The position numbers and the translations under genes were made by a program. Source: Chitinispirillaceae bacterium (GTDB taxonomy: Bacteria; Fibrobacterota; Chitinivibrionia; Chitinivibrionales; Chitinispirillaceae). Taken from it: a DNA stretch of 64,000 bases. Below the pieces are notes generated by a model. The model saw only the letters and a program-made list of their open reading frames with translations. It had not been told where the DNA came from and made no database searches. Each line of letters begins with the position of its first letter. Positions within the stretch are counted from its first letter, which is position 1. Below are positions 1 to 64,000 of the stretch, one piece after another. The stretch is taken from contig JAFGIN010000044.1 in the NCBI GenBank assembly GCA_016929595.1, positions 14,269-78,268 on the forward strand. Reading direction: 5' to 3'.

Positions 1-605
1 TCTACACTTTTAGGTGAATATAATTTAGCAAAACTGCCTGCCCCAAGCAAGGTAACAACACTCTTAGAAAAATCCAACGTGTATCCTAAATAAAACTGTG
101 GATGTCCACCAGAGTAGGTTAAATAAGAGTAAAGTTCATCCTGCATATACATTTTCTCAAAAGATGCACCTGTTTTAATTACATGCAGAATGTTTTTCTC
201 AGAGTAGGCCTTACAAAAAGACAGTAAGAGAAGTGATACTACAAAACTGGCAGATCCAACTTTGGTGTTATTAAAACAGCCTGGCACTCGGTACTCGTTT
301 CAACACAAACTTATAAATATGAGTAAATATCCGGTGTGCAATATACTAAATTATGAATAGTATTTCAACCATTTTTATCAATTCGCAATTTAATCGTATT
401 GTTTTTTACCTAAAATGCTACAAAGGAGTCCTGAAGGGGTAATAAAGATTGCTTGAGAGCAAATCGTCACAACAGTCCGGTTTTCAAGACCACAAAAATG
501 GTAACTTCAGTCAGGAAGAGTTTTAGTTGCTATACCAGTGGAAATGAGTTGAGATCTGAACTATATGCAGATTGTTAGAATACCCTGCATGCAGCACCTG
601 TACCT

Positions 606-2246
606 TCACACCATAGATTTGCACTCCAGATAATACCCGTAATTTCCCTCATAGACCTTGATTTCCCCCCGGTCTACCTCAAAAACCCGACTGGTAATCT
701 CCCGCAGAAAAAACCGGTCGTGACTGACAAGCAGCAGCGTTCCTTCATACCGTTTGAGCGCATTGAGCAGGACTTTCCGGCTGGTAATATCCAGATGGTT
801 GGTTGGCTCATCAAGCACAAGACAGTTGTACGGTGCAGAGAGCAGATAAGCAAGAATTACCCGGGTTTTCTCACCACCACTGAGCACCTTGATTTTTTTA
901 AACACCTCATCGCCTCTGAACAGAAAACCAGCAAGCAGATTACGCAGTGTCCCGTCACTGGCTTTGGGAAGCTTGCTTTGCACAACACCGAAAACCGTTG
1001 CATTTTCATCCAGCGATTCTACAGTACTCTGTCCAAAATACCCGATTGAAATACTGGGCCCGATGAGCATCTCTCCTGATGTCGGCGCTGTCTGGGCGCA
1101 AAGTACTTTGAGAAACGTTGATTTACCGGCACCATTGACTCCAACAATCGCGATACGATTCTGACGATGAATAACCGCATTTAGCCCTGAAAAAACCGGT
1201 TTGTCGCTCCCATCACTGTTTTTCCAGCTCTTGGCGAGATTTTTGACAATAGCGACATCATTGCCTCCCCGCGAAATTTCGGGCAGTTCAATACAGATCT
1301 CATCCTCATCAACCATCAGTTCGACCCGCTCGATCTTTTCCACCATTTTGACACGGGATTGCACCTGCGCTGCATGGCTGGCACGCGCCTTGAACCGGGC
1401 GATGAAATCCTCCTCTTTTCTGATCATACTCTGCTGACGATTAAATTCCGCTTCATTGTTACGTCGTCGGATCGCTTTTTCCTGTTCGTAAAAATCATAA
1501 TTACCGCTAAAGCTGGTCACTATACCCTGAGCGACTTCAATGATTTTGTTGACCACCCTGTTCATGAAATCACGATCATGAGTGGTCATCAGGATCGCCC
1601 CCTTAAAGGTGCGCAGCCACTCCTCAAGCCACAGAATCGTCTCCATGTCAAGATAGTTGGTCGGTTCATCCATAAGAATACAATCGGGCTTTGCTATGAG
1701 TACCCGCGCAAGCGCGATTCTCATTTTCCAACCACTGCTGAAATCTTCAACAGGCTTATCATGCTCTGATGGACCGATGCCAAGCCCTGTCAGAATCACT
1801 TCGGCACTGGTCTCACAATCGAAACCACCAAGCTTCTCATACTCAGTCTGATCCTCCCCCATCCTCTCAAGCACACGCGTCATCTCATCGGGATCCAGCT
1901 CCGGATCGCACAAACGCTCCTCATACTGTTTGAGATTTGCAGCCAGTTGAGCCACTCGATGATCTCCAGCCATGACCTCCGCAAGCGCACTGCGCCCTTT
2001 CATCTCCCCGACATTTTGAGAGAAATAGGCAATTTTCACCCCATTCTGAATACTGATCGCCCCCTTATCCGGAAGCTCCTCTCCTACAATCATTCTGAAA
2101 AAAGTTGTTTTTCCTGCTCCATTGGGGCCCACCAGCCCAACCTTCTCACCCGGATTAATCTGAAACCCGACATCCTCGTACAGCGGTATCCCGCCGGCAT
2201 ATTTTGTAATATTTGATATATTAATCATGGCGATAAAATATATCAA
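606..2246 (-). CDS. ABC-F family ATPase with two tandem ABC domains (Uup/EttA/YheS-like). The true start is probably the M at aa 7 (MINISNITKY...), about nt 2228.
   Basis: Two Walker A motifs (GPNGAGKTT and GVNGAGKST), two ABC signatures (LSGGEKTRV, FSSGWKMRIALA), and an inter-domain linker with no transmembrane segment. Confidence 0.85.
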   Translation of the reverse strand: MIYFIAMINISNITKYAGGIPLYEDVGFQINPGEKVGLVGPNGAGKTTFFRMIVGEELPDKGAISIQNGVKIAYFSQNVGEMKGRSALAEVMAGDHRVAQLAANLKQYEERLCDPELDPDEMTRVLERMGEDQTEYEKLGGFDCETSAEVILTGLGIGPSEHDKPVEDFSSGWKMRIALARVLIAKPDCILMDEPTNYLDMETILWLEEWLRTFKGAILMTTHDRDFMNRVVNKIIEVAQGIVTSFSGNYDFYEQEKAIRRRNNEAEFNRQQSMIRKEEDFIARFKARASHAAQVQSRVKMVEKIERVELMVDEDEICIELPEISRGGNDVAIVKNLAKSWKNSDGSDKPVFSGLNAVIHRQNRIAIVGVNGAGKSTFLKVLCAQTAPTSGEMLIGPSISIGYFGQSTVESLDENATVFGVVQSKLPKASDGTLRNLLAGFLFRGDEVFKKIKVLSGGEKTRVILAYLLSAPYNCLVLDEPTNHLDITSRKVLLNALKRYEGTLLLVSHDRFFLREITSRVFEVDRGEIKVYEGNYGYYLECKSMV

Positions 2247-2249
2247 ACA

Positions 2250-3449
2250 TCATGGATCAACATCAAGATCATGAAGCGATCGCTTAATCAGCAAATGTCG
2301 CTTTCCCATATTGTATGCATCCACCGCACGCATTGAACCAACTATCGAACCGGTATAAAACCCCGATCCCAGAATTACAGCGAATGCAGCTGCGCCGTAG
2401 TTCTCCTGCTGAACAAACCCCACAGTTGCCCATGCGATAAGTCCGTTCAAAAGCAGGGAGAACAATGCCGTCCTTTTGCGATCGCCAAGAGCATAGCCAG
2501 CTCCCGGAACAATTGCAGAGAGGACTCCTGCAGCCGCAGCACTGCGCTTGCGGAAATGATCGAGTGAATAATTGAGCGAATCGATTCTTCCAGGGTAACT
2601 TGCAAGCGGTGACCCTTCGAAAAAATCTGATTCAGTCAATTCCGGTACCGAATCGATATCACAGAAAAGTGCGTTCACCTTTGATAGAAGCCGGTATTCT
2701 CCATGGAGCACGGGTGTAGTGAAATACGACCTGTACTTCTCAAGCACTGCATACGCCGTCGGATACAAGCCCTCAGAATAGCAACGCTTTGCTGCAAGAA
2801 GATACAGCTCCCCCCGCAGGCATCTCTGCTCTTCAGGGAGCAACTTTACTAACAATACTACTTCTCGTGTGAATCGCCGGTAATCGTAAGCATAATATGC
2901 TGCGAAAGCGGCTTTTAAAATCGTCGCCGAATCCCGATCACACAAAAGACTGCGGACATATTCAAAATATGCCTGTTCATAAAAGCCGTTTCTGTAAAGA
3001 TAATTCCCACCGTTTCCCATTGCAGCTCCGTCAACACTCTTCACTATGGAATCCTTATCAGAAATAACAGACGCCACAACATTCTGGTACGGATGGTCTA
3101 TCAGGCGCAACCTTTGTTCGATTATAGTATCTGTATAGGTATTGAAGTCGTGCCCGCACCGCAGCAGACGATCACAGATAAGCGGACAGGCCTGTAAAAG
3201 TGAGTAGTGCTCGATCACCCCTCGTGCATATTGCGAGCATGATGGATACATGGGGCAGTGCCTGCCGTCCAGAGGTGAAAGATAATACTGGTAAAAATCA
3301 AGAAAAAAAACAGGGTGTTTTTTCAATCCCACCCCTTCAGAGACTGGTAGTAAATCGATATCCTGACTAGTAACTGCAGCAAAAAACAGAAATATCATTT
3401 GTAATACGCATCTGCATCGTTTTCCATTTTCAGTGTAAACATTCTTCAT
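2250..3449 (-). CDS. Multidomain membrane protein with an N-terminal YidD-like domain (membrane protein insertion efficiency factor, DUF37/haemolytic domain). It is fused to a helical TPR-like region and two C-terminal TM helices.
   Basis: HCPMYPSCSQYARGVIEHYSLLQACPLICDRLLRCGHDF matches the YidD signature (C-x-YPSCSxY ... RLLRCHP). A hydrophobic N-terminus and C-terminal hydrophobic helices are present. Confidence 0.6.
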   Translation of the reverse strand: MKNVYTENGKRCRCVLQMIFLFFAAVTSQDIDLLPVSEGVGLKKHPVFFLDFYQYYLSPLDGRHCPMYPSCSQYARGVIEHYSLLQACPLICDRLLRCGHDFNTYTDTIIEQRLRLIDHPYQNVVASVISDKDSIVKSVDGAAMGNGGNYLYRNGFYEQAYFEYVRSLLCDRDSATILKAAFAAYYAYDYRRFTREVVLLVKLLPEEQRCLRGELYLLAAKRCYSEGLYPTAYAVLEKYRSYFTTPVLHGEYRLLSKVNALFCDIDSVPELTESDFFEGSPLASYPGRIDSLNYSLDHFRKRSAAAAGVLSAIVPGAGYALGDRKRTALFSLLLNGLIAWATVGFVQQENYGAAAFAVILGSGFYTGSIVGSMRAVDAYNMGKRHLLIKRSLHDLDVDP

Positions 3450-3460
3450 AGCTGTGGTAC

Positions 3461-4399
3461 TCAGGGTATACTGATTGAAAATGAGATGGTCGGCATATGA
3501 CCATAACGGGAGTTGTCACCTGGAGTCTCGAACATGTTACTGTTTTCATGTGAAATAAGGGTGTAACTGAATTCTAAAACACCGTGAATTTCATCAAACG
3601 GCATAAAAATACCGATTCCGAAATGAAATGCCGGACACCATTGACTAAAAGTGATTTTGCGATTCGATACAGTACCATTAAATGACTGTTTTCCCCGAAC
3701 AGCTTCTCGTTTGTAGCAAGCACCACCACCAAATGCGAGGTATAGTGAACGGCTCGGCGTTGGCGGTACAAAAAGTATCTGCCCTTTAAGTGGCAGAATA
3801 AATTCATTGCCGTTCTCACCCGAAAAAACCGTTGTTCCAATCTTTGACCCATCAACAAACACATCCTTTTCCATATCGACCAGAATATTATCCAGGGCTG
3901 CCGATGGCTCAAGGGAGAGTCGCACACCGAAAAAAGTATCCGGAAACCATGTCAATGCAACAACTCCGCCCGGGACAAAACCGGCTGCAATACTTTTACT
4001 ATAGATAATGCCTCCCATGACAATTCCACAGGAGAAATGCAATGGTGAGGTGGAATAGCCGCACGGCTCAGTATTCTCTACGGTAGTAGTTCTTTTTTCG
4101 TACGGCAGCCGATCATTATCAGATTGATCACTACTGGAAGAAGAGGCAATATTTCCCACACCACTGAATATTCCATCAATGCAACCACTAATACAGTCAC
4201 CAGACAGATCGCTAAGGCAATTACCCATACAGGAACTCAGAAAATCCCCGCTTCCCGAACTTCCCCCCGACTCGCTATCATCTGATGATGTGTTTTTTTT
4301 TCTGATCCTGATACGACCGTAGGTGGTGTCGCTATCAGCTTCAGTGAGTAACGGTACATTCAAAATGAAACATATGAAAAGAATTATTATTTTTGGCAC
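3461..4399 (-). CDS. Secreted hypothetical protein with a Ser/Gly/Cys-rich low-complexity N-terminal region and a beta-rich C-terminal part. Its function is unknown.
   Basis: Signal-peptide-like start MPKIIILFICFILNVPLL and the cysteine pattern SSCMGNCLSDLSGDCISGCIDG. It sits 12 nt upstream of, and co-oriented with, the YidD-fusion gene. Confidence 0.5.
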   Translation of the reverse strand: MPKIIILFICFILNVPLLTEADSDTTYGRIRIRKKNTSSDDSESGGSSGSGDFLSSCMGNCLSDLSGDCISGCIDGIFSGVGNIASSSSSDQSDNDRLPYEKRTTTVENTEPCGYSTSPLHFSCGIVMGGIIYSKSIAAGFVPGGVVALTWFPDTFFGVRLSLEPSAALDNILVDMEKDVFVDGSKIGTTVFSGENGNEFILPLKGQILFVPPTPSRSLYLAFGGGACYKREAVRGKQSFNGTVSNRKITFSQWCPAFHFGIGIFMPFDEIHGVLEFSYTLISHENSNMFETPGDNSRYGHMPTISFSISIP

Positions 4400-4481
4400 A
4401 GGAATACCTCTTTATACGTACAACACAAGAATTTACCTGCAATATATACTATGGGGCTTTTACTTTGAATACTCGTCGCAC

Positions 4482-5798
4482 CTAAAAATACAATATCCGC
4501 TTTCCACCTTTAAAAACACTGACCCGACGAGTCGATTCTGATAGTGCGACAGCAATCGCTCTGGTTGCACAACTGATATTTACTGCTGCTGTATGACGGG
4601 CACCGAACCCTTTGAGAAGTGGATCCTGATTATTCTCAGCTTTCAGAAATACACTGGAGGTAAGAATGACTCCATCCCCCCTGATAATAAAAGCTCCATC
4701 GAGCTTTGAGAACTCCTTGATAGTCGCTTCCAGGCCAGGATCAAGCACATTACGGTTCTCTTCACGGTAGCCACCAAACGGGTTTACCACCATCTGCTGA
4801 CAGGATTTCAGAACCTCTTCAGAATCCCCGAGGATAAATATTGTACCAACCGGTTTCCCCTCCCTCCCTTCAGCAGCCAGTTCGCCTGCGATCTGGATAA
4901 TTCTGGCCAGAACATGATGTTCAAGGTCAAGGGGGCGACTCTCGGTACTGGTAAGGAAGAAAAGGTCAAACCTTGACGTATCGGATATAAGTAATGAATC
5001 GATTTTTCCGGAACCCGGTTCACCCAGAACACTGATAATACGGCTGTTTTTCTTTAACAGACCACGTGAAATAAGGTAGATAAGAACTAGCTCAGCCTGA
5101 CTTGTACGATTAACATTTCCAAAAGGAAGCTGAAGAATTTCATTGACACCTGCAATCTTTTCCGGGTAAAGATTCGGATCTGGACAGACAAGATAGAACG
5201 CGCCCTTAAATTTTTTCAGGTTTACCGGTGGGATACCTTCAGTAACATCATGATACACAATTGCAGCCACATTAAGTTCAGATCCGAGTTCACAGGCTTT
5301 TTCCAGCATGTGTGAGGCAGTGAGCTGCGCGGTAGTCAATTTTCCTGACCGTCGTACTACTGCGGGTGCTCCATTAAGGAGATTGAATAGTTTTTTAGTG
5401 CTTTTTGCTTTCAGTAATTCTTCTACAGTTTCAGGATCATTCAACCTTTCAGCTACCAGTGCCAGTATCTTGAGATGTTCAAGCCCATCTCCAACAATCA
5501 GAATGATTAACCGGACTTTTGTGGGATCATTGGGATCGTAATCGATTCCCTCAGGACTTAATCCGATTGCCGCCTGCGTTGATTTGAACCCGGGTATCAA
5601 CGCATGGGGAATGGCGATTTCAGGAAGTAATCTGGTTGAAATTGTCGCTTCGCGTTCCTGCACGAGATCGAAAATCTGATTACGCTCGATTCCATGTGCT
5701 TCAGCGTCAATAAGAGCAATCAACTCCTTAAACGCTTCATCCCGTGTTCTGGCTTTCAGAAGTGTGGTACGTTCTATATTGAAAAATTCACTTGACAA
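4482..5798 (-). CDS. Diadenylate cyclase (DAC domain, c-di-AMP synthase) with an N-terminal PTS EIIA type-2 (PtsN/EIIA-Ntr-like) regulatory domain.
   Basis: The C-terminal part (LDGAFIIRGDGVIL...GARHTAAVNISCATRAIAVALSESTRRVSVFKGGKRI) matches the DGA and RHRAA motifs of the DisA_N/CdaA DAC domain. The N-terminal part (LPEIAIPHALIPG with a conserved His) matches PTS_EIIA_2. Confidence 0.75.
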   Translation of the reverse strand: MSSEFFNIERTTLLKARTRDEAFKELIALIDAEAHGIERNQIFDLVQEREATISTRLLPEIAIPHALIPGFKSTQAAIGLSPEGIDYDPNDPTKVRLIILIVGDGLEHLKILALVAERLNDPETVEELLKAKSTKKLFNLLNGAPAVVRRSGKLTTAQLTASHMLEKACELGSELNVAAIVYHDVTEGIPPVNLKKFKGAFYLVCPDPNLYPEKIAGVNEILQLPFGNVNRTSQAELVLIYLISRGLLKKNSRIISVLGEPGSGKIDSLLISDTSRFDLFFLTSTESRPLDLEHHVLARIIQIAGELAAEGREGKPVGTIFILGDSEEVLKSCQQMVVNPFGGYREENRNVLDPGLEATIKEFSKLDGAFIIRGDGVILTSSVFLKAENNQDPLLKGFGARHTAAVNISCATRAIAVALSESTRRVSVFKGGKRILYF

Positions 5799-5980
5799 TG
5801 TATCCTCCGCAGTCCCCCGTGCACTATTTCCCGGTCATATGATAGCACTGTAACGTATCGCGTAGAAACGAGTACGTAAATTTCATCACAGGTAATCATA
5901 CAATATAACCTTTGCATGATTAGAAAAACAATGTATTGAGCATGATTACATCAACTACGATCATTTTCAGAAGAGCATTT

Positions 5981-6820
5981 TTACCAGTGAGGTTGATTGC
6001 CGACATTTTCCCCAGTCACATCACTGGCATCCATAATTGCAACGAAGGCATCAGGATCTCTTTTCATGATCAGCGATTTGAGAGTTGGCACTTGGGTCTG
6101 ATTAATAACAGAATACAGAACTGACATATCGGTCCCCAGAAATCCTCCCCTTCCCTGCAGTAATGTCACTCTCCACCGATTACCATTATTGATGTCTTCG
6201 ACAATTTTTTCCCATTGTGAAGAGATAATAATAACCACCCTCCTTTTTGATAAACCATGAAAAAAATAATGAGAAATCCTCGCACTTGTCACGATAAAAA
6301 CGACTGTATACAAAACACTTTCCAGAGGAAACAACACCAGCGAAATGATCATCACTACAGCATTTATTATAACGCTTCCCAAACCTATAGACAAACCAAA
6401 AAGTTTGTTTAAAATGGCAACGATAATTTCAGACCCTCCGGCAGTCCCGTAGGAACGCAGCATTATTGCTATACCTGTACCGTTAATAGTACCTGCAAGG
6501 CCTGCAGCCAGCAGTTTATCGGTAATCGGAAGCTTTATTTCCGGCATGAAAAGAAGAGCTGAATAGATCACAATTCCCCATGCAGTATAGAGAACAAACC
6601 GTAACCCCACGAATTTAAAACCCAGTAAGAACGCCGGGATATTAATTAACATGTAAATTAATCCAACCGGCAGAAGTTGAGATTTGTGATAAATGATCAG
6701 CGACAGACCCGTCAGGCCGCTTGAAAGAAACCCAAACGGTACCAGCACCGCCTTGAGTGCAAATGCACACAATGCACTTCCAATAATCAGCAGTAATGTA
6801 TTGTAAAAAAAATTTTTCAT
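5981..6820 (-). CDS. YitT-family membrane protein (DUF161 membrane repeats plus a C-terminal DUF2179 domain).
   Basis: Four or five TM helices, followed by a soluble C-terminal domain (RVVIIISSQWEKIVEDINNGNRWRVTLLQGRGGF...MKRDPDAFVAIMDASDV) typical of DUF2179. Confidence 0.6.
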   Translation of the reverse strand: MKNFFYNTLLLIIGSALCAFALKAVLVPFGFLSSGLTGLSLIIYHKSQLLPVGLIYMLINIPAFLLGFKFVGLRFVLYTAWGIVIYSALLFMPEIKLPITDKLLAAGLAGTINGTGIAIMLRSYGTAGGSEIIVAILNKLFGLSIGLGSVIINAVVMIISLVLFPLESVLYTVVFIVTSARISHYFFHGLSKRRVVIIISSQWEKIVEDINNGNRWRVTLLQGRGGFLGTDMSVLYSVINQTQVPTLKSLIMKRDPDAFVAIMDASDVTGENVGNQPHW

Positions 6821-7315
6821 CGTTAAGCCCCTAAACCTGTAAACAGAAAAAAACAGCTGAAGTATCCACTAAGTGAACACTACAACTGCTCTGCAATGAA
6901 AAAAACACTGTATAAAAAACCTGCAACCACGCAAGAACCATACCAATTATAACAGGTCAAAAATTCACTTAAAAAAAGAACTCTTCTTTATAAGATCAAC
7001 AGTTTCTTACTAAAAACAGTGAAAAAATAAACTTTTGTTAAATTGTATCTTGTTTACCTTCTACAAAAGTGGTCTTTTTCCTGCAGCACCTGTAAACCCA
7101 CTGAGTATGTGTGTACAAAACATACACTGATTTACCTGTGAACATAGTCTCTTGAGCAGAAGCGATTCCGGTATATTTTGCCGTTTGTGACAAGTTCACA
7201 ACGGTTGGGCGGGGGCGTTATTTCCGCGTCGCGGCAAAAAGTGACACTCAATTGTAATCAATACAAAATGTTAATCCTGGCAAACAGTGGGAACGGCAAC
7301 ATTACCCACACGGCA

Positions 7316-7981
7316 TCACAGAGGACGACGTCCCTTTACATTGTCAATAAGAAGCGAGTCCCTTACAATCTCCTTACCGGTTACCGTTTCAACAACAACC
7401 GACAGTGGCAACACCGATTCATTTTTATAATGGAAGCGTGCCCGTTCATACACTGTCCCGTTGGAGGTAACAAAAGCGATTTCCCGCCATCGGCGGCTAT
7501 CCCGATCCAGGGACAAAAGGTATTTTCTTTTACCGGCACTCGCAGAATACACCATCACTGAATCAAATGACCCCTTGCAGACAATATCGTGCAATTGACC
7601 ATAGCAGTAAATCATTAAAAGATGAAACGGATCACATTCAACAACATCCCTGTATCCCCGGTTCCTGAAATGGCCCTTTTTTTTATCTGTAGTGATAGTA
7701 GCACTATCCGAGTAGGTTACGGAATATTTAAGCGGTTTTGAATAGGCAATCGAAATCGTACTGTCATTTGAAAAATTTGCTACACCGGATACTGCCAGTG
7801 GAAACGAACGATATGTCTGAATCCTTTTAAAGGATACCTGCAGAGGATATTTAAGATCAGCACGACCTTCAACAACTGAATGCGACGAGTCAAATGGTGC
7901 AGATGTGACAATTCCACATGTTATCAGAACCAGACAATGGATTTTTAATTTAAACAATGATACGATTTTACGGTGGCTCAT
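7316..7981 (-). CDS. Hypothetical secreted protein.
   Basis: A 221 aa ORF with a signal-peptide-like N-terminus (KIHCLVLITCGIVTSA). No recognisable domain. Confidence 0.45.
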   Translation of the reverse strand: MSHRKIVSLFKLKIHCLVLITCGIVTSAPFDSSHSVVEGRADLKYPLQVSFKRIQTYRSFPLAVSGVANFSNDSTISIAYSKPLKYSVTYSDSATITTDKKKGHFRNRGYRDVVECDPFHLLMIYCYGQLHDIVCKGSFDSVMVYSASAGKRKYLLSLDRDSRRWREIAFVTSNGTVYERARFHYKNESVLPLSVVVETVTGKEIVRDSLLIDNVKGRRPL

Positions 7982-8097
7982 AGTTTTCTATCTAATTGAA
8001 GTGTAGAGTTACTGTTTTGTATCCTGAATTCTGGATACCTGAGTAGTAACAAGATATATTTAATATAGTATCTAAACTATCATAAAAGGATTGATAT

Positions 8098-9051
8098 ATG
8101 TCTCGAAAAAAAATCTCGATTCTTGCAACCCTGGCAATATTCTTCTGTTTCTCAAACGCCTTTCCACTTGTCGGTTTTGGTGTTCACTGGGGTAACGACT
8201 TTAGCCTCTCTATGAAAGATAAGATCGGTGAACAGTTATCTTTTGAGAATCTGATGATTAATACAACAAATATTCCCGGCACTATTCCACCATATCTTCC
8301 TGAAATAACAGGTAAGTATCTGCCGTTGTATGTCGATCGGTCAGACTGGACCAGAACGCTGTTCAATCTCGGAGGAAAAATCTATGTCGATGCTATTCCT
8401 GTACTCGACGCCATTGAATTAAGTGCAAATTATGGAGTTTGGGAGTACAATGGACAGATCAGATATCCGAAATCACTCCAGTTTAAATCCGATGTTCCAG
8501 CAGTACCAAAATCACCTGATGAAATTTTTGATATCGTGTACGACACACTTCCGATCACCCTTGAAGAATATGATTTGAAAGTACCTGGAATTAAAAGAAC
8601 TCCTTATATGAAGTTGAACCTTGATCTTACTATCAGAAAATATCTGCTCCGTTTTCCACCGAAGCTAAACTGGTTCAGAATTCACGCCGGTGGTGGCGCA
8701 AGCCTTAATTTTGCTACACCACTTCTCAGTAAGGGGCTTATTGAAGACGCACTTGGAAGCAAACTTACCTCAACCAAAGACGTTGGCGCTCTTACAACCG
8801 ATCTTTTTGGTACCGACAGCAAAGCTTCAAAAGAGATTTCAAAAAAAATAATTAAAGAGATCATGAGCAATATGATGACCCCGCACTGGGGATGCCATAT
8901 TGACCTGGGTGTAATGGTTAAAATTCCCATAATTCCACTCGGGTTTTACGTTGATGGAAAATTTATGATTCCATTTGGAAAAATGGATGAACACGTTGAT
9001 ATAAACGGGTTGGGAATGCTCGTTAATAGCGGTGTAAGTCTTAATTTTTAG
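8098..9051 (+). CDS. Hypothetical secreted or outer-membrane protein.
   Basis: Signal peptide (ILATLAIFFCFSNAFPLVGF), an AAGGA Shine-Dalgarno site upstream of the ATG, and a beta-rich composition. Confidence 0.5.
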   Translation: MSRKKISILATLAIFFCFSNAFPLVGFGVHWGNDFSLSMKDKIGEQLSFENLMINTTNIPGTIPPYLPEITGKYLPLYVDRSDWTRTLFNLGGKIYVDAIPVLDAIELSANYGVWEYNGQIRYPKSLQFKSDVPAVPKSPDEIFDIVYDTLPITLEEYDLKVPGIKRTPYMKLNLDLTIRKYLLRFPPKLNWFRIHAGGGASLNFATPLLSKGLIEDALGSKLTSTKDVGALTTDLFGTDSKASKEISKKIIKEIMSNMMTPHWGCHIDLGVMVKIPIIPLGFYVDGKFMIPFGKMDEHVDINGLGMLVNSGVSLNF

Positions 9052-9065
9052 TTCAGGAGTATTCA

Positions 9066-9584
9066 ATGAAAACCCTCTGGGCACCCTGGCGAATGCAATA
9101 TATTCAGGGTGTCGATAATAAAGATGACAGCTGTGTATTTTGCGTAAAACCATCACAGGATGATGATCGCAGTAATCTCATCCTTTACCGTGGAAGAAAA
9201 ACATTTGTACTGATGAACCTGTTTCCATATAATAATGGGCATCTGATGGTAATCCCTTACCAGCACACATCAGATATTCTCTCAATTGATGAAGAGACTA
9301 CCGTTGAGATGTGGGATCTTCTGAAATTGAGTAAAAAGGTCCTGACTGCAGCGTTTCATCCGGAAGGTTTCAATATTGGGATGAATATTGGAAGGGGAGC
9401 TGGGGCTGGTATCGATCAGCATATACATTTACATATTGTTCCACGATGGAATGGTGATACCAATTTCATGCCGGCAATAGGTGAAACCAAAGTAATCTCT
9501 CAGGCACTTCATGATACCTGGGACATTCTTTCTGCTCATTTTAAAACATTGGGTTCCAACTCAACAGAACCAGTACCCGGCTGA
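9066..9584 (+). CDS. HIT (histidine triad) family nucleotide hydrolase.
   Basis: The DQHIHLHIVPRW histidine-triad motif, and an AGGAG Shine-Dalgarno site before the ATG. Confidence 0.8.
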   Translation: MKTLWAPWRMQYIQGVDNKDDSCVFCVKPSQDDDRSNLILYRGRKTFVLMNLFPYNNGHLMVIPYQHTSDILSIDEETTVEMWDLLKLSKKVLTAAFHPEGFNIGMNIGRGAGAGIDQHIHLHIVPRWNGDTNFMPAIGETKVISQALHDTWDILSAHFKTLGSNSTEPVPG

Positions 9585-10318
9585 TACTCAAACAGTTTAA
9601 CCTCCCCGTCACACATTGTGGCGTAGGTGTATTTACTGAGCCAGGCACCTGTGTTACAATAGATTCCTTCTGGAAAGATTGTCAATTCAGCAGCATGGGT
9701 GTGGCCGTAAAACACAATGTCGTAGCGGCCGTCCCGAAGCTTTTTTCGGGCACAACTCCGGTACTCCTGAATCTTCTCCGATGATAAGTATCGGGTTCTG
9801 TTATGTTTTTTACTGACATGTGAACAGAGTGTTCCGAACTGGATGCCAATATCGGGATGAATCAGCATTTTATATAATTTTTGATTAAGCGGGTTTCTCA
9901 AGATTTTTTTAAGGATTCTATAACCCACATCAGCCCTGATCAATCCATCACCATGATACATGTAGATCTTCTTACCCTGTATTTCAGTTTGCAGTGTATT
10001 CAAATATACTGAAGCATTCATTTTATTCTTAAAGAACGGTCCCAAAGCAAAATCATGATTTCCAGCGAGATAGTGTATTTTAACGCCGGACTGAGTTAAC
10101 TGACGGAGTTTGAACAGGATATCGAAATAATCTGTCCGTATTACGGTTGAATATTCGATCCAGAAATCAAAAAAATCTCCAAGAATAACCAAAGTGTCCA
10201 TCCGGCCCATCACGGAATCAATAAATTCATAAAAATGACGTTCTCTGTCCTTTCCACCACCAGATACTGGCAATCCGAAATGAGCATCAGAAATAAAAAA
10301 GCAGGTGTCTTTTTTCAT
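9536..10318 (-). CDS. lpxH: UDP-2,3-diacylglucosamine diphosphatase LpxH (calcineurin-like metallophosphoesterase).
   Basis: Colinear LpxH motifs: FISDAHFG, LVILGDFFDFWIE, YLAGNHDF, YMYHGDGL, VFYGHTHAAEL, NTGAW. Confidence 0.8.
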   Translation of the reverse strand: MKKDTCFFISDAHFGLPVSGGGKDRERHFYEFIDSVMGRMDTLVILGDFFDFWIEYSTVIRTDYFDILFKLRQLTQSGVKIHYLAGNHDFALGPFFKNKMNASVYLNTLQTEIQGKKIYMYHGDGLIRADVGYRILKKILRNPLNQKLYKMLIHPDIGIQFGTLCSHVSKKHNRTRYLSSEKIQEYRSCARKKLRDGRYDIVFYGHTHAAELTIFPEGIYCNTGAWLSKYTYATMCDGEVKLFEYQPGTGSVELEPNVLK

Positions 10319-10782
10319 AATTCGTAATTTTTTATACCAAAAGAAACATTAAAAAACAGTTTCATTAATATACTGCAAGCCATTTTTAAATTGTTATTAA
10401 TAATAACACCCCGGATGATAATCGAACGATCCATATACAACGGGAAAAGAGCGCAGACGAGGTTTTCTGGTACCTGAACAGTACGATTTCTTAACTGCAA
10501 TAAATTACTCATTCTGACATATAATATTGCTCTTCTCACTACAAGTTTTAACTTTTATTAATAATTCATACTCTGAATATTTCAATCATTTATCAACCGT
10601 TTCATGATTTGACATTATTAACTTTTATGGTATAATTAAGTTAGTTGGTAATCAGTTTATTAAACTGGTTTTTGGACACATTAAAATGCCTTTTATCAAC
10701 ATCATGCAAGCACCATACCATATGCTGTTAAAGTTTGTTTCAAATACAATCTGTTGTTAACATTTTTTTTCAAGGAGTATAC

Positions 10783-11040
10783 ATGGCACACTATTTCACC
10801 AGTGGTCAGGTGGCCAGGCAATTACGCGTTTCGATTTCAACGCTTAAACGATGGCTTGAAGGATCAGAAGTCAAAATTCCTGATGTCCGCAACGAAAATG
10901 GCTGGAGACTGTTTTCAGTTGAAGATCTTGAAACCCTGAAAGATTTTAAACGAAACCTTCGAAAAAACGGTAAGCGTTTCAACGATACAACATTACTTCC
11001 AGTATGTTTTGACCACTCAGAAGAAATAGTAAATGGATAG
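10783..11040 (+). CDS. Small MerR-superfamily HTH DNA-binding protein. It is the likely regulator at the head of the co-directional supercluster.
   Basis: The ATG at 10783 is preceded by AAGGAG at 10772-10777. The HTH is FTSGQVARQLRVSISTLKRWLEG, followed by the MerR-like stretch WRLFSVEDLETLKDF. Confidence 0.6.
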   Translation: MAHYFTSGQVARQLRVSISTLKRWLEGSEVKIPDVRNENGWRLFSVEDLETLKDFKRNLRKNGKRFNDTTLLPVCFDHSEEIVNG

Positions 11041-12142
11041 ACAGATGATCATTCCCACTTTTAATGTACCGACAATATTTATCCTCATTACTGTTCTGTG
11101 TTTCATTCTAACTTCGCCTCAGGCTCAAAGTATAAAACGGGGCCGGAATGAGGGCACCAGTAATATTGCAGCTTCCAACGTAACAGGAAGTGGAAATATC
11201 AGCCTTAAAGCGAACATTAAAAGCCGCTATGACGGCAAAGGTTTCGGTAGTGACCCGGATGGTTCATTGACCGTGGGGATCGGAGAGCTTCTTCAATTCA
11301 GCGGTGCTGTTTCTCTTTCAAATTTCAAATCACTGGGATCCGCTCGTGCTGATGCACAAATTACTCTTCCCGGAAATAATTCCCTACGATTTTTTGGTAT
11401 GGCACTTCAGGGATCATTGTTCCTCTCCACTGAAATTGACACCGTAAGCTCTTCAGCAGCATCAGGCAAGCCGGAGTATCATTCGTATATACGTCCATCA
11501 ATGGTTTTCGATCTTGACTGGATCTCACATTTTAAAAAGTTTCCATTAAAGACATATCTCTGGTTGGGTTCTTATGATAATGCAGATCTGCTTTTTAAAT
11601 ATTCTCAATGTGCTGTTCGGATGGGTTTTGAATGGCGAAATATTAAAAATAGTTATTTTACAGATATTGGCCTTGGATTCTACAAGGAGAAAAAAACACG
11701 TTCAAACCCGGGTGATAAAAATTTTGCTCAGCAAACATTCTGGATCGAGCCGGGGGCACGATATCGTTTATTCAACAGGATTAGCCTGCTTGGCGCATTA
11801 AGAGTACTTGTACTTCAAAAAACAAAACCGGTAAACGGTCTTATTCCAAATTACATCAGACTTACAATGGGTATTGAAATACCTCTAATATACAAAGAAA
11901 CAAATACGGAAGCTATCCGCACAATGATATTCATCGAAAATCAGAAAATTAAACATCTGGACATTATAAGTAGATCTATCAACGAGCAGAAAAAGATGAA
12001 AACTGATTTCGAAATAAACTTCGATAATCTCGAAAATGATATAAGTCAGGAAACAGATGAGCAGGAATCATTAAAGCGACGTGAAGAGATAAAGGCAAAA
12101 ATGGATGAAATTGAGCATATACTGGAGACTCTTGATGAATAA
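11033..12142 (+). CDS. Hypothetical secreted beta-rich protein with an acidic coiled-coil C-terminal tail.
   Basis: The N-terminal signal or TM segment, an alternating beta-strand pattern, and a charged C-terminus (ESLKRREEIKAKMDEIEHILETLDE). It overlaps the next gene. Confidence 0.5.
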   Translation: MDRQMIIPTFNVPTIFILITVLCFILTSPQAQSIKRGRNEGTSNIAASNVTGSGNISLKANIKSRYDGKGFGSDPDGSLTVGIGELLQFSGAVSLSNFKSLGSARADAQITLPGNNSLRFFGMALQGSLFLSTEIDTVSSSAASGKPEYHSYIRPSMVFDLDWISHFKKFPLKTYLWLGSYDNADLLFKYSQCAVRMGFEWRNIKNSYFTDIGLGFYKEKKTRSNPGDKNFAQQTFWIEPGARYRLFNRISLLGALRVLVLQKTKPVNGLIPNYIRLTMGIEIPLIYKETNTEAIRTMIFIENQKIKHLDIISRSINEQKKMKTDFEINFDNLENDISQETDEQESLKRREEIKAKMDEIEHILETLDE

Positions 12143-13307
12143 TATAATTACTTTAGTTGTACTTATTTCATTATCATCGTTCTGCGGCGAAAACCAGAAA
12201 CGTAACAGAGGTGAGCCGTTTTATAATTGCCTTAATTCCAACACATCAGGACATGGAAATATCTGGATATCATTGAGTGCTACAGGACATGTCTGGGATG
12301 ACAGCCCGGTTACTCTTGATTCCAATTCTGTTAAAGGTAAATGGATTTCAAATGTAAGAGCATTCCCGGAGGTCAGAGCCCATGCCGGTCTTTTTGATAT
12401 CGCATCATTGTCTCTGGAATCAAGAATTCTAGGAAATTTCTGGAATCCAGGCTGGATTTCTATGAACTGTAAGCTTACTACTCCCAACAATAAAAAGTTA
12501 AGAATTCATGGATGGGCGTTTGACATTAAATACAAATATCAGTTTATTGAAAATGGTCCAACACTTGGAGGATATACAGGTTTCATGCCGGAAGGTTTTG
12601 TTTCAAAAGGACACACATTAGAAAGCAGACTTATTTATGAACTAGATCTTCTTCCGTTAACAAGTAACCTGCCACTTCGTTTTATCGTCAATAGCGGTTT
12701 ACGTATCCCCTTGAGACAGGATCGTCGGGATTTCAAACAGTTTCTAACAGATATTGCAGTTGTTTACAGCGGGTACGGATTTGACTTCTATGCAGCTTAT
12801 TCCCTTGAAGCGTTCAACAATCTGACGAAGCCTGCTGTATTGAAAATAGATACATACAAAAAGATAGCAGTTTTTTTCCCGGAAAATCCAATGTACCTGA
12901 CCTTTGGAGGAAAGTTACGATACGATAATGGATTGGTTCTTGCAGTAGCAACACCAATTCTTTTAAGCACAAATCGTGAATCAAAAATGACTGTTAAAGA
13001 CCATTCTGATTTACACCGTCATCGTAGTGACCTTTTTCCGCAAGAGGTCAATCTGGGTATTAAAGATCCGTTTGATCCATGGTTTATTAAGTGGAAAATT
13101 GTGGGATCGATATCTTTTCCAATCAGGTATAGTATGACCTCGTCTGAACTTATGCGCAATTTTCTGCTTTTAAAAAACAGAAAACAGGACAAAAAAATTG
13201 ACATTGATAAAAGATTATTTAAAACAGTTCAGGAAAATGATTCTATGGAAATTGACGACAAAGCACGACTTGAAAATATCCTGAAAAGAAAATCAGAGAT
13301 CAGGTAA
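12105..13307 (+). CDS. Hypothetical secreted beta-rich protein with a charged C-terminal tail. It may be a distant paralog of the previous gene.
   Basis: The signal or TM segment (IITLVVLISLSSFCG), beta-rich core, and a C-terminal Lys/Asp-rich tail. Confidence 0.5.
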   Translation: MKLSIYWRLLMNNIITLVVLISLSSFCGENQKRNRGEPFYNCLNSNTSGHGNIWISLSATGHVWDDSPVTLDSNSVKGKWISNVRAFPEVRAHAGLFDIASLSLESRILGNFWNPGWISMNCKLTTPNNKKLRIHGWAFDIKYKYQFIENGPTLGGYTGFMPEGFVSKGHTLESRLIYELDLLPLTSNLPLRFIVNSGLRIPLRQDRRDFKQFLTDIAVVYSGYGFDFYAAYSLEAFNNLTKPAVLKIDTYKKIAVFFPENPMYLTFGGKLRYDNGLVLAVATPILLSTNRESKMTVKDHSDLHRHRSDLFPQEVNLGIKDPFDPWFIKWKIVGSISFPIRYSMTSSELMRNFLLLKNRKQDKKIDIDKRLFKTVQENDSMEIDDKARLENILKRKSEIR

Positions 13308-13329
13308 ACTAACTATTTTTTTAATAATT

Positions 13330-16300
13330 ATGAAAAAGAGTTATCTGAATACAACGTTTTTATGCATAGGTATGCTGCTTGCAATTGCAGGTAATTCTGT
13401 TTCATCTGTTACTACGAACGATTCCATGAGCTTGAAAAAAAGAGAACAGCTTGTTTTCAGACTTGGCTCTGAATGGTACAAAATTGGATTATTGAAAAGA
13501 GATCTGACCTTTATTTCGAACATTCTGGAAGATCTCAGGAATCTTGAGCTGTTTCCTCTTTCATGTACCGGACTTGATGAAAAGGAGCTTATAAATTTTG
13601 ACAAACAGATTGAAAAAGTAGAAATTGTCAATAGCATATTCAACAAAGAGATCAATGGTTTGAAGCAACCTCTTTCGGATGCGTTATCTATAACCAGGGA
13701 AATGGTAACCGGTGAACCTGTTGAAAGTATGTTTGAGGTTCTGGAAGATGGAGATCTGAAACGAATCGATAATATGATCAGAATTAAACGTGGTATTGAT
13801 AAAAACTTCAAATCTATCGATACGCTGCTATCTTTCCTTTTTCAGAATGCAGGGTTAAGAGATTCCTCAAAAACGACCGCCACTGCATTTGATAATGAGT
13901 TTTTTGAGATTTTAAAATCCAACCTTGGACAGACAGCAAATGACTATTTCGCTAAACTTAATACTCTCAAGATCCACTATTTAAGTAAAGCTGATTCCAC
14001 ACAAACCATGGAAATGTTCAAAATAGAGCGACACCACCTGACAGAAACAATAAAAAAGAAAAGTTACGAAGCCGCCCTTCGCAATGCCGAAGAACTAATA
14101 GTGCGATACGAAAACAGTATTGACATCGATGAGATCCGATTACTAGTTGCACAACTGCATACCGTTAAAGAAGATTATCTCAAAGTTCTTGAAGATATTT
14201 CAAAAATATCTGAAACGAAGCTTCATTCTCAGAAAATTACACATTACCGGTTCCAGGCCTTGTATGCGCTTGGAAGATACAACGATATAATCGATCTATC
14301 TGCTGAAACAGATTTTTCAACCATCTCTGAATCCAGTAGAAATCTTCTTATCTGGATAACATTGGAAAGCGTTACAGCTCTACAAATGCTTGACTTTTCT
14401 CCGTCAACATTAATAACAGGACTAGTCAGGAACCAGCCCTATTCATTACATGTCATGCACGCTTTATCAAAATTTTTTCTCGCAAAAAAAGACACATCGA
14501 CTGCGATGTCTGTTCTTCTTAATACTCATACATATCAGGCAATAACATATGAAGATGAACGTGCCCGTGAGAGAATTGATCTTTCAATCGCATGGATAAA
14601 TTATCAGAACAAAAAATATGATGATGCACTTGCTCAGTTCTATCAACTTCTAAAAAAAGAGTCACTATACGAAGATGCTCTTACCGGTATTTTATGGTGT
14701 TACATCAAAACAAACCAGAATGAAAAAGCAGATGCAGCTTTAAAAAAGCTCATTAATCAATCCCCACAATCAGCCCTCGCTGCTGAAGGTATCCTCATTC
14801 TTGCAGGGCGTTATCTTGACAAAGCCATATCGTCCTGGAAAAAATCAGTATATTTGTCCAACGAAGAATCCCGTCTTGAAAATATGTTCATGAGGCTTGA
14901 ACAAAAATTCAGTAATGACTCGCTCAATGAGCAATATCAGACTTACATCATAGCACGTGAAGAATTGAAAACTCTTAAGCAAAGGATTAAACAGGAACCA
15001 CGGGCATCTTATGAACAGATCTTTTCTTATTATGAACAGATCGAAAAGGTATGTAATCTGATAATACACCATTATAAGAGTGGAACTTTCCAGGAAACAT
15101 CATTTTCCAGAGAACGGGAGAAAATTCTTTTCTACCTTGACTCCATTCTTATTAAAATCAATAGTGATGAAAGTTTTTCTTTTTCTAAAAAAGAACTTTC
15201 CAGATCTTTGAAAAACCGTGCATCAATCAAAGCTGTGGTAGACAGGGCATTACTATTTTCAGCAGTTTCATCTATTGACAAATACAGATGGGAAAAAGAG
15301 TATTATGATTACAAAAAAACGGAACTGAGTAAAAAAATTCAGCAGCTCAGTTCAACTGTATCCCGCAGTCATGATTCTGTCCAGAGTGTAGAGTTAATGA
15401 AAGATTCACTTAACCGGAATATGAATACGATACTGATCGATGAGGAAAAAATCCATAACTATTATTACACATATCTATCTGAAAAATTAAAAGTCCTGAT
15501 CAATGCAAATATCGATTTTAATGAAAAAGCATATTTTCTATACCATCTTGGAGAGCTTGCTTATTCGAGGGAAAACCAGACTTTTTCAAAAGCGTATGAA
15601 GCGTATGAAGCTACATACTCTGATTACACCGATTCGTTGAAAAATTTCCGGAACGGATCCCTTCTTGCAATGCCAGTTGAACCTGCTGCTCCATCACTGA
15701 ATCATGACAGCAGCATCTCATATTTCACATCAGTCATTACTTTGCCGCAGCCGACCGAATATCTTCACGCAGCACAATACAGTCTTGCCTGGTGCTATAA
15801 TGATCTCGGGTTAATCGATAGCGCATTAAATCGATTTCACGCTGTCGCATTAGATTACCCATCCAGTCCGCATGCTCCGCAATCCTGGATGTACTGCGGA
15901 GAATATTTCTTTGATAAAGCAAAACTGGACACTGCTATTTCCTGTTATCATGCTGTTATGAGATATCCTGAAAGTAAATGGTTTGATGAAGCATTATACA
16001 AACAGGCCTGGGCACAATATCGACTTTCCAACCCGGAAAAAGCAATCAGCTCATTTCTTGCTCTTGTTGATCTTGGTGATGGAAACATGTCCGGAAAATC
16101 ATTGCTTGAAAAAGAATCAATGGATTACATCGCAATTAGTTTCAGTGAAACAGACCCAACAGGCTCTAAAGGTCTTGACCGGGCTGTAGCCTTTGCCAAT
16201 CGTATCAATGACAATTCCAAAAGCTGCAGAATTCTTCAGCGTCTGGCATCAGTATACAACGACCAGGGCAGATATGACATGTCCCGCAAAACACTTGAAA

Positions 16301-16809
16301 CAATATTGAAAATGAACCCTGAGTATTCAGGTAATCCTCAGGTTGATTACAGTTTAATTACGTTGACGGAACGAGACGAATCACCACTTGAGGTGAATCA
16401 GAAAAAATTTGAATTCTATAAAAAATATACTCTGCATTCGAAGTGGACTTCCAGCCAGAAAGACTCTGCCTTCAGAGCCAGAACCGACAGTCTGGCAGAA
16501 CGAATGCTTTATAGTTGTGCTATCGGATTTCATCAACTCGCTCTGCAGAAAAGTGATACAGAACACTACAAGGACGCCTTAAATGCATATAAGGAATATA
16601 TCCGTACATACCCCGGTAAATCATCAGCAAACGAATGTCATTACAATCTGGCCGAAATACAATTTTCAATAGGAAATTACAAGGAAGCGGCTGAGGAATA
16701 TATAGCGGTGTCAAAACGATATCCAGAAAGTAAGTACAAGGAAACAGCCGCCTGGAATGCGATTGTCGCATCCCAGAATTACCTGAAACAGGAAAGCAGC
16801 ACCAAATGA
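13330..16809 (+). CDS. Large (1159 aa) secreted TPR/YbgF-like repeat protein.
   Basis: Signal peptide, then many TPR-like helical repeats (for example YPESKWFDEALYKQAWAQYRLSNPEKAISSF and YPGKSSANECHYNLAEIQFSIGNYKEAAEEY). Confidence 0.7.
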   Translation: MKKSYLNTTFLCIGMLLAIAGNSVSSVTTNDSMSLKKREQLVFRLGSEWYKIGLLKRDLTFISNILEDLRNLELFPLSCTGLDEKELINFDKQIEKVEIVNSIFNKEINGLKQPLSDALSITREMVTGEPVESMFEVLEDGDLKRIDNMIRIKRGIDKNFKSIDTLLSFLFQNAGLRDSSKTTATAFDNEFFEILKSNLGQTANDYFAKLNTLKIHYLSKADSTQTMEMFKIERHHLTETIKKKSYEAALRNAEELIVRYENSIDIDEIRLLVAQLHTVKEDYLKVLEDISKISETKLHSQKITHYRFQALYALGRYNDIIDLSAETDFSTISESSRNLLIWITLESVTALQMLDFSPSTLITGLVRNQPYSLHVMHALSKFFLAKKDTSTAMSVLLNTHTYQAITYEDERARERIDLSIAWINYQNKKYDDALAQFYQLLKKESLYEDALTGILWCYIKTNQNEKADAALKKLINQSPQSALAAEGILILAGRYLDKAISSWKKSVYLSNEESRLENMFMRLEQKFSNDSLNEQYQTYIIAREELKTLKQRIKQEPRASYEQIFSYYEQIEKVCNLIIHHYKSGTFQETSFSREREKILFYLDSILIKINSDESFSFSKKELSRSLKNRASIKAVVDRALLFSAVSSIDKYRWEKEYYDYKKTELSKKIQQLSSTVSRSHDSVQSVELMKDSLNRNMNTILIDEEKIHNYYYTYLSEKLKVLINANIDFNEKAYFLYHLGELAYSRENQTFSKAYEAYEATYSDYTDSLKNFRNGSLLAMPVEPAAPSLNHDSSISYFTSVITLPQPTEYLHAAQYSLAWCYNDLGLIDSALNRFHAVALDYPSSPHAPQSWMYCGEYFFDKAKLDTAISCYHAVMRYPESKWFDEALYKQAWAQYRLSNPEKAISSFLALVDLGDGNMSGKSLLEKESMDYIAISFSETDPTGSKGLDRAVAFANRINDNSKSCRILQRLASVYNDQGRYDMSRKTLETILKMNPEYSGNPQVDYSLITLTERDESPLEVNQKKFEFYKKYTLHSKWTSSQKDSAFRARTDSLAERMLYSCAIGFHQLALQKSDTEHYKDALNAYKEYIRTYPGKSSANECHYNLAEIQFSIGNYKEAAEEYIAVSKRYPESKYKETAAWNAIVASQNYLKQESSTK

Positions 16810-19781
16810 TTATGTATCGTAAACCCATTAAACTGTTTACGAAACATCTCTTTTGTATCGTAGTTTCAACGGTATTCTTTTTTCAGGGTTGTTCATTTAT
16901 AAATTCGTTACACAAACCACAGATCGCTTCGGTTCAACCATCCGAAAAACAAATCAGTGCTGATACAGCTATTCATGACAAAAAATCTCTACAGGATACT
17001 ATTGAAGTTGATTCTGCAGAGAATCATTTTTCACCAGCCGCAAAGCTAGTTATCTCTGCCTGTGAAAACTATCTTGATGTAAATAGCGAGAGTCCAAAAA
17101 TCGCAGAAGTACTGACAATAATGGCATCACTTTACTATAATGCCCGTTTTTTTCCTAAGAGCAGGGATATTTATCAGAAAATTATCGAGCTGAATCCGCA
17201 CTCAGCACAGGCGATGGACGCGATGAGAATGATCGCTCAATCATTTTACGAAGAGAAGCAATTCACCGAAGCACAGATGTGGTACCGTAAGATCAGCGAA
17301 ATTGCACCTGACGGCATCAGTAAACAGGAAGCGCTCGCAAGAATCGCAGAATCAATTTTCAAATTCGCAGAGATGCATGAAGCAGAAAACAGATATAAGG
17401 AAGCTGCAGAACAGTATGAACGTGTAGCGCTTGAATTTCCTGATTCCCGTATTGCAGATGTGGCTCTGTTCAATGCAGGACTTGCTTACGAAAAACAAAC
17501 AGAATGGACCCACGCAATACTTTCTTTCCAAAGAATCATACAGAGATACCCGTCATCAAAACTGATAGCAAAAACTCAATTCAGAACCGCACGCGCGCAG
17601 GAAAAACTCCTCCAATGGGAAGTTGCTGCCCAGACCTATCTTCGTGTTGTCGCAGGTTTTCCTGAAAATGAGCTCGCACCGGCTGCGATGTATAATGCCG
17701 GATTCTGCTTTGAAAATGGGGAAAAGTTTTCTGAAGCTGCTGCAACATTTGAAAAGATGGCCTCCCTGTTTCCTGACTCTGAAGATGCTGCAGATGTTCT
17801 TTTCAGAGCCGGTGAGATTTACGGCCGTATCAAAGACTGGGAAAGCGTCAGCCGGGTTAATAAACTTTTCACTCAACGGTTTGGCAATGATCAGGACAGG
17901 ATTATTCAGGCCCAGTGCATGATTGGTATTGCACTGTACATGCAAAACAAAACAGATGAAGCATTAAGTCAACTCGGGAAAGCGCTCTCGACCTATTCAT
18001 CATTACAGGAACCAAGTACAATGAACTCCTATTACGCAGCGAAGACCACATTTACTATAGGAGAAATATATCACGACCTGATGAAAAAAGTTACTCTTTC
18101 CGAAAACCGCTCTTCATACAAAAAATCTCTTAAACAAAAATCATCTTTACTTGACTTTGCAGTAAAGGCTTATGTCAAAACGCTGCAATTTAAAATACTT
18201 GAATGGACCACCAGAACAGTCTGTCAACTTGGTCAGTTGCATGAGGACTTCGCGACCGGAATTTTTATGCAGGAGCGAGCGCAACACCTTTCTCTTGAAG
18301 ATAGAATTTCACTTGAGCTGGGCATTGCTAACGCCGTCGAACAATACCTGGTTGAAAAATCACTTCATTATCACGAGCAAAATGTCAAACTATCGATTAA
18401 AGAAAAAATTGAAGACAAATATGTACTTCAATCCCGGCGTAAACTTACGTATTTGCCCTATTTTGCGGCAGAGAATTATCTCGCACTTGTAGAGATAATT
18501 AAAAACGTAAATAAAAGTGATAAGCAGGAAGGGTTTGCTCTGATCGCAAAAAGACTCCAGATGTACCAGAAAATTGCTCCATTTCAGGAAAAAGCTATTG
18601 ATCTTTTTCTCAAGTCCCTGGAGATGGGCTCTACCTATGCAGAACAGGATGAGTATTATAAAAAATCAACAAAGATGGTTACCGGTATAGCTTTCACTGT
18701 AGGAGAAACCTATTATGACATAGTATCAATCGCCAGAGATGCACCAGTTCCGTCAACATTTAATCAGTATGAACGATTTGTTTACAAAACAAAACTGATC
18801 AAACAGGTAGAAGATTACGAGAGTCAGGCATTAACAAACTACCTCAAAGCGCTTAAGATTTCAGAAACGTATTCTATTGGAGACGACAACATTAAAATCG
18901 CGCGTGAACGGATCGCTGAACTGCTCTTTAAACGGGCCCGTTGTTATGATCTTCTCTGTCTTTCTGCTTTTAATGCTCCTCCCTATCCACCCGGTATCAA
19001 TGCCGCTGAACAGGAGGAATACAAGTTCCGATTTGAAGAGATCGGGTTAAAATTCCAGGAGCAGGCGTTTGATATTTACCGTGAAGTTCTGGCATATGAG
19101 CAAAAGCATTACGCATCAGGAAAATATGTCACCGATGCGTATGTAAGGCTGTTTCAAAACTTCCCCGATGAAATCGGTGTCATTACTGATGAACTTGTCA
19201 GTACAGCTATAAGTTCCGGCAATCAGTGGAAATGTACATCGGATTCTGTTGCATCCTGGGCTGATTTTGAATGCAATGACTCTGCATGGATGCAGGCACA
19301 TTTCACCTCTGAGATAATGCTTGATACCAGCAATACCTTTTCTGGCTCTGTTCCATCAACCATGTGGTGGGGTGATGGTGATCCCGGTCAGACCTCACAT
19401 TACCACCCGGCAGAAAAACTATTTTTCAGAAGAACGTTCACTGTTCCGGCAATGCCACATGAATCGAAACTGATTTTCGCCGGATGTGGAATTTACACAA
19501 TCTACCTTAACGGTAACCTCATTGGATCTGACAGTTCTAAAACAACGCCGATACCTGTCAAAAATTATGATCTTATGGGCAAAGTCCGAAGCGGAAAAAA
19601 CATTATTGCAATAAAAATCAGCTCATCAGGAGAACAATATGGTATCAAACCTTTGATTTTGTACACCACCGGCGCAAAAACATCGTATCCTAAACCACCG
19701 GGATACGACAAACCGCTCTCACTGGAGGAAGTACGTTTTGACAAATATGTTTTTCCAAAAATCGCTAACTTTGAGTTTTAG
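16806..19781 (+). CDS. Large (991 aa) TPR/YbgF-like repeat protein with a C-terminal galactose-binding-like (GH2 N-terminal sugar-binding jelly-roll-like) domain.
   Basis: The ATGA start/stop overlap with the upstream TPR gene. TPR repeats such as YPSSKLIAKTQFRTARAQEKLLQWEVAAQTY. A C-terminal stretch (LFFRRTFTVPA...IYTIYLNGNLIGS) resembles the GH2 sugar-binding domain (WYRRTF...VWVNG..VG). Confidence 0.65.
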   Translation: MIMYRKPIKLFTKHLFCIVVSTVFFFQGCSFINSLHKPQIASVQPSEKQISADTAIHDKKSLQDTIEVDSAENHFSPAAKLVISACENYLDVNSESPKIAEVLTIMASLYYNARFFPKSRDIYQKIIELNPHSAQAMDAMRMIAQSFYEEKQFTEAQMWYRKISEIAPDGISKQEALARIAESIFKFAEMHEAENRYKEAAEQYERVALEFPDSRIADVALFNAGLAYEKQTEWTHAILSFQRIIQRYPSSKLIAKTQFRTARAQEKLLQWEVAAQTYLRVVAGFPENELAPAAMYNAGFCFENGEKFSEAAATFEKMASLFPDSEDAADVLFRAGEIYGRIKDWESVSRVNKLFTQRFGNDQDRIIQAQCMIGIALYMQNKTDEALSQLGKALSTYSSLQEPSTMNSYYAAKTTFTIGEIYHDLMKKVTLSENRSSYKKSLKQKSSLLDFAVKAYVKTLQFKILEWTTRTVCQLGQLHEDFATGIFMQERAQHLSLEDRISLELGIANAVEQYLVEKSLHYHEQNVKLSIKEKIEDKYVLQSRRKLTYLPYFAAENYLALVEIIKNVNKSDKQEGFALIAKRLQMYQKIAPFQEKAIDLFLKSLEMGSTYAEQDEYYKKSTKMVTGIAFTVGETYYDIVSIARDAPVPSTFNQYERFVYKTKLIKQVEDYESQALTNYLKALKISETYSIGDDNIKIARERIAELLFKRARCYDLLCLSAFNAPPYPPGINAAEQEEYKFRFEEIGLKFQEQAFDIYREVLAYEQKHYASGKYVTDAYVRLFQNFPDEIGVITDELVSTAISSGNQWKCTSDSVASWADFECNDSAWMQAHFTSEIMLDTSNTFSGSVPSTMWWGDGDPGQTSHYHPAEKLFFRRTFTVPAMPHESKLIFAGCGIYTIYLNGNLIGSDSSKTTPIPVKNYDLMGKVRSGKNIIAIKISSSGEQYGIKPLILYTTGAKTSYPKPPGYDKPLSLEEVRFDKYVFPKIANFEF

Positions 19782-19795
19782 TAAAAGGAGCTGTT

Positions 19796-20113
19796 ATGAG
19801 CATCCTATTCAATAAAGGGAACATAAGGTTCTACTGCACTGTTATTATTACCATTGTCTTATGCTTCCCGGAAACAGTTTATAGCCAGGACACAGCATCA
19901 TCAGAACAGGATGAAAAAAACCAGATATATAAAATTGAAAAACCGGGAACAATTACTTTTACCGTTGGAGTTAAAATTAAAGGAAAAGTAGAAAAACCGC
20001 AGGTAATGATATTTCTTCCAAAAGAAAAATCTATCTACAAAGAACATGAGCTCAATCGATCATTTTCCAGTGAGCTTTCGCAACCACTGGATTTTACGCC
20101 ACTTATTGAGTAA
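19796..20113 (+). CDS. Small hypothetical secreted protein.
   Basis: An AAAGGAG Shine-Dalgarno site 7 nt upstream, and a hydrophobic N-terminus. Confidence 0.45.
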   Translation: MSILFNKGNIRFYCTVIITIVLCFPETVYSQDTASSEQDEKNQIYKIEKPGTITFTVGVKIKGKVEKPQVMIFLPKEKSIYKEHELNRSFSSELSQPLDFTPLIE

Positions 20114-20228
20114 CCTTAGCCTTGACTGGATTGCAGAACGAATGATACACTCTAATATACTATTATATCAGATAAAAAAACCGGCATTCTTCTGTAATTA
20201 GTCAATACTTACCGCACCGTTAGCAGGA

Positions 20229-20873
20229 GTGATTTACATGTTTGAAGCTGTTGCCCGTTTCTTTCAACAGGGTGGAGTCTGGATGTATCCAATCGTAGCC
20301 GTCTCGGCATTTGCTCTGGCGGTGATATTTGAACGTCTGTTCTATTATTATTTCCATTGCAGAATAAATGCAAAAGGTTTACTTACACAAATAACCCGGT
20401 TTATCCGGGGTGGTGATCTCGAAAAAGCCCGTCAGATATGTACAAAAACAAAATCTCCATTATCAGTGATTCTGGAATGCGCAATCTGGCATTATCAACA
20501 GCAGGAGCCAGACCAGGAGATCCAGAATGCAATCGATGAAATTGCATTACGAGAACTGCCAAGGATTCAGAGAAATACACACTATTTGTCACTGTTCGCC
20601 AATATTTCTACACTCCTGGGTCTGCTCGGTACGATCTTTGGCCTTCAGGAAGCTTTTGGTGCCCTGAGCGCTGCGGATCCATCTCAAAAAGCAACTGTAC
20701 TTGCGAATGGTATTGCAATTGCCATGAATACAACAGCACTTGGATTGATTGTTGCAATTCCCTGTATGATAATGTTTTCGGTACTCGGCTCAAAATCCAA
20801 CAGTATTATTGAAGAAATCGATGAGTCATCTGTGCGTCTGCTCAACTTTTTATTTTCACAGCGACGAATGTAA
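20229..20873 (+). CDS. exbB: MotA/TolQ/ExbB proton-channel family protein.
   Basis: Three TM helices with the characteristic LGLLGTIFGLQEAF...GIAIAMNTTALGLIVAIP region, and an AGGAG Shine-Dalgarno site. Confidence 0.85.
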   Translation: MIYMFEAVARFFQQGGVWMYPIVAVSAFALAVIFERLFYYYFHCRINAKGLLTQITRFIRGGDLEKARQICTKTKSPLSVILECAIWHYQQQEPDQEIQNAIDEIALRELPRIQRNTHYLSLFANISTLLGLLGTIFGLQEAFGALSAADPSQKATVLANGIAIAMNTTALGLIVAIPCMIMFSVLGSKSNSIIEEIDESSVRLLNFLFSQRRM

Positions 20874-20890
20874 TAAAACTGAAAAAGTGA

Positions 20891-21385
20891 TTGATAACAA
20901 CCATGGCAAAAACATTTCCAGCAACTAAACGTGTCAAAAAATCCACGGGGCAATCTGTTGTACCCTTTGATCTGGACGTCACGCCTGTGATGAACCTTTT
21001 TATGGTGCTCATCCCGTTTTTAGTCTCAATGGCAGTGTTCACACATATTGCGGTTGTGGATTTTTCTCTTCCCCCTGCACAGAGTGAAAACTCTGAAGGC
21101 AGTGAAGAGACAAAAGAGCTTGATATTTCAATCGTTGTAACAGTACAGGGATTTCGTATTGTTGGAACCGGTAAAAAACTTGACTTAATAGAAAAATCAC
21201 GAGGACAATACCAGTATGAACAGTTGCGGATATTGTTGAAGGCTATTAAATTCCAGTATCCTTCACAAAAAAGTGTCGTCCTGGTACTGGAATCTGATAT
21301 TCTTTATGATGATATCATCAAATTTATGGACATCTGCCGAGAGTCCCAATTCCCGGATATTGGTCTGTCAGGAGATATCGGATGA
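20891..21385 (+). CDS. exbD: ExbD/TolR biopolymer transport protein (paralog 1).
   Basis: A single N-terminal TM (DVTPVMNLFMVLIPFLV) followed by an ExbD periplasmic domain. Confidence 0.8.
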   Translation: MITTMAKTFPATKRVKKSTGQSVVPFDLDVTPVMNLFMVLIPFLVSMAVFTHIAVVDFSLPPAQSENSEGSEETKELDISIVVTVQGFRIVGTGKKLDLIEKSRGQYQYEQLRILLKAIKFQYPSQKSVVLVLESDILYDDIIKFMDICRESQFPDIGLSGDIG

Positions 21386-21702
21386 AACTGAAAGCCAGCA
21401 CGATCAAAGGGTATCCTTCACTTGAAATATCCGGTCAGATTATTGGAGACTATGCAGCACAAGTCAAATCAAAAATCGATACCATCAGCCGTAAACACAA
21501 AGGTAACCTGGTTATCAACCTCTCAGAAGTTACCTTCATAGACAGTTATGGATTAGGTGTTTTAGTTTACATTTGGAAGTTATACAGGAGTAACTCCAGA
21601 GATATTATTTTTCTCTGCAGTGGTAATTTCGATCTGGATATATTTTCGGCAGCCAACCTCGATTCTCTGTTTACAATTATACGATCTGAGGGTGAATTAT
21701 GA
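21382..21702 (+). CDS. STAS-domain protein (SpoIIAA/anti-sigma-factor-antagonist-like) embedded between the two exbD genes.
   Basis: NLSEVTFIDSYGLGVLVYIWK matches the STAS fold signature. There are ATGA overlaps with both flanking exbD genes. Confidence 0.65.
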   Translation: MKLKASTIKGYPSLEISGQIIGDYAAQVKSKIDTISRKHKGNLVINLSEVTFIDSYGLGVLVYIWKLYRSNSRDIIFLCSGNFDLDIFSAANLDSLFTIIRSEGEL

Positions 21703-22217
21703 GCTTTCCGGCCTCGAAATCTTCATTGAAGATGGTCCGCAAAACACGCGGTAGAAAATCTATTCAAGGAATAAAGCCCCAATTGACATCACTTATTGAT
21801 GTAATGACAATTCTCCTTATTTATTTACTGAAAAGTTTTTCATCTGAGGGTGAAATCGTTACCGTTTCAAAAAATCTGATACTTCCCGAATCATCTGCAC
21901 AGAAAAGACCGGAACTTAATGTCACACTGACAGTAAACAGCTCGGTCATTATGGCAGAGGATAAAGTTGTAGCCGATGTGCAGAAAGAGCTCAATACTGA
22001 AGATCTTGTTATAAACGGCTTAAATTCATGGCTTCAGACGCGCAGGGAAGCGACAGAAAAAATTTCTCAATACTCTACTAAAACAAAATTTAAAGGTGAC
22101 ATTACTATCCAGGGGGATAAAAGAATCCGCTTCAGGCTTTTAAAAAAAATCATGTACACCTGCGGACAGCAGGGATATAACAATTTTTCACTTGCAGTCA
22201 GAAAAAAAGGGGACTGA
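21699..22217 (+). CDS. exbD: ExbD/TolR biopolymer transport protein (paralog 2).
   Basis: The N-terminal TM (LTSLIDVMTILLIYLL) plus an ExbD-like periplasmic domain. Confidence 0.8.
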   Translation: MSFPASKSSLKMVRKTRGRKSIQGIKPQLTSLIDVMTILLIYLLKSFSSEGEIVTVSKNLILPESSAQKRPELNVTLTVNSSVIMAEDKVVADVQKELNTEDLVINGLNSWLQTRREATEKISQYSTKTKFKGDITIQGDKRIRFRLLKKIMYTCGQQGYNNFSLAVRKKGD

Positions 22218-22220
22218 ACT

Positions 22221-23276
22221 TTGCGTGAAAATAGAGTCATTGTTGTATCCTCCTCCACATCAGGCACTCTGAGCAACAATATCATCAATTCGATCCGGGG
22301 TACTCCTTTTTCTTTTTTCAAGTCGCGTTTATTCCTTCCTGTACTTTTCTCACTGCTATTCCACAGTATGCTGATCTATTATGTTAACTCGATAAAAATT
22401 TCTCCTGAAGAAACTATTGTAATAGAGAATGTGTCTGAGCGTTTTGCCAGGCTTATAATCGAAAAACCACTTCCAAAAAAAGTTCCTCAGCCGACCAGAA
22501 GTGACCAGCCAGGTGAATCTGGAGAACAAAAAACAACACAGCAGACGCAAACTCAATCCCAGACAGAATCCGGCCCGATTACAACGGTACAGCGGAAAAA
22601 AGCGAAGACTAAAGTTCAAGCACAAGTAAATAAGGTAGAGCAAAAAGTGCGGACCGTAGGTGTTCTGGGAATGCTCACCGGAGTTGGCGCTACCGCAAAG
22701 GGTCCGGCAGTAGCGGATGTACTGGGTGCAATAGGCGATAAAAAAGATAATTTTAAAGATCTTGATGATGCACTCAACAAAATGACCGGGCTTAAAAAGA
22801 CGCCATCCATTGACATACTAGACAAAAAGCTGGTTAAAAGCAAAGAGGTCTCAATATCACACAAAGAAGAGATTGATGACCTGATTGCCGGCATTGGACA
22901 AGCGGAATCAGTGAATCTGTCAAAAAAAGGGAACTTTATCATCCAGAGGCCTGAAAGCATTGAAGGCGCAGCATCATCGAATGCCCGAAGAGATAACAGT
23001 GCAATAAATGAGATCGTTTCTTCCCACAAATCCAGTATCCGAATGACTTACGAAAAATTTTTAAAGCGAGATCCCACACTAGCCGGAAAAGTAACCGTAC
23101 GATTTACCATTACAGCATCAGGCTCTGTGACCAAAATCCAGATTATTGAAAACACCACTGGTAACAGTGAATTTGAAGAGGAGATTCTCAGGAAACTGAG
23201 AATGTGGAAATTTGATCCCATACCTGAAGGCGAAGTGACGGTTTCGTACCCCTTTGTTTTCTCCTCATCAGGGTAA
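22221..23276 (+). CDS. tonB: TonB-family energy transducer (N-terminal TM anchor, Pro/Gln/Lys-rich linker, TonB C-terminal domain). It probably starts at a TTG.
   Basis: The C-terminal stretch AGKVTVRFTITASGSVTKIQIIENTTGNSEFEEEILRKLRMWKFDP matches TonB_C. Confidence 0.8.
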   Translation: MRENRVIVVSSSTSGTLSNNIINSIRGTPFSFFKSRLFLPVLFSLLFHSMLIYYVNSIKISPEETIVIENVSERFARLIIEKPLPKKVPQPTRSDQPGESGEQKTTQQTQTQSQTESGPITTVQRKKAKTKVQAQVNKVEQKVRTVGVLGMLTGVGATAKGPAVADVLGAIGDKKDNFKDLDDALNKMTGLKKTPSIDILDKKLVKSKEVSISHKEEIDDLIAGIGQAESVNLSKKGNFIIQRPESIEGAASSNARRDNSAINEIVSSHKSSIRMTYEKFLKRDPTLAGKVTVRFTITASGSVTKIQIIENTTGNSEFEEEILRKLRMWKFDPIPEGEVTVSYPFVFSSSG

Positions 23277-23300
23277 CTATTTGCATTCTCCGGAGTAACT

Positions 23301-24194
23301 ATGAAAATTTCCATGACAATCTCTTTACTTTTCCTGCTATTGTCCAGTTCTTCTGCAGCCGTTATAACTCGCGGCTCGGTACTTGACATTCAAGTACTGC
23401 AGCACCCTGAATTTTCTGGTCGGTTTGCGGTCAGTGAAAACGGGACTATCGAATATCCGCTGCTTGCCGATGTCCCTATTGCGGATGTAACGACATCGGA
23501 ACTTATGAATGATCTCACCCTTCGTCTTATACGCCATGTCGACAATCCTCTGGTACTGGTTTCAATAGTTCAAGACCTCCCGGTAGTAATCGAAGTACTT
23601 GGTCAGGTCGTAAACCCCGGTCATATCACGATCACTAAAGGTGCATCTTTGCAGGAAGTTCTCAAAATTGCCGGCGGTCCACTTGAAAGTGCAGATCTAT
23701 CCCGAATTAAAATTATCTACCATGACCGTCCGCGTACACCGATAATGTATGACTTTGACAAATTCACTAAACAGGGTGACATAGAAAATATGCCGACACT
23801 GCAAGCTGATGATCAGGTAATCGTTCTTGCCCGGGAACGTACAAAAAAAGTAAAAGTAATCGGTGCAGTACGTAAACCTGGATTATTCACACTGGATGAG
23901 AAGATGAATCTTTTTGAAATTATCTATCTGGCAGGAGGGCCTGATGAAAAAGCGGATCTTTCAAAGATCCGGAGATTCTCTCAGAAATCTGACACTACAA
24001 CGAATGAAGAGCTCCTTGATATCCAGTCCTATATAGATAATGGTAAAATGGATGACATTCCGTTAGTTAACGAAGGAGATATCATCATTGTCTACTCTAA
24101 ATGGTTTGATTGGAAAACACTTCTTACGGTTCTGAACAATGCACTACTTTTTGTTGTGACAATCCAGACTTTTGCGGGATTATTGGAAAAATGA
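23301..24194 (+). CDS. wza: Polysaccharide export protein (Wza-like; Poly_export plus SLBB domains).
   Basis: The Poly_export motif (LDIQVLQHPEFSGRFAVSENGTIEYPLLADVPIADVTTSEL) and the SLBB repeat (VIEVLGQVVNPGHITITKGASLQEVLKIAGG). Confidence 0.85.
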   Translation: MKISMTISLLFLLLSSSSAAVITRGSVLDIQVLQHPEFSGRFAVSENGTIEYPLLADVPIADVTTSELMNDLTLRLIRHVDNPLVLVSIVQDLPVVIEVLGQVVNPGHITITKGASLQEVLKIAGGPLESADLSRIKIIYHDRPRTPIMYDFDKFTKQGDIENMPTLQADDQVIVLARERTKKVKVIGAVRKPGLFTLDEKMNLFEIIYLAGGPDEKADLSKIRRFSQKSDTTTNEELLDIQSYIDNGKMDDIPLVNEGDIIIVYSKWFDWKTLLTVLNNALLFVVTIQTFAGLLEK

Positions 24195-26356
24195 ACCAGA
24201 TTATGACTCCTAAGCTTCGCACCAGTTCTGGTTTATACGAATATATCTCAATTGTGATCAGAAGAAGATGGATCATAATTATTTCATTTTTTAGTGTTTT
24301 TTTATCAACTCTTTACTATGTTAACCAATTAGAAGATGTTTTCGAATCCTACTCCACAATTGTTATTGAAGAACACAATACGTATGTTAACCAGATGATA
24401 AACACCCCCGTACGATCGCTGGATTTTTACGAAGGGATTCTAAACAGCCGCAGTTTTTTAAAATCGGTACTTGACAGTATCGATCTTGAAACATTCAAAC
24501 GAAATATTCCAAAAATGGATCAGGAGAACGCGTTACATTATATTAATAACAATTTTATAATGCGAAAAACAACGTACACCTCATTTCTTCAGCTCTCAGC
24601 ACACGCACCGGTTAAAGAACTTGCCTTTGCTATCGCTTCAAAGGGCACAGAAATTTTTCGCACACGATGTCAGGAAGTTGCCGGTGAAGAATCCCGGCTG
24701 GCAGTAACAGAAATAGAAAAACAGCTTGACATTGTAAGATCCAATCTTGAAAAAGCAGAACATGATTACAGAAGTTTCAGTGAAAAAAACGGGCAGATTC
24801 AGGAAGGTTCCACACCAGAGTTGAAGACTTTACAGGAAGCCTATGCCGGTGGTCTTGCGCAATCCGGACTGAAAGAAGCAGATCTTAATGCAGAAAAGAA
24901 ACTTCTTGCCAGACTTGAAACTAAAATAAATCCGGAAAGCGACAACCGTTCACCAGAATATTTAAAGCTCAGATCACGGCTTCGTGAGCTTGAGAAAGAG
25001 AAGATGCGGCTTGAAGAACTTGGGATACGGTTAAGCGGCCTTTCGACTGTTGACAGAGACATTGTAGCAGTTGAAACTGAATTGCTGAAATACAAGCAGA
25101 CATCCTTGGTCACAACTACCGATCCAGGTATGATCCGTCAATGGCAGGAACTGAGGAAATCTGTACTTGCAAAAGAAACCGAGCTTGAACTGTTCAAAAG
25201 AAAACTGGAAGCATACAAAAAAGCAATTAATACCTACAAATCAGAAAATCCGGATATACTCTCCAACTCTCTTGAGTTATTGCGTCTGGAAAGATCAAAG
25301 GAAGTCTATGAAAACATTTACTCCATGCTTCTGGAAAAACTCGAAGAGGAACGAATTAAAAGCAGATCCAGTACAGCCGGTGTCAAAATTGTCGATCTGC
25401 CTCTTATGCCATCCAACCCCATACCCAAAAATGAGCATCGTTTCTATCTTTTGGGTATACTCCTTGGTTTAATCTTAGGAGTTGGTCTCGCTTTTTTAAT
25501 TGAATTCAATGACACATCTCTCAAAAATAATGAGGACATCGAAAAATACCTTGAATTACCGGTAATGGGAACGATTCCACACATAACAATTAGTAAAAAA
25601 AACGACATAGAAATTCAACGCAAATCAGCAAAATCATCAAAACAGGTCTCCGTTACGCAATATCCTCGTTCGGTGCTTAATTTCAGTGGTGATGATTCTG
25701 TAATCGCCGAATCGTACCGGTCTTTACGCACAAATTTATCATTCGTAAGCCCTGACCATCCGCTTCGGACAATAGTGCTGACTTCAGCCGGACCATCAGA
25801 AGGTAAGTCGTTAACAATATCCAATCTCGCTGTTGCATATGCCCAGATGGGAAAAAGAACGTTACTTGTTGATTCAGATCTGCGTCGACCGGTACAGCAT
25901 CATATTTTTAATCAAAAACGAGAGCCTGGCCTTTCTGACTGTTTCATCGATAACCCTGATTTTGAACGTATTATCAAAAAAACCGAGAAAGATAACCTGT
26001 TTGTTATCACAGCGGGAACTTTTACCCCCAATCCGGCGGAGCTGATTGCATCCAACAGGATGAGTAAACTGATCGAATATTTCAAAGAAGCATTTGATGT
26101 GGTCTTTTTTGATACTCCGCCAATAGTCGCGGTAACCGATGCAACACTGCTCAGTAAAAAAATGGATGGCTTACTTCTTGTCGTACGATCTAATCATACA
26201 GACAGAATGATGGCATCCAGAGCAATAGGTAACGTCAAAAATGTGGGTGTCAATGTAATCGGCACAGTACTCAATGATATAAACCTGTCGAACAGATACA
26301 CCAGTTATGGCTACTATAAATATTACTATCATTATTATAAATCCAGGACCAGCTGA
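24191..26356 (+). CDS. wzc: Polysaccharide co-polymerase/BY-kinase (Wzc-like chain-length determinant plus tyrosine autokinase). The start is placed at an internal ATG that overlaps the wza stop (ATGA).
   Basis: Two TM segments, Walker A (TSAGPSEGKS) and Walker B (VVFFDTPP), and a C-terminal Tyr cluster (YTSYGYYKYYYHYYKS). Confidence 0.85.
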   Translation: MNQIMTPKLRTSSGLYEYISIVIRRRWIIIISFFSVFLSTLYYVNQLEDVFESYSTIVIEEHNTYVNQMINTPVRSLDFYEGILNSRSFLKSVLDSIDLETFKRNIPKMDQENALHYINNNFIMRKTTYTSFLQLSAHAPVKELAFAIASKGTEIFRTRCQEVAGEESRLAVTEIEKQLDIVRSNLEKAEHDYRSFSEKNGQIQEGSTPELKTLQEAYAGGLAQSGLKEADLNAEKKLLARLETKINPESDNRSPEYLKLRSRLRELEKEKMRLEELGIRLSGLSTVDRDIVAVETELLKYKQTSLVTTTDPGMIRQWQELRKSVLAKETELELFKRKLEAYKKAINTYKSENPDILSNSLELLRLERSKEVYENIYSMLLEKLEEERIKSRSSTAGVKIVDLPLMPSNPIPKNEHRFYLLGILLGLILGVGLAFLIEFNDTSLKNNEDIEKYLELPVMGTIPHITISKKNDIEIQRKSAKSSKQVSVTQYPRSVLNFSGDDSVIAESYRSLRTNLSFVSPDHPLRTIVLTSAGPSEGKSLTISNLAVAYAQMGKRTLLVDSDLRRPVQHHIFNQKREPGLSDCFIDNPDFERIIKKTEKDNLFVITAGTFTPNPAELIASNRMSKLIEYFKEAFDVVFFDTPPIVAVTDATLLSKKMDGLLLVVRSNHTDRMMASRAIGNVKNVGVNVIGTVLNDINLSNRYTSYGYYKYYYHYYKSRTS

Positions 26357-28161
26357 TGTCCTTTCATATAATCCCGGGAAACCTGCGTACATTTTCAGAG
26401 AACAAGCATTACAAAAAACTCTGGGGATCTGCTATATCCTCTGCTCCGTATCTTTTAAGAAAATTCATCAATTTTTTCTCATTTAAGCACAGTGGTGTTG
26501 AACGACTGATACAAAAGTGTTCAGAGAACGCCCGTATTATTGACTTCGGAGCAGGATCCTGCAGTTTCAGCAAGTATCTTGCATCCAGGCGTAACTTTAC
26601 CGTTATAGCCGTAGACTGGTCATACACCGCCTTAAAAAACGCCCATTTGAATTTCCCGAATGCCCGGATTCTACCAGTATGTGCCGATCTTCATTATCTG
26701 CCCTTTAAAAAAAATGCATTCTCAGCATTTATCACCATTGACACATTCGGACATCTCTACAATCAGGAAATGGCATTTGATTGTCTTCTTAATACTCTGC
26801 AACCGGGAGCCTGCGGTTTCTTTCATAGTGAGTGTGCTGATTACCGGAAACGCTGGCCGGATTCCATGTTACTGCGCAGGATTGGTCATGATATTCCAGC
26901 GGAATCCGACGGTCACATCTCCTTATTTCCGGGTGCTGCTATCCTACGAGCTCTTAAATGTCGATTTACTGTGCTATCCTCTTTTTCTCCGGCAGGATAC
27001 CTCGGCTGGTTAACGGGATACCCGGAAAAATATACGGAGGCATTTGCCCGTGCCGGAGATAAACCAATGTACCGGCTGACCAGTTTAATGGCCCACATGA
27101 AAAATCATCTCATTGGCAAATTACTTCTCAGAATTATCAACTATTCAACCAATCGTATTGAACTCTTTTTAAACCTTCAGGGCGGCGGATCTTTCTTTGC
27201 CGATGTGATTAAACCGGTAGAAGAGAAAAGGATAAATAAAACATCAATCGATATAATCATCCCTACATACCGCAGAGAAGAGCAACTTAACATCCTGATC
27301 GGACATCTTCTGCCACAATGTAAAGATCATGATACAATCATTATCATTTCTCAGGATCTATCCTTAACCTTGAAACACTCTTCCAGACATATTCATGTGC
27401 TCCATAATTTTCCTCCGAACCTCCCGGATGCCCGAAACAGAGGTGCACTCAGCGGAAACGGTGATATTATTCTGTTTCTCGATGATGATACTATACCATG
27501 TGATGCTCTGCTTGAAAAGCACCGCACTGCCTATCTGGACAAAACGATTAATTGTATTGCCGGATCGATTGCTGACACGCAATTCCCGACAACGGAACAA
27601 CCATCATTTTTCGATATTCATACAGGGAAGCTTATACAAAATTTCACATTCCCCGACATTTCATTTTCAATCAGTTTTATGGGTGCACACTTTTCATTGC
27701 GTCGCAGTGTTTTCGCAGAGACTGGCCTGTTCGATACCTCGTTTACCGGCAGTGCACACTGGGAAGATATCGATTATTCTTTTCGATTACAAAAAAAAGG
27801 GTATAGGATATATTACAATCCGGAAATCAGAGTTACCCATCTGAGCACAACCAGAGGCGGCTGCCGGTCAGTTACGCAATCGGCATTCTGCTTCAATTAT
27901 TTCACCAACTCTGCATATTTCTCACTGAAGTACGCACCTGTCCGGTATTATTCATCATGGTTTACTTACTGGAAGTACCGTATTGAATTTGAAACCCGCA
28001 CACATCAGGCAACAACATTTCCTAAACACAGTATATATCTCCTCAGCGCATCATTCCTTGGGATTGCAGCAGCAGCAGTCCGTTTTATTTGCAAAGGTAA
28101 AAGAGTCGGACTTCCTGAAACAGTTATTCACCAGTGTGATCCGGGACACAGCAACCTATGA
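26356..28161 (+). CDS. Bifunctional class I SAM-methyltransferase (N-terminal) and family-2 glycosyltransferase (C-terminal).
   Basis: N-terminal IDFGAGSCSFSKYLA...VIAVDWS (Rossmann MTase motif I). C-terminal IDIIIPTYRRE...FLDDDTIP (GT2 DxD). Confidence 0.75.
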   Translation: MSFHIIPGNLRTFSENKHYKKLWGSAISSAPYLLRKFINFFSFKHSGVERLIQKCSENARIIDFGAGSCSFSKYLASRRNFTVIAVDWSYTALKNAHLNFPNARILPVCADLHYLPFKKNAFSAFITIDTFGHLYNQEMAFDCLLNTLQPGACGFFHSECADYRKRWPDSMLLRRIGHDIPAESDGHISLFPGAAILRALKCRFTVLSSFSPAGYLGWLTGYPEKYTEAFARAGDKPMYRLTSLMAHMKNHLIGKLLLRIINYSTNRIELFLNLQGGGSFFADVIKPVEEKRINKTSIDIIIPTYRREEQLNILIGHLLPQCKDHDTIIIISQDLSLTLKHSSRHIHVLHNFPPNLPDARNRGALSGNGDIILFLDDDTIPCDALLEKHRTAYLDKTINCIAGSIADTQFPTTEQPSFFDIHTGKLIQNFTFPDISFSISFMGAHFSLRRSVFAETGLFDTSFTGSAHWEDIDYSFRLQKKGYRIYYNPEIRVTHLSTTRGGCRSVTQSAFCFNYFTNSAYFSLKYAPVRYYSSWFTYWKYRIEFETRTHQATTFPKHSIYLLSASFLGIAAAAVRFICKGKRVGLPETVIHQCDPGHSNL

Positions 28162-29261
28162 ATGTTGGATGGTTGTTTCCCGATAGAGAACGATGCGGCA
28201 TTGCAATCTACTCCCGAAACTATATTTCCGCACTAAAAAAGCATTGTGACATAAAATCGGTAAATAGTGACCAATGGCCGGACAGTCCGGAGAAATTCAG
28301 CGGAGATCTTAACAGCTGCGACTTGATTCACATTCAATATGAAAACTCACTTTTTGCAATGCGTAATCGCGATTACTATACTACTCTTTTACGTACACTA
28401 AAAAAGCCACTGATCGTGTCGCTCCATGAAGTGTACCGACATTTTCCAGGTGTTTTCCCACGGGATCAGATCAGGGGTGGAATTTTTGTATCATCAATTA
28501 AAAGGTGGTATTATGATTTCAGGCACCCTCTTCAAACTGCATATAATAAACACGTTTCATCCGGCTTCGGAGCATCAGTGCTGCTTGTCCATCACCACGC
28601 TCATAAAGAGATACTAGAGAAAAGGATACCACACAGCTGCCCGATACTCGTTTTACCACATCCGGTATTGAAAGTGAAACACATTGGTTTGGCCAATCGT
28701 TCACAAAAAGGATCTATTATGCTGGGTTCAACTGGTTTTATAAATCCGGAATTTGATTATCTTTTATTATTTGAGACACTTCAAAAATTAAATTGTGAGT
28801 GGAAGTTCTTATGGATCGGAGGGATTAGAATCCCGGAGCACCTGAAATTACTCGATAGTATTAACCAGGAGGTCAATAAAAGACACTGGAAAGATAAATT
28901 TATCATCACCGGCTGGGTCTCAGAAGAAACTCAGAATGACCTCCTTCAAAGCATTGATATCTATTGTGCATTTTTTAAAAACCGAAGCTCATCGGGCAGT
29001 CTGGCACGGGCGATAGGAGCATACCGGTTTATCATTGCCACAGAGTCTCATATTGTTCATGAAATAAACGTCTCCCGGAAAAACAACGTAATCACAGTGG
29101 TCAATGCAGACAGTAATCAGATTGCAGAAAAAATTGATTTCCTTTCAATTGATAAGACCTCACTTATGCAGCTTCAAACCCTGGATGATTATACTACCAC
29201 CTTTAATTTCGATACGATGGCCCTAACATTGATTAAATTGTATAAAAGCATCACACTGTAA
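28158..29261 (+). CDS. Putative glycosyltransferase (GT-B, group 1-like).
   Basis: ATGA coupling to the upstream gene, a weak GT-B C-terminal domain pattern, and operon context. Confidence 0.45.
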   Translation: MNVGWLFPDRERCGIAIYSRNYISALKKHCDIKSVNSDQWPDSPEKFSGDLNSCDLIHIQYENSLFAMRNRDYYTTLLRTLKKPLIVSLHEVYRHFPGVFPRDQIRGGIFVSSIKRWYYDFRHPLQTAYNKHVSSGFGASVLLVHHHAHKEILEKRIPHSCPILVLPHPVLKVKHIGLANRSQKGSIMLGSTGFINPEFDYLLLFETLQKLNCEWKFLWIGGIRIPEHLKLLDSINQEVNKRHWKDKFIITGWVSEETQNDLLQSIDIYCAFFKNRSSSGSLARAIGAYRFIIATESHIVHEINVSRKNNVITVVNADSNQIAEKIDFLSIDKTSLMQLQTLDDYTTTFNFDTMALTLIKLYKSITL

Positions 29262-29416
29262 GATAACACTAATTATTTTTGGAATAATTGCACGACCTCT
29301 GCTCATACTTTTATGTTTCGGACTGAGCGGCTCTACGTTGAAAAACCGTCTCTCCAGACAGTTGAATAGTGATCCGTTTCGGACTTTTCTAAAAACTTTC
29401 TCTCAGAACCAGCTCT

Positions 29417-30496
29417 ATGAAGAAAAAGAAGCGACTATTGTGGGATTTCCGTTTATATTCGACCACTTATGCAAAAAGGGGTGTTGGTACTTATTGTACT
29501 GCTCTTTGCAAACAATTATTTCCGCTACTCGAAGATTTCGACATCTATATCTGGGGCAACGTTAATAATGCACCAGAATTTCTCAGAAATGCACCGGTAC
29601 ACTGGATACCATATGATTCAACCTCATGGAAGAAGGATCTTTTCAGAATTCCCCTTCTGATTTACCGATTTAAGATCAGTATTTTTCATTACTGGATACA
29701 TCTGGGCCCCCTGGACAAATGTGGAACCGGCCTTTTCCACCCCTGCAGAACGATTGCGACAGTGTATGATCTTGGTGTTGAGTTGTGGGATCTGCCCCAT
29801 TCAAATATGATCAGGAAAAGGAAATTCTGGACTATTCAGAAAATTCTTTCAAAATCAATCAATACAATATGCGCTATTTCTTCTCACACAAAGAACGATT
29901 ACATTAAGCTGTTTTCACGAAAAGAGACATCTATTCAGATCATATATATGCCGCACGACCAGCCCCATTTCTATAAAAGAAATCTCGTTTCCCCCTATTT
30001 CCTGTTCCTTCGTGGCAGTGAACATAAAAATGAGAAGAATATTGTTGCTGCATTTCTTAAATTTCATGAAAAACACCCCTCTTACTCACTGATCCTGCTA
30101 GGTGAGAACGCAAGTGCTCATGATACTTCATTTTATACAAAGGAAAAGAACATTATCACCGAGCCATCCATGGATTATTATCATGATTATCTCTGTCATG
30201 CAACGGCTCTTCTTTTCTGTTCGTTTCAGGAAGGGTTCGGCATACCTCCGATTGAGGGAATGGCTGAAGGGTGTCCGCTGATAGTCTCCGATATTCCCCC
30301 TCTTCGGGAGACATGCGAAGACTCTGCGTTGTTTGTCGACCCGAATAATATTTGTCAAATTGAAGAAGCTATGATTGCATCAATTGAAAATAATACAAGC
30401 TGGTCGAAGAGATCATTTTCTGCAGGAAAAAGGTATCGCAGTAATTCATCAGAAAGTGCCCCGCATCTTTTGCAATGTTATAAGATGCTGACATAA
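29417..30496 (+). CDS. Glycosyltransferase family 1 (GT4-like).
   Basis: EGFGIPPIEGMAEGCPLIVSDIPPLRE matches the GT1 EX7E region. Confidence 0.8.
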   Translation: MKKKKRLLWDFRLYSTTYAKRGVGTYCTALCKQLFPLLEDFDIYIWGNVNNAPEFLRNAPVHWIPYDSTSWKKDLFRIPLLIYRFKISIFHYWIHLGPLDKCGTGLFHPCRTIATVYDLGVELWDLPHSNMIRKRKFWTIQKILSKSINTICAISSHTKNDYIKLFSRKETSIQIIYMPHDQPHFYKRNLVSPYFLFLRGSEHKNEKNIVAAFLKFHEKHPSYSLILLGENASAHDTSFYTKEKNIITEPSMDYYHDYLCHATALLFCSFQEGFGIPPIEGMAEGCPLIVSDIPPLRETCEDSALFVDPNNICQIEEAMIASIENNTSWSKRSFSAGKRYRSNSSESAPHLLQCYKMLT

Positions 30497-32229
30497 TGGA
30501 ACTGATATCAATTGTCATTCCAACTCATAACCGTTCGGCACAATTGGCTGCTTGTATTAATTCAATACTTTCGCAAGAAAACGCTCCTCCACCTCTGATT
30601 ATTGTTGTTGATGACGGTTCAATTGAAGTGCACGCCCGCTCTAACAGTGAATATTGTAAAAAAAATAATCTCATCTATATCTTTCTGCCGCAGTCAGTGG
30701 GTCTGGCAGCGGCAAGAAACCGCGGTATAGAAAGCTCAGACTCACATTGGATTGTATTTCTTGATGATAATGTCATTGTCGGGCAATCGTGGTTCCAACG
30801 AATTTCTGTACTACTTTCCACCTGCCCATCATCTCTGGCTGCAGTGGAAGTAAGAGTTGAACCATCCGATCAGATGAAGAACCTTTCAGGCGAAACATTT
30901 TTATCCTGCCACTTTGCTTGCCGGCGGGATCTACTGCTTGTTGAAAAGGGGTTTGACGAGCATTTCAAAGATCCCCATTGTATAGATCATGAACTTGCAG
31001 CTCGTCTGCTCGGTCATGGAGAGATCTTTTTTGCTGATGATATACATGTCACTCAACAGCAACGATCGTTTAGTCGCCTTAAATACCTTTTCTCAATCCG
31101 CAAAAAAATAAATATAGAGCTCCAGTCTGAATTTCGATTCTTCTCAAGGCACCCTGACCGTTATCATGCATTCAGAAAAAAAAGAACATTTCCGGGTACC
31201 GTTATATCACGTTGCTTATTCCCTATGATCCTTGAGCTCAGACGCAGGCCATTAAAACAAATAACTGAAAATATTCCCGATTGTATCCTGTTATGTATCA
31301 CAATCCTGTTCGAGCAGGTTTTTACCGTTTTCTGGGCAGCAAAACACCTATCACTTTTTTTCAACCCTCTCAGATCTTTTTTACACAATTATATTGAAGG
31401 CGACAGGACTCTGGCACTCTGGAAGATTACGGGTTCAGATCTGAAACCATTTACAATGAAAAGATGTTATATAAATGCAGCCACATTCCCGTTTTTTCGC
31501 CGTCCTGTTTACAATGCATACCATACACATAAAAAAATATCTTCAGGATCTCAACACAATGCATGTCAGATATTTGTTCGTATCGATGATCTTTTTTTTG
31601 ATGATACGGCAGCGATTGAACTCTTTTCAACCGTCATAAAAAAATTAAATATATCAGTAATGACAGCTGTTCGGGGAAATGATATTCTTAATGAAGAATA
31701 CCATCCTCTGCTTGAGAGACTTAAAGACTCGGGAATTTTTATTGGAATACATGGGTTTGTTCATGAAGGGACCTTTGGACCATTTGACAGTGAACTACTA
31801 CAAATGAAATACGGATCATTTGAAGCACAGATCTGTCTGGTTATCAGAACTCTGCATATATGGAAGCAAAAACATTCCATTCTTGTTCCGCCATTTAACG
31901 CTATCAACAGTTTGCAGATTGTACGCTGGTCAAAACTCTGCAGCATCATTTGCGGAGGCCCGGAAACAGCCCGATTTACCGGACAGGTGTATGGACCTGT
32001 TGCATTATCAGATGGAGGCTGGTATTTTCCTTCAGTACATCCGTTTTACGGAAATGCAGATGTCATGTTAAAAAATGGTGTTCCATCCATGATCGAAAAT
32101 CTCAAAGGTCCACTCTGTTTAACGATGCATTTTACGCAGGAAAGAAAAGATGGTTTTCGTTCCTTTACAAACCTGCTTGAGTGTATGCATCCACAAATTC
32201 ACTGTTGGGAAAAAACTAAAAACTGGTGA
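30496..32229 (+). CDS. Family-2 glycosyltransferase fused to a C-terminal polysaccharide-deacetylase-like (DUF2334-type) domain.
   Basis: N-terminal ISIVIPTHNRSAQLAACINSIL...VVDDGS. The C-terminal region (RIDDLFF...GIHGFVHE) resembles predicted deacetylase folds. Confidence 0.6.
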   Translation: MELISIVIPTHNRSAQLAACINSILSQENAPPPLIIVVDDGSIEVHARSNSEYCKKNNLIYIFLPQSVGLAAARNRGIESSDSHWIVFLDDNVIVGQSWFQRISVLLSTCPSSLAAVEVRVEPSDQMKNLSGETFLSCHFACRRDLLLVEKGFDEHFKDPHCIDHELAARLLGHGEIFFADDIHVTQQQRSFSRLKYLFSIRKKINIELQSEFRFFSRHPDRYHAFRKKRTFPGTVISRCLFPMILELRRRPLKQITENIPDCILLCITILFEQVFTVFWAAKHLSLFFNPLRSFLHNYIEGDRTLALWKITGSDLKPFTMKRCYINAATFPFFRRPVYNAYHTHKKISSGSQHNACQIFVRIDDLFFDDTAAIELFSTVIKKLNISVMTAVRGNDILNEEYHPLLERLKDSGIFIGIHGFVHEGTFGPFDSELLQMKYGSFEAQICLVIRTLHIWKQKHSILVPPFNAINSLQIVRWSKLCSIICGGPETARFTGQVYGPVALSDGGWYFPSVHPFYGNADVMLKNGVPSMIENLKGPLCLTMHFTQERKDGFRSFTNLLECMHPQIHCWEKTKNW

Positions 32230-32239
32230 GGTGCGTTGT

Positions 32240-33319
32240 ATGAAAATCTGGTTTGCAGCAGCAATTCCTCCCGATGCCAATGGCGGAGTCGCGCGTTCTG
32301 TCTGTGAACTGTCGACCAATCTCCGTAAGCGGGGTCATAAGGTTAAAGTTATTTTCGCAAACCATACATTAACCGAAAATTACATCCTGTTCTCTTTAAA
32401 AAATGCTATCATTCTCCTGTTTCATCTGTTTTCACCACCACAATGGGTGATCGCACGTTCTACCGATGGATTTTTTGCACTGGTTCTGGCACGATTACTG
32501 AGAATGAAAGTCCGTTTCGCCCTTCATAACCATGGATGGGAACAGAAGGTCTACGAACTGGAATCGACATTGCCGCGTGCAAAAGTTTCGAATCCAACAA
32601 CCTATAAAGCACATCTGCTGCGTTTTCCGCTTCTGCGTATCAATGCAATGCTTGCCGATGTCTGCATAAGCGGTACATTTGATGAAACACGCTGGCTGAA
32701 AAAACGGTCATTTACAAAGAAAGCTTCACTCGTTACTGTACCAAACGGCATACACCCGACAGAAAAAGCCTTCTGGCCACATCAAAAAGTAATTCCACCT
32801 TTTTTTCTGACAGTCGGGGCTTTTACTTGGAAGAAAAACCTCGAGTATGCCATAGGACTGTTTACAGAAATTTACAACGCATTTCCAGCCGCGCGAATGT
32901 TTTGTGTCGGAACAGATTCCTCCCACGATTCAATACAGATAACATCAAATGCAGTTCATGCTATCACTTTTATCAATAAAGAAACTCCGGAGAGAATTTT
33001 CCGCTGGTATGAAGAGTGCCCGTTTCTGCTTTCAACATCACGGTACGAGGGGGGCAGATCATTTGCAATTCTCGAAGCCCAGAGCCGTGGTATGATCGCA
33101 TGCTCCGTAAATATTCCATCATCAGGAGAGCAGATATGTCATAATCATTCAGGACTGCTTCTCGATGGCATCTCAATCGAATCTGATGCCAAAGTTGTTG
33201 TTGACTGCTTATCAGATGAAAATCTGATGCGCACAATTGGATTAAACGCATGGAAAAAAGCTCTTCGATGCAGATGGGATCGTCAGGTCGGGAGACTTGA
33301 GAGAGTTTTGAATACGTAA
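32240..33319 (+). CDS. Glycosyltransferase family 1 (GT4-like).
   Basis: STSRYEGGRSFAILEAQSRGMIACSVNIPSSGEQI. The start is placed at ATG 32240, just after the upstream stop. Confidence 0.75.
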   Translation: MKIWFAAAIPPDANGGVARSVCELSTNLRKRGHKVKVIFANHTLTENYILFSLKNAIILLFHLFSPPQWVIARSTDGFFALVLARLLRMKVRFALHNHGWEQKVYELESTLPRAKVSNPTTYKAHLLRFPLLRINAMLADVCISGTFDETRWLKKRSFTKKASLVTVPNGIHPTEKAFWPHQKVIPPFFLTVGAFTWKKNLEYAIGLFTEIYNAFPAARMFCVGTDSSHDSIQITSNAVHAITFINKETPERIFRWYEECPFLLSTSRYEGGRSFAILEAQSRGMIACSVNIPSSGEQICHNHSGLLLDGISIESDAKVVVDCLSDENLMRTIGLNAWKKALRCRWDRQVGRLERVLNT

Positions 33320-33330
33320 CAATTGTACAT

Positions 33331-33350
33331 ACCTGCAAACCATTGCAGGT
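33331..33350. terminator. Hairpin (8 bp stem acctgcaa / ttgcaggt, 4 nt loop) between convergent genes. Candidate bidirectional terminator.
   Basis: acctgcaaaccattgcaggt lies between the + strand GT1 stop (33319) and the - strand FMN-bind gene stop (33376). Confidence 0.4.
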
Positions 33351-33375
33351 AACAATGATTACAATCCGCTATTTC

Positions 33376-33765
33376 TTATTTTGCTGAAGATAGCGCTTTT
33401 TCAAGAGCGATAAGTATGCACCTACTGCTCCCTGTTGCTCCGGTTCTGGCATCTATCTGTAAAGATTGTTCTTTAAGTATCCGGTCGATAACCTGCCTGC
33501 CTTCATACCCTTTTCCGCAGCTTTGCCTGAGAATCGAAATATCCTCGATTTTGTGGTCTTTAACCTTTGCCGACAATTCTACAGATACAACAAATGATGA
33601 ATACTTTCCCGTATAGGCACCGTCCGGAATTGTGTTCATGTCAATATTTTTCAGTGAATATCCGGTTAGATCTTTGCTCATCTGACCAAACTTGTATTTT
33701 ATTGTAATTCCACCTGCCAGAATTACCAGAACAATCACTCCTGCAATTACTAACAACTTCTTCAT
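33376..33765 (-). CDS. Small membrane-anchored FMN-binding-domain protein.
   Basis: An N-terminal TM, then IDARTGATGSSRCILIALEKAL, which matches the FMN_bind motif (NqrC/RnfG/NosR-type). Confidence 0.6.
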   Translation of the reverse strand: MKKLLVIAGVIVLVILAGGITIKYKFGQMSKDLTGYSLKNIDMNTIPDGAYTGKYSSFVVSVELSAKVKDHKIEDISILRQSCGKGYEGRQVIDRILKEQSLQIDARTGATGSSRCILIALEKALSSAK

Positions 33766-33859
33766 AGTACCTCCATACCAGGGTTAATTAAAATCAGGAT
33801 AAATTGCATAACATTCACAAGAAAATTTATATATATCAATCAAGCGGACAGAACTTACA

Positions 33860-35203
33860 CTAGAAAGCGATTCCTGTATACACATTAAACGACATCCTGT
33901 TCCCAAGGAATGTGTATTCTGTATTATCAGGACCAACATTTGCGACTACCTCAAGTCCAAGAAAGTAGTTATGCATATTCCGGTAACTCAAACCAGTGAT
34001 TATCATACCACAACCATGATTTATGTTGACAATACCAGTGAGACTGAGCGACATATCACTTATGATAAATCTGGATACCATTGCAGATAATGCAGCGTAA
34101 TGCCTTGAGTGATTATTAAATTCGTAAAGCTCTGCTATATTATTGACAAAAACATTACTGTCACCCTGTTCAATACCCCCTCCCGTGGTCATAGAATAAA
34201 TAAAATCCCCAACCCCGTATTCTTTTATAACATTATCATCATATCCGGCCTGGTTATAATAATACTCAGCATGCACCATCAATCGATCATCGACATCAAG
34301 CAGATCTATAAATCTTGTTGCCCCTAAACATAATCGAGCTACAACATCCTGATCCATAGCTTCTTTGGCCGGTTGTTTTCCAGTGTCAAAACTTTTCAAA
34401 AGCAGGTAATTAACTCCACTGGTCAAACTAACCTCACCGGTAATGCTGAAATCAAAAAGTGTAGTTGAAAAATCGAGTCCGAAAATCGGGTCTCTTCCGG
34501 ATTTTTTCCAGAGTGCAATCGCAGCCTCCGTACCACCAATCAGGGTTTCAAGCTTTACAGTCCCGGCCACACTGTCAACAGCCGAAACATCGTTCAAATC
34601 AACAAACCCGTATATGTTCCACTTTGTCCCGAATGGAACATGCATTTTTAATCCATATGACCCTTCGCGTGCTCCAAGATCTATCTGAATCGGTTTTTTC
34701 TCTACATTTATAAGATCGGTCGGATTCCATATCTCCCCTCTCCCCCACTGCAGTACCTGCTTTCCTATACGGAAGTATGCTCTTTTTGCAATGTTAACAT
34801 CAATGAAGTATTCCTGAAGCTGCATATAGGCTTTATTGCTGTCAGCGAGCCATGTAATCTCAGTATTTCCAAACCCTTTGATACCAAGAGGCAGCCTCAC
34901 ATCAAGCATCAGGTTTCCAATGGTCATAGCAACCGGATCAATCTCATTTTTACCTCTTTCACTGAAAAAACCATCACTGAATGCAGCGCCGACCGAACTT
35001 GAAATCTGTCCAGAAAATGACACTGTGGCTGAATCAACATTTTCAAACGATGATGCAGGCTTCACCACCAATGCACTGTCCTGCATCATAGATGTGTCGC
35101 TAAACATCTCATCTTCACTCATATTAAAGAGATCCTCATTTTCTGAATAAAGATTTACACTTGCAAATACAATCACCACCAGGACACCAATTAGATTTTT
35201 CAT
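33860..35203 (-). CDS. Putative outer-membrane beta-barrel protein.
   Basis: Signal peptide (LIGVLVVIVFASVNLYS), beta-rich sequence, and a C-terminal aromatic residue (...GIAF). Confidence 0.5.
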   Translation of the reverse strand: MKNLIGVLVVIVFASVNLYSENEDLFNMSEDEMFSDTSMMQDSALVVKPASSFENVDSATVSFSGQISSSVGAAFSDGFFSERGKNEIDPVAMTIGNLMLDVRLPLGIKGFGNTEITWLADSNKAYMQLQEYFIDVNIAKRAYFRIGKQVLQWGRGEIWNPTDLINVEKKPIQIDLGAREGSYGLKMHVPFGTKWNIYGFVDLNDVSAVDSVAGTVKLETLIGGTEAAIALWKKSGRDPIFGLDFSTTLFDFSITGEVSLTSGVNYLLLKSFDTGKQPAKEAMDQDVVARLCLGATRFIDLLDVDDRLMVHAEYYYNQAGYDDNVIKEYGVGDFIYSMTTGGGIEQGDSNVFVNNIAELYEFNNHSRHYAALSAMVSRFIISDMSLSLTGIVNINHGCGMIITGLSYRNMHNYFLGLEVVANVGPDNTEYTFLGNRMSFNVYTGIAF

Positions 35204-36021
35204 TTACTGAGGTTCTCCAGATAAGCCTTTGTAAAAATGTCGTTGCTGAGTTTATCGGTGGAAATTCCCGAAATTTCAAGGATCGTCTTGTTTCCCTTTT
35301 CAAATTCATCGACAATGAGTGTTTTTACCGGAACAAGACGTTCTTTAATTTCGGTAAACGTCAGGTAATATAACGTCTGCATCAACGTTCCCGACGAGGA
35401 ATACGAAGCTTCCTTGAGCAGCACCGGCTTATCTTTGCGGATCCAGTATATTTTTTTAGGATAATCGACATCGTTTACTTTTGCAATCACTTCAAAACGC
35501 CATACAGAAAATTTTCCAAGCATCTCTTCAGAGATCATCTCATTACCCGCCGAATCTTTTACGGGTGCATACATTTCGGTAAGCAGGCGACCCTCGAAAT
35601 CATCTCCTTGTGCATCAGATCCGCCGATACTTTCATCCCTGTTGATATGCTGAAAGGTGCGTGTATTCTTACGGTACATCCAGAAATTGTCACCAACACG
35701 AAGATACCCATTGCCCTTCTCTGCTTCAGGACCGGTCATTATGATCAAAAATGATTCATCGCTGTCGCGGCGATAATAGTTCATCTCAAGCTTTTTAGTA
35801 CCCTGATTCACCTTCTGCTGTGTCAGATGCACTACAGCCCTGATATCAGAAACCTGCCTGTAAAGATCGTCATATCCACTAAGCAACGAATCGATCTTCG
35901 GTGCCCCGAAGGCCACGGTCCCTACCAGAAGTATACAACCCAATATACGTAACATTATTCCTCCTTGTATTTTTCTATTCAAAATGACGCAGTGCCTCGG
36001 CAGCCGAAAGTTTCGCGGCAT
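35200..36021 (-). CDS. Outer membrane lipoprotein-sorting (LolA-like, PF17131-type) protein.
   Basis: GYLRVGDNFWMYRKNTRTFQHINRDESIGGSDAQGDDF matches the LolA_like family core. It is adjacent to the FtsX/ABC genes. Confidence 0.65.
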   Translation of the reverse strand: MPRNFRLPRHCVILNRKIQGGIMLRILGCILLVGTVAFGAPKIDSLLSGYDDLYRQVSDIRAVVHLTQQKVNQGTKKLEMNYYRRDSDESFLIIMTGPEAEKGNGYLRVGDNFWMYRKNTRTFQHINRDESIGGSDAQGDDFEGRLLTEMYAPVKDSAGNEMISEEMLGKFSVWRFEVIAKVNDVDYPKKIYWIRKDKPVLLKEASYSSSGTLMQTLYYLTFTEIKERLVPVKTLIVDEFEKGNKTILEISGISTDKLSNDIFTKAYLENLSK

Positions 36022-37747
36022 GACGTGCCGGGAAATATGCGGTTACAACCGCGATACCAACAATGAGCATGATGAAAAAACAAACTGCAAGCACTGTTGG
36101 CGCAAAAAAGATATGTCCATCTACCAGCAGCATTCCAAGCGGGTTCGCGTCTGTTTTAAATGTCAACTGTGACAATCCAAACATAGTAACAAAAGCCAGC
36201 GCTGTCCCCGATAGTGCTGAGATAAGCGCAAGAAGTCCTGTTTCAATTAGAAATGAATTGCGTACATCAACACACTGCATACCGATTGCCCTGATTGTTC
36301 CGATCTCACGGGTCCTCTCACGGATAGTCATCCGTAATGTATTGACAACGCCGATCAAAATGATAAAAAACAACACCATGACACATGCGGCTGTGATCAT
36401 ATTGAGCGCGTATTCAAGGTTGAGCACCATGCTTGCAGTCTCATACATCGACCCTACATCAACGACAATCGCTTTCCACCCCTTCTGCGCAATTTCACGA
36501 TAGAGCTTCATAACGTCCCGGGTTGTTCGTGATCGCGGGGCAAGCAACCACTCACCACCAAACGCTTTATAGATACCAATCTCAGTATCAGGGCGAAATG
36601 GTCCATTTACTGCGACAGTTGATTTCGGCCAGACATCGTAAAATGTTTTATAGAAATCTCTCTCATTAACAAGTACTACCTGCCCGTCGATACCGCTGCC
36701 CGCAGCGGCAATAGCTGTCACAATCAGACGCGCTCCTCCCGGCTCATCACCGAATTTCCCCTCATACGAAATAGTGCATGTGTCATCCGGCTGCAGCCCG
36801 GTAATCTTTGAAAGCGATTCTGAGATGATAACGGCTTTCTTTGGATTCACGCTATCTGCAGCAGTGCGGGCTGAAAACTTCATCGCCGAATCGACAAGCG
36901 CCAGTGATGCGGAGTCGGTCCGTAATGAAAGCAGGGTTACTTCGACCCCGGAGCCATGAACGGAAAGTTGTCCATCGATTACTGCAAGCGGTGGATTCAA
37001 ACCGGCATGAAGTGAATCCGCAAACCGCTTGGCATCCTTTCTGGGATTTTCGATAGACAGATATAATTGAGGAACATCGTTTGAACTGTATCCAAGCAGT
37101 CTTTTCACAGTCTTAATATGCAGGTATACCGGAGCAGCCATAAACACGTTCGATGGTTTCATGATACAAACGATTGTCAGCCGCGCAGCCTGTGTCTGAC
37201 CACGAATATCGGTAAACCTGACCCGCACAACATCGTGCAGCTTGACATTAAGCGTCTTCGCTTTCTCCTGCGCCAGACAGACCGGATTCTCTACGGTCGT
37301 GTCGGCAAGATCAGCGAAATGTCCTTCAAGTTCCTTAAAGTTTTTCGCGAGCTTTTCAGCCTCTTTTTCGTCAACTCCATCACCTGAAGGATCCATCCCG
37401 ACCAGAATCACATTATCAGCCTTAGCGTTGCCTATCGCCCGGGCAAAAACCCCGATTGCCTCATCAACTCTCTTGACATTAGGCACTCTTTTATTGATTA
37501 TTTCCCGTATCCTCGCTCCATCGTGAAACACCTGGTTGTTGGCATTACCGCCTTTTGTAAATGAGACACTCACATGACCGGAGACATACGACACTATCTC
37601 ATTGAACAATACTTCCGAAATCCCGTGCGCGAATGCATTAGCGAGCACCAGAACTGCGGTACCGATTGCTATGGCTGAACCAAGCAGAATGCTCCGCCGC
37701 CGTTGCCTGAAAAGATTTCTTATACTGATAGTAAATAAAAAGTTCAT
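35975..37747 (-). CDS. ABC transporter permease, FtsX/MacB family.
   Basis: An N-terminal TM, a large periplasmic MacB-like domain, and a C-terminal FtsX four-helix region. Confidence 0.75.
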   Translation of the reverse strand: MNFLFTISIRNLFRQRRRSILLGSAIAIGTAVLVLANAFAHGISEVLFNEIVSYVSGHVSVSFTKGGNANNQVFHDGARIREIINKRVPNVKRVDEAIGVFARAIGNAKADNVILVGMDPSGDGVDEKEAEKLAKNFKELEGHFADLADTTVENPVCLAQEKAKTLNVKLHDVVRVRFTDIRGQTQAARLTIVCIMKPSNVFMAAPVYLHIKTVKRLLGYSSNDVPQLYLSIENPRKDAKRFADSLHAGLNPPLAVIDGQLSVHGSGVEVTLLSLRTDSASLALVDSAMKFSARTAADSVNPKKAVIISESLSKITGLQPDDTCTISYEGKFGDEPGGARLIVTAIAAAGSGIDGQVVLVNERDFYKTFYDVWPKSTVAVNGPFRPDTEIGIYKAFGGEWLLAPRSRTTRDVMKLYREIAQKGWKAIVVDVGSMYETASMVLNLEYALNMITAACVMVLFFIILIGVVNTLRMTIRERTREIGTIRAIGMQCVDVRNSFLIETGLLALISALSGTALAFVTMFGLSQLTFKTDANPLGMLLVDGHIFFAPTVLAVCFFIMLIVGIAVVTAYFPARHAAKLSAAEALRHFE

Positions 37748-37765
37748 AGTTTTTTCCTCTCCGGC

Positions 37766-39307
37766 CTATTCTCTCGCAATCGCATCAAGCGGGGTGATTG
37801 AACGGGCAACCAGCATTGGATAAATTACAGCGATAAGTGTCACAATCGACAGAAGTATGATACTGATAATGATGTCCCAGCCTGACAAAAACGGATGAAA
37901 CAGATCACCGCCATAGAGTAATTGCACCATATCATTTTCGGATGTAAATTTACATATTGCTAACATTTTAACTATAAGATATCCGGCAATAATTCCAAGA
38001 CCTCCAAAGAAAAACGAGAGCAGCGCGGTCTCACCGAAAAACATCGTCGAAATAAACCCTTTACGAGCACCCACAGCACGCATCATACCGATTTCAGATG
38101 TACGTTCGAGGGCTGCCATACTCAGCGTATTTACGATAATGATAATCGCAACAAAAAACAGAAATCCAACAAACATGATTAATGCCATTCTGATCAGCAC
38201 CGCCATACTGCCAATCGTCCCGATTGCCTTTTTCCATGTAACCGCACGAACACCTGTACCAGCTGCTTTAAGATGTTTATTGACTATACTTACTTTAGCA
38301 TCAAGGTTGGAATGATTTTCAAGTCGTACAAGCACCAGATTATATGTGCCAACATCCAGATCTGTCTGATTCTGTTCTTTACCGGACACTATTGCATCCT
38401 CACCCGGTTGATCCAGGTCATTATGGTGCTCTGAGTTCACAACAGTCTCACCCGCATCAATCGAAAACAGATTATCGAGATCAGTCTCATCTCCATCAAG
38501 CAGTTGTTTCTCATCATCGGAAAGGACCAACGTTGCCCGATCCTGTGCGGAAATGTATCCTTGACAGGTTCGATACGACTCGATATCCACCAGGGCGAAA
38601 TTGCCCCATAGCTGATTAAGCGCATTATATTTAACGATCCCCTTAACACCAGCTCTGATATCGGTGCTTGTATTGTCGGCACCCATCCCCATAAAAACAA
38701 TATTATCTTTTGCAAGAAGGTTTTGCCACATGGCTTTCGCCTCGGGAAACATCTGTGAAGTGTCAGCTTCACACCCTTCTGGCACAAACCAGATGTTCGA
38801 AACCTCAAACATCTGCTTTCGTGCTCCAGTGGGTACAAGAACACCCGCTTCGCCAGGTGACAGCAACTTACCCTCTACCGCTTTCATGGTATTTGGGAAT
38901 ACCTTGCGATAACGCTTAAAGTCGACACCGATTAAATAAGTAAAACCCGGAGATCCACCTTCTTCATTGAGCACCATAGCCCCATTTTTACCGATAGGAA
39001 CCCACGCCCTAAGTTCTGGAATGGTTTTTAGAACCGAATCGATCTTCTTGAAATCGTTAATCTGTTCTATGGTCTTTCCCATCATGTCGATGAACACCTC
39101 ATCCGATTCCTGCTTTTCAGGCACGAGCACAATATCACCTGTAAATCCGTTGATAATATTTTCCTGCATCCCCTGATCCATCCCGGAAATGACGCCATTA
39201 CCCACAGTCATGAGCAGTGCGCCTACAAACAGTATCACACCGATCACCAGGCTCTTCCCCCGATGCCTCATGATGTTTCTCCATGCGATTTTTATGATAA
39301 GATTCAT
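37766..39307 (-). CDS. ABC transporter permease, FtsX/MacB family (second copy).
   Basis: The same architecture as the previous permease, with the C-terminal FtsX domain LERTSEIGMMRAVGARKG. Confidence 0.75.
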   Translation of the reverse strand: MNLIIKIAWRNIMRHRGKSLVIGVILFVGALLMTVGNGVISGMDQGMQENIINGFTGDIVLVPEKQESDEVFIDMMGKTIEQINDFKKIDSVLKTIPELRAWVPIGKNGAMVLNEEGGSPGFTYLIGVDFKRYRKVFPNTMKAVEGKLLSPGEAGVLVPTGARKQMFEVSNIWFVPEGCEADTSQMFPEAKAMWQNLLAKDNIVFMGMGADNTSTDIRAGVKGIVKYNALNQLWGNFALVDIESYRTCQGYISAQDRATLVLSDDEKQLLDGDETDLDNLFSIDAGETVVNSEHHNDLDQPGEDAIVSGKEQNQTDLDVGTYNLVLVRLENHSNLDAKVSIVNKHLKAAGTGVRAVTWKKAIGTIGSMAVLIRMALIMFVGFLFFVAIIIIVNTLSMAALERTSEIGMMRAVGARKGFISTMFFGETALLSFFFGGLGIIAGYLIVKMLAICKFTSENDMVQLLYGGDLFHPFLSGWDIIISIILLSIVTLIAVIYPMLVARSITPLDAIARE

Positions 39308-39310
39308 CGG

Positions 39311-39991
39311 TTACGCCTCTTTCACAATAAGGCCGTCACGAATTTTGACAACACTTCTGGCATATTTGAGAACATTCGCATCATGCGTTGAAAAAATGAA
39401 GGTTGTGTTTTCAATACGGTTCATCTCCTTCATCAGATTGAGAATCTGCTCACCGGTCACAGAATCGAGATTCGCAGTGGGCTCGTCAGCAAGTACGATG
39501 TCGGGATTGGTAACAAGAGCCCGTGCAATCGCGACGCGCTGTCTTTGCCCACCCGAAAGTTCCGCCGGACGGTGTTTTATATATTCCCTGAGGCCAACTT
39601 CTTCAATGAGTTTTTCGGCTCTTTTCCTTATGTCCTGCTTCGACAACTTCCGCATGAGTAGAAGAGGGAACTCTACATTTTCGAGCGTATCAAGTACCGG
39701 AATAAGATTGAAGGTTTGAAATATGAACCCGATATGATGAAGGCGCATGGAAGTAATTTCCCGATCGTTAAGTTTTGTAATCTCACGGCCGCTTACCTTG
39801 ACACTACCCTCAGTGGCATTATCTATACACCCAATCACATTGAGCAGCGTTGTTTTTCCACTTCCTGAGGGCCCAATGATGCTCATGAAATCACCTTTGG
39901 CAATAGTGAGATCAACACCCCGAAGTGCATGTACTGTGGTAGAACCTAAAGCATAGTTCTTTTTTAACCCTTTAATATCTATAATATCCAT
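39311..39991 (-). CDS. ABC transporter ATP-binding protein (LolD/MacB-type).
   Basis: GPSGSGKTTLLNVIG, LSGGQRQRVAIARAL and IVLADEPT. Confidence 0.85.
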   Translation of the reverse strand: MDIIDIKGLKKNYALGSTTVHALRGVDLTIAKGDFMSIIGPSGSGKTTLLNVIGCIDNATEGSVKVSGREITKLNDREITSMRLHHIGFIFQTFNLIPVLDTLENVEFPLLLMRKLSKQDIRKRAEKLIEEVGLREYIKHRPAELSGGQRQRVAIARALVTNPDIVLADEPTANLDSVTGEQILNLMKEMNRIENTTFIFSTHDANVLKYARSVVKIRDGLIVKEA

Positions 39992-40380
39992 CGTGCCTCC
40001 TTCAACGGCAGTAACGCTTGATTTACTGATTTTCCTTCATTAAAAGTACTCAGACGTTTCAAAAACAGTTTTATTGCAACAACCTTACTAAGCATAAGGT
40101 CTGCTCCGTAGTATCGAATTTATGGAATCTTTTGTCCTACAAGAGATAGTGAATAAGAAACGGCCATCTATCCTATTGGTGCCACTTAATATACATTTAT
40201 GCAGCAGTTTCTTACAACAGCCGTTCTGTTACCTGAATGTGTCCATTTTTCGATCGGGATGCGTTTCAATATCAGAAACAAAATTATGTATCTCTTGCCA
40301 CTGCAGGTACAACTGTCAGGTGAAAGGTGTGAAATTCCACAGATGAGTGGTTATTCTGTTCTTTTTGCAGATGGAGAAAT

Positions 40381-40400
40381 CTGTTGTTTAAAAACAACAG
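40381..40400. promoter_or_regulatory. Perfect 9+9 bp inverted repeat (ctgttgttt aa aaacaacag), 55 bp upstream of gene 40455. Candidate operator.
   Basis: Direct reading. It sits in the divergent promoter region between the ABC ATPase (minus strand) and the hypothetical gene (plus strand). Confidence 0.4.
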
Positions 40401-40454
40401 TTCAACTACATATACATCTTTTTTAAAAATCCAAAACGATATATTATTATGTAG

Positions 40455-41291
40455 ATGAGGATATTTATGAGTGAAATTTATTCCTATACCAACTACCGTT
40501 TATTTCTTAAAGATTTTTTTACTCTGAAAAAACAGGAAAAACCGCATTTTTCTTTTCAGATATTCGCGAATAAGGCCGGTTTCAAGGCACGTGATCACAT
40601 AATGCGGGTAATGAACGGACAGAGCAATCTCTCCTATGAAGGAAGTCTCAAACTTGCAAAGGCTATGGATCTCATAGAAAAGGAGAGTGAATATTTTACT
40701 AACCTGGTTCTTTTCAATCAGGCGAAGACCCACGATGAACAGTTATTCTATTATAATAAATTATCCCTTACATGCAAAGCAACACGCAAACAGAAACTTC
40801 GTGAAGAACAATTTGAATACTTTTCTGAATGGTACTATTCAGCATTGCGTTCATTCCTGCCGCTTTTTAATTTTAATAATAACTTTGCGATGATTGGAAA
40901 GTTTCTTGATCCGCCCGTCAGTGCACAGCAGGTCCGAAAAGCAATTGACCTGCTCACCGGGCTTGGATTGTTAAATGTTGATGAAAGTGGAAATTACAGG
41001 GTTCCATCATCTTCACTGACTGCAGGTGATGAAGTCGCTTCAGTGGCAATCAACAGCTTTCATCGCCAGAGTCTTGAACTGGCAATCCGTTCAATAAGTA
41101 AAACAGCATCAGTCGAGCGTGATATCTCCGGGGTAACGATGAGTATATCTCAAAAAGGATTTGAGAAAATTAAAAGTGAGATTCAGGCATTCAGAAAAAA
41201 AATTATCTCTATTGCGGAGAGTGATTCGGAAGAAGACCGGGTGGTCCAGTTTAACATGCAGCTGTTCCCTTTAACAAACAAAAAAAAATGA
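40455..41291 (+). CDS. Hypothetical cytoplasmic protein. Its N-terminal pattern is reminiscent of the Fibrobacter-type paralogous family (TIGR02147-like); this is an unverified recollection.
   Basis: It begins YTNYRLFLKDFFTLKKQEKPHFSFQIFANKAGF. A perfect 9+9 bp palindrome lies 55 bp upstream. Confidence 0.4.
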   Translation: MRIFMSEIYSYTNYRLFLKDFFTLKKQEKPHFSFQIFANKAGFKARDHIMRVMNGQSNLSYEGSLKLAKAMDLIEKESEYFTNLVLFNQAKTHDEQLFYYNKLSLTCKATRKQKLREEQFEYFSEWYYSALRSFLPLFNFNNNFAMIGKFLDPPVSAQQVRKAIDLLTGLGLLNVDESGNYRVPSSSLTAGDEVASVAINSFHRQSLELAIRSISKTASVERDISGVTMSISQKGFEKIKSEIQAFRKKIISIAESDSEEDRVVQFNMQLFPLTNKKK

Positions 41292-42259
41292 TGAAATTTC
41301 TCTCTTCAATCATCACCATCATTATTCTAATTCTCTCCTGCGACAGTGGCGATTACGCCGGTCCGACAACAGAACAGGGGAACCCGCAGATTATAGCTCT
41401 GGTTCTGGATTCCTTAAACAACCCTGTCCCAAACATTGCTGCAACCTTACTTGTAATACCACAGGCTGATACCTCGAATTGTTATGACAGTCTGATACCA
41501 CCCGGTAATGCCATTAAAGTTAACACATCAAAAAGTTCTCAGGAAGGTACATGTTTCTTTTCCAATCTTGCAGCAGGATCGTATCGGATCGTTGCAACCG
41601 ACAATGTGCGAAACATGTCAGTAACATCAGAGAATATTATTGTATCTGAAGACAATGATACCTCGATCCATGATACGCTGGTACTTCAGCAATCCGGCAG
41701 AATACAGGGAACAGTTATCCGCAATGTGGCAATGGCCAATCAAAACCTGGAAAACGGCTTTATACAAATAAGAATGCTGGAACTGGACCGTTTTATTGTC
41801 ACCGTGCCATCGGGAAATTATTCTTTTGACAGCCTTCCCTATGGCAGATACACTCTGTACTATTATGCAACGGATTATTATGTAGAACACGTGGAAAATA
41901 TCACTATTGTTCCGGGAAAAACAACAATTATCGACACTGTTGTACTGAAACGGTATAAAGATCAGCTTCTGGTTCCTCCAACTGATTTTCAGGCTCAGTA
42001 TGACACCGCAAACGGAGTAGTCATCCTTTCCTGGTCACCAGTTACCTTTCAGAACTTCAAGCACTATAAAATTGAACGACATTGTGATGAACAGGAAAAT
42101 CTGGAAAGAGCCTGGAAAACAACAGCTACCAGTTTTACGGATACTATAAGCACCGTGCCAGACAAGACTATTTTTTCCTATGTGGTATATACAGTTGATG
42201 CAACCTACGTCCGAAGCTCGAAAAATGCAGGCCCAATTCAGGTACAGATCAGCAGGTAG
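41288..42259 (+). CDS. Lipoprotein with CarboxypepD_reg-like and Fn3-like beta-sandwich domains.
   Basis: Lipobox LILSC, repeated GSYRIVATDN and GRYTLYYYATDYY motifs, and the Fn3-like stretch VVILSWSPVTFQNFKHYKIER. Confidence 0.55.
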   Translation: MMKFLSSIITIIILILSCDSGDYAGPTTEQGNPQIIALVLDSLNNPVPNIAATLLVIPQADTSNCYDSLIPPGNAIKVNTSKSSQEGTCFFSNLAAGSYRIVATDNVRNMSVTSENIIVSEDNDTSIHDTLVLQQSGRIQGTVIRNVAMANQNLENGFIQIRMLELDRFIVTVPSGNYSFDSLPYGRYTLYYYATDYYVEHVENITIVPGKTTIIDTVVLKRYKDQLLVPPTDFQAQYDTANGVVILSWSPVTFQNFKHYKIERHCDEQENLERAWKTTATSFTDTISTVPDKTIFSYVVYTVDATYVRSSKNAGPIQVQISR

Positions 42260-42282
42260 TTCTGGTCGTACAAGATACGTGC

Positions 42283-42762
42283 TTACCGTCTCTTGAACGC
42301 CAGATTCTTTTCAGCAACGATTACAAGCCTCTCCAGAATTTTCTGAACGGCCGGACATATATCGGCATTTTTAATTGACAAGTCAATCAACTGATGAAAC
42401 CGTCGTCTGTCGGTATGAGGATACTCGCGGCATGCTGTCGGACGATCATCATATACCTCGCAGCAGTTATCAGATGATAAAAACGGACAGGGTACAGATT
42501 TGAATACATAATCCTTATCTTTATCAATTTTCAGATATTTTTCACAGAAACCATCAAGACTCATTTTTAATGCACGAGCCAGCCGTATAAGATCATGCTG
42601 ATAGATAATCGGACTGATTTTTTTACAGCATTGTGCACATTTCTGACAGTCTGTCTCAGCAAAGATTTCTTCGTGTATCTCCTGAACCATAATATCCAGT
42701 TTTTCGGGCGGTCTTTTCTTTATATCTCTAAGAATTTTTATAGTGTACTGATTTAGTGGCAT
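42283..42762 (-). CDS. YkgJ/UPF0153 family Cys-cluster (CxxCxxCC) protein.
   Basis: The CQKCAQCCKKISP motif plus further conserved Cys residues. Confidence 0.65.
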   Translation of the reverse strand: MPLNQYTIKILRDIKKRPPEKLDIMVQEIHEEIFAETDCQKCAQCCKKISPIIYQHDLIRLARALKMSLDGFCEKYLKIDKDKDYVFKSVPCPFLSSDNCCEVYDDRPTACREYPHTDRRRFHQLIDLSIKNADICPAVQKILERLVIVAEKNLAFKRR

Positions 42763-42922
42763 ATAGCATCCTGAACATTTTAAAATGTAAGCACCATTCT
42801 TATCTGATACCGCATAGTAGCAGCTACTCGTCCATATAATTCAGGTAAATATACGATATAAACAACAAAAAAGGGTGAGATTTGATTCTCACCCGATGTT
42901 CAGGATATACTGCCACTTTTGT

Positions 42923-43510
42923 TTAAAAAACTTTTTTATGCAATGTTTTTTTTCTGAATGATACTACAGACAGAGCCAGTAAACCACTGCTCAGAAGCAT
43001 GACCATTGATGCTTCAGGGACATTGGCAGTTCCATTCTTTGTTGTAAAATCAATAAAACCACCATTGATATCACCAAACAAACCATCTTTCAACGCAATT
43101 TCACTAATGCCTTCAGCGATACCTTTAAAAGTAACAGTTGCCAGATTGAATGCATCTGATTGAAAACTCAAATCGTCTATGAGTGAAAGGTTTGCAATAT
43201 TTACAATTCCAGGAAGAGCATTGTCACTTACATCCACAGCATCACCAGATACAAGATTACCGAGCTGATCAGTAAGTTTATAGCTGTAAAATTCAAGCAG
43301 TGAATTGTCATATGACAGATTAACATCAAAAGTACTCAGATCTTCATTTTCTACCAGACCCGAAATCATAATATTCACATCAAACATTGATCCGATAGCA
43401 ACATTCTGCCTCTCCGGACTTACACTGATCAAAGCCGGAAATGCCTGACTGATTATCAATGCAAGCCCTGCTATAACGCCTTTAATTCCGCACGATTTAA
43501 TTTTTGTCAT
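42923..43510 (-). CDS. Small surface protein carrying a cohesin-like domain and a PEP-CTERM-like C-terminal sorting tail.
   Basis: Signal peptide, then cohesin-like motifs (VAIGSMFDVNIMISGL...FDVNLSYDNSLLEF). The C-terminus is VPEAS, then a hydrophobic helix (MVMLLSSGLLALSVVSF), then RKK. Confidence 0.5.
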   Translation of the reverse strand: MTKIKSCGIKGVIAGLALIISQAFPALISVSPERQNVAIGSMFDVNIMISGLVENEDLSTFDVNLSYDNSLLEFYSYKLTDQLGNLVSGDAVDVSDNALPGIVNIANLSLIDDLSFQSDAFNLATVTFKGIAEGISEIALKDGLFGDINGGFIDFTTKNGTANVPEASMVMLLSSGLLALSVVSFRKKTLHKKVF

Positions 43511-43652
43511 GATCTTCCTTTCAATAAATTTTTTGTTTACTTTTTGTTATTCCGGTAATAGTATATTACTCACATTTTGTTCATCATTGCCATCAGGTCG
43601 ATTCCTGTACAGCCACTTCTCCAAACCATCCTGAACATTTTTTCTTGAAATC

Positions 43653-43794
43653 ATTAATTACCTGAGCCAATTGCAAAAGTCGAACTCGCCCCCAAAATCC
43701 CCCCAGGGGACTTTTAGAAAAAACAATGTTTTACAAGTCCCCCATCGGGGGGAGTCAGGGGCGTATTTGCAATTACCTGAGCAATGTAATAATT
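43653..43794. repeat. Composite palindromic intergenic element. It has two short G/C hairpins (tccccccagggga, tcccccatcgggggga), an AT-rich near-palindromic centre, and flanking direct repeats aattacctgagc (43656 and 43771) with inverted aattgcaaa/tttgcaatt. Read on the minus strand, the first G/C hairpin is followed by TTTT, making it a likely rho-independent terminator for the dockerin-phosphoesterase gene.
   Basis: Direct inspection of 43653-43794. The element lies between the stop of the minus-strand gene 43807-45549 and the start of the minus-strand gene ending at 43510. Confidence 0.5.
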
Positions 43795-43806
43795 TCGACC
43801 CCGACA

Positions 43807-45549
43807 TTATCTATTCTTTATAAGAACAAGTTTTCTTGCATCGAGGACCGTGATTTTCCCATCATTGTCAAGGTCAGCAGATGGTTTGACATCGGCAGGT
43901 TTATTTTTAAGAGAAGTAATTACTGCAATGTCAGCATTATCAACATCGCCATCACCATCCTGATCACCATCACTACTGGATTTAACAGCGAATTCACCCC
44001 CGTGGTTAACAACAGCCCACACAATCTTCTTTTCCGTGTCGATACCGTAAGTCCCGATACCAAAGGATGATTTGCAGGGACCAACAACGAATTTCGGTTC
44101 ACTGCTGAAATTCAGACTGGTAGCACCAACCCAGTTACCATTTCCATCTTTGGTGACAAGTGACAGCGGACCGGATAATTCACCTTTATATGAGAGTGAA
44201 AGTGTGTAAATGTCGCTTTCATCACTGCCAAGATTATTCGCCATACCCCATAATGTGAGTACATCACTTTTAAGATCACTTGCAGCATCACTCTTTGATT
44301 GCCATCCAGTAGTAATATTCTGTACGAGACTTCTGCCATCATAAAGAGCTGGAGAGATAATGTTCTCACCGTTTATAATCGACGCTTTCGTATTTTCGGA
44401 TCCGCTTAATTTACAGGTGTCTGAAACAACGGTCAAAGTATTACCGGCAGTTACAACGTATTCTTTACCATTCAGACTATATCCGAACGTTTCTCTTTTC
44501 TGGAAAGAAAGAACAGGTGTGACGTTGAGATTGCAATCAACCTCAGATCCCCATTCACCGCCGCACCCATTCAGAGATGAATAATAATCACAGGTAATCC
44601 GGGCACCGTCGACCGTAAAGATATAATAACCGACGGTGTACAATTCCTGCGCAAGCGGCAGTTCACGGGGTGAATTACCGGAATAACGCTGATCAGCAGA
44701 TGGAATTACAGGTGTATAAAACTTGTAACTGTTTGAAGCACCTATCAATTGCTTGATTGTATAATTCCTGTCCGGACTATAGACAATGGAACGATGGTGC
44801 ATATGATCATGGCCACCGAAATAATACCGGACACCATTATCGCTGAGTGCTTTGAAAAATTGATTTTGAGCCGAGATGTTACTTGACATATTGGAACCAA
44901 AGAGGACATCAAAATGATTTTGACCTATAATATTTTTATGGGCCATAACAAAGGCATGGGTATTTGCATCCCTGGAACCAAGAACATCATTAACCCACCC
45001 GATCTGATCGATCATGTTGTTATTAGTCAATCCGGAGTTATCTTTTCTTGTAAACTGATCAAGTAACACGAATCGAACATTATTGTAGTCAAACGAGTAA
45101 CTGAGACATTCAAGATTCATAGATGCGCTCTGGAAATTACTTGCGCCGAAAGTATTTATGTAACCACAAGCCTGTGGGAAAGAAGTGGAGAAGTAAATTG
45201 CAGCACTCGAGGAGGATTCATGGTTTCCCCGGAGTGGAAAAAATCCAATACCTGCATCGATGAGTTCCTGCGCTCCCTGAGCGCGTGTATCAAAAGCCGG
45301 TGAGCTATACCTGTCAACAAGATCCCCTACCTGCAATACCATTTTCACATCATGCCTGATAAATTCAGCGTTAAGCTGCCTGATAATTCCCGCTGCAACT
45401 GTGTTGGGATTTTCCCCATCAATATTACTTTTCCACTGTGTATCGCTCATCAGACCGAATTTCCATGATTCCGCAGATACTACCGCTGTTGCCATAAACA
45501 ATGCCCCGATACCCAGGGCGACCGCTTTGGCTTTCCTGAATTTGACCAT
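43807..45549 (-). CDS. Secreted calcineurin-like metallophosphoesterase with a C-terminal type-I dockerin module.
   Basis: Metallophosphoesterase motifs (GDLVDRYS, LRGNHES, GGHDHMHHRS). Two dockerin Ca-binding repeats (DGDGDVDNADIAVI and DLDNDGKITVLDARKLVLI). Confidence 0.7.
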   Translation of the reverse strand: MVKFRKAKAVALGIGALFMATAVVSAESWKFGLMSDTQWKSNIDGENPNTVAAGIIRQLNAEFIRHDVKMVLQVGDLVDRYSSPAFDTRAQGAQELIDAGIGFFPLRGNHESSSSAAIYFSTSFPQACGYINTFGASNFQSASMNLECLSYSFDYNNVRFVLLDQFTRKDNSGLTNNNMIDQIGWVNDVLGSRDANTHAFVMAHKNIIGQNHFDVLFGSNMSSNISAQNQFFKALSDNGVRYYFGGHDHMHHRSIVYSPDRNYTIKQLIGASNSYKFYTPVIPSADQRYSGNSPRELPLAQELYTVGYYIFTVDGARITCDYYSSLNGCGGEWGSEVDCNLNVTPVLSFQKRETFGYSLNGKEYVVTAGNTLTVVSDTCKLSGSENTKASIINGENIISPALYDGRSLVQNITTGWQSKSDAASDLKSDVLTLWGMANNLGSDESDIYTLSLSYKGELSGPLSLVTKDGNGNWVGATSLNFSSEPKFVVGPCKSSFGIGTYGIDTEKKIVWAVVNHGGEFAVKSSSDGDQDGDGDVDNADIAVITSLKNKPADVKPSADLDNDGKITVLDARKLVLIKNR

Positions 45550-45834
45550 ACTGCTACCTCCTTATGTAAGGTTAAAAAGAAGAAGAACATTTGCTGGTGT
45601 TTGACGTATGTTCAGTTCATTTTCTGAAAAACAATTACTGTCATAAAAATTGCCTCAATACATTAGGATGTAATTAGCATTATGTTAATTTTACATTACA
45701 AGATTACACCATTCATTCCGCAACTCCGCACAACTCTTAACACACCTCTTACATATTCCTAACAACATACTAATAAACAGCATCAATTTTCTTAATTAGC
45801 ATGTTTTGAACTTAAACGAATGTGATTATACAAT

Positions 45835-47709
45835 ATGGTTCACGGATTCCTTAAACAGATGACCTCTTCAGAATCGAATTCCAAATTCCAGATCCCAGCA
45901 TTCTTCATTGGTGGTTTTTTTCTTCTCAACTCATATATAGCAGGTTTTTTCTTTCCTGAAAAAGAAGTATCAGAAATTTCAGCGATACTTTCATCACTTA
46001 TCTTCGGACTACCTCTTGTCTATAATGCATTAAAAGATCTCTTTACAGGCCAGGTAGAGATGAATGAGCTTGCAGCCCTTAGTTTCACAGCATCGTTCTG
46101 TACAGCCAATTATAAAGCGGCTTCAGTTATCGCGTTTTTCATGATTATCTCCCACCTTATCGAACAGAGAACAGAATGTAATGCACGAAAAAATATTGAA
46201 GCACTTATGAGACTGACACCATCAAAAGCTCAGGTACTTATTGACGGTACCATTATTGAACGTGATGCGAATACAATCAAAAACGGTGATATTGTCCAGG
46301 TACTCCCTGGCGACCGTATCCCCGGTGACGGTAAAGTCATTGAAGGAATCAGTACTATTGACGAATCTGCAATAACCGGAGAATCGTTACCTGTTGAAAA
46401 AGGCGGAGATGCTTCAGTGTATAGTGGTACTGTCAATCTTTCCGGTCGTCTGGTTATCAAAATCACTTCTGGTTCGGGCGAAACAATATTGTCGAAGATT
46501 AAAGACCTGATCAAACAGGCCGAGAAAAGCCGGACCCCGGTTATGAAAATCATAAATCGCTACGCATCCTGGTATACACCATCCATCCTGATGCTTTCCG
46601 GTATAGTTCTCTTTTTTACAAGAGATATTCAACGGGCAATATCAATGCTGATATTATCATGCCCCTGTACAGTAATACTATCCGGTCCTGTAGCACTTGT
46701 AACAGCACTTGGCGCAGCTGCAAGATCAGGAGTCATTTTCAGAGATGTTTCGATTCTTGAGATTGTTCAAAAAGTCACTACCATTATTTTCGATAAAACA
46801 GGCACACTTACTTATGGAAATCTTCTTGTATCCACAATAAAAGTATTTAATGAAACCAATTCACACACGCTTCTTTACTATGCCGGATCTCTTGAACAAT
46901 ACTCCCATCACCCCGCTGCAAAAGCGATAATAAAAGAGTGTATACGGTGTAATATTACCCTGTCCGGATCTGCTGACTTCTGTGAAACTGCAGGAATGGG
47001 AGTCCGTGGTACAGTTGAGGGAAAATGTATCTCTGTCGGACGTATGGAATGGATTCAAAAGCAATGTACGCCGGGAACAATATCTGAAATTTCTCATGAT
47101 AGTTATGGGACCAGTCTATATATTCTTGTAAATGGAGAACATTGCGGTACAATTCTTTTGTCAGATGTTGTTAAATCTGATGCCCATACAACAATCGAAT
47201 CGCTTCGAAAACTCCCGATAGCAAACATCCTCATGTTTACCGGTGATAAAGCTTTTGTTGCAGAACATATCGCACGGCAATTAGGGTGCGCATTTGAAGC
47301 TGAAATGCTTCCCGATCAAAAGATGATGAGAATCAGGGATGCAAAATCATCTGGTGAAATTGTAGCGATGATCGGTGATGGTGTCAATGATGCGCCGGCA
47401 GTGGCTGCGGGTGATGTATCTATTGCAATGGGAGGAATCGGTAGTGAAGTAGCTATCCATTCAGCTTCGATAGTCCTCATGAATGATAAGCTTGACCGTA
47501 TCCCCTTCATTTTCCGACTTTCCAGAGTGACCGTTTCAATCATTCGCCAGAACATCATGTTCAGTATATTATTTATCATTGTAATGATGGCCTCAAGCGC
47601 ATCAGGAGTTATATCACCAGTCCTTGCGGCAATTCTTCACTCATTAAGCACCGTCCTCGTTGTTCTCAATTCTGCTCGCCTTCTCAGAGAAAGTGAACAA
47701 ACAGTATGA
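45835..47709 (+). CDS. P1B-type heavy-metal P-type ATPase with a probable Cu(I)-type TM signature and no N-terminal HMA metal-binding domain.
   Basis: DKTGTLT, GDGVNDAPA, a CPC motif in TM6 (SCPCTVILSGP), and the TM8 MxxSS-type motif (MMASSASG...VLNSARLL). Confidence 0.8.
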   Translation: MVHGFLKQMTSSESNSKFQIPAFFIGGFFLLNSYIAGFFFPEKEVSEISAILSSLIFGLPLVYNALKDLFTGQVEMNELAALSFTASFCTANYKAASVIAFFMIISHLIEQRTECNARKNIEALMRLTPSKAQVLIDGTIIERDANTIKNGDIVQVLPGDRIPGDGKVIEGISTIDESAITGESLPVEKGGDASVYSGTVNLSGRLVIKITSGSGETILSKIKDLIKQAEKSRTPVMKIINRYASWYTPSILMLSGIVLFFTRDIQRAISMLILSCPCTVILSGPVALVTALGAAARSGVIFRDVSILEIVQKVTTIIFDKTGTLTYGNLLVSTIKVFNETNSHTLLYYAGSLEQYSHHPAAKAIIKECIRCNITLSGSADFCETAGMGVRGTVEGKCISVGRMEWIQKQCTPGTISEISHDSYGTSLYILVNGEHCGTILLSDVVKSDAHTTIESLRKLPIANILMFTGDKAFVAEHIARQLGCAFEAEMLPDQKMMRIRDAKSSGEIVAMIGDGVNDAPAVAAGDVSIAMGGIGSEVAIHSASIVLMNDKLDRIPFIFRLSRVTVSIIRQNIMFSILFIIVMMASSASGVISPVLAAILHSLSTVLVVLNSARLLRESEQTV

Positions 47710-49658
47710 AACCAGAAAACATGAAAAAATTTGAGTCCATCACTATGGCAGGTCTGTTTCTCCAGTTACTATTTGCAGCTATATCAACAACTATTACACT
47801 TTTCTGGAACTATCCTGCACTACAACATCTGATGTGGCACTCGATAGCACCGCTTGGAATATGGGTTGTTAATCTGATCACTGTCAGTAGCAGAAATAGT
47901 GATACCTGCACAGCTGGTAATAGCTTTAAATCACTTATTATTAAACTATTGTATCGTTATGGTTCTACCGTTTCCGGCCTGTTTATGATTACTTTTTTTC
48001 TACTGAGTTTTACAAACATACTACCGTCTTTAAAACCCGATACCAGTGTTGTAAAAGGCATTCCAGCTCATCTTCCACTTATACTCTTTTCAGTTGTATC
48101 CTTTTCCGGTATTCTTATTTCCATTTACTACATAAAGATTTCAGCACTTGAACCCTGGAAGCACCTCCAGGGCGTCGCTCAGTATCTCGCCTCAACAACA
48201 CTCTTTTTTTTGATTCTTTTGATCAATTCATTGTTTAAATATTCTGGTTTCATATCTATTGACAATCACATTACCGTATTTCTCAAATCAATAAATGCCA
48301 TTCTGGCAGCAGAATTACTTATTATCTTTCTATCCTCCTTTTTTAAACCACCGTCATCTGCAAACAGGCAACGCTCCTTTTACCATTCTTATATATTGGA
48401 AGTCGTGCTGTACCCACAAAAGACCACCCAAACAATAAGACTGTTATTGATAAATTTATCAGGGTTCGATATAACAGCTCACGCATTTTCAAAACAGATA
48501 CAATCTGTTATTTTACCCTTGTTAGCAGCATCAGGTATATTCATGTTTCTTCTCAGTTCGTTTGTTATTATCCGGCCGGAGGAGAAAGGGATACTGTTTA
48601 CTCTTGGTAGACCAGACCCACACACCCTTGCTCCTGGTATTCATCTCAAACCCCCATTTCCTTTTGGGAAAGTAAGAAAATTCGATGTATTTCTTATACG
48701 GCAAATGCATGTCGGTTCCCACAAGCCACAGATTATGGGAGGAACAGTGTTTAAAGAGGGTGTCCCTCTTCTCTGGACGACCAACCATGGCTTGAGCAAC
48801 GACGAACATCTTATTGTTGCATCACCCAGAAAACTTATGCAAAATGCAGTTGAAAGTGGTGGAAAGGTCGATGTATCAAATAATAAAACCCCCTCAGTTT
48901 CACTTGCAGGTGCAGATATCGTTCTGGAATATACAATTAATAATATAACAGATTTTTCCATGGCAGGCATAGATACAGAAAAGATGCTTTACTTATTCTC
49001 GGAAGCATCAGTATCGCACCATTTGCTCTCATTCGATATTGACACACTATTCTCTGATGCTCGTATTGGAATGGCTCAGGAGCTTAAGGCCAGGCTCCAG
49101 TCAAAAATCAGTAATCACCATTTGGGTATTAAGATACTCAATGTCAGTATAACAGCAGTTCATCCGCCAACTGAGATCGCTGATGTTTTCGAAGAAAATG
49201 TTACAGCAATGCAGGAACGTGAGACTAAATTTCAACAGGCACAGCAAAGTTCTCTACGCACACAAGTCGAAGCTGCAGGCTCGGTTGCAGCATTTAAAGA
49301 ACTTGCCGATCAAATTAACATTGAAGAACGTTTTTCCTCAGCTGAGAACATACAATCAGAACTGATGATTTTGAAATGTGGTGGTACTATTTCCACAATA
49401 ATCTCAGATGCAACAGGATATCGCTGGAGCAGAGAAAATATTGAAGGTGGAAAGGCAGAAAAATTCACTGAAGAACTCAAACTATTTGAAATTTCAAAAA
49501 ACATTTATTCTCACGAACGATATTTTTCAATTCTTGAAGAGGCGTTAGCATCGAAAAATAAGATCCTCGTTTCACAACGACACAAAAATCTTATTGTTGA
49601 ACTTGGATCAACAAACAGACTGATACCAGATAATATACTGAGAGGTTCGAACCAATAA
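47706..49658 (+). CDS. Large membrane protein comprising an N-terminal polytopic domain and an SPFH/band-7 domain.
   Basis: ATGA overlap with the ATPase stop. About 7 TM helices, then IIRPEEKGILFTLGRPDPHTLAPGIHLKPPFPFGKVRKFDV, which is an HflK/C-type SPFH core. Confidence 0.65.
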   Translation: MKPENMKKFESITMAGLFLQLLFAAISTTITLFWNYPALQHLMWHSIAPLGIWVVNLITVSSRNSDTCTAGNSFKSLIIKLLYRYGSTVSGLFMITFFLLSFTNILPSLKPDTSVVKGIPAHLPLILFSVVSFSGILISIYYIKISALEPWKHLQGVAQYLASTTLFFLILLINSLFKYSGFISIDNHITVFLKSINAILAAELLIIFLSSFFKPPSSANRQRSFYHSYILEVVLYPQKTTQTIRLLLINLSGFDITAHAFSKQIQSVILPLLAASGIFMFLLSSFVIIRPEEKGILFTLGRPDPHTLAPGIHLKPPFPFGKVRKFDVFLIRQMHVGSHKPQIMGGTVFKEGVPLLWTTNHGLSNDEHLIVASPRKLMQNAVESGGKVDVSNNKTPSVSLAGADIVLEYTINNITDFSMAGIDTEKMLYLFSEASVSHHLLSFDIDTLFSDARIGMAQELKARLQSKISNHHLGIKILNVSITAVHPPTEIADVFEENVTAMQERETKFQQAQQSSLRTQVEAAGSVAAFKELADQINIEERFSSAENIQSELMILKCGGTISTIISDATGYRWSRENIEGGKAEKFTEELKLFEISKNIYSHERYFSILEEALASKNKILVSQRHKNLIVELGSTNRLIPDNILRGSNQ

Positions 49659-49694
49659 TCCAGACCGCTCTTACTTAACTTAAGGGACATACTT

Positions 49695-50602
49695 ATGAAA
49701 ATGAAACATTTGAGTGCATTTGCAGCTGGCTGCATACTTCTACTACTATTCATTGCATACCTTACAACCTATATTGTCAATTATGATGAGATTGCCGTTG
49801 TAACTACCTTTGGAGCTGCAGATTCGCGTTCTGTAAAAAACATCGATGGTAATCAGTCTGGTATTTTTTTCCGGTTACCGTGGCCTTTTCAGGATATCAT
49901 TCGTTTCGACAGGCGGATCTCTGTAATTGAAGACCGCCTCGAACAGCAGGAGACGATAAGCAGGTTGTTATACTAAAAGCATTTCTCACCTGGAAAATCA
50001 AGGATCCATTAAGCTTTTTCCGGATGTTCCGTACAACCAGCCGGGCAACAGCATTCCTTCTGGAACGCCTTCGGGCTTCAAAAGCTGAAATCGGAGCTTT
50101 TACTTTCAATGATTTGACCAATGTTAATCCCGATCTGGTCAGACTTGATGATGTTAACAATGCGCTTTTAAACAGGATTCAAAGTGAACTTGAAACTTAT
50201 GAAACTGGTATTGAAGTGTTGTCAGTTGGTATCAACAGGATTTTGCTTCCAGAAAATATTACACGGTCGGTTTTTCAAAGAATGAAACAAACCCGGCAGC
50301 GTCAGGCACAAAACGCCCGATCTGAGGGTAATGCTATTGCTCAGAGTATCATTGCAAAAACAGATAGTGATAAGAAGCGAATAATGGCCTTTACTGAAAG
50401 GATGTCCCAACGATTAAGGGCTGAGGGAGATGCAGCTGCGGCGCGATACTATAAGGAATATTCAAAAAGTGCAGAGTTTGCAATTTTTTTAAGAAAACTC
50501 GATGCATTCAAATTAAGTTTACGTGAGAATACCACATTTATTCTTGATACGAAATCCGAGCCCTTCGATCTATTGGAGAACACAAAACAGCAGGAAAAAT
50601 GA
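49695..50602 (+). pseudogene. HflC-like SPFH-domain gene interrupted by a frameshift (ORF 49695-49976 continues in another frame as 50024-50602; the frame switch maps to about 49930-49975).
   Basis: The N-terminal TM plus IAVVTTFGA...LPWPFQDIIRFDRR is in frame 0. QVVILKAFLTWKIKDP and the rest of the SPFH/coiled-coil domain are in the +2 frame, and that reading frame stays open from 49931. Confidence 0.55.
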
Positions 50603-51843
50603 GCTATCAGATGACAAATTCCACTATGAGACCTGAAACAACCAGTCCCGCTACTCCTGCGCATTCAGATAGAACAGATCAGGCACAATCGCCTCATTCT
50701 TCTATTTTTCTATTTGTAATCCGCGCAGGCTTTAGAATTCTTACCGTACTCTTCTTTGTTCTTGGCTTTCTCTTTCTTTTCAGCAATACCTACCGGGTAT
50801 CTGAGGGTATGGTTGCTATTCACAGCCGACTGGGAAAACTGTCCGGCATTGAATCTTCAGTTAAAGCACCTGGTGGCCCCTATTGGGCGTTCCCCTTTCC
50901 AGCAGACAAGATAGTAAAGTTGCCGACAGCGATACAAAAGGTAATGATCAACCGGGCATTTTTGTTCGAGGATTCCTCTGCAAATCTTGAAAAAGCAAAA
51001 TTAAGAGCAGCATCATTTCAGCCTGGTGTACATGGTTCACTCATAACAGGTGATAAGAATATTGTTCAGGGCACATGGATTGTACATTATCGAATTGATT
51101 TCTCCTCTGATAATTTTCAAAGCCGGACCAATGTCATTCATTTCATCAAAAAAATTGGCACGATACAAAAATCTGCCGAAATAGTAAAAGTTTTCTCCGA
51201 ACAGGCGATTATAAGGGCGGTTGGAGCGATAGCCGTTTCCGATTTTATCAGCGGTAAAATTGATCATGATGCCGTAAAGACAAGAATCCAGCAAAAAATT
51301 GACACCCTTGAACTTGGTGTTAGAATAGTCAGTCTCTCCGCTTCCCGATATGGCCCACCAGCTGTGCTTGAAAGTGATTTTCAGGCTGCTACCCAGGCTG
51401 AAAGTGAAAAGGCACTCCAGATTGAAAAAGCAATCAGGTACCGTACTACCACACTCAATGAAGTTGCGGGAGAGCAGTGGGAAAATTTACTCAACGAAAT
51501 TACGATGTATGAGCAGGCAATAACATCTAATAATCCTGAACAACAAAAGAGCACCCATCAAACAATAGAAAACATTCTAAGCTCTTCAACAATTGGTGGT
51601 TATGTCGCCACACAACTGGAGAGAGCAAGGACTGAAAAAACAAAAACAATCGAAAAAGCACGCTCCTCTGTATCGCGTTTCACTGAACTGTATGATGCGT
51701 ACCATCGAGACCCGCATATTTTGAAGAATCAGCTTTTCCAGGATGTTCTAGAAGAGGTGTTTTCGGGTCCGTTTGTTAAAGTGTACTGGCTTCCACCTGG
51801 ACAGCAGATTTATCTTGGTGCTCTTGATAAAACGCAGGAATAA
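50599..51843 (+). CDS. HflK-like SPFH/band-7 membrane protein.
   Basis: The N-terminal TM (ILTVLFFVLGFLFLF), the SPFH core (RVSEGMVAIHSRLGKLSGIE...YWAFPFPADKIVKLP), and a coiled-coil C-terminus. Confidence 0.7.
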   Translation: MSYQMTNSTMRPETTSPATPAHSDRTDQAQSPHSSIFLFVIRAGFRILTVLFFVLGFLFLFSNTYRVSEGMVAIHSRLGKLSGIESSVKAPGGPYWAFPFPADKIVKLPTAIQKVMINRAFLFEDSSANLEKAKLRAASFQPGVHGSLITGDKNIVQGTWIVHYRIDFSSDNFQSRTNVIHFIKKIGTIQKSAEIVKVFSEQAIIRAVGAIAVSDFISGKIDHDAVKTRIQQKIDTLELGVRIVSLSASRYGPPAVLESDFQAATQAESEKALQIEKAIRYRTTTLNEVAGEQWENLLNEITMYEQAITSNNPEQQKSTHQTIENILSSSTIGGYVATQLERARTEKTKTIEKARSSVSRFTELYDAYHRDPHILKNQLFQDVLEEVFSGPFVKVYWLPPGQQIYLGALDKTQE

Positions 51844-52114
51844 TTTATCAGGCTCAACCGGTTCCCAATTGATACAAACTAGTGATGCAGGGATTTGTTG
51901 GTATTGATATACTTTTGTTTTTCACTGGCGCCAAGTCATTCGCCATCCAAAAGAACAGATTTCAAAGCCACTCATCCTCATTCTAAATATAAACGGTCTT
52001 CAGAGGTATTTTGAAACAACTGCTAAGTAAGCATAACCTCTTGAAATATCACCGAAAATAGAGTACAATCAGCATTCAATTCTCTTCTTCTTAATTTGTT
52101 AATTTTGAGGTGTT

Positions 52115-53635
52115 ATGGTTTATATCATTCTTCTTGCGGCAATATGTTGTATCTCTTACATCATGAAAATTCCCTATTTCAAATTGCCTCTTGACAGAGA
52201 CTATGGAGCGCATGGGTATATAGCTTACCGATGGCTCAAAGGTACAGATCTCATGTACCGGGATATTTATGAAAGTAAAACACCCGGATTAAAACTTATT
52301 TATATGTTCATTATCAAGTATTTTGGTATCAACCGCAAATCATTTCGGCAGTTTTTCGCTTATTACAATGTACTTACAACAATAGCGGTTTATCTATTGG
52401 GAGCCGTGCTATTGAACCCGGCAGCAGGCCTGATAGCCGCCCTTCTATTCGCATTATACTCGAGTGTACCAAGTCTTTGGTGGCATTTTTCAAATATGGA
52501 ATCATATTATTCTTTGCCCATGGTGCTCTCCATTTTGTTCTACGTGCTTGGTTCAGACGAACAAACAATCCGAACGCTACTGTACCTGTTTTTAAGCGGA
52601 TTTTTCTCCAGCATCACATTTATGTTCAAACAGCCTTCGCTGATAAATACCACCGCACCAATTCTACTCTGCATAGCCATCTCTCCACCGCATTCACTTT
52701 TTCTTGATGGCCTGTTATATTGTGCAGGTTATTGCATACCTGTGATAATCTTTTTTGTTTACTTTTTAGTTTTAAAAAAGACACCATGGGCAAAAATGCC
52801 TTTCAGCAAAGAAATCATGAAGCTTATCACCGGATACCTTAAAACCCCTCTGAGCCAGGCAAACAAAGTTGTAAAAGAGCATACCCGCCGACGGTTCAGA
52901 ACCATTTTTTCTGATCTGTTTTTTTTAATCACAGTTTCAGTTGCCGGGGTTCTTTTTTTTATGACCTCTAATCATCCGAATGCGTTACTGATCGGTGCAT
53001 GGATTGGCCTTGCATTCATTTCAGCTATTTTTTCACGTACCTATCTCCCCTATCATTTCATCCCAACGGTAGCTCCCATGTGTGTTGCCGGAGGTGTTCT
53101 GATTTTTGAGTTCTTTTCTCATCTAACAACAACGGGGCTGAGTAATGTTAGCGTTTCTGATTGTGGCAGTGCCGGAGCAATCCTGGTGCTGTTCCTGTTC
53201 ACATTATATCAGCTGATAAAAGATCTTTTGATGTCAACAGATTTGCTTGGCAATTTTTACAGTGGTGAAGATAAGGTCTATGCTATTTGTGAAGAGGTTG
53301 GTAAATATATCAAACGTACAACGAAAGAAACTGATTATGTTTATTCCTGGGGACATCAGCCTGATATTTATCTATGGTCGGAGAGGAGGGCTCCGGTGTA
53401 TTGTATTTATCCCCCAATTACCAACCCCCTTGTTTTTAGCAAAGAACATATCGCGGAAGAATTAAGACAACTTGACACCAATAAACCAGTGTATTTTGTT
53501 ATTACCTCAGAGTTTGGCCAGTTTAAGGAGTTTGAACATTTCCTGACTGCTGATTACACACTCATTCAAAAATTCGAACCATTTCTTTATCTTTTCAAAC
53601 TAAAAAACCATCAAGTGAGTGAAGCGACGGCATGA
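52115..53635 (+). CDS. Polytopic GT-C fold glycosyltransferase (ArnT/PMT_2-like).
   Basis: A GAGGTG Shine-Dalgarno site, at least 10 TM helices, and an N-terminal loop (DRDYGAHGYIAYRWLKGTDLMYRDIYESKTPGLKLIY) typical of PMT_2/ArnT. Confidence 0.5.
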   Translation: MVYIILLAAICCISYIMKIPYFKLPLDRDYGAHGYIAYRWLKGTDLMYRDIYESKTPGLKLIYMFIIKYFGINRKSFRQFFAYYNVLTTIAVYLLGAVLLNPAAGLIAALLFALYSSVPSLWWHFSNMESYYSLPMVLSILFYVLGSDEQTIRTLLYLFLSGFFSSITFMFKQPSLINTTAPILLCIAISPPHSLFLDGLLYCAGYCIPVIIFFVYFLVLKKTPWAKMPFSKEIMKLITGYLKTPLSQANKVVKEHTRRRFRTIFSDLFFLITVSVAGVLFFMTSNHPNALLIGAWIGLAFISAIFSRTYLPYHFIPTVAPMCVAGGVLIFEFFSHLTTTGLSNVSVSDCGSAGAILVLFLFTLYQLIKDLLMSTDLLGNFYSGEDKVYAICEEVGKYIKRTTKETDYVYSWGHQPDIYLWSERRAPVYCIYPPITNPLVFSKEHIAEELRQLDTNKPVYFVITSEFGQFKEFEHFLTADYTLIQKFEPFLYLFKLKNHQVSEATA

Positions 53636-53690
53636 TCGGTTTCCATGTAATCTCAATCTTACTGGCATATTCAGGTTTGCCTTACCAACT

Positions 53691-54392
53691 TTACTGAACC
53701 TTTTTTAATACCAGAATAATATTCATTGAAAATCTTCTTTGGGGATCGAGAATCATATCGAGCAATGCTGCTGCTGTTGTAAGAATTTTAGTCACAGGCC
53801 TGATCGCAAAATGGAGCCTGGTAATGTATAGAATAGTTGATAACGGTATAGAAACTATATTTATGAGGAAATGAGCTATTCCACCACTTGAAATTAATTT
53901 ACATACTTTAAAACCTGTTTTTTCTGACAATTTGATCATTCCATATCTTGTAAACCTGAAATAATCATCAGGAGCTCCATGTAAATAAAAGATAAAAGGT
54001 ACCGATATAAGCAATACTCCGTTTTCTTTTAGAATGCGATAAAATTCGTCGAATGCATTCCAGGGTTCTGGTGTATGTTCCAGCACAGAATGACAAAAAA
54101 TAGAATCATACGAGTTATTTTTTAAAGGAAATGATTTGGTAACATCAAAAATCATATCAAGGTTTTTGTGTGTAATACAGAAGTCTGAGCTATGATAATT
54201 TTTTGCTGCACTTTTTACAATATATTTCCATGCGAGGTTTCCGGCTCCAATATCAAGTACCCGTCCGGAAATATATCGATTTATCAGTTGTTCTATATCT
54301 TTGTAAATTGAATAATTCTGTACTGCAATAGTCCAGTATTTTGCAGAGCCGATAGTATCCTTATTAAGTTTTTGCCAATATTTTTTAAGCAT
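53691..54392 (-). CDS. Class I SAM-dependent methyltransferase.
   Basis: RVLDIGAGNLAWKYI (motif I) and a Methyltransf_11-like core. Confidence 0.7.
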   Translation of the reverse strand: MLKKYWQKLNKDTIGSAKYWTIAVQNYSIYKDIEQLINRYISGRVLDIGAGNLAWKYIVKSAAKNYHSSDFCITHKNLDMIFDVTKSFPLKNNSYDSIFCHSVLEHTPEPWNAFDEFYRILKENGVLLISVPFIFYLHGAPDDYFRFTRYGMIKLSEKTGFKVCKLISSGGIAHFLINIVSIPLSTILYITRLHFAIRPVTKILTTAAALLDMILDPQRRFSMNIILVLKKVQ

Positions 54393-54813
54393 GAAAATTC
54401 AGATCCCTTTTATGTTTCTGCATTTTAAAATCATTTTTTTGTGGATATTTCTTACAAGTCTGTGTGAGTACTGCCAATAGACCCTTTCATTTCATGTCTT
54501 CACATCAACCCGGTTCTCATTCTACATTGTTTTATTGTCAAGTTCGATCTCTTCTGTTATTTGATTTTAATCGAGGTAATTTTTTTTATATTTCTCTTTA
54601 CTGTGTACCGCTTTTCTACAACAGCAGATACTACATGCCAAATCAGCTCAATTTCAACGACCGAATAATACAGAGGCTTTCATTTTGAAGTCGTGGTCGG
54701 GATCGCAATCGGTATCGGCATCGAAAAACTCCGCATTTGAGAATCGATCCCGATCCGATACCGACAGCGACCCCGATTACTGCTCAACACAAGCGGTCAC
54801 GTAAATATTGGTG

Positions 54814-55620
54814 TCAATGTACCTGAATAGTTACTTTTAATCTTACGAATATGTACTCATTGCACCCTGTTGGAACTTCCGCAGCTACTTTTTTGATACA
54901 GCTGAAACCTTCCTTTTCAACCAGTTCAATCATTTCCTTTTCACTTGCGTACTCATAGGGATAACCACCAACCCAGTCCACTACATTGTAATAGAAATCC
55001 ATCCCACGCATCAGGTTAAGCGGATTTTTCCTGGTTACCAAAATTTTAGCGATGAAAATCACTGGATACATTAGGGCAATTAGTACTTTTTTCATAAATG
55101 ATGGCGATATACAGTAGAGCCATTTGATAAATAACCATGGCTTACTAGTTATGTGTTTATTGTAAATAGCACAGATAAAATAACCATCGTCATTTACCAG
55201 TGATAAGGCATTTTTTAATGCGAGCTTCATGTCTCCTGTATGATGCAATACACCCCAGGAATGAACGATTTCAAATAATTCGTTGCCATTAATTTGAGTT
55301 GTTAGCTGTTGAATTGTTGAAGGGTCAAGTATAGAACCGACGACTACAGGAATATCGCCCTGAATTCCCATAAGTGATGCTGTTTTCTTCAATGCATCAT
55401 AACACTTTGGATTTATATCGTTTCCATACACTTCTGCTCCGGCTTCTTTAGCAAATAATAGTGAAAGTCCCTGACCAAAGCCAATATCAAGGAATCTTTT
55501 ATTTTTCAGTTCTATACCGGTAAATAATTCGTGAAAATCTATTCGTGCTTCCTCGATTTTTTTCCGAGTCAGAGCCCTTTTAGAGAAATCAAGCCAGTTC
55601 TGTCCAAAATCAAACTGCAT
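54814..55620 (-). CDS. Class I SAM-dependent methyltransferase.
   Basis: RFLDIGFGQGLSLLFAKEAGAEVYGNDIN. Confidence 0.7.
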   Translation of the reverse strand: MQFDFGQNWLDFSKRALTRKKIEEARIDFHELFTGIELKNKRFLDIGFGQGLSLLFAKEAGAEVYGNDINPKCYDALKKTASLMGIQGDIPVVVGSILDPSTIQQLTTQINGNELFEIVHSWGVLHHTGDMKLALKNALSLVNDDGYFICAIYNKHITSKPWLFIKWLYCISPSFMKKVLIALMYPVIFIAKILVTRKNPLNLMRGMDFYYNVVDWVGGYPYEYASEKEMIELVEKEGFSCIKKVAAEVPTGCNEYIFVRLKVTIQVH

Positions 55621-56752
55621 TCACATAATCCTTCATTATTGACTTTGCTGAAACAGTCCAGGAATATCGGGTTTGGGCCAGATGACGGGAGTATGAAGCC
55701 ATTGAGCTATACTGCTTAACAGCAATTATTCTTATCATAGATTCACTCAAGCTGTTACTATCCTCCAGATTAAACAGGTACCCATTTTTTTTATCTGTTA
55801 CTAATTCATTATTTCCACCTATATTGCTGGCAATTACAGGTAATCCGCATGCCATTGCTTCCAGTACAGCATTGGGCATTCCCTCATCTAAGGATGGATT
55901 GACAAAGCAGTGTGCCGACTGGTACAGTAAAGGAAGGTCATTTTTAACAGTCCATGATTTCAGAAAAACGGAATTTTTGAGAACTGAAGAAGATTCAATT
56001 TTTTGTATCAAAGTTTCCTTTTCCGGTCCACCACCTGCGAGTATCAGACATGCTTTATTTTCTCTGTTTGCTATTTCAAATTGTGATAAAAGATACAGCA
56101 GATTTTTTTGATTTACAAATCGTCCTACGAACAAAAATGTAAATACCTTTTTGTATTCCTGATTGCAGGGCTTGAAAAAAGTAGTGTCAACTCCATTGGG
56201 AACCATCTCAACAATGCGTTTTATTCTGCCAGCAGTCATATTTGCCAGATCGCAAAGCCGCGTACTATTTGCAATCAACAGTTCAGCTTTTTTCCAAATC
56301 GCTAATGTAAAAGGCATCGTTATCGTATGGAGTAAACCGAGATGTTCAGGAAGAAACCCCGGAACATCTCCGCCTCTTAGGAGCACTATGTAAGGAACAC
56401 GCAATCTGGTGCATAACCTGTGTGCGACTAAACCGCAGGGAATGGAAAAAAATGCAATAGACAAATCATATTTTTGATCTGCAATCAGACTGACAGCTTT
56501 CTTATAAGCCGCAACAACATAGCTGAGCATCTCTACAGGATTGGATTGTTCCATTTTTTTTCGAAGTGACTTTACCCGGTAAACAGTCACATTATCCTGT
56601 TCTACTGAAATTTCATCCAGTCCTGAAAACCAGGTTGTAATAACATCGGTAACAATACCCATTCTCCCCCATTCTCTTGAAAGAAAAAAGGTCGCATTAC
56701 CCGCACCCCCTCCAAGTGGAGGGTATTCATAATTGAGTACTAAAACACGCAT
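55610..56752 (-). CDS. Glycosyltransferase family 1 (GT4-like).
   Basis: The N-terminal MRVLVLNYEYPPLGGGAGN and the C-terminal DEGMPNAVLEAMACGLPVIASNIGGNNELV. Confidence 0.8.
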   Translation of the reverse strand: MRVLVLNYEYPPLGGGAGNATFFLSREWGRMGIVTDVITTWFSGLDEISVEQDNVTVYRVKSLRKKMEQSNPVEMLSYVVAAYKKAVSLIADQKYDLSIAFFSIPCGLVAHRLCTRLRVPYIVLLRGGDVPGFLPEHLGLLHTITMPFTLAIWKKAELLIANSTRLCDLANMTAGRIKRIVEMVPNGVDTTFFKPCNQEYKKVFTFLFVGRFVNQKNLLYLLSQFEIANRENKACLILAGGGPEKETLIQKIESSSVLKNSVFLKSWTVKNDLPLLYQSAHCFVNPSLDEGMPNAVLEAMACGLPVIASNIGGNNELVTDKKNGYLFNLEDSNSLSESMIRIIAVKQYSSMASYSRHLAQTRYSWTVSAKSIMKDYVNAV

Positions 56753-56761
56753 GATTATTCT

Positions 56762-58678
56762 TTAGCTGCAAAATCGTTCTTTCCACTTATGGAACATCAA
56801 TAGTGTCCACAACTGTTTCCTGTTATCTTTCATCCCTGAAAAATGCTCCTGCATCAATTGCCGGATATAGTTGAAATTGAATAAACCATCCTTTTTAATT
56901 GTATCTTCAACCAGTGTATTTTCAAGGACAGATCGCAGCTCTTCACGAAGCCACCTTGTAAGCGGGATCCCAAAGCCTTTCTTCTTACGGTAAATAATCT
57001 CTTTCGGTAATTTATGCTCCAGGGCTTTTTTAAGTATGTACTTGCGTGTTAAACCATGGAGTTTCAGCGAGCCCGGGAGATTATTTACAAATTCAGAGAA
57101 ATCAGTATCAAGAAACGGCGTACGGACTTCAAGGGAAACAGCCATGCTTGCCCGATCGATTTTTGTGAGAATATCTTCACCCAGATAAAAGTGTTCATAC
57201 ATAAAAGTTATTTCATCAATCCAGTCTCTATAGCTGCCATTGGCGCGTGCTTCATCGATTATCCCGTAAACATTGAAAGAGGACAACTCTTCTTTTACCA
57301 TATCAGAAAAAAGCATGTTCTGCTGCCCCAGTGGAAAAGCGCCCAGCCACGCCTGGTTTCTTATCGATACAGGATAATTCATACCTTTGATAAACTGTTT
57401 CAATCTGAAATCAAGACTCATGTTGTTGGTGGAAACAGGCATTCTTTCAATTAATGGCTCGACAACTCCGTGTTTCAAAAATTCCGGGATCTTTTCATAG
57501 AAATACGCAAGTTTATGAGCAAGAAATGGATCATATCCACAAAAGAGTTCATCCCCGCCATCCCCTCCAAGTGCAACAGTGACAGTTTCCCTGGTAAATT
57601 GTGAAAGCATATAGGTTGGCAGTATTGATGCATCAGCATAGGGTTCATCAAGGAAATTCCAGACCTTTGGCAATATAGCAAGCATCTCGTTTACTGTAAA
57701 TATTTTTTCCCGGTGATCGGTTTTAAAGCATTTGGCAACATGACGGGCATATGAGGATTCATCAAACGATCGATCTTCAAACCCGATTGAGAACGTTTTT
57801 ATACTGCGAGGATCGACAAAATCACACATGAGTGCAACAACAGCACTGGAATCTATACCACCACTTAAAAAGGTACCCAACGCAACATCACTCATCAGCC
57901 GTTTTTCAATTGCATCTCCTAAAAGGGAAATTATCTTCTCCTCGATCTCTTTTTCTGAAAACTTTATATTTTTATCTCCCGGAAAAGATATACTCCAGTA
58001 CTTTTTCACCGAAGAGGTTTTTCCATCACAGGTAAGGTATGCACCTGCCGGCAGCTTAAGAATATTTTTGTAAATTGAGAATGGTGTTGGAACATACTCA
58101 AAGGCGCAATACAGACTAAGACATCTGATATCGATCTCTGGCTTGAATGTCGGTAATTGTAGAAAAGCTTTTAATTCAGATGCAAAAACAATCCCGTTTG
58201 GAGACAGCCAGTAATAGAGTGGTTTTTTTCCAAAGCGGTCTCGTGCCAGAAGGAGTTTTCCCCTGCAGCAATCCCAGAGAGCAAATGCAAACATCCCTTT
58301 TATTTTTGAGCAAATCTCATTACCAAACTCTTCATATCCATGAATAATGACTTCGGTATCAGTACCTGATCTAAACGTGTGTCCCCGGCGGATCAGATCA
58401 TCTCTGAGGTCCTTATAATTGTAAATTTCTCCATTGAAACTGATCCAGACAGAATTATCTTCATTAGCCATTGGCTGGTGTCCCTGTGCAGAAAGGTCGA
58501 TAATACTCAATCGACGATGGCCCAATCCAGCATGTAATCCAGAATTTGCCGGACCTCTAAGGCACTGAAATCCGCCATCATCCGGCCCACGATGAATCAT
58601 GCTGTCAGTCATTACCCTGAGCACGTTTTCATCGACCATCATGTTATTATTTGTTACAATACCGGCAATTCCGCACAT
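56762..58678 (-). CDS. asnB: Asparagine synthase (glutamine-hydrolysing) family amidotransferase (AsnB-like).
   Basis: The N-terminal MCGIAGIV (Ntn Cys2), a GATase-II domain, and an Asn_synthase PP-loop (SGGIDSSAV). Confidence 0.85.
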   Translation of the reverse strand: MCGIAGIVTNNNMMVDENVLRVMTDSMIHRGPDDGGFQCLRGPANSGLHAGLGHRRLSIIDLSAQGHQPMANEDNSVWISFNGEIYNYKDLRDDLIRRGHTFRSGTDTEVIIHGYEEFGNEICSKIKGMFAFALWDCCRGKLLLARDRFGKKPLYYWLSPNGIVFASELKAFLQLPTFKPEIDIRCLSLYCAFEYVPTPFSIYKNILKLPAGAYLTCDGKTSSVKKYWSISFPGDKNIKFSEKEIEEKIISLLGDAIEKRLMSDVALGTFLSGGIDSSAVVALMCDFVDPRSIKTFSIGFEDRSFDESSYARHVAKCFKTDHREKIFTVNEMLAILPKVWNFLDEPYADASILPTYMLSQFTRETVTVALGGDGGDELFCGYDPFLAHKLAYFYEKIPEFLKHGVVEPLIERMPVSTNNMSLDFRLKQFIKGMNYPVSIRNQAWLGAFPLGQQNMLFSDMVKEELSSFNVYGIIDEARANGSYRDWIDEITFMYEHFYLGEDILTKIDRASMAVSLEVRTPFLDTDFSEFVNNLPGSLKLHGLTRKYILKKALEHKLPKEIIYRKKKGFGIPLTRWLREELRSVLENTLVEDTIKKDGLFNFNYIRQLMQEHFSGMKDNRKQLWTLLMFHKWKERFCS

Positions 58679-60381
58679 TATGTTTTCTCCGTATCATTGA
58701 GAATCCGCTCAACAACATAAAAATCCTTTTTCTGAACCTCAAAATAAAAACGGATCATAAGTTCACCAATGAGACCCATTGTCAATAATTGCATTGAAGA
58801 GAAAAAAAGTAGTGCTGTAAGAATGAGTATTGTGTTGAGCGAAATCGGAAGAAGGTGTGTTAATCCGCACACAGATAACGCCGCAAGAAGTAACAAGCCG
58901 GAACCGGCAACTTTTTTAGCAATTTTACCGAAAAACTGAATAGGCCTGGTCATGTAATCAGAAAAAAATCGCACAACTATCAGGTCAAATATTACACGTG
59001 AGACTCTTGACAGATTATATTTGGCGGTACCATGTATCCGTGGACGATGATTTACAGGGATTTCAGTCACCTTTACACCAATCCATGCGGCGAATACCGG
59101 GATAAACCGGTGCATTTCACCATAGAGATGAATATTTTTTACAATCCCGCTTTTATATGCCTTGAGCGTGCAGCCAAAATCACGGAGCTGAACATTTGTC
59201 CCTTCGATCAATTTATTGATAATACGGTTAGCAATCATGGATGGAATTTTCCGCGATAGCATTTTATCCTGCCGGTCTTTACGCCATCCATTGACAAGAT
59301 CGTACCCCTCAGACATTTTCTGAAGCAGTTTAGGAATATCAGCAGGATCATTCTGCAGATCTGCATCGAGCGTTATTATGACATCACCATGGGCATATTT
59401 AAACCCCGCACTGATAGCTGCTGTCTGCCCGTAATTGCGGCGAAAGAATATAACCTTAATGCGCTTATTCTCTTTTGCAAGAGCTGTCATTACATCCCTG
59501 CTTTTATCCCGGCTCCCGTCGTCAATAAGAATTATCTCATATTCCTGCTGCAATGATTTCAACGTCTCATCGAGTTCTTTACAGAGAATCGGAAGGTTTT
59601 CCTCTTCATTAAATACAGGAATTACAATCGAAAGGCCGATGTTTCCGGAAGTGATACTTTCCCCGAATTTGTCCAGGATCTGCATGGGAACAATCTGAAA
59701 TGATTGGTCAGAAAAACGCAACTCTTTCCTGACCGTCAGGTTTTCGGAATCTGCGGACGATTTAGCTGATGCAATTACTTTCGCAAGGTCTTTGACTTCA
59801 CTGTTTTGAGATTCTTTTTTAGTGCACAATGCAAGTACGTCATCTGCTTTGCCAATCTCACCAGTCTGAATATAGAGGTATCCCAGATTTATCATTGGGA
59901 CAAGGTAATCCGGGTTGATTTTAAATGCACGTAAAAAATGATCGATCGCCTCAGAATAATTCTGCAAAGTATTATGAATAACACCCATATCATTAAATAA
60001 TTGAGCATTATCGGGATGTAACCTGATACATCGCTGAAGCACTTCAATCGCATCAGTGAACCTCGCAGTATCCACAAGGTGCATCATATAATCGTACAGA
60101 TACTCAAAATGGTCTGGTTTGAGTGCAAGTGTATACTTATAGTAGATATCGCTCTTATCGGTTTTATCAGCTACCTGAAACAACTTCGCAAGAACAAAAG
60201 ACAGCTCAGGTACATTTCCCTTGATAGCAAACGCGTTTTCAAAACATTGAATTGCCGCCTCTATTGCCTGATTCTTTAAGAACTGACGACCATCATTGAT
60301 ATATTTATTAAAATCATCATGAGCTTCTACGGGTGTTACACTGCCCATAAAAAAAATCCTTTGAATACCAGACATGCTCAA
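58678..60381 (-). CDS. TPR-repeat / family-2 glycosyltransferase fusion (polyprenyl-phosphate sugar transferase-like, ArnC/GtrB-type) with C-terminal TM helices. The likely start is ATG 60375.
   Basis: About 190 aa of N-terminal TPRs, then LSIVIPVFNEEENLPIL...ILIDDGSRD...DADLQNDP, then two C-terminal TM segments. Confidence 0.75.
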   Translation of the reverse strand: MSMSGIQRIFFMGSVTPVEAHDDFNKYINDGRQFLKNQAIEAAIQCFENAFAIKGNVPELSFVLAKLFQVADKTDKSDIYYKYTLALKPDHFEYLYDYMMHLVDTARFTDAIEVLQRCIRLHPDNAQLFNDMGVIHNTLQNYSEAIDHFLRAFKINPDYLVPMINLGYLYIQTGEIGKADDVLALCTKKESQNSEVKDLAKVIASAKSSADSENLTVRKELRFSDQSFQIVPMQILDKFGESITSGNIGLSIVIPVFNEEENLPILCKELDETLKSLQQEYEIILIDDGSRDKSRDVMTALAKENKRIKVIFFRRNYGQTAAISAGFKYAHGDVIITLDADLQNDPADIPKLLQKMSEGYDLVNGWRKDRQDKMLSRKIPSMIANRIINKLIEGTNVQLRDFGCTLKAYKSGIVKNIHLYGEMHRFIPVFAAWIGVKVTEIPVNHRPRIHGTAKYNLSRVSRVIFDLIVVRFFSDYMTRPIQFFGKIAKKVAGSGLLLLAALSVCGLTHLLPISLNTILILTALLFFSSMQLLTMGLIGELMIRFYFEVQKKDFYVVERILNDTEKT

Positions 60382-60423
60382 TTGCAGTATTTTAAAATAT
60401 AAAGTATAAGATGAATGACAGGC

Positions 60424-60468
60424 TGCAACAAGGTAAAAATCTTTGGTTTTTATAGAGGTTATGAAGAT
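60424..60468. promoter_or_regulatory. Copy A of a ~45 bp conserved intergenic motif (ctgcaacaag.taaaaatctttggtttttatag.ggttatga). It lies about 45 nt upstream of the TPR-GT2 gene start.
   Basis: About 43/46 identity with copy B at 61617-61660. Confidence 0.6.
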
Positions 60469-60502
60469 TTATTTCAGTTGACAAGACTAAGGAAGGGGAC
60501 TT

Positions 60503-61408
60503 TTATTGCTCTTTTTTTCTGACAGTTAAAATTATTGGAGTCCAGGTCTTTGTCATGATCATAACATGTGCAATCAAATTATTGATCCCTGTTTTTTTTA
60601 ACAACATAAGCATTCTTTTAATTTTTCCCAGCCCTGCCCACGATTCAAAATTTATCGTTTTCATTCGTTCAAGAAAGACCTCTTCACCCAGTGAAAGAAT
60701 ATCAAAATGGTATTTTCCTTCGAGTTTTTTCATCAGTTTCGCCGTCCACCAGACATTAAGTTCCGTACGTAAAGTACGGGCAAAATCCGGGTTTTTTCTC
60801 CATAGAAATTTCACATACCATGGGAAAAAGTTCCTGCATAAAATTGGTGGATGAAAAACTGCATAATGTCCATCAAAAAAGGAGTGATAATTCGGAAAGA
60901 TCATTTGCATAGTTCCACCACACTTTAATACCCGTAAACCCTCATCAATAACATTTTCAGGGTTTGACGTGTGCTCCAGAACATTTGATGAAAATACCAG
61001 ATCAAACGTATTCTCCTTAAAAGGAATCTTTTCTCCGAAAGCAGGTATGACCCTTTCAGGATCCATTCTATTCTGTTTAAAAAGATCCCGAGTAATGCTG
61101 TTTGAAATTTCGAAACCAAACTCTTCAGGTTCAATACCGTATACATCCATATTAAACATTTTTGCCCAGACGATCAGGTTCATCCCACATCCCGTTCCAA
61201 TTTCCAGTACTTTTTTATTTTCCAGATCTGTATACATCTTAAATATATCAGCCTGATTTATTGCCTTGACTGGATTTACAAGATCTGCAGCGATTTTTTC
61301 AGGGTCTAATCCTGAAATTGATTTGAAAAAAATCCCTTGTGTCGAAACAATTCGTTGTTTGACTGACTCCGAAATTGTAAATGTGATATCAGATTTAATT
61401 TGTTTCAT
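60503..61408 (-). CDS. Class I SAM-dependent methyltransferase.
   Basis: VLEIGTGCGMNLIVWAKMFNMDVYGIEPE and LVFSSNVLEH. Confidence 0.7.
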   Translation of the reverse strand: MKQIKSDITFTISESVKQRIVSTQGIFFKSISGLDPEKIAADLVNPVKAINQADIFKMYTDLENKKVLEIGTGCGMNLIVWAKMFNMDVYGIEPEEFGFEISNSITRDLFKQNRMDPERVIPAFGEKIPFKENTFDLVFSSNVLEHTSNPENVIDEGLRVLKCGGTMQMIFPNYHSFFDGHYAVFHPPILCRNFFPWYVKFLWRKNPDFARTLRTELNVWWTAKLMKKLEGKYHFDILSLGEEVFLERMKTINFESWAGLGKIKRMLMLLKKTGINNLIAHVMIMTKTWTPIILTVRKKEQ

Positions 61409-61616
61409 TCAATTTCTCATTTAACATGTAGATAAGATTCAAGATATTTCTCATTCACAGGTGAGGCATCTATAACAATCAAATGACATTTTTTCATCAA
61501 AATTGATAAATACCTCCCCTGCCAACAACATCCATGTCACTTTTGATATCTATTGGCACGAATGTGTGCTCCATTCTGTATTGGATTTTTCATTATAGTA
61601 TAGAATGAATTACATA

Positions 61617-61660
61617 CTGCAACAAGACAAAAATCTTTGGTTTTTATAGGGTTATGATAA
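61617..61660. promoter_or_regulatory. Copy B of the same ~45 bp motif, about 208 nt upstream of the methyltransferase gene 60503-61408.
   Basis: ctgcaacaagacaaaaatctttggtttttatagggttatga, compared with copy A. Confidence 0.6.
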
Positions 61661-62131
61661 AATGAGGTACTTGTTTCAATAAGGACAGGTACTGTTACAG
61701 TGTACATTTCTCTTCCAGCTTTTTCCCTCTGATTAATTTTTACATTTGCGAATAAATAGTACTGTCGTTTCTGCTACAGGAGAATAATTAATAGATGTTG
61801 CATAGATATCAGTAGTTTTCTGATACATCATCCGTTCATTAGATGGATGTCTCTGAACCAGTTCGCAATACGTAGATGTTTTACCAAACCGGCTACTGCA
61901 AGCCTACTCGTAGTTTTTAACGAAGGTGTACCCCTAATGAAGTAGTGAAAACCACGGAAGAAAAAGCATGAAAAATTCCACTCACCCTCCAAAATTTCAA
62001 CAAACGTGCGAAAAGCCCTTAACATAACACTGACACTCAGCAGTATATAATTACCCACTACCAATGAATTATTTTTACCTTTTCCCCAGCCGCCTGAATT
62101 TAAGCAGGATAAGGACAAGATTAAGGATATA

Positions 62132-63766
62132 ATGGCACACCAGACTGAAGAAATTACAACCCGCATTAAAAACAACCCATCCCGGAAGCGCCCCATTTCG
62201 CATTCATTACTTGTTGCATCAGGTATATTTCTAAGTCGTATCGTGGGTTTTGCCCGCCAGAGGATATTTGGGTACTATTTTGGAATCTCTGATGCCGCAG
62301 ATATTTTCAATACCGCTTTTCGTATTCCTAATTTTTTGCAGAATCTTTTTGGCGAGGGAGCACTCTCAGCATCATTCATTCCCGTTTATTCAAAACTTCG
62401 CGCTCAAGGGGAAGGGAAAGAAGCTGAAAATGTTGCACATTCGGTTTTTTCAATTTTATCGCTGGTCATATCATTATTTGTTCTGATTGGTATTGTTGCA
62501 GCCCCTGCACTTGTGTCTGTTATTGCCCCCGGTTTTGATGGCGAGAAGAGAATTCAGACAATTCTTCTTGTCCGGATTCTTTTTCCTGGAGCTGGAGTAC
62601 TGGTTCTTTCGGCATGGTGTCTTGGTATACTCAACAGCCACCGGCGATTTTTTCTTTCGTATGCAGCTCCAGTTGTATGGAACATCTCTATTATTGCATC
62701 TCTGGTCATCTGGGGCAGAGTGTCATCTCAGGACAGGCTTGTTGAGATTGCCGCATGGGGATCGGTTGCAGGATCGGTTTTTCAGTTTGTAATCCAGTTG
62801 CCGCTTGTTATGAAGCTGCTTGGCTCAATACACTTTACTACCGTATGGAAAGGAGAAAACATCCGCAAGGTTGTGTTGAATTTCTTTCCTGCATTTGTAA
62901 GCCGAGGCGTCATCCAGATATCAGCATTTGCCGATTCTGCAATAGCAAGTATTATCGGATCGGGAGCAGTTGCCATTGTCTCAACAGCTCAGATGCTTTA
63001 CACATTACCGATAAGTCTTTTCGGCATGTCGGTTTCTGCATCCGAACTGCCTGAAATGTCTTCGGCAACAGGCACCAGAGATGAGATCGCAAAGAAATTA
63101 CAGCTGAGAATAAATTCCGGTCTCAGGAAAATCTCCTTTTTTGTAGTACCATCTGCAGTAGCTTTTTTTGCATTAGGTGACGTCGTCGCTGCAGCATTGT
63201 TTCAAACAGGAAAGTTTGATATACAGGGGGTTCGCTATGTATGGGCGACACTTTGTGGTGCATCGTTCGGACTACTTGCATCAACATTTGCCCGTCTCTA
63301 TTCATCAGCATTTTATGCACTACATGATACAAAAACGCCATTCAAGTTTGCCTGTATTCGCGTGGTTTCAGGTGTATCATTGAGTTTTTTTCTTGCAACA
63401 CAAATACCACGCCATCTTGGAATCGATCCGCAATGGGGCACGGCATTCATGACACTTTCATCAGGTATCGCAGGGTGGTGCGAATACGCTCTGCTTAGAA
63501 AAACCCTTAACAGAATCATTGGTAACTCAGGGCCAGGATTTTTATCTGTCATAGCTTTATACGGAGCAGCACTTACAGCAGCTCTCGCTGGCTGGGGAGG
63601 AAAAATTATAATCGGATACTTCGGGCCGATTCACCCCATGATCTCAGGTGCAGTAATTCTTGGTATTTACACCACTGTATATTTTCTTACAAGCTCTCTT
63701 CTTGGCATCAGTGAAGCGCAGAAAATTGTGAAAAGGGTTTTTCCGTTTTTTAAAAACCGGCAGTAG
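62132..63766 (+). CDS. murJ: MurJ/MviN family lipid II flippase (MOP superfamily).
   Basis: The N-terminal SRIVGFARQRIFGYYFGISDAADIFNTAFRIPNFLQNLFGEGALSASFIPVYSKL closely parallels the MurJ N-terminus. There are 14 predicted TM segments. Confidence 0.8.
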   Translation: MAHQTEEITTRIKNNPSRKRPISHSLLVASGIFLSRIVGFARQRIFGYYFGISDAADIFNTAFRIPNFLQNLFGEGALSASFIPVYSKLRAQGEGKEAENVAHSVFSILSLVISLFVLIGIVAAPALVSVIAPGFDGEKRIQTILLVRILFPGAGVLVLSAWCLGILNSHRRFFLSYAAPVVWNISIIASLVIWGRVSSQDRLVEIAAWGSVAGSVFQFVIQLPLVMKLLGSIHFTTVWKGENIRKVVLNFFPAFVSRGVIQISAFADSAIASIIGSGAVAIVSTAQMLYTLPISLFGMSVSASELPEMSSATGTRDEIAKKLQLRINSGLRKISFFVVPSAVAFFALGDVVAAALFQTGKFDIQGVRYVWATLCGASFGLLASTFARLYSSAFYALHDTKTPFKFACIRVVSGVSLSFFLATQIPRHLGIDPQWGTAFMTLSSGIAGWCEYALLRKTLNRIIGNSGPGFLSVIALYGAALTAALAGWGGKIIIGYFGPIHPMISGAVILGIYTTVYFLTSSLLGISEAQKIVKRVFPFFKNRQ

Positions 63767-63892
63767 GAGTGAATAATTATTCGCCCCTGCTGGAATGAAA
63801 TACCGACCAATTTCCCACATGCAAAAATTGATAAATTTGTTATTATGCCCAATCATTGTCATATCATATACCATACACGCAGAATTGATTAT

Positions 63893-64000
63893 ATCCCCCG
63901 TAGGGGCACGTTGCAACGTGCCCCTACGTTGGATCAACGTGCCCCTACGTTGGATCAACGTGCCCCTACGTTGGATCAACGTGCCCCTACGTTGGATCAA
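63893..64000. repeat. Perfect tandem direct-repeat array of a 21 bp unit (cgtgcccctacgttggatcaa, at least 4 copies). It is preceded by an inverted copy of the 12-mer core, which forms a perfect palindrome (cgtaggggcacg ttgcaa cgtgcccctacg). The array runs off the window end.
   Basis: Direct reading of 63893-64000. The units are identical, with no unique spacers. Confidence 0.9.

Follow-up and report, generated by a model that had tools for sequence, protein, structure and literature searches.

The closest described relatives of the system reported here are single cohesins carried on an envelope anchor, which capture a dockerin-tagged protein: OlpA and OlpC (complexes 3ul4 and 4dh2) and ScaE (2zf9). 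OlpA and OlpC of Clostridium thermocellum are held by SLH anchors, and ScaE of Ruminococcus flavefaciens by a sortase LPXTG anchor. All three come from Gram-positive Firmicutes and take plant-cell-wall enzymes or scaffoldins as cargo in multi-component cellulosomes. Cohesin–dockerin use outside the cellulosome is a known category, surveyed by Peer et al. in 2009 (as cited in PMC5244752 and PMC8542988); such modules are common and their function is still called unknown (PMC5244752). They include the NagJ/NagH toxin-complex modules of Clostridium perfringens (2jh2, 2o4e, 2ozn) and a cohesin of Archaeoglobus fulgidus (2xdh), likewise found outside cellulose degradation. For none of these modules has the form of a PEP-CTERM-tailed adaptor with its gene beside that of its cargo been described, and our literature search found no paper with both "PEP-CTERM" and "dockerin".

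PEP-CTERM/exosortase sorting is known from the work of Haft et al. (2006, 2012, as cited in PMC9850573 and PMC5244752) and from PepA of Aquincola. Proteins of this type have an N-terminal signal peptide, a VPEP-like motif with a TM helix and a basic tail, and an association with EPS loci, and they are implicated in exopolysaccharide binding into flocs (PMC9850573). In a diderm, cohesins on a diderm-type C-terminal sorting domain have been reported for a scaffoldin-like protein of Ca. Stygibacter (Cloacimonadota), a multi-cohesin protein of 3,755 aa with CBMs, several dockerin enzymes and T9SS (PMC8542988).

Here we analyse a gene pair in a 64-kb stretch of DNA from a member of the Chitinispirillaceae (Fibrobacterota), referred to as the window. 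Like OlpA, OlpC and ScaE, it combines one cohesin with a (here putative) anchor signal, ScaE (cohesin plus C-terminal sortase signal) being the nearest architectural analogue. Unlike them, it has a diderm host, a PEP-CTERM-type signal, a phosphoesterase as cargo and the form of a self-contained two-gene cassette; compared with the Ca. Stygibacter scaffoldin, its cohesin protein has 195 aa and a single cohesin. This recurrent pair looks like an undescribed way to tether secreted proteins to the envelope or the slime matrix.

Organization of the locus

Both open reading frames of the initial annotation are present on the minus strand at its coordinates, and their features are collected in Table 1. 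The two genes had been described as adjacent. They are indeed neighbours but they do not abut, because the 297 nt between them accommodate a palindromic element of ~150 nt (fold z = -3.7; inverted repeats). Spacers at related loci measure 0-48 nt. A terminator scan revealed no terminator-like site between the phosphoesterase and cohesin genes, and an Rfam search around the locus gave no credible match. In this genome the strong hairpin of the spacer could separate the two genes transcriptionally.

Table 1. Features of the phosphoesterase/cohesin locus (positions in the 64-kb window).
Feature	Position	Strand	Basis or remark
Metallophosphoesterase gene, secreted, C-terminal dockerin, 580 aa	43807-45549	-	ORF; Pfam Metallophos 43.8 bits; AF2 pLDDT 90.9; >2,000 homologues
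Phosphoesterase predicted signal peptide, aa 1-26, MVKFRKAKAVALGIGALFMATAVVSA/E	45472-45549	-	Sequence reading; low-confidence model helix 2-21
Catalytic domain of calcineurin-like dimetal phosphoesterase type, aa ~29-330	44560-45465	-	Motifs in family alignment; Foldseek
All-beta domain without assigned function, aa ~345-524, WAV.N.GG.FAV at its end	43978-44517	-	Model secondary structure; family conservation
Dockerin module, aa 525-580	43810-43977	-	Custom dockerin HMM; model; alignment
Dockerin Ca-loop 1, D529-D540	43930-43965	-	
Dockerin Ca-loop 2, D559-D570	43840-43875	-	
Intergenic spacer	43511-43806	-	~150-nt nested palindrome 43647-43796; AGGAAG Shine-Dalgarno-like sequence before cohesin ATG
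Cohesin/PEP-CTERM adaptor gene, 195 aa	42923-43510	-	ORF; Pfam Cohesin 27.0 bits, above cutoff
Adaptor predicted signal peptide, aa 1-25	43436-43510	-	
Single type-I-like cohesin domain, aa 26-163	43022-43435	-	
C-terminal sorting signal resembling PEP-CTERM, aa 164-195: VPEAS, hydrophobic helix MVMLLSSGLLALSVVSF, RKKTLHKKVF	42926-43021	-	
Intrinsic-terminator-like hairpin and T-run	42873-42894	-	Directly after cohesin gene

Other genes were considered as parts of the module and set aside. The flanking P-type ATPase and Band-7 genes are conserved only in two related loci (L002 and L009), and the downstream CxxCxxCC gene lies beyond the terminator-like hairpin, a ThuA gene being found there in L002.

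A calcineurin-like phosphoesterase ends in a dockerin

The 580-aa protein matches Pfam Metallophos (PF00149) with 43.8 bits, for a cutoff of 21.5. The motifs D36-T-Q38, G75-D-L-V-D79, G108-N-H-E111 and G246-H-D-H249 are intact, and in the family alignment they occupy columns that are invariant or almost so. The metal-binding motifs that mark the calcineurin-like metallophosphoesterases (PF00149; five in the family definition) are present as D-x-Q, GDxxD, GNHE and GHxH, with Gln replacing His in motif I. When the catalytic domain was submitted to Foldseek, purple acid phosphatases, Lmo2642, GpdQ and SMPDL3A were retrieved with E values of 5e-11 to 1e-9. The above-cutoff match and the intact catalytic motifs bear out the calcineurin-like phosphoesterase first proposed. 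Activity as a dimetal phosphomono- or phosphodiesterase is probable. The all-beta domain that follows is conserved across the family, up to the WAV.N.GG.FAV motif at its end, and gave no separate structural match in Foldseek. The signal peptide is predicted from a basic N-terminus, a hydrophobic core and a VSA motif.

At the C-terminus, Asp-rich loops of 12 residues begin at D529 and at D559, and each of them leads into a helix (538-546 and 568-576 in the AF2 model, block-mean pLDDT 88-95). Two such segments, each an EF-hand-like Ca loop and then a helix, are what defines a type I dockerin. Across the dockerin subfamily alignment, the Asp and Gly positions of the loops show no variation, and the second repeat (D-x-D-x-DG-x-IT-x-LDARKL) is far more conserved than the first. 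Pfam Dockerin_1 (PF00404) scored 17.7 bits on the full protein and 22.7 bits on the isolated tail, both below the cutoff of 22.9, the latter narrowly; 19/19 subfamily tails matched it at E <= 0.1 (best E 3.2e-13). A profile of these tails compared to the PDB retrieved dockerins first, namely 2y3n_B (E 2.2e-10), then 4fl4_A, 3ul4_B and 1ohz_B. A custom dockerin HMM recognised the phosphoesterase tail with an E value of 3e-29, its sole match in the window. A homology search with the dockerin profile returned almost exclusively stand-alone or fragmentary dockerins of 44-112 aa and brought no variety of cargo to light. The two Ca loops with their helices and the preference of the tail profile for solved dockerins support the earlier reading of the tail as a dockerin.

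The neighbouring gene encodes a cohesin with a PEP-CTERM-like tail

The 195-aa protein had been called cohesin-like, a designation that withstood both HMM and structure searches. It matches Pfam Cohesin (PF00963) with 27.0 bits (cutoff 24.1), and its AlphaFold model (pLDDT 93.6) displays the nine-stranded jelly-roll beta-sandwich of cohesins. The Foldseek top-50 for this model consists of cohesins throughout; OlpA, OlpC and ScaE are all among its structural matches, and the C. perfringens and A. fulgidus modules cited above are found among the sequence or structure matches. At the family level, 29/30 PDB matches of the profile are solved cohesins (best E 8.9e-9), and 52/60 aligned members match Pfam Cohesin at E <= 0.01. 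The family of ~195-aa cohesin/PEP-CTERM proteins comprises 1,738 clusters at 50% identity. It has no NCBIfam model, and the annotation of its members goes no further than "hypothetical protein" or "PEP-CTERM motif".

The tail of the adaptor consists of VPEAS, a helix (169-193 in the AF2 model) and a basic RKK..KK end, so that it reads VPEA and not VPEP, and Pfam PEP-CTERM (PF07589) scores 14.3 bits for a cutoff of 20.7. The 71%-identical orthologue in L002 has VPEP and scores 21.7 bits, above the cutoff, and 43/60 aligned family members match this model at E <= 0.01. The tail aligns to the family consensus VPEPxxxxLLxxGLxGLxxxxR, a canonical VPEP, TM and Arg-rich tail arrangement that supports the PEP-CTERM-like signal initially proposed. 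Moreover, VPE[A/S/P] is kept right before the helix in 11/11 Fibrobacterota orthologues. This retention, in proteins whose cohesin domains are only ~43% identical, argues for a recognised processing site.

The window contains two EPS loci. The best NCBIfam matches of their genes are XrtA/PEP-CTERM-associated families, all below cutoff: TIGR03027 (100 bits, cutoff 180), TIGR03108 (596, cutoff 817), TIGR03007 (122, cutoff 279) and TIGR03018 (133, cutoff 231). Neither NCBIfam/Pfam scans of the membrane and EPS ORFs of the window nor a TM-count screen of all ORFs of the window and of the Fibrobacterota loci detected an exosortase, whether in the 64-kb window, in the ~10 kb that the Logan contig L086 adds on its left side, or in the further Fibrobacterota loci fetched; on the right side, contig L085 contributed no additional sequence. 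A literature search for exosortase or PEP-CTERM in Fibrobacterota found nothing.

Sec export alone delivers proteins to the periplasm only. This fact, the departure of VPEAS from PEP with its sub-cutoff Pfam score, and the failure to detect an exosortase in any sequence available for the organism could indicate that the same cohesin–dockerin pairing operates in the periplasm, the C-terminal helix being a plain inner-membrane anchor used without exosortase and the enzyme residing on the periplasmic side of the cytoplasmic membrane. We regard this as unlikely, given the conserved VPE[A/S/P], the canonical family consensus with its Pfam matches, and the existence of orthologous enzymes that bear a PEP-CTERM tail directly. 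What becomes of PEP-CTERM proteins in general has been worked out only in part (PMC9850573), so that the adaptor may just as well be retained in the matrix or the periplasm as at the cell surface.

Dockerin-tailed phosphoesterases are linked to the cohesin gene in two phyla

The phosphoesterase family provided 79 evaluable loci, 19 dockerin-tailed and 60 without dockerin. A cohesin/PEP-CTERM gene lies immediately downstream on the same strand in 19/19 dockerin-tailed loci, whereas none occurs within +/-10 kb in the other loci (0/60); the Fisher p value of about 1e-18 overstates independence, because the 19 positive loci represent two clades. Chance adjacency is ruled out by these counts. The loci with both dockerin and cohesin belong to Fibrobacterota and to Burkholderiales (Pseudoduganella, Massilia, Methylophilus, Aquabacterium, Roseateles/Paucibacter and Pelomonas). 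One dockerin of the same subtype had no cohesin gene downstream, at a locus situated at a contig edge.

The two genes also diverge together. Distances between enzyme cores correlate with those between cohesins within the two phyla (r = 0.96 and 0.82), as do distances between dockerins and cohesins (r = 0.90 in both), with a Mantel p of about 5e-4. Together, adjacency and co-divergence strengthen the proposal of a dedicated two-component tether, in which the two modules would bind each other.

Strict one-to-one operonic pairing with co-divergence is also typical of chaperone/effector and toxin/immunity pairs. The small cohesin protein might thus be a partner other than an anchor, either a chaperone or escort for secretion or an inhibitor acting until release. 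This is very improbable: a soluble chaperone or inhibitor needs no C-terminal sorting signal, all characterised cohesins that the structure searches retrieved act in docking, and the adaptor family also pairs with unrelated cargo sharing the dockerin alone, as described below.

Tags are interchangeable and the adaptor family has other cargo

The conserved WAV.N.GG.FAV motif closes the core of the phosphoesterase, and homologues differ in what comes next: a dockerin or, in other lineages, a PEP-CTERM tail (AAVPEPETWAMLLAGLGLVG..RRR), an RTX block or no more than a short tail. Those with their own PEP-CTERM (P0039, P0050, P0056, P0089, P0096 and P0100) share the core at 48-55% identity and the same tag point. 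Their sorting signal is direct and covalent, whereas in the window it is split onto the cohesin protein and the enzyme has a dockerin instead. The arrangement also differs from known PEP-CTERM proteins, which are sorted cargo: here the sorted protein would be an adaptor bringing a second protein that is itself untagged for sorting.

Among five other members of the cohesin/PEP-CTERM family that were examined, four have a neighbouring gene with the same dockerin subtype. Two of these genes encode the same phosphoesterase, one a DUF4215 Cys-rich protein and one a beta-helix/Tricorn/PD40 protein of >2,400 aa. The same adaptor family thus occurs with unrelated cargo sharing only the dockerin, which suggests that recognition takes place via the tag and not via the catalytic domain.

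Exactly one dockerin and one cohesin were found in the window. The combination of multi-cohesin scaffoldin with CBM and several dockerin CAZymes that would define a cellulosome is absent from these 64 kb, and the cargo is not a CAZyme, in line with the non-cellulosomal use postulated at the outset. Cohesin and dockerin are nevertheless the hallmark modules of cellulosomes, multi-cohesin relatives of the family exist elsewhere (P0169 and P0223, with five cohesin stretches each), and Cloacimonadota have been inferred to possess a scaffoldin-like system (PMC8542988). Participation in a cellulosome-like multi-enzyme complex degrading chitin or cellulose is conceivable for a Fibrobacterota relative of chitinolytic bacteria. 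We consider it extremely improbable, since the adaptor lacks a CBM and bears just one cohesin, the only dockerin of the window sits on a phosphoesterase, the same cassette occurs in non-cellulolytic Burkholderiales, and the Chitinispirillum genome paper does not mention cohesin, dockerin or cellulosome.

Proposed mechanism

Building on the domain identities, the linkage across phyla, the co-divergence of the genes and the interchangeability of the tags, we propose, with a probability of roughly 0.7, that the pair works as a tethering module of two genes, an adaptor made of a cohesin and a sorting signal retaining the enzyme by its dockerin tag. Both proteins would be exported through Sec, as inferred from their signal peptides. 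In the adaptor, one cohesin would be joined to a C-terminal signal of PEP-CTERM type that serves for sorting and anchoring; the phosphoesterase would present a cognate, Ca-dependent dockerin exactly where orthologues of other lineages have their own PEP-CTERM tail. The cohesin would bind this dockerin, probably with the second repeat as main interface, and the enzyme would be held non-covalently wherever the adaptor ends up. Processing of VPEx by an exosortase would place the enzyme on the cell envelope or in the exopolysaccharide matrix; without such processing, it would sit on the outside of the inner membrane. Products of its reaction would then be released beside the cell and not lost by diffusion.

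A broader interpretation, to which we give slightly less than even odds, is that the ~195-aa cohesin/PEP-CTERM proteins are widespread universal adaptors in diderms, showing any protein with this dockerin subtype (second repeat D-x-D-x-DG-x-ITVLDARKL) via exosortase/EPS sorting. The cassettes would be mobile between phyla as units, and the phosphoesterase pair would be one case of "dock-and-sort", a diderm counterpart of sortase-anchored cohesins.

Significance

The novelty is the PEP-CTERM adaptor family with its conserved cassette, which would be a further form of cohesin–dockerin anchoring and not a cellulosome. With one cohesin, one dockerin and one enzyme, in a cassette conserved in two phyla, the locus offers a simple testable case. 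A compact orthogonal cohesin–dockerin pair from Gram-negatives may also find use in surface display. The finding bears on the destination and the role of PEP-CTERM proteins: here such a protein has an obvious molecular job, the predicted binding of a dockerin, and comes with a reporter in the form of an enzyme. Because the family is large, poorly annotated and without an NCBIfam model, its recognition would improve the annotation of many environmental genomes.

A dockerin-tailed phosphoesterase next to a cohesin protein

The initial annotation placed a dockerin-tagged metallophosphoesterase beside a cohesin-like protein with a PEP-CTERM-like tail, and both open reading frames were confirmed on the same strand. 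The window belongs to a MAG of the Chitinispirillaceae (Fibrobacterota), and NCBI entries from this family are identical to both proteins. The 580-aa protein matches Pfam Metallophos with 43.8 bits (cutoff 21.5) and contains the canonical dimetal motifs D36-T-Q38, G75DLVD79, G108NHE111 and G246HDH249, whose columns are invariant or almost so in a 39-sequence alignment of the family. In its AlphaFold model (pLDDT 90.9), the Foldseek neighbours of the catalytic domain are purple acid phosphatases, Lmo2642, GpdQ and SMPDL3A (E 5e-11 to 1e-9). By sequence, no closely related solved structure was found (top PDB matches 2xmo, E 2e-4, and 2nxf, 7e-4), and no NCBIfam model exists for the protein. It is predicted to be, probably, an active secreted phosphomono- or phosphodiesterase.

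Features of the window and of the two protein models
Feature	Position	Strand	Remark
Phosphoesterase gene	43807-45549	(-)	ORF, 580 aa
Cohesin protein gene	42923-43510	(-)	ORF, 195 aa
Terminator-like hairpin	42873-42894		after cohesin gene
Nested imperfect palindrome	43647-43796		~150 nt, within 297-nt intergenic spacer
P-type ATPase (624 aa), then SPFH/Band-7 genes	45835-51843		divergent from phosphoesterase
TIGR02147 (Fsuc_second, DUF4423) gene and 323-aa protein gene	40455-42259		overlap by stop codon
Exopolysaccharide locus	23301-32229
Exopolysaccharide locus	54814-63766
Phosphoesterase, signal-peptide helix	N-terminus		AlphaFold model
Phosphoesterase, alpha/beta catalytic domain	aa ~29-330		AlphaFold model
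Phosphoesterase, all-beta domain	aa ~345-524		AlphaFold model
Phosphoesterase, two C-terminal helices	aa 538-546, 568-576		AlphaFold model
Cohesin protein, signal helix	aa 6-19		model
Cohesin protein, beta-sandwich	aa 26-164		model
Cohesin protein, C-terminal helix	aa 169-193		model

The final ~56 residues of the enzyme contain two 12-residue Asp-rich loops, DQDGDGDVDNAD and DLDNDGKITVLD, with a helix after each of them. The tail has the architecture claimed for it, and Pfam Dockerin_1 is matched by all 19 aligned subfamily tails (best E 3.2e-13), but the window protein itself falls just below the 22.9-bit cutoff (17.7 bits for the whole protein, 22.7 for the isolated tail). Against the PDB, the tail profile ranks solved dockerins ahead of EF-hand proteins, in the order 2y3n_B (E 2.2e-10), 8x39_A, 4fl4_A, 6kg9_A, 3ul4_B and 1ohz_B. 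The second repeat (D-x-D-x-DG-x-IT-x-LD-x-RKL) is far better conserved than the first, a hint that it may form the main binding face.

In groups other than Fibrobacterota, this dockerin subtype has an additional pair of Cys residues at its C-terminus (e.g. ..LICTLPNCAIAQ and ..MCTCPMCICE; seen in the tail alignment A3 and at loci L087, 2199-4253, and L090, 1-7281). The pair may act as a disulphide clasp and is missing from the window dockerin. Many stand-alone or fragmentary proteins of 44-112 aa (P0274-P0379), from Nitrospirota, KSB1, Planctomycetes and Kapabacteria, consist almost entirely of this subtype, some with a MopE-like Cys-rich N-terminus. No cohesin gene lies downstream of the one seen in context (L095, 159-353), which is at a contig edge.

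The 195-aa protein passes the Pfam Cohesin threshold (27.0 bits, cutoff 24.1). Its model (pLDDT 93.6) retrieved cohesins as all 50 top Foldseek matches, and 29 of 30 PDB matches of the family profile are solved cohesins; its description as cohesin-like is supported. Its tail consists of VPEAS, a hydrophobic helix and RKKTLHKKVF. The helix and the basic end of a PEP-CTERM signal are present, and the C-terminal consensus of 60 aligned family members is canonical (VPEPxxxxLLxxGLxGLxxxxR), but the window tail scores 14.3 bits with Pfam PEP-CTERM, below the 20.7 cutoff. The VPEA of the window is a minority variant in the family; Fibrobacterota orthologues have VPEA, VPES or VPEP. At E <= 0.01, Pfam Cohesin matches 52 and Pfam PEP-CTERM 43 of the 60 aligned members.

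An exhaustive HMMER search recovered 1,738 representative clusters of this family at E <= 1e-3, of which 239 also reach E <= 1e-10; almost all are 180-210 aa long and match end to end. No NCBIfam model covers them, and databases name them 'hypothetical protein' or 'PEP-CTERM motif'. Two relatives, P0169 (977 aa) and P0223 (1,411 aa), have five cohesin stretches each and, judged by sequence, are scaffoldin-like multi-cohesin proteins close to the cohesin protein.

Linkage of the dockerin tail to the cohesin gene

The phosphoesterase family is large (>2,000 homology-search matches). Its core ends in a conserved WAV.N.GG.FAV motif, followed, depending on the lineage, by a dockerin, a PEP-CTERM tail (AAVPEPETWAMLLAGLGLVG..RRR), an RTX block or just a short tail. 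The homologues P0060 and P0072 show ends of the form AVPLPGAAALLL...RR or AVPAPGALLLF...RRR, which resemble a variant sorting signal of the VPLPA type and not PEP-CTERM; this suggests that at least two exosortase subtypes handle the sorting of one phosphoesterase family.

Eighty loci of this family from species-representative genomes were scored with a custom HMM built from the cohesin domain alone. The dockerin locus L013, whose sequence ends 553 nt past the gene, was excluded, leaving 79 evaluable loci. A cohesin/PEP-CTERM gene lies directly downstream, on the same strand, at 19/19 loci with a dockerin tail, and within +/-10 kb at 0/60 without one (Fisher p ~1e-18, a value that overstates independence because the loci cluster phylogenetically in two clades). 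The pairing is all-or-none across two phyla, the linked loci belonging to MAGs of Fibrobacterota and to Burkholderiales (Pseudoduganella, Massilia, Methylophilus, Aquabacterium, Roseateles/Paucibacter and Pelomonas). In six-frame HMM scans of the 64 kb, dockerin and cohesin each gave a single match (E 3e-29 and 1e-49, respectively). The cohesin protein is 30-31% identical to its counterparts at L003 and L004 (pairwise BLASTP). Within each phylum, enzyme-core, dockerin and cohesin distances are strongly correlated (r = 0.82-0.96, Mantel p ~5e-4), indicating that the enzyme and cohesin pair is inherited and diverges jointly.

A terminator-like hairpin was found after the cohesin gene and none between the two genes, which is compatible with a single transcript. 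The spacer palindrome folds strongly (z = -3.7), has no Rfam match and is single-copy in the window and all loci compared; related Fibrobacterota loci have spacers of 0-48 nt without it. It may have arisen as a MITE-like insertion, or it may act as an attenuator.

Gene neighbourhoods and generality of the cassette

The P-type ATPase gene and the first Band-7 gene were rejected as part of the module: they are conserved beside the cassette in L002 and L009 only, and their presence is probably local synteny. On the other side, a member of the Fibrobacter paralogous family TIGR02147 (293 bits) overlaps a gene whose product has carboxypeptidase-regulatory-like/SpaA-like Ig domains and an N-terminus resembling that of lipoproteins; this pair also occurs in L001, whose DNA coincides with that of the window.

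The neighbours of five further, divergent cohesin/PEP-CTERM family members were inspected. In L088 and L093 the gene directly follows a dockerin-tailed phosphoesterase of the same family; in L087, a 684-aa DUF4215 Cys-rich protein with the same dockerin subtype at its end (...DLDGDGKITVLDARKLSTICTYTNCASN). In L090 it lies after a Big_5/beta-helix/Tricorn/PD40 protein of >2,400 aa ending ...DIDGDGTITVLDARKLMLMCTCPMCICE, and in L092 it adjoins a giant protein whose end lies beyond the contig. The adaptor family, as read from these sequences, is therefore not tied to the phosphoesterase; the feature common to the cargo proteins is the dockerin.

Four-gene cassettes were observed in L003 (9175-13467) and L088 (4157-8738), in the order 268-272-aa PEP-CTERM protein, dockerin phosphoesterase, cohesin/PEP-CTERM adaptor and secreted Kelch beta-propeller (363-396 aa). 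L004 (10001-13489) has the last three genes (Kelch 362 aa), with no upstream PEP-CTERM gene called, and the window cassette has neither the upstream PEP-CTERM protein gene nor the Kelch gene.

A predicted two-gene tether and its destination

The best-supported reading, in which binding is deduced from gene linkage, is a two-gene tether: the cohesin adaptor, bearing a sorting or anchoring signal, would capture the exported dockerin-tagged enzyme, and the pair would be functionally equivalent to orthologues with their own directly attached PEP-CTERM tail. The prevailing view, with partial experimental support, is that exosortases process PEP-CTERM proteins, which then join the extracellular polymeric matrix (PMC9850573); PepA is required for exopolysaccharide binding into flocs, its C-terminal processing being 'to be investigated' (PMC9850573). 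The two exopolysaccharide loci of the window encode an export protein, a Wzc-like chain-length/tyrosine kinase, glycosyltransferases, methyltransferases, a MurJ-type flippase, an asparagine-synthase-type amidotransferase and a TPR-glycosyltransferase fusion. Their best NCBIfam matches are XrtA/PEP-CTERM-associated families, every one below cutoff. No exosortase was found in the window, in ~10 kb past its left end or in the other Fibrobacterota loci, so that a plain inner-membrane anchor, keeping the complex in the periplasm, is a live rival for the role of the tail. Nevertheless, orthologues with just ~43% identity between their cohesin domains retain VPE[A/S/P] ahead of the helix, which argues for a processing site.

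The nearest architectural analogues of the adaptor are the single-cohesin cellulosome anchoring proteins OlpA, OlpC and ScaE, all among the structural matches of its model; OlpA and OlpC are SLH-anchored, and ScaE carries a sortase LPXTG signal. A cellulosome was rejected for the 64-kb window, as scaffoldin, CBM and CAZyme cargo are all absent from it, and the proposed non-cellulosomal context is supported. That category is already known from the C. perfringens NagJ/NagH modules and the A. fulgidus cohesin, and such modules are reportedly covered by the 2009 survey of Peer et al. A scaffoldin combining several cohesins with a T9SS sorting domain was inferred in Cloacimonadota (PMC8542988). In the open-access literature subset, we found no description of a PEP-CTERM-tailed single cohesin encoded beside dockerin cargo and no paper combining PEP-CTERM and dockerin; exosortase and cohesin occurred together once, treated separately.

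The interpretation of the initial annotation is largely right, with cell-surface placement and exosortase processing as predictions, and the comparative data strengthen it considerably. We rate the finding as a probable case of the known cohesin-dockerin anchoring, joined here to a diderm C-terminal sorting signal, in the form of a putatively mobile two-gene cassette that is widespread, uncurated and open to direct testing.

Follow-up and report, generated by a model that had tools for sequence, protein, structure and literature searches.

At the right-hand end of the window (the whole 64,000-nt stretch of DNA that we have analysed) the lipid II flippase gene murJ is followed on the same strand by a fragment of a RAYT/TnpA_REP gene, and this fragment hosts a hairpin and a 21-bp tandem array that runs off the last base (Table 1). 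That the array lies just downstream of murJ had been seen in an earlier sequence-only reading of this DNA, and it does. The closest named homologues of the MurJ protein come from Chitinispirillaceae and 'Fibrobacter sp.' MAGs (77-79%). Between 54814 and 61408, on the strand opposite murJ, are genes for two SAM methyltransferases, a GT4 glycosyltransferase, an asparagine synthase homologue and a TPR-GT2 fusion, and this glycan-synthesis block places the window end in a cell-envelope polysaccharide locus. Two further tandem repeats were reported by TRF in the window, ATCACC at 43939-43973 (5.8 copies, 68% matches) and a 29-nt unit at 10715-10773 (two copies, 80% matches). Both are unrelated to the array discussed here.

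Table 1. Features at the right-hand end of the window and the evidence for each
Feature	Position	Strand	Evidence and remarks
murJ, lipid II flippase, upstream neighbour	62132-63766	+	544-aa ORF; PF03023 on identical protein
Imperfect 32-nt palindrome CAGTAGGAGTGAATAATT/AATTATTCGCCCCTGCTG	63761-63792	none	83% complementary; fold
5'-truncated RAYT/TnpA_REP ORF fragment, subclass 2.4-like	63773-64000	+	tblastn, HMM, phmmer; open to window end
HUH catalytic motif, codons cat tgt cat (H-C-H, PNHCH)	63854-63862	+	translation; alignment with 12 RAYTs
'Double-foot' REP hairpin	63893-63934	none	21-nt arms, 19/21 paired
Tandem array of the 3' hairpin arm	63914-64000	+	TRF; 21-bp unit CAACGTGCCCCTACGTTGGAT; continues past window end

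The hairpin, the array and the RAYT fragment

The array has a period of 21 and 100% matches over 4.1 copies, with no indels (TRF score 174), and so is the perfect array of at least four copies that had been described from the sequence alone. Because it reaches the end of the window, its copy number is at least 4.1, a figure that rests on the window's own assembly. Ahead of it a palindromic copy of the 12-mer core with TTGCAA at its centre had been noted, and this is borne out by a perfect 30-nt palindrome at 63899-63928 (CGTAGGGGCACGTTG followed by CAACGTGCCCCTACG), which codes RRGTLQRAPT. The palindrome forms the inner part of a longer hairpin, whose arms (63893-63913 and 63914-63934) are complementary at 19 of their 21 positions. 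Arm symmetry thus spans 21 nt, and the 21-bp unit is therefore the entire 3' arm. The hairpin has the form GTAGGGGCACG...CGTGCCCCTAC, with the loop TTGCAA in the window, and the palindrome is laid out as C-GTAG-GGGCACGTTG/CAACGTGCCC-CTAC-G, i.e. as a double-foot REP of subclass 2.4. Both arms are closed by the same ACG, found in the window within ACGTTG at 63908-63913 and 63926-63931. Folded as single-stranded DNA, the region reaches -36.9 kcal/mol (z = -9.0).

The 12-mer CGTGCCCCTACG occurs five times, once inverted (63899-63910) and four times directly, where 0.07 occurrences are expected by chance. Apart from these five copies it is absent from the 64 kb, even with one mismatch allowed, and an 11-mer search with two mismatches gave no above-chance matches elsewhere in the 64 kb. 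Unlike what a REP-rich genome would show, the window holds no further REP copy, only the weak GTAG palindrome at the end of murJ, and a scan of the whole window against Rfam at gathering thresholds gave 0 matches. The view that this is not a CRISPR array is upheld, as such an array needs repeats of 24-48 bp and unique spacers of similar length, and the units here are contiguous, identical and without unique spacers.

It had also been suggested that a 7-aa repeat protein might be encoded, as RAPTLDQ on one strand or LIQRRGT on the other. The first half of this suggestion stands. The plus-strand RAPTLDQ frame, in which no stop occurs from 63773 onwards, gives IIIRPCWNEIPTNFPHAKIDKFVIMPNHCHIIYHTRRIDYIPRRGTLQRAPT(LDQRAPT)n. 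It is the continuation of the RAYT fragment (IIIRPCWNEIPTNFPHAKIDKFVIMPNHCHIIYH...RRGTLQRAPT(LDQRAPT)n), so that translation and alignment place the array, read as (QRAPTLD)n, in the same frame as the RAYT codons, and RAYT homologues carry 7-codon arm repeats in frame. The lengths of the hairpin (30 nt) and of the unit (21 nt) are both divisible by 3, and no stop interrupts the frame before the window end. The second half has fallen: the minus-strand LIQRRGT frame (63644-64000) runs into the 3' end of murJ and lacks homologues, and we regard it as spurious. A coding repeat with orthologue support, which the sequence-only reading had named as the finding that would speak against it, is essentially what the RAYT homologues reveal.

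Several searches make homology of the fragment to RAYTs convincing. In tblastn the RAYT of survey locus L016 matches the window at 63827-63949 on the plus strand, and it also matches 11 of the survey loci. A local HMM of the locus RAYTs matches the fragment at HMM positions 52-108 (E = 3.4e-11). The sole NCBIfam match is NF047646 (18.2 bits, E = 0.0018, against a cut-off of 80), although a fragment of 76 aa is too short for this full-length cut-off. In a phmmer search of the whole library of 1.84 billion representatives, the non-repeat part (residues 2-59) matches RAYT-type proteins of ~200 aa, e.g. P0254 at E = 6e-10; these proteins have WQRNYYEH and YIxNP motifs, and NF047646 is their only family match. 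The best phmmer matches, P0241-P0253, were discarded as they align with the repeat part of the query alone and are unrelated low-complexity repeat proteins, e.g. P0243, P0246, P0248 and P0251. A word-indexed protein search with the 76-aa fragment gave no match at E <= 0.001. Aligned with residues 55-126 of the intact, 192-aa P0026, the fragment is 50.7% identical.

The HUH motif is situated in VIMPNHCHIIYH (63842-63877) and provides the HuH of subclass 2.4, 12 codons ahead of the hairpin. Its middle residue is Cys, which is outside the published [IFV], and the same NHCH is found in the closest relative (P0256/L081). The Trp and Tyr motifs, which would be proof of a RAYT gene, would fall past base 64000; relatives with the same linker have both WQ and YIxNNP.

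This copy of the gene is truncated. About 54 N-terminal RAYT codons are absent, as homology begins at HMM position 52 (residue 55 of P0026), and the N-terminal part was not found in any frame of the window. The complete core, of about 194 aa with N-terminal beta1/alphaA, is therefore missing from the window RAYT. The fragment begins 6 nt past the murJ stop, behind the stop codons TAG at 63764-63766 (that of murJ itself) and TGA at 63770-63772. Because the N-terminal codons are missing and the fragment abuts the murJ stop, we regard it as a remnant and, the gene being 5'-truncated, 'coding' here probably means 'formerly coding'. The imperfect palindrome at this junction has a single-stranded DNA fold of -7.9 kcal/mol (z = -3.4; 2 of 200 shuffles were equally good). 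Its GTAG gives murJ its TAG stop and RAYT homology begins within its 3' arm. It is possibly a decayed second REP, which would mark the breakpoint of the deletion or recombination that truncated the RAYT gene.

A relative with an 87%-identical MurJ (L080, JGI 3300048599) has neither remnant nor hairpin after murJ. The murJ 3' neighbourhood is therefore not conserved in the lineage, which implies either a lineage-specific acquisition in the window or a loss in the relative. At 7639-8000 of L080, an AT-rich spacer of 360 nt follows murJ and is succeeded by a DUF2750 gene on the opposite strand.

The linker hairpin across RAYTs and other loci

The position of the hairpin within the gene is not peculiar to the window. 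In an alignment of 12 RAYTs from diverse phyla (37-88% identity), the linker that follows PNHxHGII codes RGTA..RAPT, which is the hairpin, and lies between the HUH strand and an EQFGKP motif. The homologues used are of ~190-200 aa and have WQRNYYEH and YIxNNP motifs. The sole relative with a solved structure is the E. coli TnpA_REP (4ER8), in which the HUH and W..Y blocks flank an insertion of ~47 positions of the family profile. The family is very large. With a profile of eight locus RAYTs, at least 7998 clusters among the 8000 candidates scored were matched at E <= 1e-10, the source names of these clusters being 'REP element-mobilizing transposase RayT' and 'REP-associated tyrosine transposase'. 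All of the best 120 members, from these at least 7998 clusters, have a hairpin-coded motif in the linker. Among these 120 the hairpin reads RGT..APT in 97, VGAR..AVPL in 13 and is degenerate in 10; VGAR..AVPL is the same hairpin DNA in another frame than RGT..APT. At least two arm motifs are found in 65 of the best 120 (e.g. RRGTLQRAPTIMQRAPTIMQRTPT, RGTMHRAPTTTPHRAPTTTPHRAPT and VGARHVGARHAVPL).

This type of gene has been described. Quentin et al. (2018, BMC Genomics 19:475; PMC6006769) define TnpA_REP subclass 2.4, which is RAYT group 4 of Bertels et al. (2017), by a HuH motif NH[IFV]H at the end of strand beta3, by WQ and YIxNNP motifs and by a median length of 194 aa. Its 'double foot' REPs begin with 5' GT[AG]G and end with 3' C[TC]AC, and they are inserted inside tnpAREP at a site that separates HuH from Y, with the frame kept intact; the insertion domain is variable, which is ascribed to short DNA repeats (PMC6006769). 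Group 4 is distributed over 17 classes and is common in Cyanobacteria, Chlorobia and Caldilineae (PMC5581495). GTAG REPs are known from Cyanobacteria, Chloroflexi and PVC bacteria, their termini often serve as the TAG stop of a flanking ORF, and REPs inside ORFs as well as tandem reiteration with bits of flanking DNA are on record (PMC3733652). A full-text literature search with the hairpin sequence returned eukaryotic PCR primers only.

We searched one genome per species for places where the 12-mer stands in two direct copies within 30 nt. There are 72 loci with at least two such copies, where we estimate a chance expectation of about 0.1, and they span Chloroflexota, Cyanobacteria, Planctomycetota, Omnitrophota, Acidobacteriota, Gemmatimonadota, Chlorobium and others. 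Many consist of the hairpin, GTAGGGGCACG-loop-CGTGCCCCTAC, followed by extra direct copies of one arm. Loops of GCATGC, ATGCAT, TTGCAA and GCGCGC are found. The arm copies recur with periods of 10 to 41 nt, and what separates them is usually the loop or something close to it.

In L016, L032 and L060 the hairpin and array are in frame in an ORF of ~200 aa, directly after MPNHFHGIIWIV. With 80.9 bits (cut-off 80), the L016-type ORF belongs to NCBIfam NF047646, which is named REP-associated tyrosine transposase, and Pfam gives it a weak Y1_Tnp match. In-frame arm arrays like that of the window are found in L016, L060, L032, L072, L027, L011 and P0026. The period is a multiple of 3 in seven of seven arrays in RAYT ORFs versus 28 of 66 elsewhere (Fisher p = 0.004), although the seven of seven overstates independence somewhat, as L016 and L060 are close relatives. 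The same hairpins flank RAYT genes in L053, L061, L067, L013, L048 and L081, as in REPtrons.

A good example is the P0026 gene, which is the intact counterpart of the window arrangement. Three independent assemblies of it (L076-L078) show the 30-nt palindrome of the window, CGTAGGGGCACGTTGCAACGTGCCCCTACG, letter for letter and at the matching codon position. Behind it the arm is repeated twice more with a period of 21 nt (ATAATGCAA-CGTGCCCCTACG), and IEQFGKP comes next.

The closest relative of the window remnant is L081 (Logan SRR22541071; regions 4659-4690, 4891-4921 and 5001-5522), which is 85% identical in nucleotides over 63823-63920 of the window. Its RAYT homology stops exactly at the centre of the internal hairpin. 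L081 has two flanking copies of the double-foot REP. The ~200 nt past the hairpin centre are 69% identical to the sequence that follows an upstream flanking REP (E = 4e-15), which suggests that REPs have recombined or that the repeat element is larger and headed by a REP. As homology in L081 ends at the hairpin, the right flank of the window may not be RAYT either. The N-terminus of the L081 RAYT is intact.

The survey also yielded some variants. The RAYT ORF of L011 (6-962) has, besides the usual linker hairpin, an additional one with arm repeats, which is inserted behind the YYVTIC strand and read in a different frame (VGARHAVPLRHAVPLRHAVPQ). Ahead of this additional hairpin a 24-nt unit (NTGDGHTR) is present three times, and the ORF, of 319 aa, stays open. 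Arrays of 33-110 nt period are found at L071 (1087-1337), L051 (16-179), L033 (2093-2203), L055 (5936-6058), L005 (3104-3357) and L038 (3353-3655), in Chloroflexus, Chloroflexota, Runella and Anaerolineae MAGs. Their units hold the 12-mer and part of the other arm (GCACGG...), a RAYT is absent from the DNA examined, and they look like whole REPs reiterated with flanking DNA. In Streptomyces (L003, L012 and L024) and other Actinomycetota (L007, L019 and L044) the 12-mer occurs two to three times in high-GC tandem repeats without an inverted copy. Such repeats may have nothing to do with the REP family, e.g. as chance matches in GC-rich DNA, or they may be a different element.

Comparison with known systems

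The window locus resembles subclass 2.4 in its NHxH-type HUH, in the REP feet 5' GTAG and 3' CTAC, in a REP that lies in frame in the beta3-alphaC linker with short DNA repeats varying the linker length, and in a patchy spread over many phyla. It differs in that its copy is a 5'-truncated remnant fused to the murJ end, with Cys in the HUH, and in an array that is longer and more perfect than most (at least four identical 21-nt arm copies). In addition, the host appears to be Fibrobacterota-like, a phylum not highlighted in the subclass 2.4 reports.

With the canonical REP/BIME/REPIN systems of E. coli and Pseudomonas (Nunvar 2010, Bertels & Rainey 2011) the locus shares a GTAG-tagged, GC-rich palindrome and the association with a Y1/HUH RAYT. 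However, in canonical REPs the GTAG is unpaired and at one end, whereas in the window it is paired with CTAC; canonical REPs have hundreds of extragenic copies, whereas the window has one locus in 64 kb; and the window reiterates one arm, not the whole hairpin. The IS200/IS605 TnpA proteins (Y1 HUH) belong to the same catalytic superfamily, as reflected in weak PF01797 and NF033573 matches, and like RAYT enzymes they recognise hairpins in single-stranded DNA. That said, the window has no IS structure or tnpB, its hairpin is intragenic and not at element ends, and NCBIfam puts the relatives of the window RAYT in REP_Tyr_transpos and not in IS200. Finally, coding minisatellites or VNTRs, e.g. 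those of bacterial surface-exposed loops, also have an in-frame repeat with a period that is a multiple of 3, and in both cases perfect copies suggest recent slippage and strain copy-number variation is likely. Unlike these, the unit here is a mobile-element hairpin arm, whose DNA sequence is conserved although it is read in two different frames.

Origin of the array and its alternatives

On the evidence above, we conclude with good confidence that the array is the tandemly amplified 3' arm (21 nt, seven codons) of a double-foot REP in the post-HUH linker of a truncated subclass-2.4/group-4 RAYT gene. This arrangement is already published for subclass 2.4, and the window array is a real but ordinary instance of it. 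We think it most likely that the array in this truncated gene does not itself serve a function and is a by-product of REP/RAYT biology. The perfect identity of the units indicates a recent expansion, or a longer array that was incompletely assembled.

Such an array may have been generated by slippage. A polymerase would stall at the stable hairpin and slip between the ACG microhomologies, thus duplicating the loop and one arm, and once two copies were present more slippage could enlarge the array. Inside ORFs, selection would retain only those periods that are divisible by 3, and the extra residues would be tolerated as the linker is a peripheral loop. A less likely alternative is that the RAYT itself cleaves and rejoins at GTAG/CTAC on single-stranded DNA, which is hinted at by the loss of homology at the hairpin centre in L081 and by the REP-following sequence of ~200 nt found there.

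It is possible, if rather unlikely, that the intragenic REP is a functional cis element of RAYT genes and not a tolerated passenger. Selection on DNA or RNA structure would fit a hairpin that is kept at one gene position, in many phyla and in two frames; the 30 nt are identical between the Fibrobacterota-like window remnant and the unrelated, intact P0026 gene. If this were true, the hairpin would be a 'seed', i.e. the enzyme's own substrate carried along in horizontal transfer, or an autoregulatory target, and the arm arrays and hairpin truncations (the window, L081) would be footprints of the enzyme on its own gene.

We consider it distinctly improbable that the hairpin and array work at the 3' end of the murJ transcript as a non-coding element of the REP/BIME kind (a stabiliser, terminator or protein-binding site), with the RAYT frame as a relic, although this would be compatible with the main explanation. 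In its favour, the truncated RAYT copy probably does not give rise to an enzyme, a hairpin of great stability lies 133 nt past the murJ stop on the same strand, and REPs are mostly found downstream of ORFs, where a role as RNA elements is possible (PMC3733652). However, an intrinsic terminator scan of 63500-64000 found no terminator-like site with a T-run, the window has no Rfam match, and the absence of such an element from the relative with the 87%-identical MurJ argues against a conserved role in murJ expression. Promoter-like matches in 63500-64000 are consensus matches only.

Could the identical copies be an assembly artefact, e.g. a loop in a de Bruijn graph, so that the real locus has one hairpin or another copy number? 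The copies are 100% identical and the sequence ends inside the array. Two independent Logan contigs, L001 (SRR13394437) and L079 (SRR8925804), have an identical junction of murJ, remnant and hairpin, and both end at the equivalent of window position 63925, after the first 12 nt of the first unit. The exact two-unit string had 0 matches in JGI metagenome contigs; a MurJ-based search for the locus in the same collection gave relatives of 23-29% at best. Exact-protein look-ups with MurJ and a 99% variant returned only contigs that end inside the hairpin, and the right flank was not found among them. A k=31 graph break at 63925 could be due to either the palindrome or the array. As the palindrome alone can explain the Logan breaks, these do not confirm the tandem copies, but breaks are expected here with or without a real array. 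Furthermore, the junction TTGGATCAA is not hairpin sequence and requires at least a second arm copy, homologous arrays of 2-7 copies lie in the interior of long contigs from many genomes, and the P0026 gene shows the same 21-nt period in three independent assemblies. We therefore give an artefact very little probability.

The least tenable reading, and one we see almost no room for, is that of the sequence-only reading, which had likened the 21-bp units to iterons or a multimeric transcription-factor operator, bound by an initiator or regulator at two helical turns: the regular spacing, the perfect conservation and a GATC in each unit speak for it, whereas the core is a REP arm common to the linkers of thousands of RAYT genes across phyla and so is not replicon-specific, RAYT codons and the unit share one frame, periods of 10 to 41 nt elsewhere show that spacing by 21 bp is not conserved, and upstream are murJ and glycan-synthesis genes with no rep or initiator gene in view. 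GATC phasing of the Dam type was also dropped. The window has 326 GATC sites where 291 +/- 17 are expected (1 of 100 shuffles reached 326), at most a weak, window-wide excess, with no sign of a special use of GATC.

The most direct use of these results is for annotation: the array should be labelled as a repeated REP arm within a RAYT pseudogene, and not as an element of regulation or replication. Assembly breaks and length variation from strain to strain are likely at the array. More widely, the survey quantifies a published but little-known trait, that the RAYT genes of group 4 harbour, in frame, a REP of their own. Alone it opens no new question, but its numbers may aid the study of REP-RAYT co-evolution.
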